Assembly (NCBI GenBank): GCA_964291265.2
Contig: OZ219747.1
Location: 1,824,001 to 1,888,000, forward strand
Direction: 5' to 3'
Length of the DNA: 64,000 bases
Source: Alphaproteobacteria bacterium
GTDB lineage: Bacteria; Pseudomonadota; Alphaproteobacteria; SP197
Positions within the stretch are counted from its first letter, which is position 1. The number at the start of each line of letters is the position of its first letter. The translations under genes and the position numbers were made by a program. This document shows, piece by piece, positions 1 to 64,000 of this stretch. The notes under the pieces are model-generated. The model searched no databases. It had not been told where the DNA came from and saw nothing but the letters and a program-made list of their open reading frames with translations.

Positions 1-4
1 CCTC

Positions 5-451
5 ATGGAGGGTGCGGAACGCGACGACGATGCCGGTACTGCCGACCGCCCGACGCCGGTGGGACCTTGCGTGCTGCCGCAACCGCTGCGCAGCTATGCC
101 GGCGGCGACGCCCCCGGACTCGGATGGCGCGCAGTGGGCGGCGGCATCCGGCAGTTTCCTCTCAAGACGGACCCCACAGGCGCGACGGCGCGACTCCTGT
201 CGATTCCCGCCGGCAAAGGTGTTCCCGAACACGGCCATCGCGGGTTCGAGGCGACGCTGGTCCTCGCCGGGTCGTTCTATGACCGGGGCTCATGGTATCG
301 GCGCGGCGATGTCGCGGTCGCCGACCCTTCGGTGATGCACCGCCCCGTGGCAGGGCCCGAGGAGGACTGCATCTGTCTTGCGGTGGCCGATGCGCGGCTC
401 AGATTCAGGGCGCCGATCCCGCGTCTGCTGCAACCGTTTCACGGCATCTAG
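5..451 (+). CDS. chrR: ChrR-family anti-sigma factor, C-terminal cupin part (probably 5'-truncated by window edge)
   Basis: ARLLSIPAGKGVPEHGHRGFEATLVLAGSF...HRPVAGPEEDCICLAV matches the ChrR cupin pattern. Confidence 0.8.
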   Translation: MEGAERDDDAGTADRPTPVGPCVLPQPLRSYAGGDAPGLGWRAVGGGIRQFPLKTDPTGATARLLSIPAGKGVPEHGHRGFEATLVLAGSFYDRGSWYRRGDVAVADPSVMHRPVAGPEEDCICLAVADARLRFRAPIPRLLQPFHGI

Positions 452-479
452 CTCGAGCCCACGTGCTGTCGACGACGGT

Positions 480-953
480 CGAGATGCGAAGCCGCATCGT
501 TCGGCCCTCGGGGTTGCCTTTGCCAAGGAGGTGCTCCCCGAGCTTCTGGACGCGATAACGGGCGGGCCGGTTGCGGGGAGCGCGTTCGAGCATCATATTG
601 TGCGCTATATGACCGAGCACAAAGGCCTGACGCCGGCCATGCTGGAGGCGTCACTGCGCCGGACGAAGCCGGACCACTGGGAGGGTCTGATGGGCACGAT
701 CGCACAATCCTGGATAGAAGAGGGAAGAGCCGAGGGACTCAAGAGGGGAAGAGCCGAGGGTATCGAACGAGGCCGGAGCGAAGCCCTCGCGGAACTTCTT
801 CTTCGTCAACTGTCCTTGCGCTTCGGTGATGTGCCGGATGCGGTCCGCGAGCGGGTCCGCGGCGCGTCGTCCGCCGAACTGGTGGCCTGGGCGGATGCGG
901 TGCTGGTGGCCACGAGCCTTGATGATGTGCTGGCCGCCAGGCCTAGGCACTGA
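480..953 (+). pseudogene. Rpn/YhgA-family C-terminal fragment (DUF4351-like); internal ATG at 690 could give a standalone small protein
   Basis: LMGTIAQSWIEEGRAEGLKRGRAEGIERG repeats and LLLRQLSLRFG...WADAVLVATSLDDVL; no PD-(D/E)xK N-terminal domain present. Confidence 0.7.
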
Positions 954-1365
954 GCCCGTCGCGCCACGCGCACCGGCCTATCATGGTGCCCGGGCGAGAT
1001 GCTTGCCGTTGAGCCCCCTGCGGACGGGCAGGCCGCATGTGCTGCGCGCCCCTGCCCCCCTGTCGCGTCCGTCCCCGGCACACACAGGAGGGGTGAGCGA
1101 AACGGACGGCTGCGCAGGTTCTGATCGCAGGCAACCGGAACCATGCTCCATCGTCATCCGGTTCAGATCGTTTGACCTGCCAAAGTCGGACGACAGACCC
1201 GGATCGCATCCAGACCATGCCGAGGTTCCCTCTGATCTCAGCAGCAGTATCACGACAAGCAATTGATTGTGTTGGCAAAACGGTACGATGATGGCTTGAG
1301 AACATTGCCATGTAACGGTGAATTTTCCCTTGACACGGTGGGCTTACGCCCCCATATACGTTGCC

Positions 1366-3087
1366 ATGTACGTAGACATCGTCCCCAACCGTAACTCACC
1401 CCCCGCCGTCCTCCTGCGAGAGGGATGGCGCGAGAACGGCAAGGTCAAGAAGCGCACCATCGCCAATCTCTCCTCCTGGCCCATGGAAAAGGTCGAGACC
1501 CTGCGGCGGTTCTTGAAGAACGAACCCCTCGTCGGTCGTGACGACGCCTTCGACATCGTCCGCTCCCTCCCCCATGGGCATGTCGCCGCGGTGCTGGGAA
1601 CCCTGAAGAAGCTGGGACTGGACAGGTTGATCGACCCGAAGCCCTCGGCACGGCGCGATCAGGTCCTGGCCATGATCGTGGCACGCATCCTCGAGCCCGC
1701 CTCGAAGCTGGCCACGGCCAGGGGGCTGGCCGAGGCCACGGCGGTCAGCACCCTGGGCGAGGTCCTCGATGCGGAGATGGACGAGGACGCCCTCTACGGC
1801 GCCATGGACTGGCTCCTGGAGCGTCAGGAGAGGATCGAGCGGTCCCTGGCGAAGCGGCGCCTCGAAGAGGGCTGCCTGGTGCTCTATGACCTGACCTCGG
1901 TATGGATGGAGGGGAGAGCGTGTCCCCTGGCAAGGAGGGGTCATTCCCGGGATGGCAAGAAGGGCAAGCTGCAGATCGAGTTCGGCCTTCTGTGCGATCG
2001 GGACGGCTGTCCAGTGTCGGTGGAAGTGTTCCCCGGCAACACGGCGGACCCCGGGACGGTGGCATCACAGATCACCACGCTGCAGGAGCGCTTCTCCCTG
2101 GCGAAGGTGGTGCTGGTGGGAGACCGGGGGATGCTGACCGAGGCGCGCATACGCGAGGAGGTGAAGCCTGCGGGCCTGGACTGGATCAGCGCCTTGAGGG
2201 GACCGGCCATCCGCGCCCTTGTGGAGGCCGGCGACGTCGAGATGTCGCTCTTCGACGAGAGGGACCTGGTGGAGATCACCAGCGATGCGTATCCCGGCGA
2301 ACGCCTCATGGTCTGCCGCAACCCCCTGCTGGCCGAGGACCGGGCCCGCAAGCGCCAGGAGCTGCTCGAGGCCACCGAGGCCCTGCTTGAACCGATCGCC
2401 GCAGCGACACGGCGCGACAAGCGCCGTCTCAAGGGTGCCGACAAGATCGGGGAGAGGGTCGGCAAGGTCATCGGCAAGTACAAGATGGCGAAGCACTTCA
2501 CGTGGTCCATCGACGACGAGGGTGTCTTCACCTATGGGCGCGATGAGGCTGCCATCGCCGCCGAGGCCAGGCTCGACGGCCTCTACGTGATCCGCACCAG
2601 CCTGCCGCAGAGCGAGCTCGACGGTCCCGGCACGGTGCGCGCCTACAAGCGGCTGAGTTCGGTGGAACGGGCCTTCCGCAGCCTGAAGACCGTGGATCTG
2701 AAGGTCCGTCCCGTCTGTCACCGCACCGAACCCCGGGTCCGCGCCCATGTCTTCCTGTGCATGCTCGCCTACTACGTTGAATGGCACATGCGCCAGAAAC
2801 TGAAGCCCATGCTGTTCGACGACGAGGATGCCGAAGGCGCCGAGGCCCGCCGGCCGTCCGTCGTGGCGCCGGCAGAAGTCTCGGCGAGCGCCCGGGCCAA
2901 GGCGGCAACGAAGAGGACGCCCGGGGGTGATCCGGTGCACAGTTTCCGCACCCTCCTCGATGATCTCGCGACCATCACCCGCAACACCGTGGCGCCCCGC
3001 CTTGCGGGCGCCAAACCCTTCCAGGTCACCACGCGGCCCACGCCGCTCCAGAGAAGGGCGCTCAAGCTTCTGGGCGTGGAGCCGTAG
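1366..3087 (+). mobile_element. IS1634-family DDE transposase (intact ORF)
   Basis: MYVDIVPNRNSPPAVLLREGWRE start, LYDLTS, GHSRDGKKGK, LVGDRGML, VERAFRSLKTVDLKVRP, RVRAHVFLCMLAYYV; only weak end similarity (catgccgaggtt ~1216 vs aacttcgggctg ~3161). Confidence 0.9.
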
Positions 3088-3259
3088 TGTACTCAGTCAG
3101 ATGCTTCTGAGATCCATCGAATGTCATTCATATCAGGTACTTGCACTTGATCGGCGCTGCAACTTCGGGCTGAGGTAAACGCAATGTTGCGATGCCTCGG
3201 CAACCGACCCTGCCTGATGCCTCTCCGGGCGTGATCCGCCATCGCCAGGTTCGGCAGGG

Positions 3260-3383
3260 GACGACGTGCAGCCCCGTGGCATTTTCTGCATCAGCTGGAT
3301 GCTGCGCACCAGCGAGGGCGACGTCACCGCCATCGACGCCCTTGAGATCGTCCCCTTCCACGAGAGGCGATGGCTGATCGAAG
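3260..3383 (+). pseudogene. IS4/IS50-like transposase fragment, cut by a MITE
   Basis: ISWMLRTSEG...DALEIVPFHERRWLIE resembles the W-LLT...Y-RRW-IE region of IS4-family transposases. Confidence 0.55.
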
Positions 3384-3505
3384 GTCAGCGTTCGGTCACG
3401 GTGCAGCGAGGCATCTGGAACCGAGAGAATACGGGCGAGACCCGGGACATGTGCGCGGTTGCCATCGTCATCCTCATCATCGTCACCCTGTGAGCGAACG
3501 CTTGC
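3384..3505. mobile_element. IS66-related MITE copy 1
   Basis: Ends GTCAGCGTTCGGTCACG ... GTGAGCGAACGCTTGC; interior aligns with the copy at 49317. Confidence 0.75.
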
Positions 3506-3510
3506 GATGC

Positions 3511-6500
3511 TCAAGCTTCCCGGCGCCCTTCGACGAACATCACGAGCGCCGGCAGCATGAACAGCGTAAAGGCGCCGGCAGCGACAAGCCCGCCGAGCAT
3601 GCTGACGACGAACGGCACGAGAGCGATGAGTCCATCGCCGCGCTCGTAGAGAAGGGGCGAGAGCCCGAGCACGGTGGTGAGCGTGGTCAGGAACACGGCG
3701 CGGAACCGGTCGCGCGTGGCACCCACCGCAGCGGCAATGGCCGGGATCCCTTCATTGTCCCGGCGAATCACGTTGTAGCGATCGAGCAACACCAGAGCGT
3801 CGTTCACGACAACGCCTCCGACACCAACGATACCGAAGACCGATGTGGCGGTCAGATTCCAGCCGAGAATCCAGTGACCGAAGATGGCCCCGGCGCAGGC
3901 GATCGGAAGGCCGACAATCACCACAACGGGTTTCCAGTAGCTGCGCAGGAAGGCCGCCATCAGGCCGTAGATCACGAGCAGGACGATGGGAACGAGGGTT
4001 CCCATCGTGGCAAGCGTGGTGCGCTCGTCCCGGGCTCCTGCGTCGAGTGAGACCGAGAGCCCGGGATACCGCGCCATCAAGTCGGGAAGGAAACTCTCGG
4101 CGATGAACCGCCGCGCCTGAATGGGCGTGATCCTGCCGATGTCCGCCCGGGCGTTGACGAGCGCCGCCCGGCGACCGTCGATCCGGGTCAGCGAGGCAAG
4201 TTCCCGCTGTTCCGTGATGTGTGCCGCGATGGACAGGGGCATGTTGCCTCCGCCAGGGATCGCAATCCGCTCGCTCGCGAGCTCCCGCAGGCTTTGCCGC
4301 CGTTCGGCCGGATATCGGACAACGACCCTGATTTCATCGCGGCCGCGTTGAATTCTCTGGACTTCAAGGCCAAGAAGATTGGCGCGCAACTGCCTGCCGA
4401 TCATCGCCGGCGTCAGCCCGGCGGCTTCACCGGCTGGGGTCAGCTGGATTTCGAGATGCCGCTTGCCGGTCGCGAGGCTGTCCGAAACCTCGTAGAGACC
4501 CGGGATCCCGGCCATGAAGGCCCTGAGTTCACCGGCTGCCTTGTGCAGGTCTTGCGGATCGTCGTGAAGGAGCGCATAGGCGACCGATGGCTGGGTCTGG
4601 ATTCGTGATGTCTCGACGGACACCGATTCCAGACCTGTGACGTGGCCGACGGCCTCGCGCCACACCCGCGCGATGACCTCCGGCGACGCTTCGCGAAACG
4701 GTCGTTCATGGAGATGCAGCCTGACCGATGCAAGGTGGCTCTTGCTCGCCTCGTGCTCGCTGGTCCGCGACAGACCGCCATCCCCCAGCCTTCCGACCAT
4801 GAGGCTGATCGATGCGATCGATGTTCCTTCGAGCTGATCGTTGATGTGCGAAGCGGCCGCAGCGAAGTGGCGGGCGGCGGCAACACTCGCCTCGAAGGGG
4901 GCTCCGGCCGGCAATCTGAGGTCCGCCTGTATGGAGTCGCTGAATGCGGCGTTCGGGTCGAGAACGACGACGCGCACCATTTCCGAACGTATCAGCGCGA
5001 GGGAAGCGATCACGAAAAGAAGGCCGAGAAGAAGGGTCAGGAAAACATGACGGATGGCCCACGAGGCCGCGGGCACCACGATCGCATCCCGCAAGTCGTT
5101 GATCCAGGCGCGTGCCCGATCCTGAATCTCGCGCAGAGGCGAAAGGCTCCAGCGTCCTTCATGCGAAAGATGCGAAGGAAGGACCCAGAACGCTTCGACG
5201 AGGGAGACGATGAGAACAAGAATGGCGACCCAGGGGATGACTTTCAGAACCTGGTAGTTTCCCGTCGTTACGTACATGAGCGGAAAGAGCGCCACGATGG
5301 TCGTGATCACGCCGACCGTCACCGGGCCGACCACGGCCCTGGCGCCTGCGATCGCCGCCTCGAGCGCGCTCCTTCCCCGTTCCCGTTCCGTCGCAATGCT
5401 CTCACCGACGACCACGGCATCGTCGACCACGATGCCGATCAACAGGAAGAGCGCGAAGACCGTTCCCATGTTGAGTGTCAGGTCCGCGACATTGAAGAAC
5501 ATCAGGGCGCCGACGAAGGAGAGGGGAATCCCGACCGTGATCCAGACTGCGACACGCAGATCGAAGGCGAGAACGAGACAGAAGAACACCAGGATCGCTC
5601 CGACGACGCCGTTGCGCACGATTTCCGAGAGCCTCTCGAAGGTCGGCTCCGCCCTGTCGTTCCAGATGTCCACATCGACACCCGCCGGAGGCCTGTAGTC
5701 CGCGAGCCATTCCTTGACGCTGTCCGAGATCACGGCCAGAGACTGCTCGTCGGTGGCCTCGACACGAACGAGTATCGACGGTCTCCCGTCAACCTCAAGC
5801 AGCAGCTCCTCATCGACAAAGCCGTCGCGAATTGTCGCAAGCTCGCCGAGCCTCAGGGTTGTGCCGTCGCGCCGGGTGATGATGGCGATGTCCTCGAACT
5901 CCTCGCCATGTCTGCGCTTGTCGACCGCATGGAGGACCACACCGCCGGCGCCGGTGCGCAGCTCGCCGAACGTGAGGTTGAGGGAAGACCGCCGCACCTT
6001 GCTTGCGACCTCGGCGAGAGACAGGTCGTTGCGGCGCAACTCCTCTTCATTCAGTTCAATGGCGACCTCCCGGTCGCGGGCGCCTCTCAGCCGGATCTGG
6101 GAGACGGCCGGCAGAGCCAGAAGATCGTCGCGAATGCCCTCCGTCACGTGACGCAATGCGTCCTCGGACAGAGTCGACGACGACACCGAGAGCGTCAGCA
6201 CCTCGGGCGTGAGTTCCTTGAGCTCGACCTCGGGCGGTTCGGCGCTCACGGGCGGAAAGTTCTCGATACCGTCGATTGCGTTTCGGACACTGTCCAGCAC
6301 GGCGGCTATATCGGCGAAGGTGTCGACCTCGACCTCGACCCGGGAGAGACCTTCCGACGCGACGCCCACCACCCGGGCCACACCCGGGAGTCCGACCACG
6401 CTTTCCTCGATGCGGCGATTGATGTCCTCCTCGACCTCCGCGGGAGAGGATCCCGGCGATGACACGGTGACGCTGATCGTGCGCAAGTCGATGTTCGGAA

Positions 6501-6615
6501 AGTACTGGACGGGAAGATCGAAACCCGCGAGGACGCCTCCCAGGATCAGGAACATCATCAGGACCGTGGAGGCGACCGGGTTGCCGGCAAAGTAGGCAAT
6601 GGCTCCGTTTTTCAC
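3511..6615 (-). CDS. RND efflux permease (AcrB/AcrD/AcrF family)
   Basis: 1034 aa, NPVAS start, GIVVDDAVVVGE, GVVVNDALVL, RFRAVFLTTLTTVLGLSPL. Confidence 0.95.
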   Translation of the reverse strand: MKNGAIAYFAGNPVASTVLMMFLILGGVLAGFDLPVQYFPNIDLRTISVTVSSPGSSPAEVEEDINRRIEESVVGLPGVARVVGVASEGLSRVEVEVDTFADIAAVLDSVRNAIDGIENFPPVSAEPPEVELKELTPEVLTLSVSSSTLSEDALRHVTEGIRDDLLALPAVSQIRLRGARDREVAIELNEEELRRNDLSLAEVASKVRRSSLNLTFGELRTGAGGVVLHAVDKRRHGEEFEDIAIITRRDGTTLRLGELATIRDGFVDEELLLEVDGRPSILVRVEATDEQSLAVISDSVKEWLADYRPPAGVDVDIWNDRAEPTFERLSEIVRNGVVGAILVFFCLVLAFDLRVAVWITVGIPLSFVGALMFFNVADLTLNMGTVFALFLLIGIVVDDAVVVGESIATERERGRSALEAAIAGARAVVGPVTVGVITTIVALFPLMYVTTGNYQVLKVIPWVAILVLIVSLVEAFWVLPSHLSHEGRWSLSPLREIQDRARAWINDLRDAIVVPAASWAIRHVFLTLLLGLLFVIASLALIRSEMVRVVVLDPNAAFSDSIQADLRLPAGAPFEASVAAARHFAAAASHINDQLEGTSIASISLMVGRLGDGGLSRTSEHEASKSHLASVRLHLHERPFREASPEVIARVWREAVGHVTGLESVSVETSRIQTQPSVAYALLHDDPQDLHKAAGELRAFMAGIPGLYEVSDSLATGKRHLEIQLTPAGEAAGLTPAMIGRQLRANLLGLEVQRIQRGRDEIRVVVRYPAERRQSLRELASERIAIPGGGNMPLSIAAHITEQRELASLTRIDGRRAALVNARADIGRITPIQARRFIAESFLPDLMARYPGLSVSLDAGARDERTTLATMGTLVPIVLLVIYGLMAAFLRSYWKPVVVIVGLPIACAGAIFGHWILGWNLTATSVFGIVGVGGVVVNDALVLLDRYNVIRRDNEGIPAIAAAVGATRDRFRAVFLTTLTTVLGLSPLLYERGDGLIALVPFVVSMLGGLVAAGAFTLFMLPALVMFVEGRREA

Positions 6616-6659
6616 GACTGCTCCCCGCTATGGCGCATACCCTTCATCCCGGGTGGGTC

Positions 6660-7832
6660 CTAATCCGCAGCCGGTGCGGCTGAGACCTCGAGACCCTCTC
6701 GCGCATCCGGCAGGGGACCGACCACCACGCCTTCGCCCGCGTCGAACGCCTCGACGATCCAGCCGTCCGAGGTGCGCCCCACCGTGTCGGGAACCGTCGC
6801 TCGCAGAACGCCATCCCTGACGGTCCAGACCGCGCCGTGTTCCCGGGCGGCCGACTCAGGTAGCACATAGACATCGCCAAGCACGGGCCCCGTGATGGCA
6901 ACCTCGGCGAAGGCGCCCGGCAGCGGAAGGGAATCCTGCTGCGAGACCTCAGAGAACTCGAGAAACAGAGAAGCAAGACGAGTCCGGGGCGCCACCACCG
7001 ACGATACACGCACCACGGTGGCCCGGTGTGTGCCTGCGTCCGTGCGGATCGACGCGGATCGGCCAATCACGGGAGCGAGATCGTCCAGGACAGCCTGCTC
7101 GACCGGTGCGCGAACCTGCAGTGCGGAGGGCTGATAGACGACACCCAGAAGCGCGGCCGGCCCGACTGTTTCCTCGGGGCCTGCCAGGGCGCCGACATCG
7201 AGTTCCGACGACACCACCCGGCTCGCATAGGGTAGAGAGATGTTCGTGCGCGACAACCGGAGCTCCGCCAGCGCCAGAGCCGCCCGCGCCCCGCCGAGCA
7301 TGGCCTCCGCCGCGGCGACCGAAGGCGGATTCCGGACATGATCGGGGACATCCATCTCCGGGCCCTCCCGCTCGACAGACCTCGCGGCTTCCTCCGCCCG
7401 GGCCATCTCGGACCTCAGCCGGGCCTCGGCTTCCGAGACTGCCATGGCGGCGGCCTCGACTTCTATCATGAATTCGGCCGGATCGATTCTGACGAAGGTC
7501 TCATTGGCCGGAATCGATCCCCCGTCAATGAAGTCGGGGGACACCCACACCACCCGGCCGACGACATCGGACACCACTCCCACCTTTCTTCCCAGGGTCA
7601 CCGAACCTGTCAGATCGAACGTGAGGGCATGCTCGGTCGATACCGGCTGGATGACGTTCACGACGGGTGTGGCCCGCTCCGGCCCCGAGATGGTTTCGCG
7701 CGGGGCCCGATCGGGCGACCTGGCGAAATAGAGGGCCATCGCGACTACGGCAAGGATCACGGCCAGTTGAACGAGGCCAAGCCAGCGTGGCTTCCGGGAA
7801 CGGGCGGTGGATTTCGTGGAGTCCTGTGACAT
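6660..7832 (-). CDS. RND periplasmic adaptor (membrane fusion protein)
   Basis: N-terminal TM, VGRVVWVSPDF lipoyl half, coiled hairpin, LSRTNISLPY, PLPGAFAEV; directly upstream of permease. Confidence 0.9.
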   Translation of the reverse strand: MSQDSTKSTARSRKPRWLGLVQLAVILAVVAMALYFARSPDRAPRETISGPERATPVVNVIQPVSTEHALTFDLTGSVTLGRKVGVVSDVVGRVVWVSPDFIDGGSIPANETFVRIDPAEFMIEVEAAAMAVSEAEARLRSEMARAEEAARSVEREGPEMDVPDHVRNPPSVAAAEAMLGGARAALALAELRLSRTNISLPYASRVVSSELDVGALAGPEETVGPAALLGVVYQPSALQVRAPVEQAVLDDLAPVIGRSASIRTDAGTHRATVVRVSSVVAPRTRLASLFLEFSEVSQQDSLPLPGAFAEVAITGPVLGDVYVLPESAAREHGAVWTVRDGVLRATVPDTVGRTSDGWIVEAFDAGEGVVVGPLPDAREGLEVSAAPAAD

Positions 7833-8031
7833 CGCTCTTTCCGGTCTCAAGTTCAGCTGGTGCGCCACCGATTTGGCGAGGATACGGGCAGGCTTGCGCT
7901 ACGCGCCGACGACAACGCTTCATCGATCTGTGAATCCGGACGCTTCCGGGAGCTGTTCATCCCTGCCGCAGTACTCCGGCGAGCAACGGCGAACCGGTCG
8001 CAGACGGCTGACCCGGGAGCGCGGCGCTGCA

Positions 8032-10572
8032 TCAGGCGGCCTCCATCAGAGCATCGATATGCGCGGCGGTCCGCCTGGCCGTTTCCATCGCCAATACCTG
8101 AAGTTCGTCGATACTGCCGGCATCGCAGGCGCGTGCGATCATCGCCCGGCAGGAGTCATCGAGACCGCTCTCTTCCAGGTCGCCGTCGACCACCAGAGGG
8201 CGGACACCGTCCAGATTCAGCCACAACCGCGCCGCATCGACCAGGTCATCCGCCACGCTCGTGTCGACTGCCTTGAGCTCACCCGCCGCCTTGAAGACCT
8301 CGGAGACCCCCTCGGCCTTCAGAATCGGGGGATGCTCTTCGGCGGAGCGCAGGCGCAGCAGCAGGGTGGCCAGCAGGATGTCCGCGAGACCGCCGGGTCC
8401 GTTCAGGATGGAGGATAGTGACGGGTCGCCGGCTCCGGGCTGCGGGCGCTGGCCGGGGAGTTCGTGTACTGCGGCGTCCGCATGACGCATCAGGACGGTT
8501 CGCCTTGCACGGTGGAAGTGCCGCTCGAGTCCTGCCGCGCCTTCTCCCGTGACATGGACAAGCCGCGCGGACGCGACCTCCGCCAGGGTATCGGCGTCGC
8601 GCTTCTCGCCGGCCAGCGCCTCCAGCTGGGCACCGGCGTTGCCCCGCTGTCCGCATGGCGGGCGCATCGCGACCGATCGAAGAAGCAGGCTCTCCTCCGC
8701 CAGGTCGGCGAGAAGCGCGTTGAGCTTCCCGCACATCGCTGCGGCATGGTCATCCGGCGCGAACCTGCCATCTCCAGGCTCCGTTCCTTCGTAGAGGAGA
8801 AGGAGCTCGACATCCGACCTCATCGTCATGCGGCGGTCGCCGAGCCTGCCGAGCGCCGCGATGGCAACCCCGCTGGCGGCGACCGGGCCGTAGCGGCTCT
8901 TGAGGTCGTCGAGGACACTTCTTGCGACTGCAGAGATGGCCACCTCCGCCATGTTGGAAAGCGGCAGTCCGGCATCGACGGGGAGGATGTCCCCCCGCAT
9001 GGTTCTGACCCCCGCCTGAAACGCACAGGCGTTGCTCCAGAACTGCACGGACTCGACGACATCCTCGCTGGTTTCGACGCCGGAGAGGGCGAGTTCCGCG
9101 GTCATCTCCTCGCGGCCGAACTCGCGGGTATAGTATAGCCGCAGGAGGCCGCGCTGAGCGGCCAGCGCCACGTCGGGCTCCAGTCCGATGTTCTCCGGAA
9201 TGATCAGTTGCTGGAACTCCCGGCCTTCTATTCCATCGAGCAGGAGGGGCCGCCTTTCCATCCAGTCAGCAAGTCGGGGAGTGCTGCGAAACGTCTCGGC
9301 GATGACCGGGAGCGAAGCCGGCCGTTCCCGGTATGCACGGCTGCAAAGGGCACGCCAGTCCTCGCTGCCCATGTTCGGATAGAATCTGCTCCGCCATTCG
9401 TCGATCAGCGGGTCCATCTTCCGGAACCAGGCGGAAGGACGATGCGCAAGAAGGGCCATCGCCCGGTAGTCCGCCGGAAACCGTGGAGCGACTTCCTCGG
9501 GGTAGTCCTGCAGCAGCGGGTACGGTCGCGCCGGATGCTGGTGATGGTCGGAATGACGCTGGCTGCAAAACAGGAGGTAATCCATCGAATCGGAAAAACT
9601 CCAGGAATGGTGAGGTCTGACCTGTTCGTACCGCCCGTTCGGCAACCGGCAGCGTTGCAGCCCGTAGTGCTGCATGTAGTCGAGGACGCGCACCGTGTAC
9701 ATGCCGTGCAGAGCCTGGAGCACCCAGACGGCGAGACCCAGCCACCCGGCGATCGTCAGTGAGAGGCCGATCCAAAGGGCCAGTTTGGCCGCCCAGCGCC
9801 AACAGGGATTCGACAGGTGCCAGACCGGAAGGCCGCGGCGGGCCAGGCGTCCGCATTGAAGGCGCGCCGCCTCGACATAGCTGATCAGGCTGGTCTTGAG
9901 AAAGAAGTCGTGGAAGCTCTGTCCTTGCGCCGGGCGCGTGTAGTCCAGCGGCGTGGCCACATGGGGATGATGGACATAGAGATGTTCTGTGTACCAGTGC
10001 GGCATCGCTATCACGCTCATCAGAACGTCGCCCAGACGCCGCGTCCACTTGTCGCGCCGGTGCAGCATCTCATGGCCGACGCTGACACAAAAGACGGAGA
10101 CCTGGACCAGGATGGCAACCAAAGCGATCCGCTCGTAGACGGTCAGGCTCGGCGAGTTGGCGACCGACCAGATCGTCAGGATGACCACCGACGGATAGGA
10201 GAGCATCCACGCCCACAAGACAGCCGTGTGCCAGAACAGCCGCGAGCGCGGCGTGTGCGTGTCGAGCACCGGGACGCCGCGCTTCACCAGCAGGCCGGTG
10301 AGCGTCATGTACGGCAGCAGGGGAAGCACGACCCAGGGAATGACCCAGGGGATGAACTCGGGCACCGCGTCGAGGGCCATTGCCGCCAGGACCGGCACGA
10401 TGAGCAGCGACCATGCGAACGGAAGAGCGCCGAAGAAGCCGACACTCCTTGCACCGGGACCGTTCAGGGCCGGCGTCCGGACCGTGCGTTCGCCTGACTG
10501 CGATGCAGTCACCGGCAGGCCATGCCCCATGTCCTGGGCTGCCGCCCGTGCCGGCGGCACGGCTTCAAGCAT
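8032..10572 (-). CDS. AlkB-like alkane 1-monooxygenase / desaturase domain fused to a degenerate GlnE-type nucleotidyltransferase domain
   Basis: His boxes HEMLH, EHLYVHH, DYMQHYGL, QRHSDHH after TM helices; C-terminal ALGRLGDRRMTMRSDVELLLLY and GGLADI resemble GlnE; start uncertain (10572 or 10530). Confidence 0.85.
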   Translation of the reverse strand: MLEAVPPARAAAQDMGHGLPVTASQSGERTVRTPALNGPGARSVGFFGALPFAWSLLIVPVLAAMALDAVPEFIPWVIPWVVLPLLPYMTLTGLLVKRGVPVLDTHTPRSRLFWHTAVLWAWMLSYPSVVILTIWSVANSPSLTVYERIALVAILVQVSVFCVSVGHEMLHRRDKWTRRLGDVLMSVIAMPHWYTEHLYVHHPHVATPLDYTRPAQGQSFHDFFLKTSLISYVEAARLQCGRLARRGLPVWHLSNPCWRWAAKLALWIGLSLTIAGWLGLAVWVLQALHGMYTVRVLDYMQHYGLQRCRLPNGRYEQVRPHHSWSFSDSMDYLLFCSQRHSDHHQHPARPYPLLQDYPEEVAPRFPADYRAMALLAHRPSAWFRKMDPLIDEWRSRFYPNMGSEDWRALCSRAYRERPASLPVIAETFRSTPRLADWMERRPLLLDGIEGREFQQLIIPENIGLEPDVALAAQRGLLRLYYTREFGREEMTAELALSGVETSEDVVESVQFWSNACAFQAGVRTMRGDILPVDAGLPLSNMAEVAISAVARSVLDDLKSRYGPVAASGVAIAALGRLGDRRMTMRSDVELLLLYEGTEPGDGRFAPDDHAAAMCGKLNALLADLAEESLLLRSVAMRPPCGQRGNAGAQLEALAGEKRDADTLAEVASARLVHVTGEGAAGLERHFHRARRTVLMRHADAAVHELPGQRPQPGAGDPSLSSILNGPGGLADILLATLLLRLRSAEEHPPILKAEGVSEVFKAAGELKAVDTSVADDLVDAARLWLNLDGVRPLVVDGDLEESGLDDSCRAMIARACDAGSIDELQVLAMETARRTAAHIDALMEAA

Positions 10573-11692
10573 CCCGACCCCGGCCAGGGTTGGCCCGGCA
10601 GTGCGCAGGCAGGACGCATGTCAGCTCCGGGACAGACGGTGCGCGAATCGCCAGGATGCTCGATCAGTGGCAGCCGCCGACGACGGATGGCACACAAGGA
10701 AGGACGGGAAGAGCGGAACATGGCAGAGCGTTGCCGTGCCGGAAGCCGGTTCGCCCAGCCAACCGAATGCCGCAGGAAAGGTGCGCCGTCCTGTCTGACC
10801 TTGACGGGCGTCCAGCCAGGCGCTTCGTGGTCGGGATTCGGGATGCGCCTGGTGCGCGTCTGCACTGCGTTCCCGGCCGTGTCGAGCGACAGTTCGGCAT
10901 CGTCGTCAGGCGTGAGGAACACCCGCAGGACAAGGGCCGGTGAACTCCGAGTTCCCGACGCATTGGATCGGACCGTCATCCGTGCCCGCCTTCTTGCCGA
11001 GCGGATCGTTCGATCCGCGAACGCGCTCAACCTCAAGACGATACCATGAACCGGAGCGAAAACGCGCATTGGCCTCACTCGCAAGTGAATCGGACCAATC
11101 GAACCGCATGAGGATGCCCGAACAGACCTGCCGACGTCAAGGCGCGGTGCATCCTCCACGTGTTGGCGTATCCTGCACGTGGATGCGGCGGAAGTCCACG
11201 ACCGCCGCGAGTTCGTCATTGAGGGAGCGGATGCTCGGGGTCGCCGGGCGGACCACGTCACGGCGCAGCAGCAGGGGGCTTGACACCGGGCGTCGGACGT
11301 CACGCCTGAGCGGCATGACGAAGACCTGCCCGGGTTGCCGTGGGGATCGTGTCGCGCCCGCCGGTACGGGAGTATCTCTTGGTTGAGCCCGGCGCCCGCC
11401 TGGCGTCCGCCTTGCAAGGTTCAGGTGTCCCGGGATCGGCGAGGGCCGCAAGCCCGGTGTTGCTGGCGATCGGATGATACCGCTGGAACTGCTGTCGAGG
11501 CTTCCAGCCGATCCAGCCGTCGCGCGTCCTGCACTTGAGGGCGCCGTTCTGCCACCAACCGGAATCAAGAGCGAGAAACCCCGGGCCAATTGTGTCGGAA
11601 GCGCTCATGGATTAGTATGGTGGGGTGTCATGCAACATGGGTGTCACGAATACTCCTGACAGTGCTTGCGCAGTGAAATCAGTCGGGCGTCA

Positions 11693-12961
11693 ATGAGCTC
11701 CTTCGACATAGAGTGGATCCTGAAGTCCCTCGCCGTCCATGTCATGACGGCTCGCGATCGCCGGAGATACGGCTTTCGCTACAATCCGCTCTCAATGCGG
11801 ACGATCCAGGATCCTTATCCGGTCTACGACCGCATCAGGCAGACGGCCCGGGCATTTGTCGCGCGAGGGCTGCATGACAACACGATTCTCACCCACCATG
11901 CCGACGTCCGCGCCTTCTCCAGCCAGGACAGGCTGTTGTCTCACGACCCCAGCAAGTTCGGGCTGAAAGACAGCAGGGTCTCCGATCCCGACAACAAGAG
12001 CCTGCTCAACCTCGACCCACCCGAGCACACACGCCTGCGCAAGCTCGTCGCCAGGGCATTCACGCCACGGACCATAGCGGCGCTGGAGCCCGAAATCCGC
12101 CGCACTGCACACGGCCTTCTGGATGGGATCGACGATCCTTCGAGCTTCGATTTCGTCCGCGCCTTCGCGCTTCCTCTGCCGATTCACACGATCGCGATCA
12201 TGCTCGGGGTCCCCAGGGACGACTACGCGAGATTCACCGCCTGGACGCTCGCCCGCGCACGGTTTGTCGAACCCATGCTCAGTTCCCGCGAGCGCCGAGC
12301 CGCGGATCGGGCGGGGCAGGAACTGTTCGACTATTTCCAGCCCATCGTCCGCGACCGGAAGGCCAATCCGCAGGCGGACATCGTCACCGAACTGGCGCGG
12401 GCCGAAGAGGAAGGTGACAAACTGACCGAGCGCGAAGTTCTCAGCCTGTTGCGCCAGCTGCTGGTGGCGGGCAGCGAGACCACCGTCAGTCTCCTCGGCA
12501 ACGGACTGCTCGCGCTCCTGCAACACCCTGAGCAGCAGGAGCAGCTTGGCAGCAATCTCGACCTGGTTCCGGGAGCGGTCGAGGAAATGCTGCGCTATGA
12601 CGCTCCGGTGCAGTTGTCGATGCGCATGGCCTACCAGGACTGCACGATCAACGGACTGCACGTGAAGGCCCGGCAGAGATTTCTCGTCATGCTGGGCGCT
12701 GCCAACCGCGACCCCGCCGCGTTTCCCGAGCCGGAGCGTTTCGATATCCATCGCAAGATGGACGCAGGAATCATGTCATTCGGAGGCGGCATGCACCATT
12801 GCCTGGGCGCGGCACTGGCTCGCATGGAAGCACGCATCGCGTTCGAGGTGCTCTATGAGAGATTCAGCGGCTTTCGGCTTCTCACGGACCGTCCGAAGTA
12901 CAGGCGAGGCCTCAACCTGAGGAGTCTGGAATCGCTCCCGGTCCGGGCGATTCCTGCATGA
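11693..12961 (+). CDS. Cytochrome P450
   Basis: LLNLDPPEHTRLR, AGSETT, EEMLRYD, heme motif FGGGMHHCLG. Confidence 0.95.
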   Translation: MSSFDIEWILKSLAVHVMTARDRRRYGFRYNPLSMRTIQDPYPVYDRIRQTARAFVARGLHDNTILTHHADVRAFSSQDRLLSHDPSKFGLKDSRVSDPDNKSLLNLDPPEHTRLRKLVARAFTPRTIAALEPEIRRTAHGLLDGIDDPSSFDFVRAFALPLPIHTIAIMLGVPRDDYARFTAWTLARARFVEPMLSSRERRAADRAGQELFDYFQPIVRDRKANPQADIVTELARAEEEGDKLTEREVLSLLRQLLVAGSETTVSLLGNGLLALLQHPEQQEQLGSNLDLVPGAVEEMLRYDAPVQLSMRMAYQDCTINGLHVKARQRFLVMLGAANRDPAAFPEPERFDIHRKMDAGIMSFGGGMHHCLGAALARMEARIAFEVLYERFSGFRLLTDRPKYRRGLNLRSLESLPVRAIPA

Positions 12962-13071
12962 TCCGGCGAGCGGGGTCGTCAGGCACGGACCCGCCGGCAG
13001 CAACCCTGTCGTGAACCCGCTGCTCATGAAGGGCCGGCCGGGACGGCGAGCATGCGAGAGTTGTTGTCCCG

Positions 13072-14118
13072 ATGGCTGAAGATGCCGGACACGCGTCGCC
13101 GGTATTCGTATTGAACTCCGGGCGCTGCGGATCGACCATGTTGTCGAACATTCTGAACTCCCACCCCGGCATTCTCAGCCTGTCCGAGTTCTTCGCGTTC
13201 CACGGCACGGCCATGTTTCGCCGCCGCCGACTGACGGGAGACCGCATGTGGGACACCCTCAGCCGGCAATCGGGGTGGACCCGCTTCATGTTGAGAGGGC
13301 GGATCGACGAGATCCTGTATCCGCTGGACGCTCCGCAGAGCCGCTATTCGCACGTGGATGTGCCTCCCATCCTGTGCACGACGCTTCCGCACATCACGAA
13401 CCGCTGCGAAGAACTCTTCGACGAAATGGAGCCGGTCGTCCGGGGCCTGCCCCGCCGGACGACCGAGGAGCAGCTGCGCGCCGTGTTCGATTGGCTGCGC
13501 CAACGGACCGGCGCCAGGGTCTGGGTCGAGCGTTCCGGTGGCTCTGCAACCTACGCAGGCACCCTGCTCAACCGGTTCCCGGATGCCCGGATCGTGCACC
13601 TCTTCCGTGACGGGCGCGAAACCGCCCTCTCGATGATGGACCACGCCAGCTTCCGCAACGCCATGGTCTATCTCCTCGCCCTGCGCAAACGCGGCTACGA
13701 CCCGCTGAAGCGTAAGGCGTGGAACAGCCCATTCTGGGATATGGTCTCGCTGAATCTGGATCCTGTGATCTATGTGCTTCTCCTGCCGAAACCGGTTCCC
13801 TGCGACCAGTTGAGGCTGACCGATTTTGGAACGATGTGGAGCGATCTGGTCGTCCGCTCGCTCGACGTCATCGACCGTCTGCCTGCCGAGAGGGTGCTGA
13901 ACCTCTCCCTCGAGAATGTCGTGACGCAGCCCGAGAGGGAATTGAGACGACTCATTCGCTTCATCGATCCAGGGCTGGAAGACGACGAGTGGGTCGCCGA
14001 GGCAGCGAAGAGACCGCGGCAGGAACGCTCCGCAGCAGGGGACCTGGATCCGGCGGAGCGCGAGGCGCTGACCCAGGCGTGCCGTCCCGGCCTCGAACGC
14101 CTCGGCTATGACGTCTAG
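13072..14118 (+). CDS. Sulfotransferase family protein
   Basis: FVLNSGRCGSTML 5'-PAPS loop; FPDARIVHLFRDGRETALS 3'-phosphate-binding motif. Confidence 0.9.
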   Translation: MAEDAGHASPVFVLNSGRCGSTMLSNILNSHPGILSLSEFFAFHGTAMFRRRRLTGDRMWDTLSRQSGWTRFMLRGRIDEILYPLDAPQSRYSHVDVPPILCTTLPHITNRCEELFDEMEPVVRGLPRRTTEEQLRAVFDWLRQRTGARVWVERSGGSATYAGTLLNRFPDARIVHLFRDGRETALSMMDHASFRNAMVYLLALRKRGYDPLKRKAWNSPFWDMVSLNLDPVIYVLLLPKPVPCDQLRLTDFGTMWSDLVVRSLDVIDRLPAERVLNLSLENVVTQPERELRRLIRFIDPGLEDDEWVAEAAKRPRQERSAAGDLDPAEREALTQACRPGLERLGYDV

Positions 14119-14164
14119 GTGGACGTGCGAAAGACGCACCATGTCGTCAAGCCTGGTGGTGGGC

Positions 14165-14299
14165 CGGTCCTTGTCGAGAGGCGATGTCGCGCTCTGGGAC
14201 AACCGCTTTACCTTGTACTGCGCCGCCTTTGACCATGGTCACCACGACCGGATCATGCATCGTGTGACGCTGAAAGGGTCACGTCCTTTCGCTGCCTGA
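14165..14299 (+). pseudogene. TauD/TfdA dioxygenase C-terminal remnant
   Basis: GDVALWDNRFTLY...RIMHRVTLKGSRPF matches the TauD C-terminus; rest of gene absent. Confidence 0.7.
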
Positions 14300-15129
14300 C
14301 GCCGACGAGCCCGGGCCTGGCGGCAGCGGGTCGCCGCTGGCCTCCAGGGTGCCCTCGGCGTCGCGCTGTTCGTCTCCCGTCAACGCCGGGCAGAAGACGG
14401 ACAGGGGGTGAAGATCGCTTCGGGCATGCATGCTGTGGCGGTCTTCGGGGCCGACGCAGTACATCATTCCCGGTTCCATGCTCCAGGTTTCCCCGGAGCC
14501 AAGGTCCTTCACCTCTCGCGTGCCGTCGAGAACGTAGTTTGCCTCCCGGTGGTGCCTGTACCACAGGATGTTGCGATTGCCCGCCGCGAGGCGGACGTCA
14601 CTGAGGGAGAACCCGACACGGTCCTCACGCAAGAGCATGCGCACCGTCGTTGCGCTGCCGCTGGCGACGACGAGCTGGCGTCCCTGGCCAACGAGTTCGT
14701 CGACGGTCCTCACGAACATGCACTCCCGGCCTTCGGGAACGGGGCCGGTCGGCGGATAGGCACCGTCGCTGTCGTGAGATTCGTCTCCGGCAAGGGGCGG
14801 ATTGAAGACGCTGACGACATGGAGCGCATCGTCGACGACGAGGCGCCGGTCGGTCGGTCCAACCGTATAGAGGGTGCCCGGAGCCAGCCGCCAGCTCCGG
14901 TCCCGTTCAAGGTCTCGCACCGTGCCCGTGCCGGCGACAACGTAGTTCGCTTCCCAGTGATTCCTGTACCACAGGACGCCGGACGTGCCGTCGGCGAGGC
15001 GTACGTCCGACATGGTGAAACCCATGCCGTCGAGGATGGTGAGAAACCGTGTCGAGCGGACCCTGCCGTCGCTCAGGACCTTTTTTCGGCGCCGACGCGG
15101 CGCCGTTCGTCAAGGGTGCGGATGAACAT
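14279..15129 (-). CDS. Tandem two-domain ectoine synthase (EctC)-like cupin; frameshifted by one missing base in an A6 run at ~15081-15086
   Basis: AGGAGG then ATG 15129 MFIRTLDE; two copies of the GF-SD...LWY-(N/H)H-EANY...G-Y-VGP-DR...SVF-P-L-GDE-D pattern; ATG is 104 nt upstream of the in-frame ORF start. Confidence 0.8.
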
Positions 15130-15139
15130 GTCAGCCTCC

Positions 15140-16303
15140 TCACGAGGAAACGGGTTCGTCCGGCAGGGCGTTGCTGCCGGTGATGCGGCGGGCGAGATAC
15201 TGGCAGAACTCGAAGTTGGGACGTTCCAGATAACTCAGGTGTCCGGGGCGTGCCAGGCCGGACCTGGCGCCGTTGAACACGGCTTCGGTTCCCAACCGAT
15301 CCTCCTCGTTGACGGCATCGAGAATCCTCTTGGTCTCGGCGATGTGTTCGGCTCCCAGCGGATCGTTGATGAAATCGGGCGCCATGCCGCCGCCGTAGAG
15401 AATCCTCACCCTGCCGGCGCCTTCCGGCTGCAGTGACAGATACCAGAAGTACCCCGGAGTCAGGGTGATCATGTGGCTGGGGTAGATGGTGATCAGCGCC
15501 GTGGTCCTGCGCCACTCGCCCTCAAGATAGGTGCAGTCGGGATGGGCGTTGGCAAGGGGGAAGTCGGATTCCTTGGTGATCCAGTGATAGTTGAACACCG
15601 CGCCTCCCGCCGGCATTTCCATCTCTCCGACTTTTGACCGGTTGCCGATGGTGCCGCGGTGGAGCTGGAAGAGGTGATAGCTCTCCATGAAGTTCTCGGC
15701 CAGAATCTTCCAGTTGGTCTCCCAGACATGCTCTTCGCGGAAGGTCTCGATGTAGTCGGCGAAGCGGTAGCGTCCCGTGACGATTTCCCCCACCGGCCGA
15801 AACAGGACTTCCGGCGGCGGAATGTCGGGATCGAGCGTGACGTAGATCCAGCCATCCCAGACATCGCAGCGTACGCGGGCAAGGCAGTAGTCGCGCTTGT
15901 CGAAGGCCGGGCTTGCATCCATCCACGGGGCATGGCGCAGGCGGCCGTCGAGGCCGTAGGACCAGGCATGGTAGGGGCAGGTAATGACCTTGCGGTTGCC
16001 GCGTCCGGCAAGGAGCAGGCTCATCCGGTGCAGGCAGACGTTGGAGAAGGCCCTGACCTCTCCGGCATGGTCGCGCACGATGAAGATCGGCTCGTCGACG
16101 AGCCTGAAGGTGAGAAAGTCGCCCCTTTCCGGAATGGCATCGGCCCGGCCGGCACAGATCCATTCCCTGGAGAACACCCGCTCCCTTTCCAGGGCCAGGA
16201 ACGCCTCGCTGGAATAGATGCCGGGAGGTGCGGCCCGCGCTTCGGCGAAGGAACGTTCCGCGTTGGTCTTCAGTTCGCCAAGGAGTGTCGCGATTGCCGC
16301 CAT
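15140..16303 (-). CDS. Rieske non-heme iron oxygenase alpha subunit (choline monooxygenase / amine N-demethylase-like)
   Basis: CLHR...CPYHAW Rieske motif; NWKILAENFMESYHLFQLH iron ligands. Confidence 0.9.
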   Translation of the reverse strand: MAAIATLLGELKTNAERSFAEARAAPPGIYSSEAFLALERERVFSREWICAGRADAIPERGDFLTFRLVDEPIFIVRDHAGEVRAFSNVCLHRMSLLLAGRGNRKVITCPYHAWSYGLDGRLRHAPWMDASPAFDKRDYCLARVRCDVWDGWIYVTLDPDIPPPEVLFRPVGEIVTGRYRFADYIETFREEHVWETNWKILAENFMESYHLFQLHRGTIGNRSKVGEMEMPAGGAVFNYHWITKESDFPLANAHPDCTYLEGEWRRTTALITIYPSHMITLTPGYFWYLSLQPEGAGRVRILYGGGMAPDFINDPLGAEHIAETKRILDAVNEEDRLGTEAVFNGARSGLARPGHLSYLERPNFEFCQYLARRITGSNALPDEPVSS

Positions 16304-17250
16304 CTGATGAGAAACAGTGCCGTTGTCCCCAGGCATCATTGCCAAATCGCAGTGACTGGACAACCACGCGCTGTGCGATGGGCCTGCCCACTCGGCTCTC
16401 ATGGCTCCGGGCGGCCAGCCTGATGAGGGGGGCCTCGACATGGAGAGGACAAGGTCTCTCACCACTGCGCCTGGCTTTGCGAGTCCGCGGAGATTCCCAC
16501 GGGCCGGGAGATCGCTCGCGAACTGATCCATGAGTTGTGCGAGAGCGGCGCAGTTTCCATGATCGAAGGCGTCCGTGTGACCGGAACGCGCCCGGGGGAA
16601 CTCCGGTGAACGTCTGTCCGCAGACTGATGACGAGTGCCGGATTTCCGTGAACAGGATGTTGCGCACCTGCCCGGTTTCGCCGATTCGCAGACAGCGGGG
16701 GATTTCTCGAAGCGGCATGGCGCCGCGCGGAAACGCCAGGCGAGGCAGGTTGCGATATGAGCGACGGTGGCTGCCTTCCCTACCGACCGGAACCTCCATG
16801 AAAGCGAGGACGCGTTTCGCGCCTTCGCGACCTTGATCGCAGAACAGGCCGGGAAGGTCCTCGGCGTCGACCGGGTCCGCCCCCGTTCGATCGGATCTTC
16901 GTCCGCGGGCCCATGACGACGATCGACCACTCTTGGCACCAGGACACCGCCTGCCGCTTGATCTGACCCAGCCTGACCGACTGTACGCCCGGCAGCAGTG
17001 CATTCGAGTTCGTCAGGGGAACCGATCGCTCATCGATCTCCATTCTCGGTCCATGTTCGGCGACGGCAACGACGTTACCGGGGCCGTGCCCGATGACCCG
17101 GAACGGGACGGGGTGCCGCTCTGCCACCTGTTGAGGACTGTCCACTTACGGGCGGCCTGCACGTCGGGGATGTGGTCGCCGGCGAGGCGTCGTTCTGTTG
17201 CTGCGCATCTGCGGTTCTTTCGGCGCGGGCATCAGCGATTGACGGGTGCG

Positions 17251-17766
17251 CTAACTGGTACCTCTGTCCTCCGCCAGAACCATGCGGCCGACGGCCCTGT
17301 TGTGCCAGCTTCTTGTGTATGCATCTCTCAGAACCGGGTTGGACCGGTGACCGGCTTCTTCGAGCAATTTTTCCAGGGACACCAGCCGGTCGCGGAATCC
17401 GAGCCGGACCCCGCAGCGCAGGCTGGCACTGTCCGGTCCGCATAGCAGCCAGGCATCGTCCCGATGGATCGCGTGCGCCCAAAGCGAGGCCTCGCCGCGG
17501 TCCAGCGCGATGTCGGGCACCCGCACGCCCAGTTCGGTACGCTGGCGAGCCCCGACGGTGTGAACCGTCTTCAGCGATGCGCGCAACTCCAGGATGTCGA
17601 TCCGCCGCTGCGGCCGTCGGCGCTGAAATCCGGTCTGGGTTTCCGTCACGCAGTCCTCGACGGTTTCGACCGGATAGCCGCCCGTCAGAGCCCGCCACGA
17701 ACCCGTGCGGTGGCATTCGAGAATGACGTTCGTGTCCACCAGCACCGGGCCGTGGTGTCGCGCCAT
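17251..17766 (-). CDS. PIN-like domain protein (putative toxin)
   Basis: VLVDTNVI N-terminus, LDRGEASL, LLCGPD acidic PIN pattern; 6 nt downstream of the XRE-peptidase gene. Confidence 0.7.
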   Translation of the reverse strand: MARHHGPVLVDTNVILECHRTGSWRALTGGYPVETVEDCVTETQTGFQRRRPQRRIDILELRASLKTVHTVGARQRTELGVRVPDIALDRGEASLWAHAIHRDDAWLLCGPDSASLRCGVRLGFRDRLVSLEKLLEEAGHRSNPVLRDAYTRSWHNRAVGRMVLAEDRGTS

Positions 17767-17772
17767 CGCCGT

Positions 17773-18879
17773 TCACAGCTCGACAGGAATTTCGACCCCG
17801 TGCGTTGCGCACAAGTCTCCGAACTCGTCGATTGTCGAACCGAGCAATTCCGCCACGCGCCGCATCGAGACATGGCCGTCCAGGATGGCAAGGCAGAGAA
17901 CCTCCACGAACGGCCTGGAATACAGGGCAGGCGTTACGCCCCCCGCCACTTCCCGGCCGTTGTTGCGCAAGGCCGCCTCGGGCACGGCGCGCGCCACGGA
18001 CGGTTTCAGTTGGCCGAGCGCAACCAGCCGCCAGCGCAGCGCCGAGGACGTCACGCGCAGCTCGTCCGCCACGGCGTTCAGCCGGTCGATCAACCCTTCC
18101 TCGCCCAGAGACGTCCAGCCTCCGCGCCGCTGAAGCGTCGCCGCCGGCATCAGCACCGCCGCGGCGAAATTGTTGGCGAGCTGCTCCACCCGATTGCCGC
18201 CGGTCTCCCGTGCCTCTTCGGAATGCTCCGGCGGCATCGCATCCCACGTCAGGATATGAAACAGTTCGTGCGCCAGATCGAAATGACGGCGCCCTTCGAC
18301 TTCTCGGCGCGCGATCAGGACCGTGTCCAGTTCGGGCAGGCGGCAGGCCGCCCCGGAAATCCCTTCGCTGGCATCCACCATGAGGACCAGAATGCCCAAT
18401 TCCTGCTCCATGACCCCGGCCAGGCCGGTTGCCGGGGCTTCGCCGAGGCCGAACTCGGACACAAAACGCTCCCCGGCCGACATGGCGTCCTCGAAGCGCG
18501 AAGTGCGAGCCAGGCCCAGCGCCCGGCGCATCAGCGGGAGCTCGCGCCCGACCTTCGGCGCCAGCGCGCGAAACGCCGCGATCCAACGGCCGGCGCTGAG
18601 CTCGTATTTGCCGAGCTGCGCAGCGCCGGTCCCCGTATGCCTCCACGAGAAACGGCCTTCGCCGACGAGCCGGAACGGGTCCGTGAAATAGTCGAGCGGC
18701 ACCTCCAGCCTTTCCAGTACGCGCACCAGTTCATCCGCCGAGACACGCCGCGCGCCGGTTTCGATGGCCGAAACAGTCTGTCGGTCGTTGAAACCGAACA
18801 GCTGCGCAAGATCGTCTTGGGAGAACTTGCGCTCCTCGCGCAGCGCCCTGAGTCGCGTACCGATCAGTGGTGTGGACAT
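17773..18879 (-). CDS. XRE HTH + ImmA/IrrE zinc metallopeptidase
   Basis: IGTRLRALREERKFSQDDLA...TVSAIETG; RRHFDLAHELFH; EQLANNFAAAVLMP. Confidence 0.92.
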   Translation of the reverse strand: MSTPLIGTRLRALREERKFSQDDLAQLFGFNDRQTVSAIETGARRVSADELVRVLERLEVPLDYFTDPFRLVGEGRFSWRHTGTGAAQLGKYELSAGRWIAAFRALAPKVGRELPLMRRALGLARTSRFEDAMSAGERFVSEFGLGEAPATGLAGVMEQELGILVLMVDASEGISGAACRLPELDTVLIARREVEGRRHFDLAHELFHILTWDAMPPEHSEEARETGGNRVEQLANNFAAAVLMPAATLQRRGGWTSLGEEGLIDRLNAVADELRVTSSALRWRLVALGQLKPSVARAVPEAALRNNGREVAGGVTPALYSRPFVEVLCLAILDGHVSMRRVAELLGSTIDEFGDLCATHGVEIPVEL

Positions 18880-18891
18880 GATGGCCTCCCG

Positions 18892-18926
18892 ATTGCAATA
18901 TATTCTTGCACCCTGCGAATTGCAAT
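18892..18926 (-). promoter_or_regulatory. sigma70-type promoter overlapped by two ATTGCAAT palindromes (likely autoregulatory operator)
   Basis: Minus strand TTGCAA-17 nt-TATATT followed by GGGAGG RBS; ATTGCAAT at 18892-18899 and 18919-18926. Confidence 0.7.
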
Positions 18927-19014
18927 ACAACCAGGCTGGTCCCAGGCCAAGGTCGAGGTTCGCCCAGCGGCCCGGTACCCGCCCGCCTGGCGCAGGGCCC
19001 GCTGGCGGCCTTGA

Positions 19015-19145
19015 AGGCAACGCCTTCGCGTCGTCGGTGACGAGTTCCGCCCGGTCGCGCGCCCGGCTGATCTCGACGTGGAAGCTCTTCTGCGTGGTGA
19101 AATGCGGAAGGTTCGCCTCCATGGCGACGATCACATTGTCGACGG
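19015..19145 (-). pseudogene. MobF/TrwC-type relaxase-helicase C-terminal remnant
   Basis: VDNVIVAMEANLPHFTTQKSFHVEISRARDRAELVTDD resembles helicase motif VI region (YV-ISRAR). Confidence 0.75.
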
Positions 19146-19419
19146 ATCACCCACCGCCTCCATGCCGCGCATACGCGGCTGGGTGCGCGTCACCTCGAGA
19201 AACGCTTCGACCTCATGCCGGAAGACATTGTCGAGCGGCGCCTCGGCCATGAAGGCCAGCACCCTGTCGGCGGTACCCAGGCGCGGCTCGCGCCCGGGCT
19301 TCAGCCGGTGCACGAAGGACGGATCGCCCAGCGTCCATGCCGAGCCGCGCGGGCGCGGTCCCGGTGGTTTCGAGCCAAACCTCAAGGTTGTTGCGGAAAC
19401 GGCCGGCCAGCCCGGTCAT
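19146..19419 (-). pseudogene. Small Cro-like phage/ICE regulator remnant (repeated domain, frameshifted)
   Basis: LEVWLETTGTAPARLG / GDPSFVHRLKPGREPRLGTADRVLAFM / EVEAFLEVT...EAVGDPS. Confidence 0.55.
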
Positions 19420-19440
19420 GGCGCAGACGATGCAGCCTGG

Positions 19441-19729
19441 TCAGGCTGAGGCGAACTTGCGGACCTTGATTGGGTCGCGGTGGTGCTGCGCGTGCCAGAG
19501 ATCGTACTGCATCTGCTGCGTCAGCCAACTCTCGGGGCTGCCGCCGAAGGCCTCGGACAGCCGGATCGCCATCTCGGGCGAGATGCCGAGGCGGCCGTTG
19601 AGCAGCATCGACAGCGTGTTGCGCGAGACCGAAAGCCCCTTCGCGGCCTCGGTCACGGTCAGACCCAGGGGGGGCGAGGCACTGGCGTCGGATGAACAAG
19701 CCGGGATGGGGCGGGTCATGCATGAGCAT
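19441..19729 (-). pseudogene. higA: HigA antitoxin, frameshifted in a C7 run
   Basis: [10 protein letters not shown]...CL then shifted [57 protein letters not shown]. Confidence 0.85.
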
Positions 19730-19739
19730 GGGTGTTACC

Positions 19740-19879
19740 TCATTGGTGGTCGTCCAGATAGTCGACATCGGCGACATGGCCGTCCTCGAAATGGAAGATC
19801 ACCCGCCAGTTGGCACGGACCGTGACCACCCGGCATACGTACCCCTGAGCGGGTGCAGCCGAAAACCGGGCAGGTCCAT
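19740..19879 (-). pseudogene. higB: HigB (RelE/ParE) toxin 3' remnant
   Basis: MDLPGFRLHPLRG...(shift)VRANWRVIFHFEDGHVADVDYLDDH; 5' half missing. Confidence 0.8.
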
Positions 19880-19884
19880 ATGGC

Positions 19885-21482
19885 GGGCTCAACTACTGCG
19901 CCGTCCCGGGAAGCAGTCAGTCCCTGCAGGAGTTCATGTGTCAATGCAAACGGCTGCTCATGCGTGCCCTTCGGCGACGCTCCCAGAAGGACTGCACCGA
20001 ATGGAGGGACATCGACACTCTTAGGATACTCGCCAAAATAATTGGACTATTTTGTGTCGCTACGCCATGCGTATATCATGGACGGGGTGGCGAACACGAT
20101 TCGATCCAAATATGTGGCGCTGGAGGCGGTCCTGGACGAGCGCTCGGCCGCGGCGGCATCGCCCGGGTCGTCGAGGTGACGGGGATGTCCCGCAACACGG
20201 TCCGTACCGGCCTGAGCGAACTGGACCAAGGCGCGGCGGTGCCGGAACCGGCCAGGCGGACCCGCCGTCCCGGCGGCGGCCGCAAGCGCCTGTCCGACCA
20301 GGACCCGGACCTGGTGAAGGCGCTGGAGTTCCATCTCGAACCGGCGACGCGCGGAGATCCGGAACGTCCGCTGCGCTGGACATCGCTGAGCGCGCGTCGC
20401 CTTGCCGACGCCCTCAGCGCCGAAGGCCATCCGGTCAGCGAGCGTACGATCAACCGGCTGCTCCACTCTCTCGGCTACAGCCTGCAGTCCAACCGCAAGA
20501 CGGTGGAGGGCCGCCAGCATCCGGACCGCGACGCGCAGTTCCGGCGCATCGATCGCAGGGTGCGGGCCTTCCAGAAGCTGGGCCAGCCGGTCATCTCGGT
20601 CGACACGAAGAAGAAGGAGCTTGTCGGCCCCTATCACAACGGCGGCAGGGAATGGCGTCCGAAGGGGGCCCCCGAGGAGGTCAACGTCCACGACTTTCCC
20701 GACCCGGCGCTCGGCAAGGCGATACCCTACGGCGTCTACGACATGACGGCCGACAAGGGCTGGGTCAGCGTCGGAACCGACCACGACACCGCGTCGTTCG
20801 CAGTGGAGAGCGTGCGGCGGTGGTGGCGGAGCATGGGCCGCTCCCTGTACCAGGACGCCCGCAGGCTCCTGATCACAGCCGATGGCGGCGGCTCCAACAG
20901 CAGCCGCAACCGGCTGTGGAAGGTCGAGCTGCAGCGCCTTGCCGTCGAACTTGGCCTGAAGATCTCTGTCTGCCACTTTCCGCCGGGTACGAGCAAGTGG
21001 AACAGGATCGAGCACCGCATGGTCTGCCACATCACCCGGAACTGGCGCGGACGGCCCCTGGTCAGCTGCCAGGTCATCGTTGACCTCATCGCCGCAACCA
21101 CGACCCGCTCCGGCCTGAAGATCCGGTCGAGGATCGATGACAACGAGTATCCTCTCGGCGTCAAGGTTTCCGACAAGCAGATGAAGGCCCTGAACATTCG
21201 CCGCGACGGCTTCCATGGCGAATGGAACTACACCCTGATCAACAAATCGCATTGATCAAGTTTTATTGTCGAGAACCCTTATTGCAGCCCACTGGCCCAG
21301 GATTCTGGTTGGTGACGGCCGGAGCACCGTCACCAAGCGGGTTTGGAACGTCAGCATCCGCCACCCGCGGCCAGGCCAGCGCCTTGACGTCAGGACCTGA
21401 AGGAGGAGCCGGACGCGACCAGCGCACGTCGGGACCTGTGCGGGGGGGGGGGGACCGGGGTAACCCGGTTCCCTGCCGCGAT
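19885..21482 (+). mobile_element. 5'-truncated, degenerate group II intron (maturase X-domain remnant + DV/DVI) interrupted by ISAzo13
   Basis: GLNYCAVPGSS...KRLLMRALRRRSQKD...TL|IAAHWPRI...IRHPRPGQRLDVRT*; DV-DVI GAGCCGGACGCG...CACGTCGGGACCTGTGCGGGGG...CCCTGCCGCGAT at 21406-21482. Confidence 0.8.
20024..21278 (+). mobile_element. ISAzo13-family insertion sequence; transposase 20078-21255 has an N-terminal frameshifting deletion
   Basis: VISVDTKKKELVG, LLITADGGGSN, HFPPGTSKWNRIEHR, FHGEWNYT; imperfect IRs GGATACTCGCCAA / rc GGGTTCTCGACAA; TTA duplicated on both sides. Confidence 0.92.
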
Positions 21483-21591
21483 GGCAGGCAGACGCTCGTG
21501 AACCGGCAGAACATGACTCTCGAACATGGGGGCCAATGGGTCCCGTTCTCCGGTATGTCATGCCGCCACTGCCTGTGCCATGATCCAGGTC

Positions 21592-22317
21592 ATGAGCGAC
21601 CGTCCAGTCTGTGTCATTGTCGGAGCCGGTGAGGGCCTTGGGCGCTCGCTGGCGGCGCGGTTCGCTGCCGGTGGCTGTGACATCGCCCTGGTGTCGCGGA
21701 CACGCGCAGGCAGCGCGTCGGCTCACGAGCATGCACGGGCCGCCAACGGCACCGTGGACGTGCGCTTCTTTGCCGCGGACGCCACCCGTCCGGTCACCGT
21801 GGAGGATGCCGTGGCGCAGGTGGCAGGGGAGATGGGCACCATCGAGGTCCTCATCTACAACGCCCGGGGAGACTTCACCCGTTGCGCTCCGCTGGACATG
21901 ACCTACGCCCAGCTCGAGGAGGTTCTCCATGTGGAGGTGATGGGTGCCTTCGCGGCGGCCCGCGCGGTGTTGCCGGCCATGCGCACCAGAGGGAGCGGTA
22001 CCATCATGTTCTCCAGTGCCACCGCCGCCTTTCGTGGTTCCGCCACCCATCCGCTCTATGCCATCGGCAAGTTCGCTCTGAGGGGGCTGGCGCAATGCCT
22101 GGCCAAGGCCCATGCACAAGACGGCGTCCACGTCGTCCACATGAGACTCGACTGTGACCTCGACGTGCCGGTCATGCGGGAGGTCTACGATGACCTGGCT
22201 GGTCTGGCCGATCCCGATGGCGTGGCCGACACCTACTGGTGGGTGCATCGCCAGCCGCCTTCGGCATGGAGCAACGAGGTGGAACTGAGACCCTTCAGCG
22301 AGACATGGACCATCTGA
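21592..22317 (+). CDS. Short-chain dehydrogenase/reductase
   Basis: IVGAGEGLG, LIYNA, YAIGKFALRGLAQ. Confidence 0.9.
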   Translation: MSDRPVCVIVGAGEGLGRSLAARFAAGGCDIALVSRTRAGSASAHEHARAANGTVDVRFFAADATRPVTVEDAVAQVAGEMGTIEVLIYNARGDFTRCAPLDMTYAQLEEVLHVEVMGAFAAARAVLPAMRTRGSGTIMFSSATAAFRGSATHPLYAIGKFALRGLAQCLAKAHAQDGVHVVHMRLDCDLDVPVMREVYDDLAGLADPDGVADTYWWVHRQPPSAWSNEVELRPFSETWTI

Positions 22318-22461
22318 CGTGCGGTGGACTGAAGACGTGAACACCGGATGATGCCTGTGCGTCCGGTACTCATGCTTCCCGCTCCTCCCGTTCCATGTTC
22401 GTCGCCGGTCACACTCGCGCCCTGAGACCCGTCAGAGAAGTGCCACGACAATGAGGGAATG

Positions 22462-22585
22462 GTAAGCGTTCGATCAAGGGGTGACGAAGGTAAGGATGAC
22501 AGTGACAACTGCGCACTGCTCCGGAACTCGCCTGCATGCGCTCGGTGCTGTCATCGTCCCAATCACCGCGTGACCGAACGCTTAC
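22462..22585. mobile_element. IS66-related MITE copy 2
   Basis: GTAAGCGTTCGATCA ... ATCACCGCGTGACCGAACGCTTAC; right end nearly identical to the IS66 right end at 55810. Confidence 0.85.
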
Positions 22586-22775
22586 CGAGAAGGTGCCTCA
22601 TCCGGCTGCGCACAGTCTTCTCGGCAAGGCCTGTTGACCGGGCGATTCGCGCCAGGGACCGCCGGCCATCCTCCTGGAGGTGTTCGACGATGGCGCGGTC
22701 GGCAGGATCGAGGGCCGGCGCCTGTCTGAGAAAGGCGCCCGGAAGCGGGGACGTCTCCAGCCTAGCGATCGACAA
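22586..22775 (-). pseudogene. Lrp/AsnC regulator, HTH only, truncated at the MITE
   Basis: LDPADRAIVEHLQEDGRRSLARIARSTGLAEKTVRSRMRHL then runs into the MITE end. Confidence 0.8.
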
Positions 22776-23619
22776 GCTTCAGTGAACGGGCGAACACCTC
22801 GCTCGTGGACTCTGCCAGGCGTTCGAGTTCGCCAAAGTGGTTTTCACCGGGAACGTCGTAACGTTCCATTGTTCGCTGCTCGGTGCGAAATGTGGCGCAG
22901 TAGGCGTCCGACTGGCGGGTGAATTCCGGGGTCTCGCCGCCACCGGCAATGACGAGGTGGGGCGCGTTGCCGTGCATCTCCATGAACAGGGGGCTCTGGC
23001 GCCGTGCCTCGGCGATGTCCATCTGTGGTCCGGCATTGATCGAGGTGTGAACCAGGGGTTCGAGTTCGAAGACTCCCGAGATCGGCACGGCGGCCCGGAC
23101 GAGGTCACAAGGCAGGGTGGAATCGAAGGCCGGCCAGTCCGTCGCCATCATCATCGCCGTCAGGTGTCCGCCGGCGGAGTGCCCCATGACCGACAGACGC
23201 TCGCGATCGAATCGAAGGTCGCCGGCATGGTGCCACAGCCAGGCCATGCACCGCCGCGCCTGGCGCGCGATGTCACCTATGCGGCATGCCGGTGTCAGCG
23301 TGTAGTTGATCACCGCGACGTTGACTCCGGCGTCCAGGAAGGGCTCCGCGACGAAGCTGTATATGTCCTTGTCGCCGCATTGCCAGTAGCCGCCGTGGAA
23401 ATAGACGAGAAGCGGACCGTCCGCGGCGGCGCGAAAGAGATCGAGCCTGTCGCGGTCCCCGCTGCCATAGGCGAGATCGATCGCCACATCGCGTGAGTCA
23501 CGGAGTGCCGCGCTGCGCTTGAGCCAGCGCACTACCACGGCATCGAAGTCGGCTTCCTTGCTGCGCAGTTCGTACTGGTGCTCCAGCTCTTCGGCATTCA
23601 TGCCGCGGTAGAGGTCCAT
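22762..23619 (-). CDS. Alpha/beta hydrolase (arylformamidase-like)
   Basis: YFHGGYWQ oxyanion motif, GHSAGGHL nucleophile, ENHF. Confidence 0.88.
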   Translation of the reverse strand: MDLYRGMNAEELEHQYELRSKEADFDAVVVRWLKRSAALRDSRDVAIDLAYGSGDRDRLDLFRAAADGPLLVYFHGGYWQCGDKDIYSFVAEPFLDAGVNVAVINYTLTPACRIGDIARQARRCMAWLWHHAGDLRFDRERLSVMGHSAGGHLTAMMMATDWPAFDSTLPCDLVRAAVPISGVFELEPLVHTSINAGPQMDIAEARRQSPLFMEMHGNAPHLVIAGGGETPEFTRQSDAYCATFRTEQRTMERYDVPGENHFGELERLAESTSEVFARSLKLVDR

Positions 23620-23734
23620 CGTCGCTGCCTTGGCGCATGGAGACAGGACCGTATGACGAAAATGGACATTGACGCAAGGCAATTCGGCGAATTACGCTAG
23701 TATTGTCAGGAACATTCGTGAAATCAGGAAACCC

Positions 23735-24823
23735 ATGCTGGTTGGCCTCCTGCAGGAAGCGGAGTTGATGGAGGGTGTCGACGTCGCCCAGCGCTACTGG
23801 GAGATGATCGAGGAGGTGGCGCTCGCCGACAGGCTCGGTTTTTCCTGTTGGGGAACGTCCGAACAGCACTTCTCTGCGCCGCGATTTGCCGTGGCCGCGC
23901 CCGAGGTGCTCTATGCCGCGGTGGCGCAGCACACCCGGAACATCAGACTGCGTGTCATGTGCGCGGTGCTGCTGGCGTGGAACCATCCGATCCTGGTGGC
24001 CGAGAGGCTGGCGACTCTCGACATCGTTTCGAAGGGGCGGGCGGAACTGGCGACGGCGCGCTCGAACAATGTCCATACCCTTGAAGCCTTCGGTGTCGAT
24101 CCCGCCGCCACCCGCCAGCAGTGGGCTGATTCCATCGAGGTCATCGTCAAGGCGTTCTGTGACGACATGCTGGAACACGATGGTCCGGTGTGGAAGATCC
24201 CGCCGCGGGAAATCGTGCCCAAGCCGGTGCAGAAACCCCATCCCCCGCTGTCGGTGGCGGCCTCCAGTGTCCAGTCCCACGTGGCGGCCGGCGAGCGCGG
24301 CATCGGCGCCCTGTGTTTCGAGAGCTATTTCGGATTTCCCTACCTGCAGGACTGCATCGACGGGTATCGCGCCGGTCTTGCGAAGGGAACCGCCATGGCG
24401 CCGCGGCGAACGGAGCACATGGGTCTCTACGTCGCGACGGCCTTTTGCGCCGAGACGCGCGGGGAAGCCTGCCGCATCGCCCGCGATGTCGCCATGGGTT
24501 ACTACCAGTTCCTTGTCGACATCTACGTGCCCCTGGGCAAGCAGCAGTCCTACGAATACCTCGACGACAAGCTCAAACTCCTCGTCGACCACCGGGACGA
24601 CTTCGATTATCTCCTCACCCAGACGCCGTCGATCATGATCGGCACGCCGGATGACTTCGTTCAGCGCATCGAGCGTCTCGAAGCCATGGGGATCGACGAG
24701 ATTCTGATGAGGATCGACGGCGTCGCTCACGAGGACATCATGCGGAGTCTCCGCCTGATCGGCGCGGAGGTCATCCCGCGCCTCTCGCGAACGCGCCAGC
24801 AGGATGCGGCGCCCGTCCCTTGA
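23735..24823 (+). CDS. LLM-class (luciferase-like) flavin-dependent monooxygenase
   Basis: ADRLGFSCWGTSEQHF, HPILVAERLATLDIVSKGR, PKPVQKPHPP. Confidence 0.9.
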   Translation: MLVGLLQEAELMEGVDVAQRYWEMIEEVALADRLGFSCWGTSEQHFSAPRFAVAAPEVLYAAVAQHTRNIRLRVMCAVLLAWNHPILVAERLATLDIVSKGRAELATARSNNVHTLEAFGVDPAATRQQWADSIEVIVKAFCDDMLEHDGPVWKIPPREIVPKPVQKPHPPLSVAASSVQSHVAAGERGIGALCFESYFGFPYLQDCIDGYRAGLAKGTAMAPRRTEHMGLYVATAFCAETRGEACRIARDVAMGYYQFLVDIYVPLGKQQSYEYLDDKLKLLVDHRDDFDYLLTQTPSIMIGTPDDFVQRIERLEAMGIDEILMRIDGVAHEDIMRSLRLIGAEVIPRLSRTRQQDAAPVP

Positions 24824-24945
24824 CGACGGCTGGGGCTGCATGGCTCTGTCTTCCTGTCGCGCTTGCGGACAAGCAGTGGAGCGCAGCATGCTGCCTCGGC
24901 GGCTCGATCGGACTTCCCGGCGGACCATGGCGCCGTGTTCCGCGG

Positions 24946-25057
24946 CCGCGCCATTCGATCGCGTGATGACAAGGGGATGATGGGACTGAGAGAAATGCAG
25001 GCGAACACCAGGGCAATGCGCAGTTGCCGCCTCATCACCCCTTGACCGAACGCTCAC
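24946..25057. mobile_element. IS66-related MITE copy 3 (degenerate left end)
   Basis: TGCGCAGTTGCC...TCACCCCTTGACCGAACGCTCAC shared with copies at 49317 and (reverse) 22462. Confidence 0.65.
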
Positions 25058-25227
25058 GTTGCCTCGGCATCCACCACCTTGCCCGTCGCCAAATGCACCA
25101 CCTCTTCCGGGTTCCCTTTGAGACCCTGCGCGATCCCGAAGGCGCGCGCTCACCGCGGCCTGTTCAATGACGGCATGCAGCGGTTGCCATGCCGGCTGAC
25201 GCCGCGGCGCGTGGCATCGCGAGTGCC

Positions 25228-25256
25228 TTGACTTTGCCGGATGCCGACCGTATACG
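25228..25256 (+). promoter_or_regulatory. Putative sigma70 promoter of tRNA-Met
   Basis: TTGACT-17 nt-TATACG, 15 nt upstream of the tRNA. Confidence 0.55.
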
Positions 25257-25271
25257 CACCTCGCCTTCCCG

Positions 25272-25347
25272 GGCGGAGTAGCTCAGTTGGTAGAGCAGGG
25301 GAATCATAATCCCTGGGTCGGGGGTTCAAGTCCCTCCTCCGCTACCA
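25272..25347 (+). tRNA. tRNA-Met (CAT), elongator type
   Basis: GGCGGAGTAGCTCAGTTGG...AATCATAAT...GGTTCAAGTCC...CTCCGCTACCA; full cloverleaf with encoded CCA. Confidence 0.95.
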
Positions 25348-25859
25348 CCTCCCCGTGTCCGAACGTTGTCCGACGCGATGACGGCGCGTCCCAGATCGAG
25401 GAGGGCCTTTTTCAGCGCAGGATCCTGCACGGGTGCGACAAGACGTTCGAGATGGGCCGCCTCCGCGGCATCCAGCGTCCGTGGCTCCCGCCGCCGCTGC
25501 GCCGGTCGGGGAGTGTCGATGTAGCCCTGCTTCAGCCTGATGCGGTCGATGACAGGATCCTCTGCGGTGCCGAGGTATCTGTTGATGCGTTCCAGTATGA
25601 CGGGTTCCTGCAGCTGCATCGTGGGAGCGTGGGACGGTGTGACGAGGACGGTGAGGGTGCTGCCGGATATCCGTGCCGGACGGCTGTTTTCGGCGGTTTC
25701 GCGACTAACGAAACCGACGATGTCGGCCCAGTCGATGAAGACGCGGGCGCGGGCGAAGCCCTTGCGTCGGAAGGCGCGTCCCGCAGCCTGCGGCAGGATC
25801 CTTCCCAGATGGACGAATCGTCCTTGTGCGCTTCGCGCCCGGTTCGTCCTGTCAGGCAT
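25326..25859 (-). CDS. DUF721/DciA family protein
   Basis: AFRRKGF...DWADIVG...TLTV...ILERINRYLG...IRLKQG; divergent from mutY; stop lies within the tRNA 3' end. Confidence 0.8.
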   Translation of the reverse strand: MPDRTNRARSAQGRFVHLGRILPQAAGRAFRRKGFARARVFIDWADIVGFVSRETAENSRPARISGSTLTVLVTPSHAPTMQLQEPVILERINRYLGTAEDPVIDRIRLKQGYIDTPRPAQRRREPRTLDAAEAAHLERLVAPVQDPALKKALLDLGRAVIASDNVRTRGGGSGGGT

Positions 25860-25896
25860 GCCGTGATGACCGTGTGGACAGGGCGCAGGCAAGGCG

Positions 25897-26955
25897 ATGC
25901 CCCCCGCTGACCGCCTGCTGGCGTGGTACGACCGCCACGGCAGGGACCTGCCGTGGCGCGCTGCGGGCATTGGCGACCCCTACCGCGTCTGGCTTGCCGA
26001 AGTCATGCTGCAGCAGACCACGGTGCCGGTCGTCATTCCCTACTATCGCCGATTCCTCGAACGCTGGCCGACGCTCGCCGCCCTGGCCGCCGCGGACCGT
26101 GACGACGTCCTCGCCCTGTGGGCGGGTCTCGGCTACTACGCCCGTGCCACACGGCTTCATGCGTGTGCCAGCGTGATCGTGCGCGACCACGCGGGACGGT
26201 TTCCGGGGACCGCGGCGGAACTGAAGGGTCTGCCGGGGATCGGCGCCTACACCGCCGGAGCGATCGCGGCGATTGCCTTCGATCAGCCGGAAGCCGCGGT
26301 CGATGGCAACGTCGTGCGCGTGATGGCCCGCTACCTTGCGGTTGACGAACCCGCCCACCGCCTCCAGAGAACCGTTGCCGATGCCGTCTCGGATATGGTG
26401 CCGCGTCATCGGCCCGGCGACTTTGCCCAGGCCCTCATGGATCTCGGCTCCATGGTGTGCACGCCCCGCGCGCCCCGCTGCGGAGCGTGTCCCCTCCATG
26501 GGGAGTGCAGGGCGAGGCGTTGCGGTCTTGTCGACAGCCTGCCCCGCCGGGGTCTCCGCAGGCGGCGCCCCCGGCGCCAGGCCATGGCTTTCTGGTTGGA
26601 GAGCGCCGATGGCCGGGTGATGCTGACCAGGCGCAGCGGGGAGTCTCTCCTGAAAGACATGCTTGAGGTTCCGTCGACTCCTTGGCGCGACGATGCCTGG
26701 ACCCTGCAGGACGCGCTCGCTCATGCGCCACGGGCGGACAACTGGTCGCTCCTTGCCGGGTCCGTGGAGCACGCCTTCACCCACGTTGCCGTCACCTTCC
26801 GCGTTGCCTGCCATCGGGGTCCGGCGCCGGCCGCCGGTGACAACTGGCACGCACGGGAAGCGTTCCCGTCCCTGGCTCTGCCCGCCATGACCTGGAAGAT
26901 CATCGATCACGTCGATGCCACAAGGCGGGAGACGGGAGCGAACGAGCGGCGGTGA
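25897..26955 (+). CDS. mutY: A/G-specific adenine glycosylase
   Basis: LLAWYDRHGRDLPWR, EVMLQQT, LPGIGAYTA, VDGNVVRV, CTPRAPRCGACPL...C. Confidence 0.95.
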   Translation: MPPADRLLAWYDRHGRDLPWRAAGIGDPYRVWLAEVMLQQTTVPVVIPYYRRFLERWPTLAALAAADRDDVLALWAGLGYYARATRLHACASVIVRDHAGRFPGTAAELKGLPGIGAYTAGAIAAIAFDQPEAAVDGNVVRVMARYLAVDEPAHRLQRTVADAVSDMVPRHRPGDFAQALMDLGSMVCTPRAPRCGACPLHGECRARRCGLVDSLPRRGLRRRRPRRQAMAFWLESADGRVMLTRRSGESLLKDMLEVPSTPWRDDAWTLQDALAHAPRADNWSLLAGSVEHAFTHVAVTFRVACHRGPAPAAGDNWHAREAFPSLALPAMTWKIIDHVDATRRETGANERR

Positions 26956-27512
26956 TGGGGTGTGGGCCCGTGGCGCTCGAGCGCACGCGCGTGCTCGCGC
27001 GTTCCGTAACCGGCATTGCGCTGCCAGCCGTAGTCCGGGAACGAGCGGGCGAGATCGGCCATGATCCCGTCCCGGGTCACCTTGGCGACGATGGACGCCG
27101 CGGCAATGGAAAGGCACACGGCGTCACCCCTCACGACAGCTGTCGCGGCACAGGCCAGCGCCGGGACCCGGTTGCCGTCGATCAGGGCGTGCGCCGGCGC
27201 CACTGGCAACGCATCCACGGCCCTCGCCATGGCGAGCATGGTGGCTTCGAGGATGTTGAGACGATCGATATCCTCGACACTGGCACTGCCGACACCCGTC
27301 AAGGCCGCATCCATCAATCGCGCCATCAAGTCATTCCGGCGCGTCGGCGAGAGCTTCTTCGAGTCATCGAGGCCGTCCGGAATTCTCCTCGGATCAAGGA
27401 TCACCGCCGCCGCGATCACCGGACCGGCCCAGCTCCCGCGGCCGGCTTCGTCGATGCCGGCGACAGGCTGCGGCAACCGTCCTTCCCGGTCGAAGTCAGG
27501 AACCGGGCTCAT
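26907..27512 (-). CDS. rnhB: Ribonuclease HII
   Basis: GIDEAGRG, DDSKKL, ALIDGN, SIAAASIVAKVTRD, HRRSFAPV. Confidence 0.95.
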   Translation of the reverse strand: MSPVPDFDREGRLPQPVAGIDEAGRGSWAGPVIAAAVILDPRRIPDGLDDSKKLSPTRRNDLMARLMDAALTGVGSASVEDIDRLNILEATMLAMARAVDALPVAPAHALIDGNRVPALACAATAVVRGDAVCLSIAAASIVAKVTRDGIMADLARSFPDYGWQRNAGYGTREHARALERHGPTPHHRRSFAPVSRLVAST

Positions 27513-28815
27513 CGGACCTCTTGTCCTGGAGTGCCGGAGAACGCCTGCGGCGACGCACGGCAGCTTGCGTCCTGCGCACCCAGCCCAAGCCGCGGTCCGC
27601 GCTGACGGCGGCCAGGGGATAGAGCCGCTCCATGAGTTCGCGCAGTGTCTCGGCGTTGGAGGCGAGAGACTGGATCCTGCGGGCGCTGTTGAGCCACACC
27701 GGCGAGATGATGAGGCTGAGCGCGATGACGGCGATGAACAGGCGGTACCCCTCCTGATCGACGGCCCCCGTCGACAGGCCAAGCGCCATCAGGACGAAGG
27801 AGAATTCCCCGACCTGTCCCAGGGCGACACCGCCCAGCCACGCGCGTGGCCAGGGCTCCTTCAGGAGCCTCAGGATGCCGACGTTCATCGCCGTCTTGCC
27901 CAGGGTCACGAGAAGAAGCATGAGGAAGATGGCCTCGAGGTTCTCGAGGATGAACTTCACGTCGATGAGCAGGCCGATCGACAGGAAGAACACCATGAGC
28001 AGCACGCCCTGGAGGGGCAGGGTGACGTGCAGAAGGGTGGCCCGGTCCGTGCTGGCGCCGAGCACCAGACCGGCAAGGAAGGCGCCATAGGCCGTCGAAA
28101 TGCCGAACAGACCGCTGATCGCGGCCGCCCCGAAGCACAAGGCCATCACGCCGACGGCAATGAGGTCCGCCTGCCCGCGGGCCAGGGCCTCGACGGGAAA
28201 GTTGATGCCGCGCCCGCGGGCGAGGAACCACAGAAGGAGAAGAAGGATCAGGACAGACCCGATCACCGGCATGACGGAGTTGAACGTGATGTCTTCCTCC
28301 GTGCCGATGGCCGATACGAACAGCATCATCGGGATGAACGCCAGATCCTGGGCGATGAGAATTCCAATGGCCCTCCGGCCGGTCTCGCTGTCGATCTCGC
28401 CGACATCCTCGAGGAGCTTGATGGTGACGGCGGTGGACGACAGCGCCACGCCGAATCCGACCAGAACGCTGAGTTCCCACGGCCATCCCAGTGGCCAAGA
28501 GCAGAGCAGGATGACCGCCGTCGCGATGGCGACCTGCAGGCCGGTGACGACGAAGGAGAACCGGATGACGGAGCGGAAATTCGAGACATCGAGTTCCATG
28601 CCGATGCTGAACAGGAGAAGCAGCACGCCGAGTTCGGCGAGGATGTTGATCTGTTCGCGATCCTCGACGAACCCCATCACCGAGGGGCCGAGAACGACAC
28701 CGGCGAGGATGTAGCCGACAATGGCCGGTTGGCGGAATCGTCCCAGCAACAGACCACAGACGAGTGCGACGGTCACGACGATCGTGATGTCGGTCAACTG
28801 GTCTCCATGATCCAT
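27496..28815 (-). CDS. CPA2-family cation:proton antiporter
   Basis: Multi-TM; AELGVLLLLFSIGMEL, ALSSTAV, GILIAQD, LGQVGEFSF. Confidence 0.92.
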   Translation of the reverse strand: MDHGDQLTDITIVVTVALVCGLLLGRFRQPAIVGYILAGVVLGPSVMGFVEDREQINILAELGVLLLLFSIGMELDVSNFRSVIRFSFVVTGLQVAIATAVILLCSWPLGWPWELSVLVGFGVALSSTAVTIKLLEDVGEIDSETGRRAIGILIAQDLAFIPMMLFVSAIGTEEDITFNSVMPVIGSVLILLLLLWFLARGRGINFPVEALARGQADLIAVGVMALCFGAAAISGLFGISTAYGAFLAGLVLGASTDRATLLHVTLPLQGVLLMVFFLSIGLLIDVKFILENLEAIFLMLLLVTLGKTAMNVGILRLLKEPWPRAWLGGVALGQVGEFSFVLMALGLSTGAVDQEGYRLFIAVIALSLIISPVWLNSARRIQSLASNAETLRELMERLYPLAAVSADRGLGWVRRTQAAVRRRRRSPALQDKRSDEPGS

Positions 28816-28876
28816 GGCTCGACTCTACCACGTGACGGACGGCCGGTCAGCCGGGACAACCGCGCTTCGACCGGCC

Positions 28877-29947
28877 TCAGAAGAGCGAGGCCTGGCGGGG
28901 ATCGGCGGATGGGTGAACGAACTGTGTCGTGTCGAGGGACCAGGAGCGGCGATCGAGACCGTATCGTTGGCGCGCCATGGAAATCCTGCGTGACACGAGA
29001 TCCGCAACCGGACCGGTTCCCGTCATTCTCATGCCCCATCCGGAATCGTAGTCCCTGCCGCCGCGGCACTGCCTGATGAGCGTCATGACCCGCCTTGCTC
29101 GGCCTGACTCGTGGGTCATCAGCCATTCCTGGAACAGCTCCCGGATCTCGAGCGGCAGGCGCAACAGGACATGGCTGGCGCTTGTCGCACCGGCGGCGGC
29201 GGCGTCCCTGATGATGTTCTCGATTTCGTGGTCATTCAGTCCCGGGATGACCGGCGCCACCATGACACCGGTGGGAATCCCCACCGCACTCAGGCTTTCG
29301 ATGGCCCTGAGGCGCACCAGGGGCGTGGGTGCGCGGGGTTCCATGCGCCTTGCAAGGGCGCGGTCGAGCGTCGTGATGGAGATGAAGACGCGGACGAGAT
29401 TCATTCCGGCCATGGGAGCCAGCAGATCGAGATCCCGCTCGATGAGGGACGATTTGGTGACGATGCCGCACGGATGCCGACATTCGCTCAAGACCTCGAG
29501 AATCTGGCGCGTGATGCGGTAGCGGCGCTCGATCGGCTGGTAGGGATCCGTGTTGCTGCCAAGGGACATGACCTTCGGCCGGTAGGAAGGGCGTGCGAGG
29601 TGTCGGCGCAACAGGACGGCAGCGTCCGGCTTCATCACGAGTTTCGTTTCGAAGTCAAGGCCGGGAGACAGACCGAGCCAGGCATGGGACGGGCGCGCAT
29701 AGCAGTAGATGCAGCCGTGCTCGCATCCACGATAGGGATTGATCGAATGCTCGAAGGGGATATCCGGCGACGTGTTGCGGGTGATGATGCTGCGGCTCGA
29801 ATCGACGGCCACCTCGGTGCGCAGGGGGGGGAGGTCCTCCTCGACGGTGTTCCAGCCGTCATCGAACGCTTCGCGCTGCAGGGTCTCGAAGCGACCGCTC
29901 CGGTTGGTCACGGCCGCACGGCCCCTGTGCTGGCGGATATCGGACAT
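28877..29947 (-). CDS. PA0069/Rv2578c-family radical SAM protein
   Basis: SINPYRGCEHGCIYCYARPSH, NTDPYQPIE. Confidence 0.92.
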   Translation of the reverse strand: MSDIRQHRGRAAVTNRSGRFETLQREAFDDGWNTVEEDLPPLRTEVAVDSSRSIITRNTSPDIPFEHSINPYRGCEHGCIYCYARPSHAWLGLSPGLDFETKLVMKPDAAVLLRRHLARPSYRPKVMSLGSNTDPYQPIERRYRITRQILEVLSECRHPCGIVTKSSLIERDLDLLAPMAGMNLVRVFISITTLDRALARRMEPRAPTPLVRLRAIESLSAVGIPTGVMVAPVIPGLNDHEIENIIRDAAAAGATSASHVLLRLPLEIRELFQEWLMTHESGRARRVMTLIRQCRGGRDYDSGWGMRMTGTGPVADLVSRRISMARQRYGLDRRSWSLDTTQFVHPSADPRQASLF

Positions 29948-30010
29948 GTCAGAACAATACCAGAACACGCAGGATCCCGGCAACCCCCCGATTGCGCTAT
30001 GATGACGCGG

Positions 30011-30691
30011 ATGAAGAAGCTGTCCGTCATCATTCCCACTCTCGACGCCGCATCCGGTCTGGGAGACGTCATGGACCGGCTGAACCGCGGCGGCGACGTT
30101 CCGGGCGAGATCATCGTCGTCGACGGGGGGTCGGCTGACACGACGACCGACATTGCGCGATCGAGGGGCGCGACAGTGATGTCGGCACAGCGCGGCCGCG
30201 GCATCCAGATGGCGGCGGGCGCCGCCGCGGCACAGGGCGACTGGTTGCTGTTTCTTCATGCCGACACGGTTCCCGGACCCGCCTGGCGAGGGGTTGTTGC
30301 GGACCTGATGACCAGTCCTGACGGCGGTCGGCGAGCCGGTGTGTTTCGCCTTCGTCTCGACGATCCGGCGCCGTGGGCCCGGTGCATCGAGCGGTGTGCC
30401 CGCTTGAGAGGCCGTCTCCTGGGGCTGCCCTATGGCGATCAGGGACTGCTCATCTCCGCGGGCTTCTACGAGTCACTGGGCGGATTCAGGCCCATGGTGA
30501 TCATGGAGGACGTCGACATGGTGCGGCGCATCGGCCGCCGTCGGCTTGTCATCCTGGAGTGCGATGCACACACCAGCGCCGTCCGCTACCGCCGGTCCGG
30601 ATACGGCATCCGCGTGATGAGGAACGTCTTCTGTCTTGCCTGCTATTTCTGTGGTGTGCCGCTGTCGCTGATTGCCAGGATGTACGGATGA
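30011..30691 (+). CDS. Family 2 glycosyltransferase (TIGR04283-like)
   Basis: LSVIIPTL, VVDGGS, LLFLHAD, LPYGDQGL, MEDV. Confidence 0.88.
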   Translation: MKKLSVIIPTLDAASGLGDVMDRLNRGGDVPGEIIVVDGGSADTTTDIARSRGATVMSAQRGRGIQMAAGAAAAQGDWLLFLHADTVPGPAWRGVVADLMTSPDGGRRAGVFRLRLDDPAPWARCIERCARLRGRLLGLPYGDQGLLISAGFYESLGGFRPMVIMEDVDMVRRIGRRRLVILECDAHTSAVRYRRSGYGIRVMRNVFCLACYFCGVPLSLIARMYG

Positions 30692-31290
30692 AGGCGACGC
30701 GCAGCGTTGTCGTGATGGCTCGCCCGGCGGTCGCCGGCGAGGTCAAGACCCGACTGGCCGAGGCCTGTGGCCACCGCTTCGCCCTTGCTCTCTACAGGCT
30801 CATGCTCCGGCGTACGCTCCGGCGCGTGGCCGGAGGGCCCTGGATGACCGTGGTCGCGGTGGCATCCTCGGCAGGAGAACGGCGTCGGCACCGGTTTGGT
30901 GGTCTCGCGACGATAGCCCAGTCCGGTCGTGATCTTGGCGAGAGGATGCACAACGCCCTTGCCGCCATGCCTCCCGGGCCTGTCGTGATGGTCGGCACGG
31001 ACATTCCCGGGCTGCAGCGCCGGCATGTCAGCCGCGCCTTCAGGTCCCTTCGTCGTCATGAGGCGGTCTTCGGGCCGGCGCACGATGGCGGATACTGGCT
31101 GGTCGGGCTGGCTCCAGAACTGCGCGAAGCCGGGATCTTCTCGCCGGTTCGCTGGTCCTCGCGCCATGCCTTGGCCGACACGCTGGAGAACATTCCGGCG
31201 ATGTGCACCACGGCCCTGATCGGGACCCTGGGGGATGTCGACACAATCGAGGATGTCGAGCGGTGGTTTCCCGGACTGCATCCACCGTGA
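30688..31290 (+). CDS. TIGR04282/DUF2064 CofC-like transferase
   Basis: VKTRLA, QSGRDLGERM, VGTDIP, GPAHDGGYWLVG, DVDTIED; ATGA overlap with upstream gene. Confidence 0.85.
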   Translation: MKATRSVVVMARPAVAGEVKTRLAEACGHRFALALYRLMLRRTLRRVAGGPWMTVVAVASSAGERRRHRFGGLATIAQSGRDLGERMHNALAAMPPGPVVMVGTDIPGLQRRHVSRAFRSLRRHEAVFGPAHDGGYWLVGLAPELREAGIFSPVRWSSRHALADTLENIPAMCTTALIGTLGDVDTIEDVERWFPGLHPP

Positions 31291-31414
31291 TTCGGTTGTT
31301 GAGCACCGCTGGCCTGATTGCGTAGAGTCATGACGCGCCCCCGGTTGCGTCTCGCGAGAAGGGGCTAGTTGGACCCAACGCTCCGATTGCGGGCAGACAT
31401 CAAGGAGGATTCCC

Positions 31415-32398
31415 ATGATTCCAGCGAGAATGACAGGCGCCATTGCCGGCGCCGCTATGGCCCTTGCCTTCGCCGCTCCGGCGTTGGCCGAGCACGGCGA
31501 TACCGTGACAGTGGCGTATTTCCTCGAGTGGCCGACCGCCAACCAGGTGGCCCAGGTCGAGAAGACCTACGACGAAGCGATGGGGGTCGATGTCGAATGG
31601 CGCGCCTTCGGCAACGGCAACGAGATGACCCAGGCCATGGTTTCCGGTGACGTGCAGATCGCCTACAGCCAGGGTTTTGTCCCGTTTGTGGTCGGTGTCT
31701 CCAACGGCGCTCCGCTGAAACTGGTGGGGATTGCCGTGACCTATGCCGAGAACGATCTGTGCATCATCCGCGAGGATGCCGGCATCACCCAGGAGAATGC
31801 CTCCGAACTCGAGGGCATGAAGGTGGCGACGCCCATCGGCAATGTCACCCACTACAAGCTGCTGCGTACCCTTGAACATCTCGGCGTGGATGCATCGAAG
31901 GTCGAACTGGTGCAGATGAATCCGGCCGATGCCGCCATTGCCCTGATCCGTGGCGACGTCGTCATGGGTTGCGCCTTCGGCGGCGCCATCGGGCGCATGA
32001 AGGAAGTCGGCTTCCCGTTGATGACCGGGGCCGAACAGGAAGCGGTTGGCATCAATACCTTCGACATCATCACGGTGACCGAGGACTTTGCCAGCCAGCA
32101 TCCCGACCTGGTGCAGGCCTTCATGGATGTCACCGAGGCGGCCAACGCCGCCTACAAGGCCGATCCGGGCGCTGCCCTTGCGACCATCGCCAGGGCCGCG
32201 GGCATGGACGAGGATGCCACCGGGGCGATGCTCGCCAACTTCGGTTTCCCGAGCGTCGCCGACCAGAAGGGTGCCAACTGGCTTGGTGGCGGCGTGCAGT
32301 CCATGACCAAGGGTGTCGCCGACGTCATGGTCGAGGCGGGCAACATGGAATCCGGTCTCGACGACTATTCACGGTTCGTCGACGACAGCTTCCTTTGA
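31415..32398 (+). CDS. tauA: Taurine-type ABC transporter substrate-binding protein
   Basis: Signal peptide, VTVAYFLEWPT, VEWRAFGNG, KVATPIGNVTHYKL. Confidence 0.8.
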   Translation: MIPARMTGAIAGAAMALAFAAPALAEHGDTVTVAYFLEWPTANQVAQVEKTYDEAMGVDVEWRAFGNGNEMTQAMVSGDVQIAYSQGFVPFVVGVSNGAPLKLVGIAVTYAENDLCIIREDAGITQENASELEGMKVATPIGNVTHYKLLRTLEHLGVDASKVELVQMNPADAAIALIRGDVVMGCAFGGAIGRMKEVGFPLMTGAEQEAVGINTFDIITVTEDFASQHPDLVQAFMDVTEAANAAYKADPGAALATIARAAGMDEDATGAMLANFGFPSVADQKGANWLGGGVQSMTKGVADVMVEAGNMESGLDDYSRFVDDSFL

Positions 32399-32492
32399 GA
32401 AATCCGGCAACCGGGCAGCACGGCGTTGTCCGGTTCCCGTTCCGCGGCAGGCGGATCCGGCCGTTTGCGGCGGCCCTGACGGGGAAGTCGGG

Positions 32493-33296
32493 ATGACGGA
32501 GATGGCAGAGATTGCGGTCGACCGGGTCTCCATGGTCTACGCTATGCCCGATTCCGAGGTCGACGCGCTCAATGACGTGTCGCTGGACATCGGCAAGGGC
32601 GAGATTCTGAGCGTTCTCGGACCATCGGGGTGCGGCAAGACCACCCTTCTCAACATCATTGCGGGCTTCCTTTCCCCGACCAGGGGCGAGGTCCGCGTCG
32701 CCGGCAAGGCGGTGAAGGGTCCAGGCGCCGAGCGCGGCATGGTGTTCCAGCAGGGAGCGCTGTTCGAATGGCTTTCTGTCACCCAGAACATCTCCTTCGG
32801 ACCGAGAATGTGCGGCAGGGACCGTGGGGAGACGGCCGACACCGTGCAGCGCCTGCTGGGCATTGTCGGTCTCGCGGAGTTTGCCGACAAGCCGGTCTAC
32901 CAGCTCTCGGGCGGCATGCAGCAGCGTGTGGCCCTGGCTCGATGCCTTGCCAACGATCCCGGCGTCATTCTCATGGACGAACCGCTGGGCGCGCTCGATG
33001 CCCTGACCCGCGAGAAGATGCAGGGCCTTGTGCTCAGACTGTGGAAGGACACCGGCAAGACCATCCTTCTCGTCACCCACTCGGTGGAAGAAGCCCTCTT
33101 CCTCGGCGAGCGCCTGATCGTCATGGCGCCCCGGCCGGGGCGTATCGAAAGGGAGTTTCGTCTGCCGTTCGCCGATGAGGCTCTCGAGAAGCCGGCGCGG
33201 GCCGTCAAGGCCGGCAACGAGTTCGTGGCCGCCCGCGAGGAAATCCTCTCCATGATCTGGGACATGGAGGAGGAGATCATGGGCGACAACGGATAG
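32493..33296 (+). CDS. tauB: Taurine-type ABC transporter ATP-binding protein
   Basis: GPSGCGKT, GPGAERGMVFQ, LSGGMQQR, DEPLGALDALTRE. Confidence 0.82.
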   Translation: MTEMAEIAVDRVSMVYAMPDSEVDALNDVSLDIGKGEILSVLGPSGCGKTTLLNIIAGFLSPTRGEVRVAGKAVKGPGAERGMVFQQGALFEWLSVTQNISFGPRMCGRDRGETADTVQRLLGIVGLAEFADKPVYQLSGGMQQRVALARCLANDPGVILMDEPLGALDALTREKMQGLVLRLWKDTGKTILLVTHSVEEALFLGERLIVMAPRPGRIEREFRLPFADEALEKPARAVKAGNEFVAAREEILSMIWDMEEEIMGDNG

Positions 33297-33319
33297 GATC
33301 GTCAGGAGGGAGGGAATCC

Positions 33320-34183
33320 ATGCCGCGGCACAAGCCTTCCGGCCTGGCGATCTGGCTCGGCCTGTCGGACAATTCGTTCACCCGTCAGAAGACTGTCAAG
33401 TTCGGCGATGCCACTGCCGTCAATTCGGGACGGTTCTATTCGATGCTGACCCTGGCGGTTCTCATCGTGGCGTGGGTGGTTGCTTCGGCATTCGAACTCA
33501 TCGAGCCTTTCTACTGGCCGACGATTTCCGGGACCTGGGAACGTCTTGTCAAGATCCTGAGCGAGGGATTCCGCAATACGACGCTCGTCGACCATGTGGG
33601 CATCAGCGTCTACCGGGTGTTGTCAGGCGTGTTCTACGGGGCGTTGCTCGGCATTCCACTCGGCTTCGCGATGGGACTTTCCTCCATCGGCAGGGGTCTC
33701 TTCGATCCCGTGGTCGAGTTCATGCGTCCGATACCGCCCCTGGCGCTGATTCCGCTCATCATCCTGTGGTTCGGCATCGACGAGTTTGCGAAGATCTTCC
33801 TGCTGTTCCTTGCCTCGCTCTTCATCATGACGATCGCCGCACGGTCAGGCGTGTCGAGTGTGCGCATCACCAAGGTCCACGCGGCCCATTCCCTTGGCGC
33901 CTCGAAACTGCAGATCCTGCGCCATGTCATCCTGCCCAACGCCCTGCCCGAGATCTTCACCGGGCTGAGAACGTCCATGGGCGTGTGCTGGGGCACGGTC
34001 GTTGCCGCCGAACTGGTGGCCGCCGACAAGGGGCTGGGCTCGATGATCATGATTGCCAAGAACTTCCTGCAGACCGACACGGTGGTGATCGGCATCATCC
34101 TGATCGGCGTCATCGGCTACATCATCGAACTCATCATGCGCCGCCTCGAGCAGTGGCTGATCCCGTGGCGCGGCAAGGGCTGA
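33320..34183 (+). CDS. tauC: Taurine-type ABC transporter permease
   Basis: EFMRPIPPLA, ALPEIFTGLR, VAAELVAADKGLG, PWRGKG. Confidence 0.82.
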   Translation: MPRHKPSGLAIWLGLSDNSFTRQKTVKFGDATAVNSGRFYSMLTLAVLIVAWVVASAFELIEPFYWPTISGTWERLVKILSEGFRNTTLVDHVGISVYRVLSGVFYGALLGIPLGFAMGLSSIGRGLFDPVVEFMRPIPPLALIPLIILWFGIDEFAKIFLLFLASLFIMTIAARSGVSSVRITKVHAAHSLGASKLQILRHVILPNALPEIFTGLRTSMGVCWGTVVAAELVAADKGLGSMIMIAKNFLQTDTVVIGIILIGVIGYIIELIMRRLEQWLIPWRGKG

Positions 34184-34261
34184 TCAGGGGGGCCGCCGCG
34201 GCCGGACGTTGAAGCCCCCGACGCGTTTCGGCGGTGCGTCTGGCTGCCGGCAACAGGGTGG

Positions 34262-35689
34262 TCATGCAGGACGGTCGAGTCCGATCACCTTTCCGGGATT
34301 GAGAATGTTGGCGGGGTCGAGGGCACGCTTGAGCGTCGCCATGAGAGCCAGTTCGGTGGCACTCTTGTAGGCATCCAGCTGACGCATGCGCAACCGGCCG
34401 ATGCCGTGTTCGGCGCTGAACGAGCCGCCGAAGGAGACGGCGAGTGATTCGACGATGTCATTGACGTCGCCGGCGCGGGCGAGGAGTGCGGCGCCGTCAT
34501 CGGGGTTCGCCGCACAGAGATTGACATGCATGTTGCCGTCTCCGAGGTGTCCGTAGGGGATGATCCGGGCCTCGGGCACCCTGACGGCGATCTCTTCGCC
34601 GACCTGATCGAGATAGTCGGCAATCGAGCCTGCGGGAACCGCAACATCGTGACTGATACTGCCGCTCATCATCGTCTGGGCCTGCGGCATGTCCTCGCGG
34701 ATCTGCCAGAATGCCCGGGCCTGTGCCGTCGATTCCGCCATGACGGCATCGGCGAGCAGCCCCTCGTCGAGTCCCCTGGCCAGCTCCTCCTCGACCACCC
34801 GTCGCAGGTCGCCATCCGGTGTGCTTGAAGCGGCTTCCATGAGAACACAGGCAGGATATTCGCACGGGAACGGTGACCGGTTGGCGGGACGTTGCGAGAA
34901 GGTCATCTCGAGGGCGCTTGCCGACATGTACTCGAATCCCGTCACCTGTCCGCCGGTGGCGTCCTGAAGGCGCTGGAGCATGGCCAGAGCCTCGCGGGGA
35001 CCCGCGATACCGAGCCATGCGGTGACCTCGTCGCGAGGCAGCGGCCAGAGCTTCAGGACGGCGGCGGTGATGATGCCGAGGGTTCCCTCGGTGCCAAGGA
35101 AGAGCTGTTTGAGGTCATATCCCGTGTTGTCCTTGCGAAGACCCTTGAGACCGTTCCAGATGCGTCCGTCGGCGAGCACGACTTCCAGGCCAAGGACGTG
35201 GTCCCTGGCATTGCCGTAGCGCAGGACATTGGTACCACCTGCGTTGGTCGACAGGGTGCCGCCGACACGGCAGCTTCCCTCGGCGGCAAGGCTGAGCGGG
35301 TAGAGCCGACCAGCGTCGCGCGCCGCTTGCTGGACATCCTGGAGAATGCAGCCCGCGTCGACCGTGATGGTGTTGTTCTGCGGATCGATGGCGCGTACTC
35401 TCGTCATGCGGTCGACACTGAGAATGATCTCGTGACCGCTGTCGTCGGGGACGCCGCCTCCCACCAGGCCCGTGTTGCCGGCCTGCGGCACGATTCCGAT
35501 TCCCGCCTCTGCGCAGGTGCTGACGATCGCCGAGACTTCCTTCACGGTGGCCGGACGCATGACGATCGACGCGGCGCCAGTCCACTTGTTGCGCCAGTCC
35601 CGGACATAGGGCGCCACGTCATGGACCCCGGTGAGCCAGCCCGCCGGTCCGGTAATCGCCTTGAGTCGGTCCAGGACGGCGGAGTTCAT
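34262..35689 (-). CDS. FAD-linked oxidase (D-2-hydroxyacid dehydrogenase-like)
   Basis: PQAGNTGLVGG, LRKDNTGYDLK, GHLGDGNMH, SAEHGIG. Confidence 0.9.
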   Translation of the reverse strand: MNSAVLDRLKAITGPAGWLTGVHDVAPYVRDWRNKWTGAASIVMRPATVKEVSAIVSTCAEAGIGIVPQAGNTGLVGGGVPDDSGHEIILSVDRMTRVRAIDPQNNTITVDAGCILQDVQQAARDAGRLYPLSLAAEGSCRVGGTLSTNAGGTNVLRYGNARDHVLGLEVVLADGRIWNGLKGLRKDNTGYDLKQLFLGTEGTLGIITAAVLKLWPLPRDEVTAWLGIAGPREALAMLQRLQDATGGQVTGFEYMSASALEMTFSQRPANRSPFPCEYPACVLMEAASSTPDGDLRRVVEEELARGLDEGLLADAVMAESTAQARAFWQIREDMPQAQTMMSGSISHDVAVPAGSIADYLDQVGEEIAVRVPEARIIPYGHLGDGNMHVNLCAANPDDGAALLARAGDVNDIVESLAVSFGGSFSAEHGIGRLRMRQLDAYKSATELALMATLKRALDPANILNPGKVIGLDRPA

Positions 35690-36453
35690 GGCGGCGCACT
35701 GCCCCAGGCCACGAAGGGCGGGTTGACGAATCCCGGCTTGCCATAGAGGAACGCGCCCCCGTCCGGTTCCCTTACCGCACCACCGGCGGCCTCGAGGATG
35801 CCGTGTCCGGCGGCGGTGTCCCATTCCATGGTGCGGCCGAAGCGCGGGTAGACGTCGGCCCTGCCTTCGGCCACGAGGCAGAACTTGAGCGAACTGCCGC
35901 CGATGATCTCGTCGGTCACGGGAAGGGACTCCAGGAAGGTCTCGGAGGCACTGTCCCGGTGGGAGCGACTCATGGCCGCTGTCATGCCGCTCTGCGGTGG
36001 CTGTCTGGTGCGGATGGCGACCGTATCGCCGCCCGCCTGTCGCCGCCACGCCCGCGTGCCGTCACTGGCATAGGTAAGGCCCTTGGCGGGAGCGCCGACA
36101 ACGGCCAGCGTCACCAGGCGTTCCTCGATGAGTGCGATGTTCACGGTGAACTCGCCGTTGCCGCCGAGGAACTCCCGCGTTCCGTCGAGAGGATCGACGA
36201 GCCAGAACCGGCTGGCTGCTTCCCTGTCCGGAGCCGTGCCGGCCATCATCTCCTCGGCGATCACCGGAATGTCCGGCGTCAGCCGGTGGAGCGCCGCGAC
36301 GATCAGGGCCTCGGCAGCCTCGTCTGCGTCCGTGACCGGGGATCTGTCCGCCTTCAGGCGCGCGGCGGCACGACCATGGTGGTCCATGATGACGGAGCCG
36401 GCCCTCCCTGCAACGACCATAAGTTCGTCAAGCAGGCCGGTTGCCATCAGCAT
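35686..36453 (-). CDS. cysQ: 3'(2'),5'-bisphosphate nucleotidase
   Basis: KADRSPVTDAD, WLVDPLDGTREF, TMEWDTAAG. Confidence 0.92.
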   Translation of the reverse strand: MLMATGLLDELMVVAGRAGSVIMDHHGRAAARLKADRSPVTDADEAAEALIVAALHRLTPDIPVIAEEMMAGTAPDREAASRFWLVDPLDGTREFLGGNGEFTVNIALIEERLVTLAVVGAPAKGLTYASDGTRAWRRQAGGDTVAIRTRQPPQSGMTAAMSRSHRDSASETFLESLPVTDEIIGGSSLKFCLVAEGRADVYPRFGRTMEWDTAAGHGILEAAGGAVREPDGGAFLYGKPGFVNPPFVAWGSAPP

Positions 36454-37043
36454 GTGTCCCCCTTGCCCGAATCATCGGGCGCAAGCCAGCCGAATCCGGC
36501 GCCGGGCTCGGCCAGATAGGCTTCCTCGTCGGCCGTCGAGACCCGCCCCAGCATCCTGTTGCGATGAGGGAAACGGCCGAAACGCCTGATGACGTCCCGG
36601 TGGGCTTCCGCGAACTGAAGGGAGCGAGGGTCATCGAGGGTGGAAAAGAGACGGACGCTCCGGTCCTGGACCTCGGGATCCTCGGAGTGTTCGAAGGGGA
36701 GGTAGACGAACTTGCGTTCGACGGCTTCAAGCCCGTCGTCCATTCCGCCGTCGACGGTTTCTCTCGCCAGCGCCAGGGCCGCGTCGTCTGTCGAGAACGC
36801 GGCGGCCTTGCCGCGGTAGATGTTCCGCGGGAACTGGTCGAGCACGATGATGGCGGCAAGCCTTCCGTGCGGTGAGGCGCGCCATGACGAGGGGACACCC
36901 TGGCGCCACAGGCGGGCGTGCAATCCGCCGAACCTTCGGGCAATGGTCTCATCGAGATCATCACCGGGCTGGAACCACTCTTCCGGCGTCAGCTGGCCGA
37001 ACCAGAAATCGAGAACCTCGGCGGCATCGTCGGGAAGTGACAT
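36447..37043 (-). CDS. DUF924 family protein
   Basis: VLDFWF, IIVLDQFPRNIYRG, YLPFEHSE, RFGRFPHRN. Confidence 0.9.
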   Translation of the reverse strand: MSLPDDAAEVLDFWFGQLTPEEWFQPGDDLDETIARRFGGLHARLWRQGVPSSWRASPHGRLAAIIVLDQFPRNIYRGKAAAFSTDDAALALARETVDGGMDDGLEAVERKFVYLPFEHSEDPEVQDRSVRLFSTLDDPRSLQFAEAHRDVIRRFGRFPHRNRMLGRVSTADEEAYLAEPGAGFGWLAPDDSGKGDTC

Positions 37044-37046
37044 CGG

Positions 37047-39008
37047 CTAGATCTCCGCAGCTGTCTTGAGGCCCTCGAGGACAGCCTCCTCGGCAGTTCT
37101 GGGAGCGAGGCAGTCGCCGACAAGGTGCAGTTCCCCCGTCCAGTCCTCGAGGTCGTCGGCAAGGTCGGTCACCGAATGATGGCCGAGAGCCGTGACGAGC
37201 GTGTCGACCTCCTCGACGATCATCGCTTCACCGCTGGTGGCGTGCTGCAGGTAGACACTGTCGGAGTCGACGCCGAAGAGGCGGGCATAGGGAATCACCT
37301 TCACCCCCAGTTTCTGGAGAATGCCGGCCCAGTGATCGCGGACATACATCTGGATCGTCTGGCCGGGCATGTAGCCGTCGACCGCCAGGGTGACGTTGCA
37401 GCCATTGCGCGCGAGGTGCTCGGCCAGACCGAGGCCGATCCAGTCGCAGCGCCAGTCGGCGATCACCACGTTGCCCCCGACGTTTGCCTCGCCCTTGACC
37501 ACGGACCAGGCCTCGACGACATGGGCCTCGGCGCCTCCCTCGATGTCGACCGGCGCCGGCACCGCTCCGGTGGCGACGATGACCGCGTCGGGGGCTTCCT
37601 TCTCGACCAGTTGGCGCGTCACCTTGCGGTTCCTGACGACCTCGACGCCGGACAGCTCCATTTCCCGGGAGAGATTGGTGACGATGCCGCCGAATTCGGC
37701 ACGGCCGGGGAGTGACTGCGCCAGCAGCGTCTGTCCGCCCAGGCGGTCCGTCGCTTCGAACAGCGTCACCCGGTGGCCGCGCTCCGCGGCCACCGCTGCC
37801 GCCTTCATGCCGCCGGGCCCGCCCCCCGCCACCAGGATCCTCTTGATGCCGGCCGCCGGCTGGCGCTCGCCATAGGCCAGTTCGCGGCCTGATTCGGGGT
37901 GCTGGATGCACGAGATGCCGACCCCCATGTGCATGTGGCCGATGCAGGCCTGGTTGCAGGCAATGCAGGCGCGGATGTCGTCGACACGCCCCTCTCGGGC
38001 CTTGTTGGCCAGATGCGGATCGCAGATCTGCGCCCGTGTCATGCCCACCATGTCGGCCTGACCGCTGGCGACAATCTCCTCGGCCTGGTGCGGCTGGTTG
38101 ATCCTGCCGGCCACGAACACGGGAACCGACACCTTCTGGCGGATGGTGGCGGCGTAGGGCGCCACGTAGGCGTTGTCGATGAACATCGGCGGCACGATGT
38201 GCACGGACCCGCCGAGCGAGGACGACGATCCAGCGATGACATTGAAGTAGTCGAGACCGCCGCCGGCGTCGAGCATGCCGATGGCCTCGGTCACCGTCGC
38301 CACATCGGGGCCGTCATGGGAGTGTTCGTCGCCGGTGATCCTCAGGCCGACCACATAGTCGCTGCCCACCTTGACGCGGATGTTGTCGACGACTTCCCGC
38401 AGGAACCGCACGCGGTTCTCCAGGGTTCCGCCGTACTCGTCCTCGCGCACGTTGACCCGGGGATTGAGAAACTGTGCCGGGAGATACCCGTGGCTGGCGA
38501 CGATCTCGACCCCGTCGAGGCCGCCTTCACGGAGTCTGACGGCGGCATCGCCGTAGCCGTCGATCACATCGTGGATCATGGCGCGCGGCATGGCTCGGGG
38601 CATGATGTGGAAGCGCTCGTTGGGCACCGACGAGGGCGCCCAGGCAACCGGAGCGCTGCCATCGATCGATTCGAATGTCTCGCGGCCCGGGTGAAAGAGC
38701 TGTCCGAAGACACGGCAGTCATGGCGATGCACGCGCCGGGCGATGTTCCGGTAGCCGGGGATGCAGTCATCGGTGTTGGCCATGATGGTGTGGGAGGTGT
38801 AGACCGCCGAGCCGTGGACCAGCGCGACCTCGATGATCACCAGCCCTGCTCCGCCCCTGGCGCGCGACTCGTGATAGGCCGCGAGTTCCTCGTTGGGCCT
38901 GTATCCGGTCACGAGCGTCGTCATGTGACCGGTCGAGAAGATCCGGTTCCTGAAGGTCACATTCCCCATGGAAAGCGGCGAAAAGAGATTCGGGAACGCG
39001 GTTGACAT
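37047..39008 (-). CDS. NADH:flavin oxidoreductase (OYE domain + Fe-S + FAD domain)
   Basis: FPNLFSPL, ASHGYL..QFL, CIACNQACIGH, GGGPGG. Confidence 0.92.
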   Translation of the reverse strand: MSTAFPNLFSPLSMGNVTFRNRIFSTGHMTTLVTGYRPNEELAAYHESRARGGAGLVIIEVALVHGSAVYTSHTIMANTDDCIPGYRNIARRVHRHDCRVFGQLFHPGRETFESIDGSAPVAWAPSSVPNERFHIMPRAMPRAMIHDVIDGYGDAAVRLREGGLDGVEIVASHGYLPAQFLNPRVNVREDEYGGTLENRVRFLREVVDNIRVKVGSDYVVGLRITGDEHSHDGPDVATVTEAIGMLDAGGGLDYFNVIAGSSSSLGGSVHIVPPMFIDNAYVAPYAATIRQKVSVPVFVAGRINQPHQAEEIVASGQADMVGMTRAQICDPHLANKAREGRVDDIRACIACNQACIGHMHMGVGISCIQHPESGRELAYGERQPAAGIKRILVAGGGPGGMKAAAVAAERGHRVTLFEATDRLGGQTLLAQSLPGRAEFGGIVTNLSREMELSGVEVVRNRKVTRQLVEKEAPDAVIVATGAVPAPVDIEGGAEAHVVEAWSVVKGEANVGGNVVIADWRCDWIGLGLAEHLARNGCNVTLAVDGYMPGQTIQMYVRDHWAGILQKLGVKVIPYARLFGVDSDSVYLQHATSGEAMIVEEVDTLVTALGHHSVTDLADDLEDWTGELHLVGDCLAPRTAEEAVLEGLKTAAEI

Positions 39009-39459
39009 CACGACCTCCAGGGAGCCGAGCGATACATAGCAGACATCGACGGCCCGGGCGAGACACGCAGGACCATTCGTGTTGTCGCGATCGGCGGTGG
39101 ACAACCCGCGTCGGAGTGGCCGTTCCTGAAGTGGGTGGCACCATCTCGAGGTCGGAACCGGCCTATCGACAACGAAATCCGGTCCCGAATGGACCTCCAG
39201 ATCAAGCCTGCAACGCCCCTCGTCGGACGAAACCGGACAAACAAAGGAGCAGCCCTGTCTCCCAGGGCGCTGACACCCGGCGAAGCGCATCCTTCTGCTG
39301 CCGCTGGCGGCGGACTGGGACACCTGTCTGGAGGCGCGGCGCGCCCTGACGCCCGGGGACGGTCTTAACAGCGCGGCCCGGGCAGAGAACGAATTCGGCG
39401 TCGCGCCCTCAGGCGACGCCCGCCTGACGCAGCGGCTTGCGTAGTGCCGAGGTTCAGGG

Positions 39460-39930
39460 TCGCCGACGAAGACGTTCTTCGCTGCGGCGGCTGGCTGCGG
39501 GGCGACGGTGAAGGGATGCTACAGGATGATCGAGCATCCGGACTACGAAGCGGTCTGTGCGTCCACCTTCATCAGGGGGCATCGCGCACGGACCCTGCGG
39601 CGGATGCAGGGCCAGGCGCTGTTGTTGATGGTGCAGGACGGCACCCGCTGGCCGCACATCCGCTGCACCGTACGCTGACGCTGCGGCGCCAGGATGTTCG
39701 CTGGGGTCACCGCCAGCGTCATCCAGTCCTGCGAGCCGTCCGAAGCCCGTTGCCATGTCCCCACAGTCTCGGGGGAAGCGGCAAGGGCTCACCACCTTCT
39801 TCCTTGAGGGTCCTGACCTCCGGACATCGGTCGAGACCCGGCAGAAGACCCCATTCCCCAACGCGCCTGGCAGCGCAGCTTCTCCGGCGTGCGCACCTGG
39901 GCCATGGTCATGAAGGCCAGCATGATGAGG
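39460..39930 (-). pseudogene. Degenerate transposase remnant (related to copy at 51340)
   Basis: GEWGLLPGLDRCPEVRTL motif; shares CCCTTGCCGCTTCCCCCG and GGACGGCTCGCAGGACTGGATGACGCTGGC with 51367-51460. Confidence 0.6.
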
Positions 39931-40072
39931 GGGGGGCGGGTCTCATCATCACCGAGGCCCTCCACTGTTCACGGAAGCTTACGAGGTGCCTCGCACCCTG
40001 CCGATGGTGAGCGACGACGACGGGGTATCTCGCTCGCCGAAGCCGCCTGGCCCATGGCCGATCACGGGAATC

Positions 40073-42082
40073 TCATGTGCCGGGCGTGTTCATGTGGCCT
40101 GGCAGGTGGCCGATCACGACCTGCCGCGTCGCCTCGTCCCAGGAGAAGTAGAGCCGGAAGCAACGCTTCGGATCACGCGTGCCGGATCTGTTCTTGATGT
40201 GGCGGTCGAGTGTCAGCCGGCGCCGGTCCCACTCAATGACGAAATCGTCGCGCGCCTTGCCCTGCTGACCGGGGCGAAGGCTCGGTGTCTCCAGGAGCCG
40301 GAGGTCGCGCAGCGTGTTCTCGAAGGTGTCACGCAGCTCCAGGCTTCCCCCGGTCTTGATTCCCCAGTAGGTCGTGGCGAGCATGTGGATCGCCTTGCCG
40401 ACAAGCCCGACATCCTCGAACTCGGCCCCCTTGAGCGCCCTCACTGCGCGGCCTGAGAGCGCAACCCGTCCGGCGAAGTGGGCCGCCGTCCAGTCGGGCA
40501 GTTCCTCGTAGCTCCCGAGGGGAGGAACAGTCCCTTCCTCCGTCGAGCCGCAGCGCCCTCCCCCTTCCAGGGCGGCGAGGCGTTCGAGTAGTCGGTACCT
40601 TTCGCTGCGCAAGCCGTCATTCTCCTCCTTGACGTCGTCAAGCGTCGCCTGCAGTACCGCCAACCTCTCGTCGTCCGCCTGGCGAGCCGCCTTCAGAGCG
40701 TCGATCTCGGCGTTCAGCTCACGCACCCTGGCGCGCGATCCGGGGACAGGTGGCAGTTCGTCCCAGGCATCGTGATCGGTCCAGTACCCGTACTGTAACG
40801 CCATCGCTGTGAGGGCTGCGGCAATCCGATCGAGTATGTCTGATGCGGGCGCGATTGACCGTGGGTTGTCGCGTTCGGCAGCCATCGCCGTGTGCAGGGC
40901 TTCGCGGTTTGCAGCGCTCGGATCCTCTGCATAGCGGCGCGACGCCTCGCGCAGGGCGAGTTCCTGTTCAACAGGACCGACCAGTGCCGCGCGAAATGCC
41001 TCCGCCAGTTCCTCGCAGCGTTTCCACTCGGGCTCCGTGAAGACAAGCGGCACCGGTCCGTCCTTCGCGATCTTCGCTATCGAATCTGTCAACCGCGCAG
41101 TGTCGCCGTCCAGCGCCTCAGGCATGGCGTTCATCGCCTGTTCGAGTCTTGCGCACACCGCCGCGTGACGGCAGCGTGCCGAGGCGCTGTCTCGCGCATC
41201 GGTGATCCTCAGGATGTCGCGATCGAGGAGTTCGACCTTGAGGAGGTGCGATGAAAGATCCTTCAGCGCCGGGCGATAGTGGTCGTGATCGGCCACCAAC
41301 TCCCTCAACCTGCTCCAGTGGCTGGACGCGTCCTTGTGGAGCTCGAGGCACTCTGCACCGGCGCGTGCGATCAGTTTCTCCAGATGCGGTCCCACCGTCT
41401 CGCGCTTCAGTCTTTCCACCAGGTGGCCGAGGTCGGGGCGCGGAAGGTACTGGGCGCGGTGAATCGCATCCCCGATCAGATCGTCGATGATCGGATCTTC
41501 CACCCATTCGGACATCATGTGACTGCTGATCGCGTCCTGCAGGCAGGACATGGCCCAGACCACCTGGGCGACCAGGAGATGCTCTCCTTCCCCCCACAGC
41601 GTCTCGAGGTCGTCGAACAGTTCGGGCTCCGCCTCGGCTCGGGCCAGCGGGTGCAATTCACGTGCCCTGTCGCCGGCTGCAGCCAGGAGTCTCGAGACGA
41701 GCTGTTTCTTCCTTCCCTTGACAGGACCGAAGAGCTTGAGGATCCGGTCTTCGAACACCCAGAGGAACCAGGTCCAGTGTTCCGCCTGATCGTGCACCGC
41801 GCGCCAGAACGCCGCCGCATCGCTTCCATCCGCCGTCCAGTCGGGGTACTCATCCGTCAGCACCACCGCCAGCTTGCGCAGATCGGCCTTCATCAGATGA
41901 TGATTGTCCCGAAGCCAGTCGGGTGTTGCGAACCCTGGCAACACGCAGGGCAGGTATTCATGCCCGGACTCGAACGGGAGAGTGGGGTTGGTCAATTCGT
42001 TGATCGTCTTCTCCTCCCCTGCATCCGCCGACTCGCCAACCTGCGATGACGGATTCAACGGCCGCCGACAGGATGGAAACAA
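40073..42082 (-). CDS. Large helical/coiled-coil protein with a C-terminal RelE-like domain (start uncertain)
   Basis: Long clean ORF; heptad stretch VRELNAEIDALK...LLERLAALE; tail LDRHIK...RDPKRCFRLYFSWD...VVIGHLPGH. Confidence 0.7.
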   Translation of the reverse strand: MFPSCRRPLNPSSQVGESADAGEEKTINELTNPTLPFESGHEYLPCVLPGFATPDWLRDNHHLMKADLRKLAVVLTDEYPDWTADGSDAAAFWRAVHDQAEHWTWFLWVFEDRILKLFGPVKGRKKQLVSRLLAAAGDRARELHPLARAEAEPELFDDLETLWGEGEHLLVAQVVWAMSCLQDAISSHMMSEWVEDPIIDDLIGDAIHRAQYLPRPDLGHLVERLKRETVGPHLEKLIARAGAECLELHKDASSHWSRLRELVADHDHYRPALKDLSSHLLKVELLDRDILRITDARDSASARCRHAAVCARLEQAMNAMPEALDGDTARLTDSIAKIAKDGPVPLVFTEPEWKRCEELAEAFRAALVGPVEQELALREASRRYAEDPSAANREALHTAMAAERDNPRSIAPASDILDRIAAALTAMALQYGYWTDHDAWDELPPVPGSRARVRELNAEIDALKAARQADDERLAVLQATLDDVKEENDGLRSERYRLLERLAALEGGGRCGSTEEGTVPPLGSYEELPDWTAAHFAGRVALSGRAVRALKGAEFEDVGLVGKAIHMLATTYWGIKTGGSLELRDTFENTLRDLRLLETPSLRPGQQGKARDDFVIEWDRRRLTLDRHIKNRSGTRDPKRCFRLYFSWDEATRQVVIGHLPGHMNTPGT

Positions 42083-42781
42083 CTCCCCACCGGTTCAAGC
42101 CATGCAACCCGGCTTTGTGAACATCCTTGTCGCGCCATCATCGCGCATGCGGCACAACGAAGACTGTTGCTTCGGGATCGAGGTCTCCCTGCGGGCCCGT
42201 CAACCGGCGGTCAAGGAGTATCATCAGGGGAAGAACTCGACAGGATCCAAACGGTCGCCGGTGTGCGCTGTGTCGATCTGGCCAGGGCCCTTGTTGTCTC
42301 ACGGCCCACCGTCGACCGTGCGGTGAAGTTCCTGCAGGCCAGGGGCAGGTGTTTGCGCGATTTTTGACGTGGATTCCGTCGGTTCTGCTTGAATTGTCTG
42401 CTGGTCTGGGGTGATTGCCCCTCGACCGACCTGCAAGAAGTCGGCCGAGGGGCTTGTCTCCGTGACAGTGAGATCAGCGGAGGCCAGTCAATGTCGCACG
42501 TTTCCTTCCCGGGTCCCATGCTTTCCTGCGCCCATGTCTGGCCTCTCCTTGAGAGGATTGACGTGGCCGAGGCCGACCGCTGCCGCCTGGAGGGATGCCC
42601 GCATGGCGGCGGTCGCCGCGGTATCCGCGCGAGCCGCACGCGCTTGCCCTTCGCGGCGACATCCGCCGCTTCAGCTTCTGCTGTGCTGAGTGCAGGTGCC
42701 GGACGACTCCGCCTGTTGATGGTTGCATAGAACGGCGGGATTTCGGCGATTCGCCGCGCTTTGTCAGGGTCGTGTTTCTTC

Positions 42782-42873
42782 CCTGTTGTCAGGTCCTATT
42801 GTCACGTCCTGTTGTCGTGGGTTCAGTGTTCGGTTGATTGTCTCCCCGAGCGCCGCCGTCTTTTCCTATTGTC
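42782..42873. repeat. CCT(G/A)TTGTC x4; three in 13-bp tandem period
   Basis: Copies at 42782, 42795, 42808 and 42865 in a T-rich non-coding tract. Confidence 0.65.
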
Positions 42874-43006
42874 GTTTTGGTCCGGTTCGGGTTCCGCTGA
42901 TCCGGAAACTGCGCTTCTGACATCCCTTCTCGGCGCCACCAGACCGGAACCATCAATCCACTTTCCGTGATGACTCGGCGAAATCAGACCTGGGCAGTTA
43001 CCGCGT

Positions 43007-44098
43007 TCAGGAGAGGAGAACGACGGAGCGCCTTGACCAGTTCAGCCACATCTCTCCGTCGCGTGGGCCAACCTCGGCGGCGTCGCTGTCCAGGTTGGGC
43101 ACCGACACGATGAAGGGCGCCTCAATTCCCTCGACCTTCACGAAGTGATGACTGCGGTCGCCGAGGTAGGCCGTGGAGTCGATGACGCCCTTGACGGTGT
43201 TGCCGCTGTCAGGCCTGATCGTGTGAAGCGAGATCTTCTCCGGCCGTACTGCCGCGGTGCACCGTGCGCCGGATTCGGGGTGGGGGTCCCGTCTGTGGGC
43301 CTCGATGATCCCGGCAGCCCCGGCATCGATTGCCAGCGTGTCGCCCCTGACTTCGAGCACCCGGGCGTCGAGGAAGTTCATGGTGCCGATGAATTCCGCG
43401 ACCTCTCGGTCGCGCGGTGTCTCGTAGAGCCTGGTCGGGGAGTCGATCTGCAGGTGGCGCCCCTTCGACATGACGGCGACGCGGTCCGACATGGTGAGCG
43501 CTTCCTCCTGATCGTGGGTCACGAACACGAATGTGATGCCGACCGAGCGCTGCAGGTCCCTCAGTTCCAGCTGCATGTTTTCCCGCAGCTTCTTGTCGAG
43601 GGCGCCGAGCGGCTCGTCGAGCAGGAGAACCTTGGGTTGACGGATCAGCGCCCGGGCCAGGGCCACGCGCTGTCGTTCGCCGCCCGACAGTTCGTGCGAG
43701 GCACGGTTCTGGTATCCGGGAAGCTTGATGAGGTCGAGCATCTCCTCGACGCGTTCATTGACGCGGGCCCGGGGCAGTCGTGCCTCGAGAAGGCCATAGG
43801 CGATGTTCTTTTTCACCGTCAGGTGAGGGAAGATGGCGTAGTTCTGGAACACGATGTTGACGGGTCGATGGTTGGGTGCAACCGCCGCCATCGCCTGCCC
43901 GTCGATGTGGACTTCCCCAGATGTCGGGAACTCGAAGCCGGCGAGAATGCGCAGCAGCGTGCTCTTCCCGCACCCCGACGAACCGAGCAGGGAAAAGAAC
44001 TCACCCCGACGAATGTCGATGCTGACCTGGTCCACGGCCAGGATGCTGCCGAATCTCTTGGAGACATTCCGTATGGAAATGAAGGAGGTATCGTTCAT
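43007..44098 (-). CDS. potA: Polyamine-type ABC transporter ATP-binding protein
   Basis: GSSGCGKS, LSGGERQR, DEPLGALDKKLRE, C-terminal TOBE. Confidence 0.85.
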   Translation of the reverse strand: MNDTSFISIRNVSKRFGSILAVDQVSIDIRRGEFFSLLGSSGCGKSTLLRILAGFEFPTSGEVHIDGQAMAAVAPNHRPVNIVFQNYAIFPHLTVKKNIAYGLLEARLPRARVNERVEEMLDLIKLPGYQNRASHELSGGERQRVALARALIRQPKVLLLDEPLGALDKKLRENMQLELRDLQRSVGITFVFVTHDQEEALTMSDRVAVMSKGRHLQIDSPTRLYETPRDREVAEFIGTMNFLDARVLEVRGDTLAIDAGAAGIIEAHRRDPHPESGARCTAAVRPEKISLHTIRPDSGNTVKGVIDSTAYLGDRSHHFVKVEGIEAPFIVSVPNLDSDAAEVGPRDGEMWLNWSRRSVVLLS

Positions 44099-44144
44099 CA
44101 GGCAAAGCTCCCGGAGTGCCCGTCATGGTGGCCGGATCCCGTCA

Positions 44145-45899
44145 TCATCGGAACCCGTCCGCCGGTGTCACGACGTGTCTGTCTCCCGACCGCCTGAAAA
44201 ACTCGGCGGTGACGATGAGAATGATGGACACCATGAAGATGAGGGCGCCCAGGGCCAGAACACTTGGCAGCGTCTGCGGGAAACGAACCTGCGTCCATAT
44301 GAAGACAGGCAGGGTGACCTGGTTGCCTCCCAGGAAGAAGGCGAAGAGAAACTCGTCGAAGGACGCGGTGAAGGTAAGCAGGAACGAGGCGACGACGGCC
44401 GGCAGGATGAGCGGGAACGTGACACGCCAGAAGGTCATGAAACCGCCGACACCGAGATCTCGCGAAGCTTCCTCGATGTTCCTGGAGAAGCCCTCGAGAC
44501 GTGCCATCACGACAAGGGTGGCAAAGGGGAGCGTGGTCACGACATGGGCGACCCCGACCGCCCACAAAGAAAGGGGCATCCCCACGGCAAGAGCAAGAAC
44601 CAGGAGACCGACCGCCAGAATGATGCCGGGCATCACCATCGGAATGAGGATGAAGCCGATGGCCACCCCCCTGCCGGGCATTCGGTACCGGGTCAGCGCC
44701 TTGCCGGCAAGGATCGCCAGGACGGTCGTCGTGGCAGCGACCGGCAGGGCGACTTTCAGGCTGTTGAAGAGGGCGCCCTGCAGGCCGGCATGATCGGCCA
44801 GTGCGGCATACCACTTGAACGTAAAGTCCTTGAGCGGCAGCACCATCTGGATGCTGTCATTGAAGGAAAAGACCGGCAGCATCGCGGAGGGGATGTAGAG
44901 AAACGCCAGGTAGAGGATGACGTAGAGAAGCAGCCAGTCGATCCCGCGCCCGGTGCGGTCGACAGGCCGGGGTGCCGTCGTGATTTCCATGTCCCGCGCT
45001 CTCACCGTACCCAGACGGGCGAACCAGATGATGGTGCAGACGATGGCCGTGATCGAGATCATGATGATGATCGTCAGCGCCGCTCCCAGGGGCCAGTTGT
45101 TGGCGGCACCGAACTGGGCGGCGACAATCTGGCCTATCATGACACCCTTGGGTCCACCCACCATGACGGGCGTGATGTAGTCTCCGACCGTGGGGATGAA
45201 CTCGATGACGGCCGCGGCAATCACTCCAGGCATGGAAAGCGGCAGGGTGATGCGCAGGAAGCGCTTCACGGGTCCGTCACCCAGGTCGGCGGCTGCCTCC
45301 AGGAGCGACCGATCGATCTTCTGTAGCGACACGTAAATCGGCAGGATGGCGAAGGCCGCCCATGCATGGGCGAGGGTCAGCACCACGGCAAAGCGACTGT
45401 AGAGAAGGTACTCCAGGGGCTCCTCGATGAAGCCAAGTCCCTCCAGGGTGCCGTTGATCACGCCGTTGTTGCCCAGCATGATCTTCCAGGCGAGAACGCG
45501 CAGCAGGTAGCTTGTGACGAACGGAATGTTGATCAGGATGAGCCAGGTCATCTTGTTCCTCGTCACCCTGAAGGCGAGGAAGTAGGCCACCGGGTAGGCG
45601 AGCAGGATGGTGATGACCGTTACGGTGGCGGACATCCTGATCGATCGCAGGAGCAGCTTTCCGTAGATCCACTTGTCGAAGAACGTCTCGTAGTTCTTCA
45701 GCGTGAAGGACTGGTCGACGTAGACGTAGGTCTGTGACCAGAAACTGTAGGTCACGAGCGTGAAGATCGGCAGTGCCAGCAGGCAGAACATGGTGAGAAT
45801 GGCAGGGGACAGCAGCGTGTAGCCGCGCAACCATTCGAATCGCAGGAAACTGGCCCTTGTCCAGGCGGTCCAGCCCGCGATGACATCACGTGACGTCAT
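44145..45899 (-). CDS. Fused PotB-PotC ABC permease
   Basis: Two permease domains with EAA loops (LLEAAADLG; IEEASRDLG) in one 584-aa ORF. Confidence 0.88.
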   Translation of the reverse strand: MTSRDVIAGWTAWTRASFLRFEWLRGYTLLSPAILTMFCLLALPIFTLVTYSFWSQTYVYVDQSFTLKNYETFFDKWIYGKLLLRSIRMSATVTVITILLAYPVAYFLAFRVTRNKMTWLILINIPFVTSYLLRVLAWKIMLGNNGVINGTLEGLGFIEEPLEYLLYSRFAVVLTLAHAWAAFAILPIYVSLQKIDRSLLEAAADLGDGPVKRFLRITLPLSMPGVIAAAVIEFIPTVGDYITPVMVGGPKGVMIGQIVAAQFGAANNWPLGAALTIIIMISITAIVCTIIWFARLGTVRARDMEITTAPRPVDRTGRGIDWLLLYVILYLAFLYIPSAMLPVFSFNDSIQMVLPLKDFTFKWYAALADHAGLQGALFNSLKVALPVAATTTVLAILAGKALTRYRMPGRGVAIGFILIPMVMPGIILAVGLLVLALAVGMPLSLWAVGVAHVVTTLPFATLVVMARLEGFSRNIEEASRDLGVGGFMTFWRVTFPLILPAVVASFLLTFTASFDEFLFAFFLGGNQVTLPVFIWTQVRFPQTLPSVLALGALIFMVSIILIVTAEFFRRSGDRHVVTPADGFR

Positions 45900-45917
45900 G
45901 ACCGCCGAAGTATCGCC

Positions 45918-47201
45918 CTACCACTCGCGCCGGCTTTGCCAGCGGTAACCGGCAAGACGGGCCTCAACGCCCAGTGCCAGAAACGGTTGGGCGGGCAGCC
46001 TGGCGGGACCGCTGAGCGCTGCCGCGTCATCGATAAGGGATGATTCGCCGCCTAGGGCATGCTCGGCAACGAGCTTGCCGGAAATCGTGCCCCTCGCCAG
46101 GCCCACGCCGCAGTAGCCCAGGGAAACGAAGAGACCCGGCTCCAGGCGGCCGAAATGCGTCGCCCAGTCCCGCGTCATGCAGAAGACCCCGGCCCACGTG
46201 TGTTCGAAGTCGAGGGGCGCGAGCATGGGAAAGCGATCGGTGACCCCCTTCCTGTGCGATGCCAGGAGAGACTTGCGGCGCTTCGCCCCAAGACGGAAGT
46301 CTCCGGCATAGTAGGTGCCGAAACGCGCAAGGATGCGGTTGGACGGGGTGCGGCGCAGGGTTGCGGTCCCGGTGATTCCCCAGGCGCGATGCCCGGTCAT
46401 GGCCGCATCCTCCTCGTCGTTGAGAGGACGCGACAAGCTGGCACAGGCGATCATGGGAAACACCTCGCCTTTCAGGAGGCCGAGCCGGGTTATGAAGGCG
46501 TTCGTCGTCAGGAGCACGTTGGGTGTGTCGATACGTCCATCGTCATGAACCACTGACCGGGTCCTGCCGGAGGTGATGCGCCGCACGCAAGTTTCTTCGA
46601 AGACGTCGACGTTCTCCGGCAGTGATTGGCCGAGTCCCCGGCACATGGCCGCCGGATTGACCGTCACGGTGCGGGGCGTGAGAACGGCCGCATGGTAGCA
46701 ATGTGTGCCGACCACGTCGGCAAGCGCGTCGCCTTCCAGCCATTCGTATGTTTCGCCAATGCTCTCCAGCATGGCCACGGTTGCATGGAGGCCGCCGACC
46801 CGCGACTCGTCGACCACGGCTGTCAGGTGACCATGAGGTGTCCATTCGCAGTCGATTTCGTTCTCCCTCACCTGGAGCTCCAACTCGGCCAGTCCCGCCA
46901 GAACCAGGCGGGATATCCGTAGGTTGGTGGCATGGTCGAACTGTTCCGTAAGGTGCGGTGTATCGATGATGAAACCGGCGTTGCGGCCGGATGAACCATA
47001 GCCGATGCGATATTCCTCGATCAGGACGATTCGACTGTCCGGAAGCAGTTCGCCAAGCCGGCGGGCTGCTGCAAGTCCCGTGACTCCGCCGCCGACGACA
47101 ACCCAGTCCGCGACCTCAGCTCCTGTCAGGCGCCGTGCGGGTGCCGACGGTGGCAGGATGGCGTACCAACCCGGAGCATGCTCCCGCTCAGTTGTCGCCA
47201 T
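45918..47201 (-). CDS. FAD-dependent oxidoreductase (PuuB/OrdL-like DAO family)
   Basis: VVGGGVTGL, GSSGRNAGF, GYCGVGLARGT. Confidence 0.88.
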   Translation of the reverse strand: MATTEREHAPGWYAILPPSAPARRLTGAEVADWVVVGGGVTGLAAARRLGELLPDSRIVLIEEYRIGYGSSGRNAGFIIDTPHLTEQFDHATNLRISRLVLAGLAELELQVRENEIDCEWTPHGHLTAVVDESRVGGLHATVAMLESIGETYEWLEGDALADVVGTHCYHAAVLTPRTVTVNPAAMCRGLGQSLPENVDVFEETCVRRITSGRTRSVVHDDGRIDTPNVLLTTNAFITRLGLLKGEVFPMIACASLSRPLNDEEDAAMTGHRAWGITGTATLRRTPSNRILARFGTYYAGDFRLGAKRRKSLLASHRKGVTDRFPMLAPLDFEHTWAGVFCMTRDWATHFGRLEPGLFVSLGYCGVGLARGTISGKLVAEHALGGESSLIDDAAALSGPARLPAQPFLALGVEARLAGYRWQSRREW

Positions 47202-47212
47202 GAAGGGTGCCC

Positions 47213-48067
47213 TCAATCCGACTGGAAGGGCAGGTGGCGAAGGCTCGACGACACGTCGTGCGGAGCAACAGCGACATAACGCGCCATGTTGTGCATGGAG
47301 GCGTCTCCGCCCATGCCGTACTCCGCATCGTAGCCATGGAGGTGATCGTCATCATCTTCCGTGCCAAGACCTCCGAGATTGCCGGCCAAAAACAGGATGC
47401 GGGTCTGCGCCTGGTCCGGATCGATCCTGTTGAAGGGATGCCAGTTTCCCATGACGGTCGTGCCGTGGCGCTTCTGTGCCGCATCGAGATAACGGCCGAG
47501 CGGTTCGACTCCTCCGGCCCTCACCACTAGGTTCGGTTCCTCACGCAGGCGCTCGAACGTTTCGTAACCCCGTTTCGACTGCCGCATTATGTCGAAATCC
47601 GATATGACACCGTACCGCATGGGCAGATCGGGGACTCCAGCCTTGAACTCCCGGAACGGATAGACCGGAATCTCAGTGCCGTCGGGAAGCCTGCCTTCGA
47701 GGATGTCCCGCACTTCGCGACTGGAGATCTTGGCAGCGTACTGACCGGTGAACCCTTCCGGATTGGTGCGGGCGGTGCTGGACCGGTACACCCTTTCAAA
47801 ACGTTCGGGCGACGCGAAGATGCCGCCTCCGTGCACGCCGACGACCACCCGGTTGCCCGCAGGCGTGGTCATCACGCTTTCCTCGGAATTCGAGGTGAAC
47901 CAGGTATTCCAGATGATGTTGTCATAGGACGCATGGGCGCGTGCATGCAGCAATTGAGGCATGGAGGCGACAAACCCGTCATCGCCCGCATGCTCAAGGG
48001 CCCGCCTGAGAGCATCGGGAACATGGGTTTCAAAGACGATGCCGGCTTCCATCCTGATTTCGGTCAT
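47213..48067 (-). CDS. Hypothetical protein within the polyamine-type operon
   Basis: Co-oriented ORF of ~284 aa, GGGGAG RBS, stop 11 nt before next start; no recognisable motif. Confidence 0.75.
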   Translation of the reverse strand: MTEIRMEAGIVFETHVPDALRRALEHAGDDGFVASMPQLLHARAHASYDNIIWNTWFTSNSEESVMTTPAGNRVVVGVHGGGIFASPERFERVYRSSTARTNPEGFTGQYAAKISSREVRDILEGRLPDGTEIPVYPFREFKAGVPDLPMRYGVISDFDIMRQSKRGYETFERLREEPNLVVRAGGVEPLGRYLDAAQKRHGTTVMGNWHPFNRIDPDQAQTRILFLAGNLGGLGTEDDDDHLHGYDAEYGMGGDASMHNMARYVAVAPHDVSSSLRHLPFQSD

Positions 48068-48116
48068 GATGGTGTCACTCCCCGACGGACACTGTTGACG
48101 AACGATCGACACAACG

Positions 48117-48154
48117 ATGCGCTCCTTGCCGGAAACCACCGGCAAGGAGCGCAT
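48117..48154. terminator. Perfect 16-bp hairpin downstream of the binding-protein gene (stabiliser/partial terminator)
   Basis: ATGCGCTCCTTGCCGG-aaacca-CCGGCAAGGAGCGCAT; no U-tract. Confidence 0.65.
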
Positions 48155-48166
48155 GTCAGGTGATCG

Positions 48167-49264
48167 CTACATTCCGGCCTGGGCTTCGTGCCACATCTCG
48201 ATGAGGCGCGCATCCTTCTCCGGGGGAACCTCGTCGAAGAAGACTCCCTTGGAGAGAAGGGCGACGGGGTCATCGAGCCCCTTGTCGCGCAGGACATCCG
48301 GGTCGATCAGATCGAACGTGTTGATGTTGGCGTGACCGTAGCCGTAGGTCTCGAACAGGGAGAGCCCTCCGACCGGATCGAGCATGGCGTTGATGTACTC
48401 GTAGGCCTGGTCTTCGGATCCCTCGCCATTGCTGCTCAGGCACAGTCCGCACATCCACGGCATGACCGGATCAACGATGACGACCGGGATGCCCTCCTCC
48501 TTCATGCGTCGTGAGGCACTGCCGTATATGTAGGAAATGCCGACGTCGCCGGCGACCCAGGCTTGCTCGAGCTGTGTGCTGTCGGTCCACACAAAGCGGG
48601 CATTGTCCAGCATCTTGCGGAAGATTTCCGGTGCCATCGCCATCTCATCCTCGGTGGGATCGAGTGGGTTGGCCCAGCGTCCGATGACGCCGGCCACCAA
48701 GGTGTTGACTCCCATCTGCGACGTCAGGGAGGTCTTGCCCTTGAATCGCGGGTCGACGAAGATATCGAAGGTCGGGTTGTCAACTTCGATGACCTCGGGA
48801 TTGTAGGCGACCTTGGAAAAGCCCCAGTCCCACGGACAAAAGAAGTATTCGCCTTCGATGCGAACACCCTTGACCTCAAGAAGATCCGGGATGATCTCGG
48901 GCCACCTCGGAATGCGGTCTGTCTCAAGGGCCTTGATGAGTCCCGCATCGCGGAATTTCTTCACCGAGGCGGTGCAGGGATGCACCAGGTCCACCCTGAA
49001 ACCGGCGCGCATCTTCTGGAAGGCGTCCTCGGTTTCCGAAAAGAACGTCACCTCGGGCTGTCCGCCATGCTTCGCATTGTACTCGGGGTGGAAGGACTCG
49101 TATTCGTAGCCGTTCCACTCCAGGAGGCTGAGGTCGACTTCAGCCCGCGCCTTGCCGGACACCAGGGACACGGTCACGAGGCCTGCCGAGGAAAGGACTC
49201 CGGCGGCCTCACGGCGGGTCAGGGCACCAGCGCGCAGCACCCTGGCGAACTCTTGCGGTTTCAT
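48167..49264 (-). CDS. Polyamine-type ABC substrate-binding protein (PotD/PotF family)
   Basis: Tat-like LTRR signal, LLEWNGYE, PWDWGF, AYEYINAMLDP. Confidence 0.88.
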   Translation of the reverse strand: MKPQEFARVLRAGALTRREAAGVLSSAGLVTVSLVSGKARAEVDLSLLEWNGYEYESFHPEYNAKHGGQPEVTFFSETEDAFQKMRAGFRVDLVHPCTASVKKFRDAGLIKALETDRIPRWPEIIPDLLEVKGVRIEGEYFFCPWDWGFSKVAYNPEVIEVDNPTFDIFVDPRFKGKTSLTSQMGVNTLVAGVIGRWANPLDPTEDEMAMAPEIFRKMLDNARFVWTDSTQLEQAWVAGDVGISYIYGSASRRMKEEGIPVVIVDPVMPWMCGLCLSSNGEGSEDQAYEYINAMLDPVGGLSLFETYGYGHANINTFDLIDPDVLRDKGLDDPVALLSKGVFFDEVPPEKDARLIEMWHEAQAGM

Positions 49265-49316
49265 GGAATTCTCCCTCATTGTCTTGTTGTTCGCGAATAG
49301 GGACCGGAGTTGTCCA

Positions 49317-49443
49317 GTCAGCGTTCGGTCACGATGCAGCGATCGAGGCATCATGGAACTGAGCGAATGCGGGTGAGACCCGGGATATGTGCGCAGTTGC
49401 CACCGTCACCCTCATTATCGTCACCCCTTGACCGAACGCCTAC
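49317..49443. mobile_element. IS66-related MITE copy 4 with 8-bp TSD
   Basis: GTCAGCGTTCGGTCA ... TGACCGAACGCCTAC flanked by GTTGTCCA / ATTGTCCA. Confidence 0.85.
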
Positions 49444-49676
49444 ATTGTCCAAACACTCGATTCCTCTTCGATCGTGCCTTGATCCGCCCCAGGATCGGGC
49501 GGTTCTCCTCATGGCCAGGGAGCAGTATAGGCACATGTTCCGGCGAATGACAGGCTGCACGAGCACGCCGAATCTCACCGGCCATCCTCGCAGAGGGGTG
49601 AGGAGCCCGGGGCGACGCGGGCTTTTCAAGCGGATGCGACCAGCGATACCATGCGCGGAACGGGGGAGTGAAGGCC

Positions 49677-50894
49677 ATGAACGTCATCGCGTTTCCGGGA
49701 GCCGGCGGTGCGTGGCAGTCGGTCTCGGATGAGGTGCTGGAGCAACTCGGGCGGACAACATCGCTGGCGAGGGGGCTTCCCAACGCCGCCTTCACCGATG
49801 GCGCGTTTCATGAACTTGAGAAGACTCGCCTGTTTTCGAGAACCTGGTCCTTTGCGGCGCCAGCGAGCACGCTCGGCGATCCCGGCGATGTCCTGTCGGT
49901 GGAGATCGCCGGCCATCCGCTGATCCTTGTGCGCGGACACGATCATATGGTGCGTGCCTTTCACAATGTCTGCCCGCATCGCGGCGCCAGGCTGGTGACG
50001 GAATCCCGCTGCTCGAGGACGGTTCTCACCTGTCCTTACCATGCCTGGTCCTATGGTCTCGACGGTGTCCTCAAGGGACGGCCTCACTACCATGGCCATG
50101 GCCGTCACCAGACGGCTTGTGACATCGTCGGCGAGGATGTCCGCCTCTTCGCCGTCCCGTGCCGGCAGTGGTACGACTGGGTGTTCGTCAACATCGACGG
50201 CAAGGCGCCCGAATTCGAGAGCTTCCTGGCCCCGGTGGAGGAACACTTCACCGGCCATGACATCACGCAGTTCCGCCGTTCGGACCAGACCATGGCCGTG
50301 GAGTTCGCCTGCAACTGGAAACTTGCGGTGGAAAACTACTGCGATTTCTACCACGTGTTCGCCGTCCACCCGGCCCTCGACCGCATGATGAGCCCGCAAA
50401 CGCGCCAGTCCATGCGCGAGAGTGGTTGCCACCTGCTGAACGGCTATGCCTTCACCGCCAGCGGCAGGGGTATCGCGGTCGACGAGTCGGGGCCCGGCCT
50501 GCCGTCACAGGAAGGAATCGACGAGGATCTGGAAACGAGCGCCCGCTATGCCGTGCTGTTTCCGAACTTTGCGGTCAATGTCTATCCGGGCAGCCTCCAG
50601 GCCGTGCTCTTTGAGCCGCTGGCGGCAGATCGGACCATCATGCGCATGTGGTTCTACTACGTCGGTGATGCCGCCCGTGCCGCCGAACACGCCGAATCGA
50701 GAGACGCTCTCTACCGGGAATGGGTGGAACTCAACAACGAGGACAAGGACATCTGCCTGCGCCTCCAGGAGGGGCGCGCGTGCACGGCCTATGACGGTGG
50801 TCGCCTGGCGCCTCACTGGGATCGCGGGACGGTCCACTTCCACCGCCAGGTCGCACACGCCATCCGCCGCGAAGGCGCCTTCACGGAACCGTGA
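49677..50894 (+). CDS. Rieske oxygenase alpha subunit (choline monooxygenase-like)
   Basis: CPHRG...CPYHAW; NWKLAVENYCDFYHVFAVH. Confidence 0.92.
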   Translation: MNVIAFPGAGGAWQSVSDEVLEQLGRTTSLARGLPNAAFTDGAFHELEKTRLFSRTWSFAAPASTLGDPGDVLSVEIAGHPLILVRGHDHMVRAFHNVCPHRGARLVTESRCSRTVLTCPYHAWSYGLDGVLKGRPHYHGHGRHQTACDIVGEDVRLFAVPCRQWYDWVFVNIDGKAPEFESFLAPVEEHFTGHDITQFRRSDQTMAVEFACNWKLAVENYCDFYHVFAVHPALDRMMSPQTRQSMRESGCHLLNGYAFTASGRGIAVDESGPGLPSQEGIDEDLETSARYAVLFPNFAVNVYPGSLQAVLFEPLAADRTIMRMWFYYVGDAARAAEHAESRDALYREWVELNNEDKDICLRLQEGRACTAYDGGRLAPHWDRGTVHFHRQVAHAIRREGAFTEP

Positions 50895-50924
50895 GGACGC
50901 CGGGCAGCCCGGCGTCCTTCACCG

Positions 50925-51338
50925 TCATTCGGCGAGCTTGACGTCGTTGTACATGGAGACGTAGCGCTCGAGAATGTCGGGAGGCCACGATTGCCAGGGG
51001 GTGGCCTTCGCGAGGAAGGCGCTGACGTCCCCGTCGAGTCCCATCGATGACGAGACGGCAGGATCGACGATCTTCCATGTCCGTCGGTTGGCGTGGCCGT
51101 AGCCGTAGACCTCGACCAGGAACTTGCCGGCCTCGGGCGAATTCCAGGCGTTGATGAAATCGTAGGCCGCTTCCTCGTCACCCTCGCCGGTCGTCGACAT
51201 CACCAGTCCGCAGACCCAGGAAATCAGGCCACCCCTTGGGTCCAGCAGGTACTCAACCGGAATGCCGTCCTGCTGCATGCGGTGGACGGGCCCACTCCAG
51301 AAATAGCTGGCCACGACCTCGCCTGACGCCAGCATCAC
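50925..51338 (-). pseudogene. C-terminal fragment of a second PotD-like binding protein
   Basis: SWVCGL...GEGDEEAAYDFINAW...YGYGHAN parallels the 48167 gene; 5' part replaced by transposase remnant. Confidence 0.75.
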
Positions 51339-51339
51339 C

Positions 51340-51800
51340 TCGCCATCTCAAGGAGGAAGGTGGCAGCCCTTGCCGCTTCCCCCGGGACGGTGGAAGCATG
51401 GCAGCGGGCCCTCGGGCGGTCATGGCCCGAGGACGGCTCGCAGGACTGGATGACGCTGGCCGTGGACGTGTCATGTCAAGGTCTACCACGGCAGGGGCAA
51501 GGTGCCGAAACACTTCGTCAAGCGCCGGAAGCTCTGCCTTCCGGCTACGGCAAGCTACTGGATCAACGCCCTTTCGGGCGCCCCTCCGGCATGTCTCCAC
51601 AAGGATCTGGACGGCAAGATGGTGCAGGCCCTTGAGCATGACGAGTTTCCGCATCTTTCGCTGATGCTCGACGAAGTTGATGAGGAGTCTGCATGACTCG
51701 ACGGCGAAGGCTTCGATGGTCGGTTCGGGAGCGGGAGATCCACGCCTTACTGTTCGCCACCATCGCGAGCCGCCGGGACTGCTTCTCCGGCGCGGGGGGC
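51340..51800 (+). pseudogene. Degenerate transposase remnant
   Basis: HVKVYHGRGKVPKHFVKRRKLCLPATASYWINAL; nucleotide similarity to 39700-39810. Confidence 0.6.
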
Positions 51801-53025
51801 GCACTTGAAAGCGCCGTTTCGCCTCAATGGAGAAGATCGCCGGCGGGACCTCTCCGAGACGATCGTCCCACGCTCGGACCGGCAACACGACGCGCGCGGA
51901 TGCGCACGTCACTGTGCCTTCTACGGCCGAACTCCCTCATCGTCTGTCATCACCGACAAGAGACGACGCCTGGCCCATGTCACGCACAGGCAATCCTGCG
52001 CGGCACGGCGCGCCAGTCAGGCACCGCGGGCTCGCACCACCATTTGCACTTGCCTATCCAAGTTGCTTGTATCACGGACATGGCATAGGGTACGTTTGCG
52101 GGCGTTGGCTCACCTGGCCACGCGATGGGATGGATTATCGGGTGCTGCTTGGGCGAAAGGACTCTCCTTAAGGGAGAACCACAAAAGGCTCGCGGCAATC
52201 GCAGACAAGGTATAGAAAGGTTCAAGGGTTGGCGTGACTACGGCGGAACTCAGGCGCCGGGCAACGAACGGTGCCCAAGGGGGAGCTTGTACGGCGACAG
52301 ATCAAGGATAAGATCGTGGCAGGAGACGTACTGGTGAAAAGCAGTCTCGAATGGATGGAAATGACGTACGAAGCGGAGTTCCTGCACCCGCTGTTCGATT
52401 TGCCAAGCCACAACATAGAGCTTCTGAAGTCATTTTACCAATCCATCCATCCTCAATTCCCGCTTCGAACGACAGACTTGCATGTATTCGGCGGGAGCGC
52501 ACTTTCAGACGTTTGCGTGCGCGTGGCGATGCTTGGAGGTCATGGGACTATCGAGATGACAGCAGAAAGACTGTCGATACGTATCAACGGCATAACAGAC
52601 GAACAGGAACTCGCCACCTGCAACAGGTGCATCATGCTGGCGACTCAGGCATTGAAGGGAACTCTCCCGGATGTCGTGACCAAGACTGTCGCGGCTCGAA
52701 CCACACGATCGCTCAGCCTGGGCGACGGATCCATGACGGCGAGCGACTTCCTGCAGCAAACAGTAACACCGGGTATCGACATGAAGTTGACTGATCTCGG
52801 CAATGCAGTGCAGTCACCTTGCGTGAACATTGAAGTCCAGAACAACGATGAAGACTGGCGGGCAGTCCTGCACGCACACACCAATGCCATTGAGAGGTCG
52901 TCAGTTATCGTTTCATGTTGGACAGCCGTAAGCGTTCGGCCGTTCGGTGATGGCTGATTTTGGTTGGTTTGGGTCTTGCTGACTATCGTCTGAGAAAGAG
53001 CTGGTAAACTCGTTTGGTCTCGATT

Positions 53026-55470
53026 ATGGTCGAGGCCATGAAGACTTTTGCCGAGACGCGCGGAGCGACACAGCAGCTGACGGGAGGTGGTGACGGCCTA
53101 TGTCGGGCGTCAGTGGCCTTGTCATGCGAGGCGCCTGACTGGCGTGCGCTCTATGAGGCGGAGCGGGTTCGTGCGGATGCGGCGGAAGCGCGTATGCGGT
53201 GTGCCAGGCGAACTGGCGGAAGGTAGGGGGTGAAAGTCCCCTGGAACGAAGGAGTAACCAAACCACGTTTCTCCGCGAGCCGTGCGTCGGTTCCCGCGAG
53301 GGGGCAGGCGAAGCGTCGGTAGCGGTACGGATGGGCAGGGCTAATGAGCACCGAAAAAGCTATCATCCGGGGTGCCGAGGCTTTCGCATTGGTCGAAGGC
53401 AACATCGCAGGCATCGATTTGGTGAGATGTCGGCGAGCCCCGCGGTGTCAGAGAACCCATGCACGTCCGCACGCCTTCTGTTGGGACCCTGGGAGATCTT
53501 CAAACCGTCCCGCCGGTTGTGGCGGGACCGCATGGGGAAGGAGAAAACCGAAGCCTATGATGTACGGTTTGAAGAAGTCGGATGAGGCCGTAGTACCTGT
53601 GAAGGCGGCGAACAAGGAAGCGTTAGCTTCTGCGGAGTCGCTGGAGGAAAGGGCCTCAACCAAGGGGAATCCGGGACGCTAAAGCACGCACCGAACGCAG
53701 TGTCGGGCAAGCGTGCCACAGGCGGCGGATCGGATACGGGAAGCCGCAGGCTAGTCCAGTGGTTTGCCGTCCAGTACCCGAGGTAGGAGCCGGATGGATT
53801 AACGTCCACGTCCGGATCTGCGCGGGGGGTGCGCAGCAATGCGCATCCCTACCGCGTCTGACCTGCGCCGTGCGAAGAATTCTGCCCGTGCCCGTGCGGG
53901 CACATTCAAGTTTCATCTCGACCGCACTCGTGATCAGCTCAAGGAGGCTCGCCGGGAGGTGAAGCGTGGACAGGCCCGAGCGGAGGCGCTGGAGCAGGAA
54001 AGGGACGCTCTGAAGCTCAAGAACGCTGAACAGGCGAGCGAGCTGAGGAATCTCCGCGGGACGCGTGCCAAGCACGCGACGGCGCGCTTCGGGTCGAAGA
54101 GCGAGAAACGGAAGAAGAAGGAAGGCACCGGGAACAAGCGGGGTCAGCAACCCGGCAAGAGCGGCCACGGGCGCACTCCGCGTCCGAAGCTCAAGGAGAA
54201 GCACGAACGCCATGATCCACCGGCATCGCAGCGCACGTGCCCGTGTTGCGGCGAGCCCTATGTGGCCAACGGCAGCCACGAGACCTCGATCATGGAGGTC
54301 CATGTCAAGGCTCATGTCCGGCGGATTGAGCGTGGGCGTTGGCGCCGTGGTTGTCAGTGTTCGTCGGCGCCTGCGGAGATCATCGCGCCGCCACCTTTGC
54401 GCTTGCTTGCGAATACCCCCTTCGGCATCAGTGTCTGGGCATGCGTGCTCTATGAGCGCTTCGCCTGCTTGCGTCCCCTGCGCCGGGTCTCGCGATGGCT
54501 GGAAGACCAGGGACTGCCGATGGCGCCGGGAACGATCGCTGGCGGCATGAAGAAGATGACGCCGATGTTCGCGCCTCTCGCTCAGGCCATCCTCGATCAT
54601 CAGAACCGGCTGACGGTGCGCCACGGCGACGAGACCAGCTGGCGCATCCAGTCCCTCAAGGCCTCGGGGCGCTCGCAGAAGGCCTGGCTGTGGACCGCGG
54701 TCAGCGCCGACTCCGTCTTCTTCCTTATCGACCCGTCACGCAGCACCCGGGTGGCCATGGTGCTGTTCGCCTCCACCGAAGGCACCGTCTTCCTTGTCTG
54801 CGATCGCTACGCGGTCTACAGGAAACTGGAGCGTGAGCTTGATGGCAAGGTGATCCTCTGCCTTTGCTGGGCGCACTCCAGGCGCGATGTGATCGAGGCT
54901 GCGGCAGGCCAAGAGGGGCTGGAAGAGTGGTGCGACAAGTGGCTCGACAGGATCGCGCTGATCTACACACTGAATGGGCAACGGCTGAAGCACTACGATC
55001 CCGCACGCAAGCGTCAGTCAGCGAGGTTCAATGCCCTGCAGAAGGACCTTCGTGCGGCTGTCGAGGCGCTGTTCAGGCAGGCTCAGGAGGAACTCGACGC
55101 CTTGCCCGAGGGTGCACGCGAAGCGAAGCCCTTGCGTTCCCTGATCCGTCACCGCGAGGGACTGTGCGTCTTTGTCGACCATCCCCAGGTGCCCATGGAC
55201 AACAACCTGGCCGAGAGAACCCTCCGGGGTGCGGTGACCGCGAGAAAGCTGAGCTTCGGCTCCGACAGCGAGGAAGGCGCCGCCTTCACCGCCATCATGT
55301 ACTCGGTCATCGGCACCCTTGCCATGAACAACATCAATGTTCGGCGCTGGCTTCATGAGTGGCTTGAGGCCTGCGCGCAGAACGGCGGCAAGCCGCCGGA
55401 TGACCTCGACCCGTGGCTGCCATGGTCGATGCCCCCGGAGCGTCGAAGGGACCTCATGGAACCGGGGTGA
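53026..55470 (+). CDS. tnpC: IS66 transposase TnpC interrupted by a group II intron (exons 53026-53198, 53859-55470)
   Basis: FGSKSEK, GQQPGKSGHGR, CPCCG zinc finger, HGDETSW, CDRYAVY, CWAHSRR, DNNLAERTLR; spliced junction reads ARMR-DLRR in frame. Confidence 0.88.
53199..53858 (+). ncRNA. ORF-less group II intron, 660 nt
   Basis: 5' GTGTGCC...GGGGTGAAAGTCCCCT; AAGTCGGATGAGGCCGTAGTACCTGTGAAG; DV GAGCCGGATG...CACGTCCGGATCTGCGCGGGGG; DVI ...CCCTACCGCGTC with bulged A. Confidence 0.9.
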
Positions 55471-55740
55471 TCGAGTGCCGTTACGACGGCCGTGACTTCA
55501 CCGCGCACGAGATGGCGCTGTTGCGCTCCCTGATCACCCAGCACCCCACCCGTGCGGCCATCGCCCGCGCCTTCTGCCGCGAGACCGGCTGATACAAGCC
55601 CGACGGGGCCTCAAGAACATGATGGCGAATGTCGCCTTTCTGGCCATGCACCGCGACGGCCTCATCACCCTGCCGCCACCCCAACGACGAGCAACCCGAC
55701 CCGGACCCATCGTCTTCGGACCCAACAGCGAACCGCCACG
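55467..55740 (+). pseudogene. DUF4338-like N-terminal remnant carried inside the IS66
   Basis: RYDGRDFTAHEMALLRSLI...FCRETG*YKPDG(shift)LKNMMANVAFLAMHRDGLITLPPP. Confidence 0.6.
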
Positions 55741-55943
55741 TGGTGCGCCTCCCAAACGCATCCTCAACCGGTGAATATCACCAACAATCACCGCGTGGCC
55801 GAACGCTTACGGACAGCCTGCCAAGGTGACTCGGAAGAGTCTCTGTACGGGAACTGCATCCGTCTCCAACGGCAACTTCTCGAAGCCCTGCACCGGGGGC
55901 TGAACATCGAGATGAAGTCCACTTTCGCGGTCTCGACGCCGTC

Positions 55944-56633
55944 ATGAACCCCGGTGATGTCAGGAGGGTACAGGTAGGGAGGGAGTTGTCGACCGTCCAG
56001 CACGGTGGCTTTGGGTCAGAAACCGGACATACACGGACAAGGATCGACGCAGTCGATGAACTGCAACTACGAGGCAGACAGTCGGATCAGGCCACGGGTA
56101 TCATCAGACAACGGCAATCAAGTCAGGGCGCGGGTTTCGGCAACTTGCCGTCAGGGGTAGTGTCAGGGGCGTTTCCAGGCATGATGGAGCCGTTGCATTC
56201 TGGCAACCTCCATCAGGAGGCCCGTGTCGGCAGCATCATCAAGGAGAGAGCCGAAACAGAAACTTTACCATACCAGACGCGTCTGTCGGGACCTGTTCAA
56301 TTTCTCAAGAAACTCCTGGGCACATGGTCGCTGGACTTGACGAATGCGCCTGTCCTGCTCGGAATGGATCCGGATGACGGATTATTCGCGGAAAACCTGT
56401 TGAACGGTCGAGTCCCTCTCAGGGGGCGTGACGCCAAGGATCGCATTGTACACCTGTACCGGATTCGCAAGATCTTGTCAGCACTGTTTCGTGATGAACA
56501 AGTCGAGAATGAGTGGCTTCGAGAGCCGCACGAGATGCTGAACGAGCGCTCGCCTATGGACCTGATGTTGGATGGGTCGATGGAAAATCTCCTTCTGGTG
56601 AAGGAGTATGTCGAAGCAGCAGCAGGGCGTTGA
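55944..56633 (+). CDS. Xre/MbcA/ParS-type antitoxin with long N-terminal extension
   Basis: C-terminal LSALFRDEQVENEWLREPHEMLNERSPMDLMLDGSMENLLLVKEYV. Confidence 0.8.
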   Translation: MNPGDVRRVQVGRELSTVQHGGFGSETGHTRTRIDAVDELQLRGRQSDQATGIIRQRQSSQGAGFGNLPSGVVSGAFPGMMEPLHSGNLHQEARVGSIIKERAETETLPYQTRLSGPVQFLKKLLGTWSLDLTNAPVLLGMDPDDGLFAENLLNGRVPLRGRDAKDRIVHLYRIRKILSALFRDEQVENEWLREPHEMLNERSPMDLMLDGSMENLLLVKEYVEAAAGR

Positions 56634-56635
56634 GT

Positions 56636-57262
56636 ATGCTGGACCAGATTGCCAGTCGATACTGCAGGGAGGTTCTCGTTCGATTTGCAAGCCACCGAAC
56701 TGATGAGGATTTTCTGGGCGACCAGGACATGACAGCGGAACAGATTGCTGAGATGAAGGAATTGCTGATGTCTCGCGGCGTGAACGAATCCCTCGAGGAA
56801 CTTGTTGATACACCATTCAAACCGAAACGTCAGCTTTATAAGTCTGGTTATGCCGAAACGCGTTTTTCCGACGGGACCTTTCCGGTCGGGTATTTCGCCA
56901 TGGAGCCAGAGACGGCGGAAGCAGAAGTTCGCTACTGGTTTTGCAAGAATTTTTTTGGCAGGCCAAGTGATAAGCGAAGGGCGTGGTACTCGCGATTTAC
57001 ATGTGACTTTGCAGGCCATGCAAAGGACTTGCGCCCCATGCAAGCTGCATGGCCTGACCTGATGAACAGAACCGACTATGCGTTTTGCAGGCGGTTGGGA
57101 ACGCAGGCCATGTCCGAGGGCCTGGATGCACTGCTGACCCCATCGGTCCGCAAGTCGAGCGGAACCAATGTACCGGTATTCGTCAGGCGGGCACTCAAGC
57201 GATCCTCGCGAACATTCATTGGTCGAGATCCGGTGCGATCAGACATGCGACACGGGAGATGA
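56636..57262 (+). CDS. RES-domain toxin (MbcT/ParT-like)
   Basis: TRFSDGTFPVGYFAMEPETAEAE, DYAFCRRLG, LLTPSVR...GTNVPVF. Confidence 0.85.
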   Translation: MLDQIASRYCREVLVRFASHRTDEDFLGDQDMTAEQIAEMKELLMSRGVNESLEELVDTPFKPKRQLYKSGYAETRFSDGTFPVGYFAMEPETAEAEVRYWFCKNFFGRPSDKRRAWYSRFTCDFAGHAKDLRPMQAAWPDLMNRTDYAFCRRLGTQAMSEGLDALLTPSVRKSSGTNVPVFVRRALKRSSRTFIGRDPVRSDMRHGR

Positions 57263-57570
57263 CTGATCGACACACTGGCGCACCCGAAGGTGATGGCGCA
57301 TCGCCGGAGTGCAGGCGCCCCTCACCGTCCGGGACATCGTCAAGGTTCGACGTTCGACCGGCCGATGCCGGGCCTCATCGGGGATGGATGATGCCTGAGC
57401 CGGTCAACGACAGCAGCCGCGCCGGCTGCCCTGCCGGGGGCGCCGCATGAAGCATGGGTGTCAGACCCGGACCATCATCGACACGTGAAATCCGACCCCG
57501 GGACTGGTACGAAGCACAGTCCCCGAGGAACGAAGTGTCAGTGCAGGGGAAAGCGGGAGGATCGGGAACC

Positions 57571-59004
57571 ATGGCCAGCAACGTTCTTGTCATCTGTTCG
57601 GACCAGCACTGGCGCGATGCGGCGGGTTGCCACGGGCATCCATTGGTCCTCACGCCCAACATCGACGCTCTCGCCCGGCGCGGCACCGTCTTCGATGTCG
57701 CCTATTCGGCGGCGCCCATCTGCGTCTCGGCCCGCGCCGCCATGCAGACCGGGCGCTGGGTCCACCAGCTTGGCACCTGGTCGAGCGCCGAACCCTACGA
57801 CGGTTCGCCCAGGAGCTGGGGGCACCGGCTCCAGGAGGAGGGGCGGCGGGTGGTGTCCATCGGCAAGCTCCACTTCCGGTCGAGCGAAGACGACAACGGC
57901 TTCACCGAGGAGGTCATCCCGGTCCACATCCTGAACGGGATCGGCTTCACCTCGTCCATGGTGCGGGACGGTCTTGAACCCTATGCCAGCAACGCGGATT
58001 TTGCCCTTGACATCGGGCGCGGCGAATCGCGCTACACGCGTTACGACCGCAAGGTCACCGAGCTTGCCTGCGCCTGGCTTGGCGATGCTGCTCCGGGAAC
58101 CGATCAGCCGTGGACGCTCTTCTGTTCCTTCGTGGCGCCGCACCATCCCATCGTTGCCCCCGACACGTTCCACGATCTCTACGACAGGCGGCAGGTCGAC
58201 CTGCCGCGCCTGCGCGCACCTGGAGAACGGCCGGTCCATCCGGTCCTCGATGTCTGCCAGGCGATCTGGGACTACGACCGGCATTTCCGGGACGATGACC
58301 ACATCATCGAGGCGCGACATGCCTACTACGGCTACGTCTCCTTCCTCGACGACAATGTCGGGCGCGTGCTCGCTGCGCTCGAGGCGTCCGGCGAGGCGGA
58401 CAACACCCTCGTGATCTACATGTCCGATCACGGCGAAATGCTCGGCAACCACGGCATGTGGGCGAAGATGAACATGTACGAGGAATCGTCGGCCATTCCT
58501 CTCATTGCTGCCGGACCCGGCATGCCGGCGGGGCGGCGCTGCGCCTCTCCGGCCTCCCACATCGATCTTTGTCCCACCGTCCTGAAGGCCCACGGACTCG
58601 ACAGTGCCGACGGCCTCGATGGTGTCGCATTGCAGGACCTTGCGGGAGGCGGTCACCATGACCGGGCCGTTCTCTCGGAGTACCACGAGCGCGGCGCCGT
58701 CACCGGCATGTTCATGATGCGCTGGCGGAACTGGAAGTACATTGCCTATCCGGGATACTCACCGCAGCTTTTCGACATGGACGACGATTCCGTCGAGTCC
58801 GCCGATCTTGGCCGGCACCCGGCCCATGAGGCCACGCGGGCGGCCTGCGAGGCGCGCCTTCGCGCCCTTGTGGACTGCGATGCGGTCAACCGACGCTGTT
58901 TCGCCGATCAGGCGCGAAAGATCGCGGCCCTCGGTGGCCGCGAGGCAGCCATGGCGGACGGTGAACACGCCTACACGCCCATGCCCGACGTGACCTCGCT
59001 GTAA
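57571..59004 (+). CDS. Sulfatase (choline-sulfatase-like)
   Basis: ICSDQH, TPNIDALA, CVSARAAMQTGR, IGKLH, SDHGEMLG. Confidence 0.9.
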   Translation: MASNVLVICSDQHWRDAAGCHGHPLVLTPNIDALARRGTVFDVAYSAAPICVSARAAMQTGRWVHQLGTWSSAEPYDGSPRSWGHRLQEEGRRVVSIGKLHFRSSEDDNGFTEEVIPVHILNGIGFTSSMVRDGLEPYASNADFALDIGRGESRYTRYDRKVTELACAWLGDAAPGTDQPWTLFCSFVAPHHPIVAPDTFHDLYDRRQVDLPRLRAPGERPVHPVLDVCQAIWDYDRHFRDDDHIIEARHAYYGYVSFLDDNVGRVLAALEASGEADNTLVIYMSDHGEMLGNHGMWAKMNMYEESSAIPLIAAGPGMPAGRRCASPASHIDLCPTVLKAHGLDSADGLDGVALQDLAGGGHHDRAVLSEYHERGAVTGMFMMRWRNWKYIAYPGYSPQLFDMDDDSVESADLGRHPAHEATRAACEARLRALVDCDAVNRRCFADQARKIAALGGREAAMADGEHAYTPMPDVTSL

Positions 59005-59019
59005 GGAAGGGAGACGGTC

Positions 59020-59916
59020 CTACCGGGGTTGAGCCTCGTCGATCAGCGATCTCAGCAACGCGATGTGGCGGGGCAGGGTGCCGCAGCACCCGCCGACGAT
59101 GCGGGCGCCATCGGCAAGCCACCGGGCGACATGGTCGCGGTATGATTCGGGATCGAGGTCATGGCGGTGGCCGATCGACTTGTCGCCGGGATAAATCGGA
59201 ACGAAGGTGTTGGCGTAACCTCCGGTGGGGCGGCCGGTGGCCAGAAGTTCGGGCAGGGCCCGCGTCACGGCCTCCGGTGTGCAGCAGTTGGCAATGAAGG
59301 CGCTGACCGGCAGATCGGCGACACTGCGGGCAGCCTCAGCAACGCTCGTGCCGTCCTTGAGCGAGGCCTCCTTCTCTTCGTGGAGCGTCCAGCCGATCCA
59401 CACGGGCTTGCCGGTGGCCGCCGCCGCCGCCGCGGACGCACGGGTCTCGGCCACCGTGGTGAGCGTCTCGCAGATGAAGAGGTCGACACCGTCGGCCAGG
59501 ATGCCGGCCTGTTCGGCGTAGCGTTCCGCCAGGATGTCCTCGGAGTCGACCTCGTCGGGGAGGTAACTGTCCGACAGCGGCGGCAGCGAGCCGGCGATGA
59601 GGACATGGCGATCTTCGGCGTCGACGGCCTGGCGGGCGATTTCGAGCGCCTTGAGATTGAGTTCGCGGAACCGGTCCTCGATGCCGAGATCGGCCATGAA
59701 GGACCGCACGACGCCGTAGGTGTTGGTGATGATGAGATCGGCGCCGGCACGGATGAAATCGCGGTGCAATCCGAGGACGGCATCGGGTGCTTCGATGAGT
59801 GCGCGCCCCGACCAGAATGGTGAACCGGGCTGACGCCATCCCATGCTGGCGAGGGCTTCTCCCATGCCTCCGTCGGTGAGGATCGGGCGATCATCCTCCA
59901 GGGCGGCGTTTATCAT
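59020..59916 (-). CDS. Homocysteine S-methyltransferase family protein
   Basis: LTDGGMG, AGADLIITNTY, ANCC, IVGGCCG. Confidence 0.92.
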   Translation of the reverse strand: MINAALEDDRPILTDGGMGEALASMGWRQPGSPFWSGRALIEAPDAVLGLHRDFIRAGADLIITNTYGVVRSFMADLGIEDRFRELNLKALEIARQAVDAEDRHVLIAGSLPPLSDSYLPDEVDSEDILAERYAEQAGILADGVDLFICETLTTVAETRASAAAAAATGKPVWIGWTLHEEKEASLKDGTSVAEAARSVADLPVSAFIANCCTPEAVTRALPELLATGRPTGGYANTFVPIYPGDKSIGHRHDLDPESYRDHVARWLADGARIVGGCCGTLPRHIALLRSLIDEAQPR

Positions 59917-60013
59917 GGCGTTGCTCCATTGAATTGCCCGGGCATCTTGCGCCACTATGGCGAAAACCGTTCAAGGTTGCGATCCCTCGAATGGGATCAA
60001 TGGGAAGGACATC

Positions 60014-60757
60014 ATGAACCGTTCGCCGGTTACCTACACGTTGTGGCTTGCCAGCGCCAATGCGGTTGCCGTCGAAGCGGCCAGCATCCACGGTTGCCAT
60101 GGCATCACCATCGACATGGAGCATGGCGTCTTCGATCACGGCGATGTTGACCGGCTGATCCTTCTGGCCCGCGAATCGAGCCTTCAGTCCTTTGTCCGGG
60201 TCGCCGAACCGACGCGTATCGCGGTCCAGAAGCCGCTCGATTCCGGAGCGACGGGAGTCATTGTCCCCCATGTCGACGATCTCGATCATGCCCGCGAAGT
60301 GACGGCCTTTGCCAAGTATCCGCCCATGGGTGACCGCAGCGTCGGGGGCGGCCGGACCTTCGGCTACGGTGGACGTGGCGAGGCCTTCTTTGCTGCCGAG
60401 AACGCCCGCGTACGCTGTTATCCCATGGTGGAGACCGTCGGCGCTCTCGAGGATGTCGAGGCCATCCTGGCGCTCGATTGCGTGGACGGGGTCTTCCTCG
60501 GGCCGGCGGATCTCAACATGGCGCGGGGCCGCAGGGGCGTGTTCGGCGACGTCGACGCGGAAGACCGCAGCCGCGTCGCCGATGCGTGCCGCAAGGCAGG
60601 AAAGGACTTCGGCATGAACGTCTACACGACCGGGGACATGGAGGCATCGCGAGAGATCGGTCTCACCTTCGCAGCGCTTCTGGACGATGTCGCAGCCCTT
60701 CTCGATGGCTACGGCCGCATCGTGAGCGATGCGCGCAGGATCATCGAGGGCGCCTGA
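60014..60757 (+). CDS. HpcH/HpaI aldolase family protein
   Basis: IDMEHG, LDSGATGVIVP, MVET, FLGPADL. Confidence 0.9.
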   Translation: MNRSPVTYTLWLASANAVAVEAASIHGCHGITIDMEHGVFDHGDVDRLILLARESSLQSFVRVAEPTRIAVQKPLDSGATGVIVPHVDDLDHAREVTAFAKYPPMGDRSVGGGRTFGYGGRGEAFFAAENARVRCYPMVETVGALEDVEAILALDCVDGVFLGPADLNMARGRRGVFGDVDAEDRSRVADACRKAGKDFGMNVYTTGDMEASREIGLTFAALLDDVAALLDGYGRIVSDARRIIEGA

Positions 60758-60780
60758 CAGAAGAGGAGGGAGGTAGGGTC

Positions 60781-61617
60781 ATGGTCACGGGGAGCTGCCT
60801 GTGCGGCGCGGTGCGCTGGCGCATCGATGGTCCGCTCACGGGGATGACCCATTGCCATTGTTCCATGTGCCGCAAGATCCACGGAGCGCCGTTTGCCACC
60901 TATGCCGCGGTGGATCCGGAGACCGTGGCCTTCCTGTCAGACAAGGATCATGTGGATTTCTTCGAATCGTCCCCCGGCGCCCTACGCGCCTTTTGTTCCA
61001 GGTGCGGGTCGGTGGTGCCGGTTCCCGGTGAATCGGCGACGCCGGTGGGTGGTCTCGATGGTGATCCCGGCGCCAGGCCCGAAGTGCATATCTTCGCTGC
61101 CTTCCGGGCGCCGTGGCACATCATCGCCGACGATCTGCCGCGTCACGACATCTGGGGGGAGGAGACGGAGGGTCCGGTCATCGACATGCCGGCACGGGCC
61201 GCGCCGGAGGCGGACAACCTTCACGGCAGCTGCCTGTGCAACGCCATCGCCTACGAGGCGCCATCGCGTTTCACGCGGGTGCACAACTGTCACTGCTCGC
61301 GGTGCCGCAAGGCGCGCGCTGCAGCCCACACGACCAATGGCTTTCTCGATATGGACGACCTCCGCTTCACCCGCGGCGAGGATCACCTCAGGATCTGGCA
61401 TCTGCCGGGTGCGCAGTATTTCGCCCAGTCGTTCTGTGTCCGCTGCGGTTCCGTCATGCCCCGTCATGACCGCGGGCGCATGGTTGCGGTGATTCCCTTC
61501 GGGTCTCTTGACAGCGATCCCGGGCAGTCGGCCGATGATCATGTCTTCGTCGGTTCCAGGGCACCCTGGTACGACTTCGCCGATCACCTTCCCCGTCATG
61601 ACGGGATGCCGTCATGA
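60781..61617 (+). CDS. Tandem GFA (CENP-V/Gfa) domain protein
   Basis: Two copies of GSCLC...CHCS-CRK...FC-CGS...H(I/V)F...APW. Confidence 0.9.
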   Translation: MVTGSCLCGAVRWRIDGPLTGMTHCHCSMCRKIHGAPFATYAAVDPETVAFLSDKDHVDFFESSPGALRAFCSRCGSVVPVPGESATPVGGLDGDPGARPEVHIFAAFRAPWHIIADDLPRHDIWGEETEGPVIDMPARAAPEADNLHGSCLCNAIAYEAPSRFTRVHNCHCSRCRKARAAAHTTNGFLDMDDLRFTRGEDHLRIWHLPGAQYFAQSFCVRCGSVMPRHDRGRMVAVIPFGSLDSDPGQSADDHVFVGSRAPWYDFADHLPRHDGMPS

Positions 61618-63164
61618 AGGCCGCGACGAGAAACAGCTGGGCGCCGGAGATCGAGCTCAAGTTCGCCGTCTCGCCGGAAGCCGCGGGATCGCTTCTCCAC
61701 CTGCCGCCGCTGCGCAGGGCGCGGGATCTTGGCGAGCGCTGCATCGATTCACGCTACTTCGACACGGCGGGGGGCCGCCTGCAACGTGACGGCATTGCAT
61801 TGCGCGTGCGGCGTCAGGGTGATTCCTTCGTGCAGACAGCCAAGATGTTCGATCCGGCCGGACACACCGCCTTTCGCCTTGAACGAGAAGATCCGGTCAC
61901 CGGACCACGACCGTGCGCGGCCCTGCTGCGCCAGGCTGCCGGTTCAGGATATGCGGACATCGCTGATGCCGATCTCGTTCCGGCCTTTCGCACCATGATC
62001 AACCGCCGGGTGCTCATGCTGGAGGATCAGGGCAGGGGATCGAGAGTCGAGGTGGCGATCGACAACGGCTTCGTGGAAGCGTCGGGCGCCAGGGAGCCGC
62101 TGAGCGAAATCGAACTCGAGCTCATGGAAGGCGGGGTCGGCGATCTCTACAGCCTGGCGCTCGGGATGCATCGCCAGACACCCCTGGCCATCGAGGTCTT
62201 CACGAAGTCCCAGCGTGGCTATGCGCTCGGTGGTGGTCTGCCGCCGGCATGGAGCAAGGCCGGCGCCTTCGTGCTTGGCCCCGACACAAGTCTCGATGAC
62301 GCCATCGCCCTGACACTGGGACGCTGCTACGGGCACTGGATGAACAACCAGGCCGCGGCCCTTGACGGACGCGATATCGAAGGCGTGCACCAGATGCGTG
62401 TGGCCCTGCGCCGGCTGAGGGCGGCTCTGGAGTTGTTCGCCCCCTGGCTCGGTGACGGAAGCCAGGCGCGCTTCACCGCGGACGTGAAGTGGATTGCCGC
62501 CAGTCTTGCTGCAGTGCGAGACCTCGATGTCTTCAGCCAGGTCATCCTGGCGCCCCTGCGCGAGGCCTTTCAGGGTGACGATGATCTCGCTCACCTCGAG
62601 GCGTGCATGGAGAACCGCAGACGGAAGGCCTGCCGTCGGCTTGTGCTGGCCCTGGGTTCGCCACGCTACACGAGCGTGGTCCTCACACTGGGCCAGTGGA
62701 TCGCCGAGCGTGGCTGGTCTGCGGGCGATCCTGTCCTTGACAGCCCGGCAGGATCCCATGTCGGTCAGGCCTTGAGCGAGGCCTACGCTGACGTGCTGTC
62801 CCGCGGCGAGAGTTTCGCGACCCTGAACGCGGTCGCACGTCATCGACTCCGTCTGCGCATCAAGCGTCTGCGCTATGCCATCCAGTTTGTCGGACCGGCC
62901 TTTCGGGGCACGGGCCCATGGCTCCAGGCGCTTTCGGACCTGCAGGATGCGCTGGGCGTGGCCAACGATGCCGTCGTGGCGGGTGACCTGATCAGGTGCA
63001 GCACCAGGTCGGCCTTCGACAGGCGCCGACTTGCCCGGGCCGCCGGCCTCGTTGCCGGATGGTGGGCGGCAAGGGGGGAACATCTCGAAAGCAACGCGAG
63101 GGCGAGATGGCGGACGTTCACTGAACTCGAGCCATTCTGGAGAACCGACCCGGATTGCCCCTGA
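61614..63164 (+). CDS. CYTH + CHAD domain protein
   Basis: EIELKF, YFDT, ALRVR, EIELEL; VHQMRVALRRLR, HRLR..IKRLRY, LQDALG. Confidence 0.92.
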   Translation: MKAATRNSWAPEIELKFAVSPEAAGSLLHLPPLRRARDLGERCIDSRYFDTAGGRLQRDGIALRVRRQGDSFVQTAKMFDPAGHTAFRLEREDPVTGPRPCAALLRQAAGSGYADIADADLVPAFRTMINRRVLMLEDQGRGSRVEVAIDNGFVEASGAREPLSEIELELMEGGVGDLYSLALGMHRQTPLAIEVFTKSQRGYALGGGLPPAWSKAGAFVLGPDTSLDDAIALTLGRCYGHWMNNQAAALDGRDIEGVHQMRVALRRLRAALELFAPWLGDGSQARFTADVKWIAASLAAVRDLDVFSQVILAPLREAFQGDDDLAHLEACMENRRRKACRRLVLALGSPRYTSVVLTLGQWIAERGWSAGDPVLDSPAGSHVGQALSEAYADVLSRGESFATLNAVARHRLRLRIKRLRYAIQFVGPAFRGTGPWLQALSDLQDALGVANDAVVAGDLIRCSTRSAFDRRRLARAAGLVAGWWAARGEHLESNARARWRTFTELEPFWRTDPDCP

Positions 63165-64000
63165 GATCCGGCGCAAACCTCAGTGTGCCGCGGCGCCACG
63201 TGACGCCCGTTTGATCCAGGTGCTCCAGGAGATCCACCGCGTGATTGCGCCCGATGCCCAGAGCGTCACGCAGGTCGCCCACGCCGATGCCATCCGGGTT
63301 CTCCCGGAGCAGGCGGCGCACGGCCGTGTCCGCTTCGGCGACCTGCCGCGGTGTGAGGTAGCGGTTGCGCGCAATTCTCACCACGAGGCCAAAGGCGGTC
63401 ATTCGTTCGAGAAACCGGCGCAGGTCGTCAGGATTCATGTCCAGGGTGGCGGCAAGGGGATGAAGCGATGGTGGCGAGCCCGACGCCACCTCCATGGCTG
63501 CTTCGGTCCTGGCCCACAGGGCCAGGTCCCTGCCCGGCGGTTCCACCTTGTGTCCCGGACGGTGGATCACCACCCCGCGCCGCGCCAATGTGCCCGTGCG
63601 ACAGAGATCGTCGATGACCGCGCCGACGAGAACGGAATCGGCGGATCCGGGCACCAGCAAGTGGAGTTCCCCGGCTGCAGGCCCGAGCCGGTCCTGCCGG
63701 CGAGCGTGATCTGCGTCGACTGCGTCGAGCACACGGCCGGCGAGAGCGTTCCAGTGACGTTCATGGATCACGTGTTGGCGTCCGTCCCGGGTGAATCGGA
63801 ACAGGGGCTCGGGAAGGGGGCAGGCACCTGCCGCCAGGTTGCGTGACGAAAGGAAGGCCGCCGGATCGAGACCGGTCGCCGCGATGTCGATGAGGGCGTC
63901 CAGCACTTCTTCGTGATCCTTGCCATCGATGGCTCTCAGGCGCGCCAAGCGTTCGGGGCGGGCCCGTCCCCGTGCCGGTCCTGCAGCCTCGAGCACCCGC
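63118..64000 (-). CDS. selB: Selenocysteine-specific elongation factor, C-terminal winged-helix part (runs off window)
   Basis: LRDALGIGRNHAVDLLEHLDQTGVTWRRGTLR matches the SelB last wing. Confidence 0.8.
   Translation of the reverse strand, partial: RVLEAAGPARGRARPERLARLRAIDGKDHEEVLDALIDIAATGLDPAAFLSSRNLAAGACPLPEPLFRFTRDGRQHVIHERHWNALAGRVLDAVDADHARRQDRLGPAAGELHLLVPGSADSVLVGAVIDDLCRTGTLARRGVVIHRPGHKVEPPGRDLALWARTEAAMEVASGSPPSLHPLAATLDMNPDDLRRFLERMTAFGLVVRIARNRYLTPRQVAEADTAVRRLLRENPDGIGVGDLRDALGIGRNHAVDLLEHLDQTGVTWRRGTLRFAPDLRGNPGRFSRMARVQ

Follow-up and report, generated by a model that had tools for sequence, protein, structure and literature searches.

An AlkB-type membrane oxygenase fused to a GlnE-derived, probably non-catalytic module that is also found on RND pumps

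The window, which is the whole stretch of 64,000 nucleotides of alphaproteobacterial DNA analysed here, encodes a protein in which an AlkB-type membrane di-iron domain is continued by a GlnE unit with lost catalytic residues. In our preferred reading, to which we give about an even chance, the AlkB-fold half adds a hydroxyl to a lipophilic small molecule on a route of oxidation, sulfation and export, and the dead GlnE unit is a portable module that has no catalysis of its own and serves in control or docking. The apparent origin of this module from a GlnE paralogue and its second home on RND pumps are new, both being missing from the original prediction made on this DNA.

8032..10572, minus strand: AlkB-GlnE fusion gene, 846 aa from Met1, the true start being perhaps Met15 or later
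9334..10455, minus strand: AlkB-type membrane di-iron domain, residues 40-413 (Pfam, FtAlkB chains, Z 35.0 to 8f6t)
8938..9324, minus strand: front helical subdomain of the GlnE unit, residues 417-545, its conserved and probably functional part
8473..8937, minus strand: nucleotidyltransferase core, residues 546-700, with catalytic residues lost and selection relaxed
8032..8472, minus strand: C-terminal helical subdomain, residues 701-846, absent from some natural forms

The continuous 846-aa reading frame of the original prediction was confirmed and lies on the minus strand, which that prediction had not specified, the plus strand having stops. A start later than Met1 is possible because residues 1-37 were mostly predicted with a pLDDT below 50 and the homologues begin near residues 30-45. 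A misassembly or a one-off chimera, which the original prediction had left to be checked, was ruled out by 20 homologues spanning the junction (92-96% of the protein covered, 35-73% identity) and by a contig from a second sample, which crosses the junction with 4 letters different. Relatives of the junction are encoded at 178 loci in GTDB genomes, and the best 80 of these 178 span several phyla. Unusual composition was excluded, the GC content being flat at 0.62-0.68 across the region, and the intergenic interval 10500-11750 contained no direct repeats and only three weak inverted repeats. Long open frames with a GlnE match in G002 and G022 were considered as further fusions and are in both cases ordinary two-unit GlnEs. 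The structure prediction of the fusion reached a pLDDT of 88.9, replacing a first, shallower model made from 22 sequences (pLDDT 74.9, pTM 0.62), and with a pTM of 0.87 across the whole chain the AlkB and GlnE parts are predicted to pack rigidly.

The N-terminal half showed the AlkB identity and the four histidine motifs that had been proposed for it. Pfam FA_desaturase matched residues 152-372 (E 1.3e-23), the FtAlkB chains 8f6t and 8sbb were matched with E 2.3e-48 and 4.9e-39, and residues 40-413 of the model aligned with 8f6t over 350 residues (Z 35.0, rmsd 3.1). The structural alignment and the hydrophobic segments indicated that the membrane helical fold of AlkB is present. The nine iron-ligand histidines, distributed over the motifs H167-H171, H197-H201-H202, H302 and H340-H343-H344, are all present and are invariant in 92 of 92 fusions.

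10060..10074, minus strand: His box 1, H167 and H171, invariant in 92/92
9967..9987, minus strand: His box 2, E196-H197, H201 and H202 (FtAlkB comparison, family alignment)
9661..9681, minus strand: HYG motif, residues 298-304, with Q301, whose FtAlkB counterpart is the iron-proximal Glu271
9541..9561, minus strand: His box 4, H340, H343 and H344 (FtAlkB comparison, family alignment)

The iron-proximal glutamate of FtAlkB (Glu271/E281) is replaced by Q301, directly before H302. This position is a glutamine in 91 of the 92 fusions and a glutamate in 61 of 72 stand-alone AlkB matches; a few early-branching fusions retain the glutamate, in a tree with 21 stand-alone AlkB rows from a set thinned by a narrow motif filter. 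With the Glu to Gln change, the chemistry of the oxygenase could be desaturation or epoxidation.

Comparison with the AlkB-rubredoxin fusion FtAlkB of Fontimonas thermophila (PMC10113152, PMC10110569) showed a common fold, the nine histidines and most of the basic electron-donor surface. Four of the six docking arginines of FtAlkB are retained in the window's protein, 85 of 92 relatives have K or R at a fifth, and one is a near-invariant tyrosine in the fusion family. Both proteins have an extra C-terminal cytoplasmic domain, which in F. thermophila is a tethered rubredoxin, whereas here it is a 430-residue GlnE unit, predicted to be rigid and with no redox motif. The AlkB fusions listed in PMC4021335 have as their partner either rubredoxin or a ferredoxin together with a reductase. 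Rubredoxin (PF00301) gave no match in the window's genome, which is 100% complete (7 of 14 control genomes matched), and no such domain was found in the fusion; the genome gave 8 Fer2 matches. A further difference is that the neighbours of the gene are tailoring genes. The protein was filed as an AlkB-type oxygenase rather than as an alkane monooxygenase, whose mark is the terminal hydroxylation of n-alkanes.

The GlnE-derived C-terminal half was likewise borne out. Pfam GlnE matched residues 503-653 (E 7.8e-6, just over the cut-off), NCBIfam PRK14108 matched residues 493-845 (E 1.4e-28, far under its cut-off), and residues 401-844 of the model aligned with E. coli GlnE 1v4a (Z 31.4), the GlnE structure 3k7d being matched at Z 30.4; a C-domain with no GlnE or nucleotidyltransferase-fold match had been named in the original prediction as evidence against it. 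The fold of a single GlnE unit is present in full, its initial helices and its C-terminal bundle included. GlnE, however, has two units joined by a full central domain, whereas the fused module is a single repeat unit that begins near E. coli GlnE residue 551, without about the first 110 residues of the central domain. It also differs from GlnE in its fusion to a membrane protein, in an insert of about 20 residues, in the missing catalytic Asp, RLRP, WE and K-GG motifs, and in that its conserved region is the front and not the active site.

8806..8850, minus strand: eroded Gly loop and DxD motif, residues 575-589, with D587-V-E589

The three metal-binding aspartates and the RLRP and WE motifs have a catalytic role in GlnE. 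The change of DxD to DxE, reported in the original prediction, was found as D587-V-E589, together with the loss of D-RLRP and WE. An intact DxD occurs in 1 of 44 AlkB fusions, 0 of 89 RND fusions and 48 of 50 GlnEs, the third Asp in 0 of 44, 0 of 89 and 50 of 50, respectively, and the W of the WE motif in 0 of 44 AlkB fusions. The pseudo-enzyme that had been suggested is supported, as part of a conserved fusion and probably retained for a non-catalytic role. The other earlier suggestion, a repurposed transferase in which the C-terminal half would still be catalytic, for instance in nucleotide activation of the oxidised product, is most improbable. The fold is complete (Z 31.4), the window's copy still has D587 and E589 as well as a basic residue at position 576, and the dN/dS of the core is below 1, but the metal-binding and adjoining positions are free to vary across the family. 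Among 20 proteins of the window's clade (clade A) DxD never occurs, D, E, G, R or K stands at position 587, and V, I or A takes the place of the third Asp. The lysine of the Gly loop has become R, D or A depending on the clade, and no new conserved polar set replacing the lost residues was found across the family alignments. Moreover, natural short forms, ending at 585-626 aa or 676-677 aa, retain the front subdomain and lack the C-terminal third of the module, some stopping inside the core.

9118..9216, minus strand: region (about residues 453-485, with a helix at 466-484) within which the insert of about 20 residues lies (alignments, model)

The insert is common to a second GlnE paralogue and to the RND fusions and is absent from canonical GlnE. 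Its motif is A-x-x-G-L-x-R ... E, with A472 and G475 invariant and R478 and E484 present in 90 of 92. The pooled dN/dS of 39 pairs was 0.16 for AlkB, 0.19 for the front, 0.37 for the core and 0.40 for the C-helical part, and three clade-A pairs gave 0.19, 0.21, 0.31 and 0.38; in the insert paralogue the lowest value, 0.06, was that of the front. This pattern, with the front held like AlkB, indicates that the module is not debris. The mean identities of front and core were 41 and 53% in canonical GlnE, 62 and 58% in the insert paralogue, 60 and 42% in the RND fusions, 64 and 39% in the srp clade, and 71 and 58% in the window's subclade. The front of the RND fusions is conserved to about the same degree as the pump body, 62% compared with 65%. 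Conservation has moved to the insert-bearing front in the paralogue and in both fusion families. An ESM Atlas search with residues 410-560 returned GlnE clusters only.

The front conservation could mean only packing against the membrane protein, which would leave the GlnE paralogue unexplained. In such a purely structural role the front helices would stabilise, fold or oligomerise the membrane protein as a ligandless cap, and the rest would be slowly decaying baggage. The last AlkB helices run on into the front in a chain predicted to be one rigid body, most residues conserved in every class are Gly, Pro, aromatic or aliphatic, and the core and C-helical parts are relaxed and can be lost. We nevertheless judge this reading unlikely: the front is equally constrained on an unrelated RND pump, where a cap would meet no evident need, and in a soluble GlnE paralogue, and all recruited copies carry the insert. 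AlkBs and RND pumps that stand alone also function without such a module.

The same dead module was found fused to AcrB-type RND permeases in 89 clusters (about 1520 aa), and 89 of the 95 matches to the module of P0201 were RND fusions. These share with the AlkB fusion the start point, the insert, the loss of catalytic residues and the conserved front; they differ in the host protein, a pump, and in the organism, which, where named, is a gammaproteobacterial MAG. No third partner domain was found among the best 120 of 143 matches, with 7997 candidates scored. The insert-bearing group was apart from canonical GlnE with a support of 100 and all fused modules formed one branch with 99, in trees that are quick searches without bootstrap and in which fast-evolving dead domains can attract each other. 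By this sequence evidence, the module is placed as a descendant of the second, insert-bearing GlnE paralogue. Many fusion genomes have no visible insert-type GlnE (for example, 20 of 36 yield one match only), and a shared partner, if there is one, would have to be present in its absence. A STAS partner-switching cassette often flanks the second glnE.

A nitrogen sensor, with the module binding glutamine or PII like GlnE and gating oxidation and export, is a possibility of decidedly low probability. PII is encoded in the genome, one short fusion (L169) lies two genes from a glnB-glnA pair, and a trimeric pump with three modules would match the trimeric PII. The module, however, begins after most of the central domain, which we take to be the PII site, and its conserved surface includes the insert that canonical GlnE lacks. 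The residues for ATP and Mg, including the lysine of the Gly loop, are those that were lost. The C-half of GlnE senses glutamine in E. coli and H. seropedicae, but glutamine alone does not stabilise it, MgATP being required, and the R. rubrum GlnE is unresponsive to glutamine (bioRxiv 10.64898/2026.09.02.748916).

3511..6615, minus strand: AcrB-type RND permease, 63% and 45% identical to the permeases adjoining RND-GlnE fusions in loci L166 and L164
6660..7868, minus strand: RND periplasmic adaptor, directly downstream of the fusion, an order kept in locus L021
11666..12961, plus strand: cytochrome P450, divergent from the fusion; L021 is arranged alike, with 70% identity
13072..14118, plus strand: sulfotransferase (Sulfotransfer_3), with a homologue by all 7 clade-A loci

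In the tree, the window's copy is placed in a clade separate from the srp-associated main clade, with a support of 100. The clade-A loci, which are 7 related loci from only 4 genomes, have a sulfotransferase and an RND pump in 7/7, an amidase in 6/7, a MATE transporter in 4/7, cysN/C in 4/7 and a P450 in 2/7. The P450 and amidase matches are generic, and for the sulfotransferase no relative was found in the PDB at E 0.001, so that none of the three pointed to a substrate. The substrate is probably not a plain hydrocarbon, a point missed in the original prediction.

The larger sister clade belongs regularly to the srp peptide clusters of sponges, where its gene usually lies immediately upstream of YcaO, and YcaO is within 8 kb in 85 of 107 loci; the precursors end in LCCCW in 34 of 38. 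According to passages of PMC10858898, PMC10286304 and bioRxiv 10.1101/2023.06.09.544420, the srp proteusin clusters that house it are marked by the YcaO SrpC, the NHLP-LCCCW precursor SrpE and the brominase SrpI, and a passage of the last source gives the precursors as highly transcribed in sponges. By contrast, the window's copy adjoins a P450, a sulfotransferase and an RND pump, and neither YcaO nor an NHLP precursor was found beside it or the other clade-A loci. The two YcaO genes of the genome are on another contig with different precursors and no fusion, and the genome has no srp cluster. Our literature search, covering sources other than the founding srp paper (where the sister-clade gene is perhaps annotated), found no description of an AlkB-GlnE fusion.

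This setting bears on pathway docking, in which the module would bind a partner or carrier-bound substrate (an NHLP leader in srp, the sulfotransferase or pump here) and pass the product on. The family does lie among tailoring and export genes (YcaO at 85/107 loci, sulfotransferase and RND at 7/7 clade-A loci), the pumps adjoining RND-GlnE fusions are closely related to that of the window, and RiPP enzymes can, in a passage of PMC10858898, bind NHLP leaders without a standard recognition element. We consider docking of this kind very unlikely, as the surface stays conserved across settings that have no partners in common (srp, sulfation, RND, GlnE paralogue) and the window's genome lacks an srp cluster.

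In our preferred reading, a second GlnE paralogue would have gained the insert and, with it, a new binding surface in its front subdomain. A copy of its C-terminal unit would then have lost catalysis and joined the cytoplasmic ends of two inner-membrane proteins unrelated to each other, an AlkB-like oxygenase and an AcrB-type pump. Sitting rigidly on the cytoplasmic face of the oxygenase, the module would switch or tether it through the putative ligand or partner of the GlnE paralogue. A ferredoxin-type carrier is proposed as the electron source because no rubredoxin was found. In the window's clade the PAPS-dependent sulfotransferase encoded nearby would add a sulfate to the hydroxyl, with export of the product through the RND pump; in the srp sister clade the same enzyme type would oxidise a prenyl group or another greasy part of the srp peptide. 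More tentatively, and at a probability we put well short of even, symbionts of several phyla may share a regulatory pseudo-enzyme domain: the second GlnE would carry the new sensing surface, its dead copy would sit on tailoring oxygenases and pumps, and one signal, possibly from the host or the STAS cassette, would control nitrogen assimilation, tailoring and export.

The AlkB fusions described in the literature covered here serve electron supply, which the fusion to the GlnE module does not; here a dead domain that arose from a housekeeping regulatory enzyme is used twice, once on an oxygenase and once on a pump. Selection points to a subdomain of 130 residues, which can be expressed and screened, and with Gln in place of Glu in nearly the whole family, nature supplies a test of the part that this glutamate has been suggested to play in AlkB. 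With the family comes an AlkB-fold enzyme whose probable role is the tailoring of natural products, the srp peptide in one clade and here probably a sulfated compound. If the module binds a ligand, it would be a new signalling module of widespread animal symbionts.

The fusion gene at window positions 8032-10572 is, as the original prediction had it, one continuous ORF of 846 aa, and it lies on the minus strand. Both proposed halves were recovered: the AlkB-type half matched Pfam FA_desaturase (residues 152-372, E 1.3e-23), and the GlnE-derived half matched Pfam GlnE (503-653, E 7.8e-6) and NCBIfam PRK14108 (493-845, E 1.4e-28, 99 bits versus a cut-off of 724). The only PDB sequence matches were two chains of Fontimonas thermophila AlkB (FtAlkB). 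The predicted structure, built from 89 aligned fusions, reached a pLDDT of 88.9 and a pTM of 0.87; its residues 40-413 superposed on 8f6t (Z 35.0, rmsd 3.1), residues 401-844 on residues 9-437 of the GlnE N-terminal unit 1v4a (Z 31.4) and residues 404-846 on 3k7d (Z 30.4). By the latter two alignments, the C-half is one complete GlnE repeat unit, which accounts for the fusion start point.

Homologues spanning the junction exist: among 41 proteins from a search with the fusion, 20 besides the query align over 92-96% of its length with 35-73% identity, and a further copy is truncated. Positions 7000-14500 are contained in one contig of one sequencing run, which may be the source of the sequence. 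Another sample from that study also crosses the junction, spanning 8779-11719 with 4 differing letters; within the fusion gene there are five differences, four silent and one K657R. The fusion was found in 12 of 23 genomes of the host genus, the host itself carrying two copies, and in none of the 18 other genomes of that search. Searched for by a pattern across the junction, GTDB genomes yielded 209 stretches, 178 of which encode a relative, and metagenomes 76, of which 27 do. By record title, the best 80 of the 178 belong to Alphaproteobacteria, Gammaproteobacteria, Binatia/Deltaproteobacteria, Nitrospirales and Vicinamibacteria, nearly all as MAGs; record names like Spongia_Bin9 or Candidatus Poriferihabitaceae, with the literature on srp (sponge-derived RiPP proteusin) clusters, link the family to sponges. 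At one locus (L101) a partial and a full fusion face each other across a C39 ABC gene, and in protein P0123 a C39 ABC transporter is joined to a fusion fragment.

The DxD, the third Asp, the Gly-loop Lys, the RLRP and WE motifs and the Lys before GG serve catalysis in the superfamily. The predicted loss of DxD was confirmed, the motif being intact in 1/44 AlkB fusions versus 48/50 GlnEs, and in none of 20 proteins of the window's clade (clade A). The third Asp is present in 0/44 fusions versus 50/50 GlnEs, the Gly-loop Lys is replaced by R in 18/44 and D in 17/44, and the RLRP and WE motifs, predicted to be eroded, are lost, with the Lys before GG also gone. We regard a repurposed transferase as highly improbable. 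Sensing of glutamine/PII by the module, which had been proposed, is improbable to a lesser degree: glutamine binding by the GlnE C-half required MgATP and R. rubrum GlnE was unresponsive to glutamine, as described in bioRxiv 10.64898/2026.09.02.748916, and the module begins near E. coli GlnE residue 551.

Pooled dN/dS (39 non-overlapping pairs, dS 0.03-0.9, drawn from 92 sequences) was 0.16 for AlkB, 0.19 for residues 417-545 (front), 0.37 for 546-700 (core) and 0.40 for 701-840; the clade-A values, from three pairs of high dS with one sequence in common, were 0.19, 0.21, 0.31 and 0.38. Natural short fusions retain the front: those of 585 and 626 aa end inside the core, and in one cluster five of the members listed are 676-677 aa long and end ahead of the C-terminal bundle. 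Judged from these sequences, the GlnE half is dead yet kept. That it acts as a pure structural cap is unlikely, though the strongest of the alternatives.

These bacteria have two kinds of GlnE, canonical and one whose front helices carry an insert of ~20 residues; the insert is present in every fusion. Within the genus, insert-type GlnE occurs in each of the 12 genomes that have the fusion and in four that lack it; several genomes have both kinds. In module trees (92 rows, and 67 after removal of 25 long or redundant ones; quick searches with SH-aLRT only), canonical GlnE stood apart at support 100 and all fused modules formed one branch (99), which, rooted on canonical GlnE, fell among the insert-type paralogues. 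Mean front/core identity was 41/53% for canonical GlnE, 62/58% for the insert paralogue, 64/39% for the srp clade and 71/58% for the window's subclade. Since the front of the insert paralogue is conserved in identity and has its lowest dN/dS (0.06, versus 0.12 in the core and 0.095 in the other half; six close pairs), the constraint on the front arose with the insert, earlier than the fusions. Beside the insert paralogue lies a STAS gene in 8/15 loci and a cassette of SpoIIE phosphatase and anti-sigma kinase in 6/15, several loci being from one genus.

Insert-type glnE lies at G000:C2:3533759-3536761 in the host genome and at L171-L183 and L024, in many genomes alongside canonical glnE; its neighbours often include STAS, SpoIIE phosphatase, anti-sigma kinase, periplasmic binding protein and histidine kinase genes. 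The host canonical glnE (G000:C1 ~121600-124400) keeps its N-terminal unit and has an eroded C-terminal catalytic motif; in genomes G017 and G022 the altered motif sits instead in the insert-type copy. Labour may be divided between the two paralogues (this G000 stretch, L049 and L050).

FtAlkB binds two irons through nine histidines and Glu271, as described in PMC10113152 and PMC10110569. In agreement with the predicted His motifs, the nine histidines are invariant in 92/92 fusion sequences. The Glu is replaced by Gln in 91/92; stand-alone AlkB-like matches have Glu in 61/72, Gln in 9 and an unreadable site in 2. In a FastTree tree the fused AlkB domains form a single branch (support 99), some early-branching fusions keeping the Glu. 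The window protein retains four of six rubredoxin-docking arginines of FtAlkB (R173, R178, R245, R314), whereas the fifth is Q317 (K or R in 85/92 fusions) and the sixth Y199 (Tyr in 90/92). No rubredoxin was found in the host genome, which has eight Fer2 matches; ferredoxin is proposed as a substitute for Rhodobacteraceae AlkBs in PMC8941889. The AlkB fusions described in PMC4021335 have rubredoxin, or ferredoxin and reductase, as partners. Two short early-branching fusions (L169:7694-9451 and P0088; 585-626 aa) retain the AlkB Glu and end inside the GlnE core, the former two genes away from glnB-glnA. Another AlkB-like group (P0126, P0138, P0146, P0193, P0200) has Gln at the same site and is extended at the C-terminus by 150-200 unrelated residues that include hydrophobic segments.

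A profile search revealed a second home for the module in P0201 (1525 aa), an AcrB-type permease with the same GlnE-derived tail. A search with this tail gave 95 proteins, of which 89 are RND fusions, their named sources being gammaproteobacterial MAGs:

P0201, P0222-P0309; L164:6712-11280, L165:7609-12159, L166:7855-12417: RND fusions, ~1520 aa, dead GlnE module at the C-terminus

Their modules start at the same point as in the AlkB fusions and carry the insert, and DxD is intact in 0/89. Mean identity was 62% in the front, 65% in the pump body and 49% in the core (40 sampled of 86 full-length). In three genomes an intact pump fusion occurs alongside an oxygenase fusion, and the window's RND permease is 63% (L166) and 45% (L164) identical to permeases adjoining pump fusions. 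No third partner domain was seen among 120 listed of 143 matches. At L164 and L166 the RND fusion has beside it another RND pair, a relative of the pump in the window; L170 contains a broken copy.

Within 8 kb of the fusion, 107 loci (GTDB and metagenome sets, ranked towards the sister clade and in part duplicating stretches retrieved before, with profiles built from the loci) encode YcaO (85), an NHLP-type leader (54), a C39 ABC transporter (43), MMPL (38) and halogenase (24). A further protein in 63/107 resembles ABBA-type prenyltransferases, a likeness to be taken as a lead. Precursors ended in LCCCW in 34/38 cases, and 18 loci, nine with full flanks, lacked all five srp markers tested. The sister-clade neighbourhood agrees with srp clusters as described in PMC10858898, PMC10286304, bioRxiv 10.1101/2023.06.09.544420 and PMC9426513, and by gene order its fusion may be srpB. 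At L027:11537-12865 and 40 loci in srp clusters, an NHLP-like leader is fused to a squalene-hopene-cyclase-like domain, co-occurring with a prenyltransferase-like gene and in some cases also with a polyprenyl synthase; this gene set suggests a peptide-terpene hybrid product.

The window's fusion belongs to a clade separate from the srp clade (support 100). A sulfotransferase and an RND pump accompany each of its seven loci from four genomes (the window, the second own copy, L021, L022, L167, L217 and L218), with a penicillin-amidase-family gene in 6/7, MATE in 4/7, cysN/C in 4/7 and P450 in 2/7; neither YcaO nor NHLP was seen near them. In the host, cysD and cysNC are located on the other contig. 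The host's YcaO cluster is of a different kind, without the fusion: at G000:C1:74088-92149 it has two YcaO, two C39-type ABC transporter and three NHLP-like genes, two of the last ending in Ser/Thr/Ala/Gly-rich tails. Near the window's fusion lie:

1318-3087 (+): DDE transposase, flanking the cluster
14279-15025 (-): protein with two ectoine-synthase-like cupin stretches
15140-16303 (-): Rieske ring-hydroxylating oxygenase alpha subunit, beside the cupin-type protein
17251-19134 (-): HTH/IrrE-like protein with a small partner gene, flanking the cluster
19936-21255 (+): second probable transposase, flanking the cluster

This cluster may be a relocated piece of the larger cluster in genome G002 (L021-L022). 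The oxidise-sulfate-export set of clade A may serve metabolite synthesis or detoxification of host compounds. We consider pathway docking improbable as the module's role.

Literature searches found no paper on an AlkB-GlnE fusion. The analysis established the folds, the residues, the selection pattern, the gene neighbours and the module's occurrence on pumps; ligand, substrate and regulation are inferred. The GlnE-derived half would be a portable non-catalytic module that controls or docks a hydroxylase tailoring a compound, a reading to which we give an even chance. What the window newly contributes is the sulfation clade, the RND pump fusion and the origin of the module in insert-bearing GlnE.

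Follow-up and report, generated by a model that had tools for sequence, protein, structure and literature searches.

Does a group II intron that interrupts the transposase gene of an insertion sequence (IS) govern the mobility of that element, or is the intron itself the element on the move? This question is raised by an IS66 element located in the 64,000-nucleotide stretch of alphaproteobacterial DNA analysed here (the window), for which a sequence-only reading had proposed that a full-length transposase, and with it the mobility of the IS and of its MITEs, depends on splicing of an ORF-less intron.

Results

An interrupted IS66 transposase gene

The IS66 element spans positions 52928–55810, is bounded by terminal inverted repeats and a flanking 8-bp target duplication, and is organised as follows:

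52920–52927 (no strand): target duplication GGACAGCC, left copy (8 bp); the empty site is present in runs X2 and X3
52928–52941 (+): left terminal inverted repeat, 14 bp, perfect
53026–53198 (+): transposase exon 1, 57 codons plus 2 nt
53199–53858 (+): ORF-less group II intron (mini-intron), 660 nt, IIB-type with E/F-like features, 15 genome copies
53859–55470 (+): transposase exon 2, with zinc-finger cysteines and the DDE motifs HGDETSW, VCDRY and AERTLR
55467–55592 (+): short truncated second ORF within the IS
55797–55810 (-): right terminal inverted repeat
55811–55818 (no strand): target duplication, right copy

Members of the IS66 family have terminal repeats beginning with GTAA and generate 8-bp target duplications, both of which are found here. 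In agreement with this, the exon 2 product matches Pfam PF03050 and scores above the NF033517 cut-off, identifying it as a DDE transposase of the IS66 family; a related 577-aa ORF is present at C2:956024. Classical IS66 elements carry separate tnpA and tnpB genes, and a single-ORF subgroup also exists. The intron-free form of the present element (2223 bp) consists of a single long ORF and a 41-aa remnant, without separate tnpA/tnpB genes, and a Pfam search with the second ORF (55467–55592) gave no match. A weak scan of 52800–53900 revealed no sigma-70-like promoter. Since runs X2 and X3 carry the empty site, insertion of this IS copy is recent or polymorphic, in line with the recent insertion previously proposed from its perfect ends and target duplication.

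In the unspliced frame, translation from ATG 53026 would end at the stop at 53226 (66 aa), and predicted removal of the 660 nt in the transposase sense strand restores one ORF of 594 aa, as had been read from the sequence. The empty target site ATGCG/TGACC (slash, insertion point) is found in 12 other IS copies (motif count and junctions), and both intron boundaries are thus confirmed by intron-free IS copies of the same genome. In addition, contigs of the public runs X1, X2 and X5 skip precisely 53199–53858; these runs are of unrecorded type, and the skips are taken as DNA alleles, not as splicing.

Fold and class of the mini-intron

The mini-intron starts with GTGTG at 53199, a boundary set by the empty alleles and fitting the GUGYG consensus. 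Its 3' end at 53858 is GTC, confirming the non-canonical terminus noted earlier: the last two bases are TC in place of the AY consensus, and all relatives checked end in AC, the penultimate base being T instead of A in the mini-intron. The final C is retained, and we assume that it still allows gamma–gamma-prime pairing with the G of the J2/3 GGA. In runs X3 and X5, an intron end-to-start joint containing AC was also seen, which belongs to the AC-ending introns.

Using Rfam, the D1–D4 model RF02005 matched 53233–53457 with 170 bits, above its cut-off of 49 bits, and the DV–DVI model RF00029, for which the cut-off is 40 bits, reached only 33.6 bits (E 1e-4). Accordingly, the previous recognition of a 5' end, domain V and domain VI holds for the GTGTG start, the RF02005 match and the predicted folds of both domains, and falls short at the RF00029 threshold. 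The fold z-score is -5.05, all 155 of 155 consensus pairs are kept by the mini-intron, and covariation is detected at 48 of 149 pairs across 10 distinct intron sequences. Rfam, folds and covariation together yield a six-domain fold with the domain V triad and the bulged A of domain VI, comprising the following elements:

53257–53262 (+): alpha ACCAAA, complementary to alpha-prime TTTGGT (53418–53423) in a terminal loop
53684–53716 (+): retained domain IV hairpin with the former reverse transcriptase (RT) start codon
53713–53786 (+): RT ORF stubs and deletion junction (about 53750), folding as a capped stem
53787–53818 (+): domain V, AGC triad, AC bulge
53821–53856 (+): domain VI, bulged branch A at 53851

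The hairpin at 53684–53716 is presumably the DIVa maturase-binding site, and the alpha label at 53257–53262 follows general group II structure and the description in PMC3753933. As judged from predicted structure, these results confirm the mini-intron as an ORF-less group II intron whose structure is intact.

With respect to its class, the mini-intron resembles the IIE/IIF introns, which, according to Nagy et al. 2013 (PMC3753933), recognise their exons in a IIB-like manner, carry alpha-prime in the apex of a stem-loop and measure 450–700 nt once the ORF is discounted. Alpha-prime in a terminal loop and a ribozyme length within 450–700 nt are likewise found here; the 5-nt domain V loop of classes E/F is not clear, as the predicted loop measures 4 nt. 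E/F-like is hence a tentative designation that refers to ribozyme features.

A resident sister intron encodes a likely helper

The genome contains 11 complete copies (1919 nt) of an intron 94% identical to the mini-intron, which is inserted in antisense orientation elsewhere in this IS, at a site of its own. This sister encodes a 443-aa RT with a YADD motif (TIGR04416 above cut-off), in which no endonuclease match was found, and 16 intact ORFs of it are present, thereby providing a likely source of the maturase in trans that the earlier reading had called for. The IEP stubs of the mini-intron (53713–53754 and 53760–53786) match the opening and closing codons of this RT in an alignment, confirming the suspected IEP deletion and placing its extent at about 1.26 kb. 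All 16 long RVT_1 matches in the genome belong to the sister RT family. Given the similarity of the two introns and the lack of any other intact RT, the sister RT is likely the helper of the mini-intron and would act on its RNA.

Direct descent of the mini-intron from the resident RT intron was considered and rejected: at alignment columns 306, 311, 366, 403 and 517, it agrees with the majority of relatives and the resident intron deviates, so that the two are best described as sisters. Intron DNA matches were obtained in 13 of 60 other genomes, the best being full-length introns with other targets, and in the 5 genomes re-searched for the mini-intron no match crossed its deletion junction.

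Exon recognition and retargeting

The predicted exon-recognition elements of the mini-intron are:

53194–53198 (+): IBS1 ATGCG
53385–53389 (+): EBS1 CGCAT, 5/5 pairs with ATGCG, mismatch at the sixth position
53184–53189 (+): candidate IBS2 GGAAGC, common to all mini-intron targets
53359–53364 (+): candidate EBS2 GCTATC, within a 10-nt stretch with 7 bases unlike the RT-encoding sister
53450 (+): EBS3, A (G in the sister), pairing with IBS3 T at 53859

The complementarity between CGCAT and the exon end, pointed out previously, involves all five positions and covaries over 10 insertions, as expected for IIB-type recognition. Likewise, EBS3–IBS3 is Watson–Crick in 10/10 intron insertions checked, with three pair types. 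The candidate EBS2–IBS2 pairing reaches 5/6 in the same register at all three mini-intron target alleles and is the best register of the scan, albeit weakly discriminating; equal or similar scores are reached on the non-cognate targets of the sister. Over the 5' 552 columns, the mini-intron and its sister differ at 33, 9 of which fall at EBS2, EBS1 and EBS3, and none of the 12 differences at paired positions breaks a pair. These comparisons indicate that the altered EBS1, EBS2 and EBS3 provide the mini-intron with predicted pairing to a target of its own, which lies on the sense strand of the transposase gene of the IS66 element and is found in one ABC-ATPase gene as well.

Near-identical copies at precise insertion sites

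Fourteen of the 15 near-identical mini-intron copies reside in this IS and one in an ABC-ATPase gene. Thirteen are complete at 100% identity, one is 100% identical and cut by an IS110, and one has a 5-nt deletion; a single deletion junction and the retained stubs are common to all 15. The IS copies bearing them differ by up to 81 substitutions, including at exon positions -6 and -8. In the ABC-ATPase gene, a target unrelated to the IS, the mini-intron lies in frame in the sense strand, and the empty allele on an 8.4-kb contig of run X3 skips exactly 660 nt; within this genome, the ABC-ATPase gene has no second, uninterrupted copy that is intact. Precise insertions at EBS-matched sites are therefore seen in two target genes, both with empty alleles.

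Could such copies have been spread passively by homologous recombination or gene conversion, the mini-intron being no longer spliced or mobile? The IS copies are not fully independent, since some are only 0–2 substitutions apart and their haplotypes look mosaic; this, together with the lack of matching target duplications in some IS copies and the off-consensus 3' end of the mini-intron, is what passive spread would predict. It is nevertheless highly improbable in light of the precise insertion into the non-homologous ABC-ATPase gene with an empty allele elsewhere, the intactness of every consensus pair, the variation of exon bases 6–8 nt from the junction next to identical introns, and a strand bias (see below) common to the mini-intron and its RT-bearing sister. 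Similarly, long identical repeats can become homogenised in assemblies, and the identical copies might thus reflect an assembly or polishing artefact; we regard this as close to negligible, as the IS flanks differ copy by copy, a contig of run X1 (possibly the source sample) spans the deletion junction without difference, and an artefact would not track replichores. Altogether, the mini-intron is likely itself a mobile, non-autonomous retro-intron that has recently spread, which is the main story and had been missed by the sequence-only reading.

Partition of the IS family by replication strand

Replichores were defined by an origin near dnaA at 0.65 Mb and a skew maximum at 3.29 Mb. Co-orientation with the replication fork was observed for 14/16 mini-intron and 18/19 sister insertions, and for 15/27 copies of the IS itself. 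The mini-intron is present in 12/15 fork-oriented and 2/12 oppositely oriented IS copies (Fisher p 0.002), and the sister in 1/15 and 10/12, respectively (Fisher p 8e-5), the two introns together occupying 24/27 IS copies. As both run with the fork, IS orientation decides the occupant. The exceptions running against the fork are two mini-intron copies and one sister copy; in addition, the orientation class of one IS copy, located at the skew maximum, varies with the terminus chosen. The strand association persists in all of 12 origin/terminus placements tried (p never above 0.006), and collapsing the cluster at 2.66–2.75 Mb to one copy leaves 10/12 (p 0.04).

The nearest relative of the window IS copy, 4 substitutions apart, is devoid of the mini-intron. 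From this and the strand pattern, it appears that the IS mostly jumped first and that the intron arrived later.

We consider it probable that the recent spread of the mini-intron occurred by retrohoming, with the sister RT/maturase supplied in trans. In such a model, the mini-intron would be transcribed within the transposase mRNA, excised with the borrowed maturase and, in the manner known from introns lacking an endonuclease, reverse-spliced into the lagging-strand template where it is single-stranded at the fork. A fork-directed IS copy would expose the mini-intron site and a fork-opposed copy the sister site, and the near mutual exclusion of the two introns would follow from IS orientation setting which target is exposed.

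Consequences for transposition of the IS and MITEs

For the IS copy in the window, the requirement for splicing stands: its frame stops at 53226, and 594 aa are attained only after intron removal. The broader proposal, an obligatory gate in which IS and MITE transposition need maturase-assisted splicing and the IS jumps as a unit with its intron, fares differently. Two intact intron-free IS copies (C2:927480-929703 and C2:184069-181806) have 594-aa ORFs, both ends and 8-bp duplications, and a dependency on splicing would require that no such transposase source exist; the postulated three-tier intron–IS–MITE dependency is thus mostly unsupported. Composite jumps would further predict random orientation, and 12/14 mini-bearing IS copies are fork-directed although the IS overall is not. 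Moreover, RmInt1 within its IS ligates exons at only 0.07% (PMC3035460). On the other side, eight IS copies carrying only the mini-intron and both ends are expected to regain an intact 594-aa ORF upon excision, compared to only two intact intron-free copies, so that an appreciable part of the transposase could come from spliced mRNA; moreover, only 0–2 substitutions separate some of the mini-bearing copies, and the two against-fork copies could be composite jumps. On balance, an obligatory gate is very doubtful.

The MITEs (~124 bp; 39 full-length) have a target duplication with at most 1 mismatch in 9/39 cases. Being only 67–89% identical to each other (10 compared), they must have spread much earlier than the mini-intron with its identical copies, which again speaks against MITE mobility being gated by the intron. 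Other IS66 families were rejected as MITE drivers, as the families for which a duplication was detected differ in their ends (GTAACT).

A further possibility is that interrupted copies yield a working, shorter transposase from ATG 53839 in domain VI, rendering the intron nearly neutral for the IS. This ATG opens an in-frame 543-aa ORF that retains the zinc-finger and DDE motifs and scores above the NF033517 cut-off. The ATG is preceded by a G-run at a distance of 9 nt, and homologues differ widely in how long their N-terminal coiled-coil region is. Yet the G-run and, except for its A, the ATG are base-paired in the domain VI prediction (probability of being unpaired no higher than 0.07), and exon 1 residues (PDW..YE.ER.RADAAEAR) are conserved in intron-free homologues. 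The same ATG also occurs in domain VI of the sister, which argues that it is inherited ribozyme sequence. We therefore find this start unlikely to serve the IS; it concerns the effect on the IS only and is compatible with homing.

Returning to the trans-homing model, mini-bearing IS copies would produce full-length transposase only after splicing, probably with low efficiency, IS copies with the antisense sister would be beyond repair by splicing, and the two intron-free copies would act as unconditional transposase sources. In this model, the intron is a parasite that damps the IS, not a gate for the family. More tentatively, and with considerable reserve, two sister introns, one autonomous and one ORF-less, might split one IS family by replication strand, the antisense RT intron disabling one orientation and the sense mini-intron making the other RT-dependent.

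Discussion

The individual ingredients described here are all published, the parts being known from T. elongatus TeI3, RmInt1 and Sr.md.I1. According to Mohr, Ghanem and Lambowitz 2010 (PMC2882425), TeI3 comprises ORF-less introns with a clean ORF deletion that are mobilised in trans by a related IEP. Shared with the mini-intron are the clean removal of the ORF in a single deletion that leaves a stub on either side, proliferation, a related intact IEP in the genome (trans mobilisation being known for TeI3 and proposed here), EBS divergence to new targets, insertion in other mobile elements and identical inner introns in diverged hosts. In contrast, TeI introns are of class IIB1, their IEPs bear an endonuclease, and sister introns serve as the target for many of them; the likely helper here is a 443-aa RT without endonuclease match, the proposed homing follows the fork, and mini-intron and helper occupy opposite strands of one IS.

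RmInt1 in ISRm2011-2 of Sinorhizobium meliloti (PMC3035460, PMC1802570, PMC5894124 and PMC4238363) is also an endonuclease-less intron in an IS transposase gene with a preference for the lagging-strand template (documented in PMC1802570 and PMC5894124), whose delta-ORF forms work with the IEP in trans (as we suggest here) and for which damping of IS spread has been proposed. Unlike the mini-intron, RmInt1 is autonomous, of class D and located in an IS630-family element, and its delta-ORF forms are engineered; the delta-ORF sister described here is natural and has its own target. Sr.md.I1 provides a precedent for a group II intron within an IS66 transposase, and RmInt2, found in both inverted repeats of ISRm17, for a target available on either replication strand of one IS (PMC4615759 and PMC5894124). 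Both encode their RT, in contrast to the mini-intron, and RmInt2 reaches the two strands as a single intron whose site is repeated, compared to two sisters with different EBS and two internal sites here. No published report of two sister introns splitting one IS by strand was found in the open-licence literature searched.

If the tentatively suggested split of the IS family between the two introns is real, IS and introns would form a feedback loop: the IS would offer a promoter and places to insert, and much of the transposase still produced would be set by how abundant the RT is. The locus would offer a natural test of delta-ORF trans-mobilisation by an endonuclease-less RT, EBS-based target switching and fork-dependent homing, all of which have so far been shown mainly in engineered constructs, and a compact ribozyme of 660 nt, together with its likely helper RT, offers a ready pair for studying the little-characterised E/F-like introns. 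Finally, since the IS copies fall into permanently silenced, conditionally silenced and unsilenced ones, this two-by-two pattern on one nearly closed chromosome makes the restraint of insertion sequences by introns directly testable.

An IS66 element interrupted by an ORF-less group II intron

An IS66-family element, the long ORF of which is an IS66 transposase (PF03050 match; NF033517 above cut-off), is interrupted in the window by a 660-nt group II intron (hereafter mini-intron).

52928–55810: IS66-family element with 14-bp perfect inverted repeats and 8-bp duplication

All coordinates assigned to the element and the intron in the sequence-only reading were borne out. Using Rfam models, its group II identity was confirmed for 53199–53858 (RF02005, 170 bits; domains V–VI, 33.6 bits, below the cut-off of 40), and the fold z-score is −5.05. 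Translation reproduced both the 594-aa ORF without stop obtained upon in silico excision and the unspliced stop at 53226. Exon 1 is part of a real protein, since homologous transposases of other genomes share this stretch. The element interrupts a 261-aa ORF (52271–52957 and 55811–55947) the 5′ part of which has no Pfam match, and directly downstream of which lies an Xre/MbcA-RES toxin-antitoxin-like pair (55944–57262); a tRNA gene is found at 25272–25344.

In the genome holding the window (two contigs; C2 is the contig label), we scored the 27 IS copies in which both intron sites are readable. The mini-intron alone is present in 13, a 1919-nt RT-encoding intron (hereafter sister intron) alone in 10, both in one and neither in three. 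The sister intron is antisense in the IS, 784 bases beyond the mini-intron site. Two of the three empty copies are complete, the third being 5′-truncated and broken, and the empty junction fixes the intron boundaries.

Intact intron-free IS copies (both ends, 8-bp duplication, 594-aa ORF)
C2:927480–929703
C2:184069–181806

A second IS66 family (2456 bp, GTAACT ends; C2:106020-type, e.g. C2:763542–765997) is abundant and nested within copies of the first.

The mini-intron as a mobile element

A search of the genome for mini-introns revealed 15 copies with one common deletion junction, of which 13 are complete and identical, one is cut by an IS110 element and one has a 5-nt deletion. The IS copies hosting them are up to 81 substitutions apart, and the nearest relative of the window copy (4 substitutions) lacks the mini-intron. 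One copy resides in an ABC-transporter ATPase gene sharing only the target motif with the IS.

C2:2219838–2220497, sense strand, in frame: mini-intron in an oligopeptide-type ABC ATPase gene, near the C-terminus

An intron-free allele of this gene is present on an 8.4-kb contig of the public sequencing run X3. As no intron-free copy was found in the genome itself, full-length ABC ATPase would depend on splicing there. In the duplicate ABC locus (C2:2242635–2248969), the intron is chimeric and broken, with other EBS (exon pairing site) sequences; an additional 3′ fragment of the mini-intron is found in a duplicate locus that is broken. All 12 genomic occurrences of the empty target motif fall within this IS. 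The mini-intron is a real feature, and its reading as a recently mobile, non-autonomous intron is well supported.

A probable helper intron and retargeting

The maturase in trans supposed by the sequence-only reading has a cognate candidate in the sister intron (11 complete copies), which is 94% identical to the mini-intron outside the deletion. Its 443-aa ORF passes TIGR04416, has YADD and matches only RT and maturase in Pfam; 16 intact ORFs account for the long RT matches of the genome. We infer that this RT acts on the mini-intron. Over the first 552 columns the two introns differ 33 times, with nine of the differences at EBS2 (7; a less certain assignment), EBS3 (1) and a position adjoining EBS1 (1). 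All 12 differences at paired positions leave the pairing intact, with 155/155 consensus pairs retained in the mini-intron. In all 10 insertions compared, taken from related genomes as well as the present one, EBS3 forms a pair with the first 3′ exon base, using three pair types, and EBS1 covariation is also seen. The hairpin of domain IV that carries the former RT start codon is kept, and a capped stem remains where the ORF was deleted. Sequence comparison places the mini-intron as a sister of the resident RT intron; origin by a fresh deletion in the latter was rejected.

C2:1918148–1920066, sense strand: sister intron in a multi-copy gene with DruA (PF14236) match
C2:1375030, 1430298, 2242635, 3954247 (approximate starts): single decayed intron-family members, other EBS sequences

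The DruA-matching gene, which has three empty copies in the genome, probably supplies the RT intron with sense transcripts, and the decayed members are traces of earlier retargeting. Contigs of runs X3 and X5 aligned to 53199–53856 join an AC intron end straight to an intron start, as would be seen if AC-ending relatives were present in tandem or as intron circles.

The mini-intron behaves like ORF-less introns of the T. elongatus TeI3 type (PMC2882425, PMC8643678), of which it shows the testable features. Its features suggest class E/F (PMC3753933). According to PMC4424553, ORF-less introns are seldom found, and almost all are accompanied by a related intron-encoded protein.

Strand partition of the two introns

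The cumulative GC skew curve bottoms out at 0.72 Mb, not far from dnaA (0.65 Mb), and peaks at 3.29 Mb. Co-orientation with the fork is seen for the mini-intron in 14/16 places and for the sister intron in 18/19 (both including fragments), and for the IS in 15/27. The mini-intron occupies 12/15 fork-oriented versus 2/12 opposite IS copies, and the sister intron 1/15 versus 10/12. This contrast was kept at 12 origin/terminus placements (p at most 0.006) and was weaker but still there after collapsing one cluster (10/12, p 0.04), although these p-values overstate it because the copies are related. Composite jumps of IS plus intron would not produce such a fork-orientation bias. We reason that running with the fork is the outcome of insertion into the lagging-strand template, the preferred route of endonuclease-less RmInt1 according to parts of PMC1802570 and PMC5894124. 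No published case of two sister introns splitting one IS by strand was found in the open-licence literature.

A nested IS110 element

C2:2668819–2670784: IS110-family element, 1966 bp, NF033542 above cut-off

Four identical copies exist (others at C2:2594641, 3032860 and 2593459), all inserted at GCC|AGGCG: three between intron nucleotides 7 and 8 (one mini-intron, two RT-bearing) and one in the IS66 gene. This RNA-guided element appears to target group II intron 5′ ends, a further nesting layer.

Splicing and transposition

Full-length transposase from the window copy needs splicing, which an in-frame ATG (53839) could bypass; this ATG and the preceding G-run are base-paired in predicted domain VI. 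MITEs with the same ends as the IS number 39 full-length copies in the genome, nine with clear duplications.

3384–3505, 22462–22585, 49317–49443: ~124-bp MITEs with IS-like ends
25057: one MITE end

Ten compared MITEs have diverged (67–89% pairwise identity), so the MITEs predate the spread of the mini-intron. The proposed intron–IS–MITE dependency holds only copy by copy and is unsupported as an obligation, given the two intact intron-free copies and the older MITEs. Introns in IS transposases, IS66 included, and the idea that introns restrain IS are already published (PMC4238363 and PMC4615759), and exon ligation by RmInt1 is put at just 0.07% in PMC3035460. Eight mini-only copies have both ends and would yield an intact ORF upon excision, versus two unconditional copies, suggesting that splicing may matter in amount.
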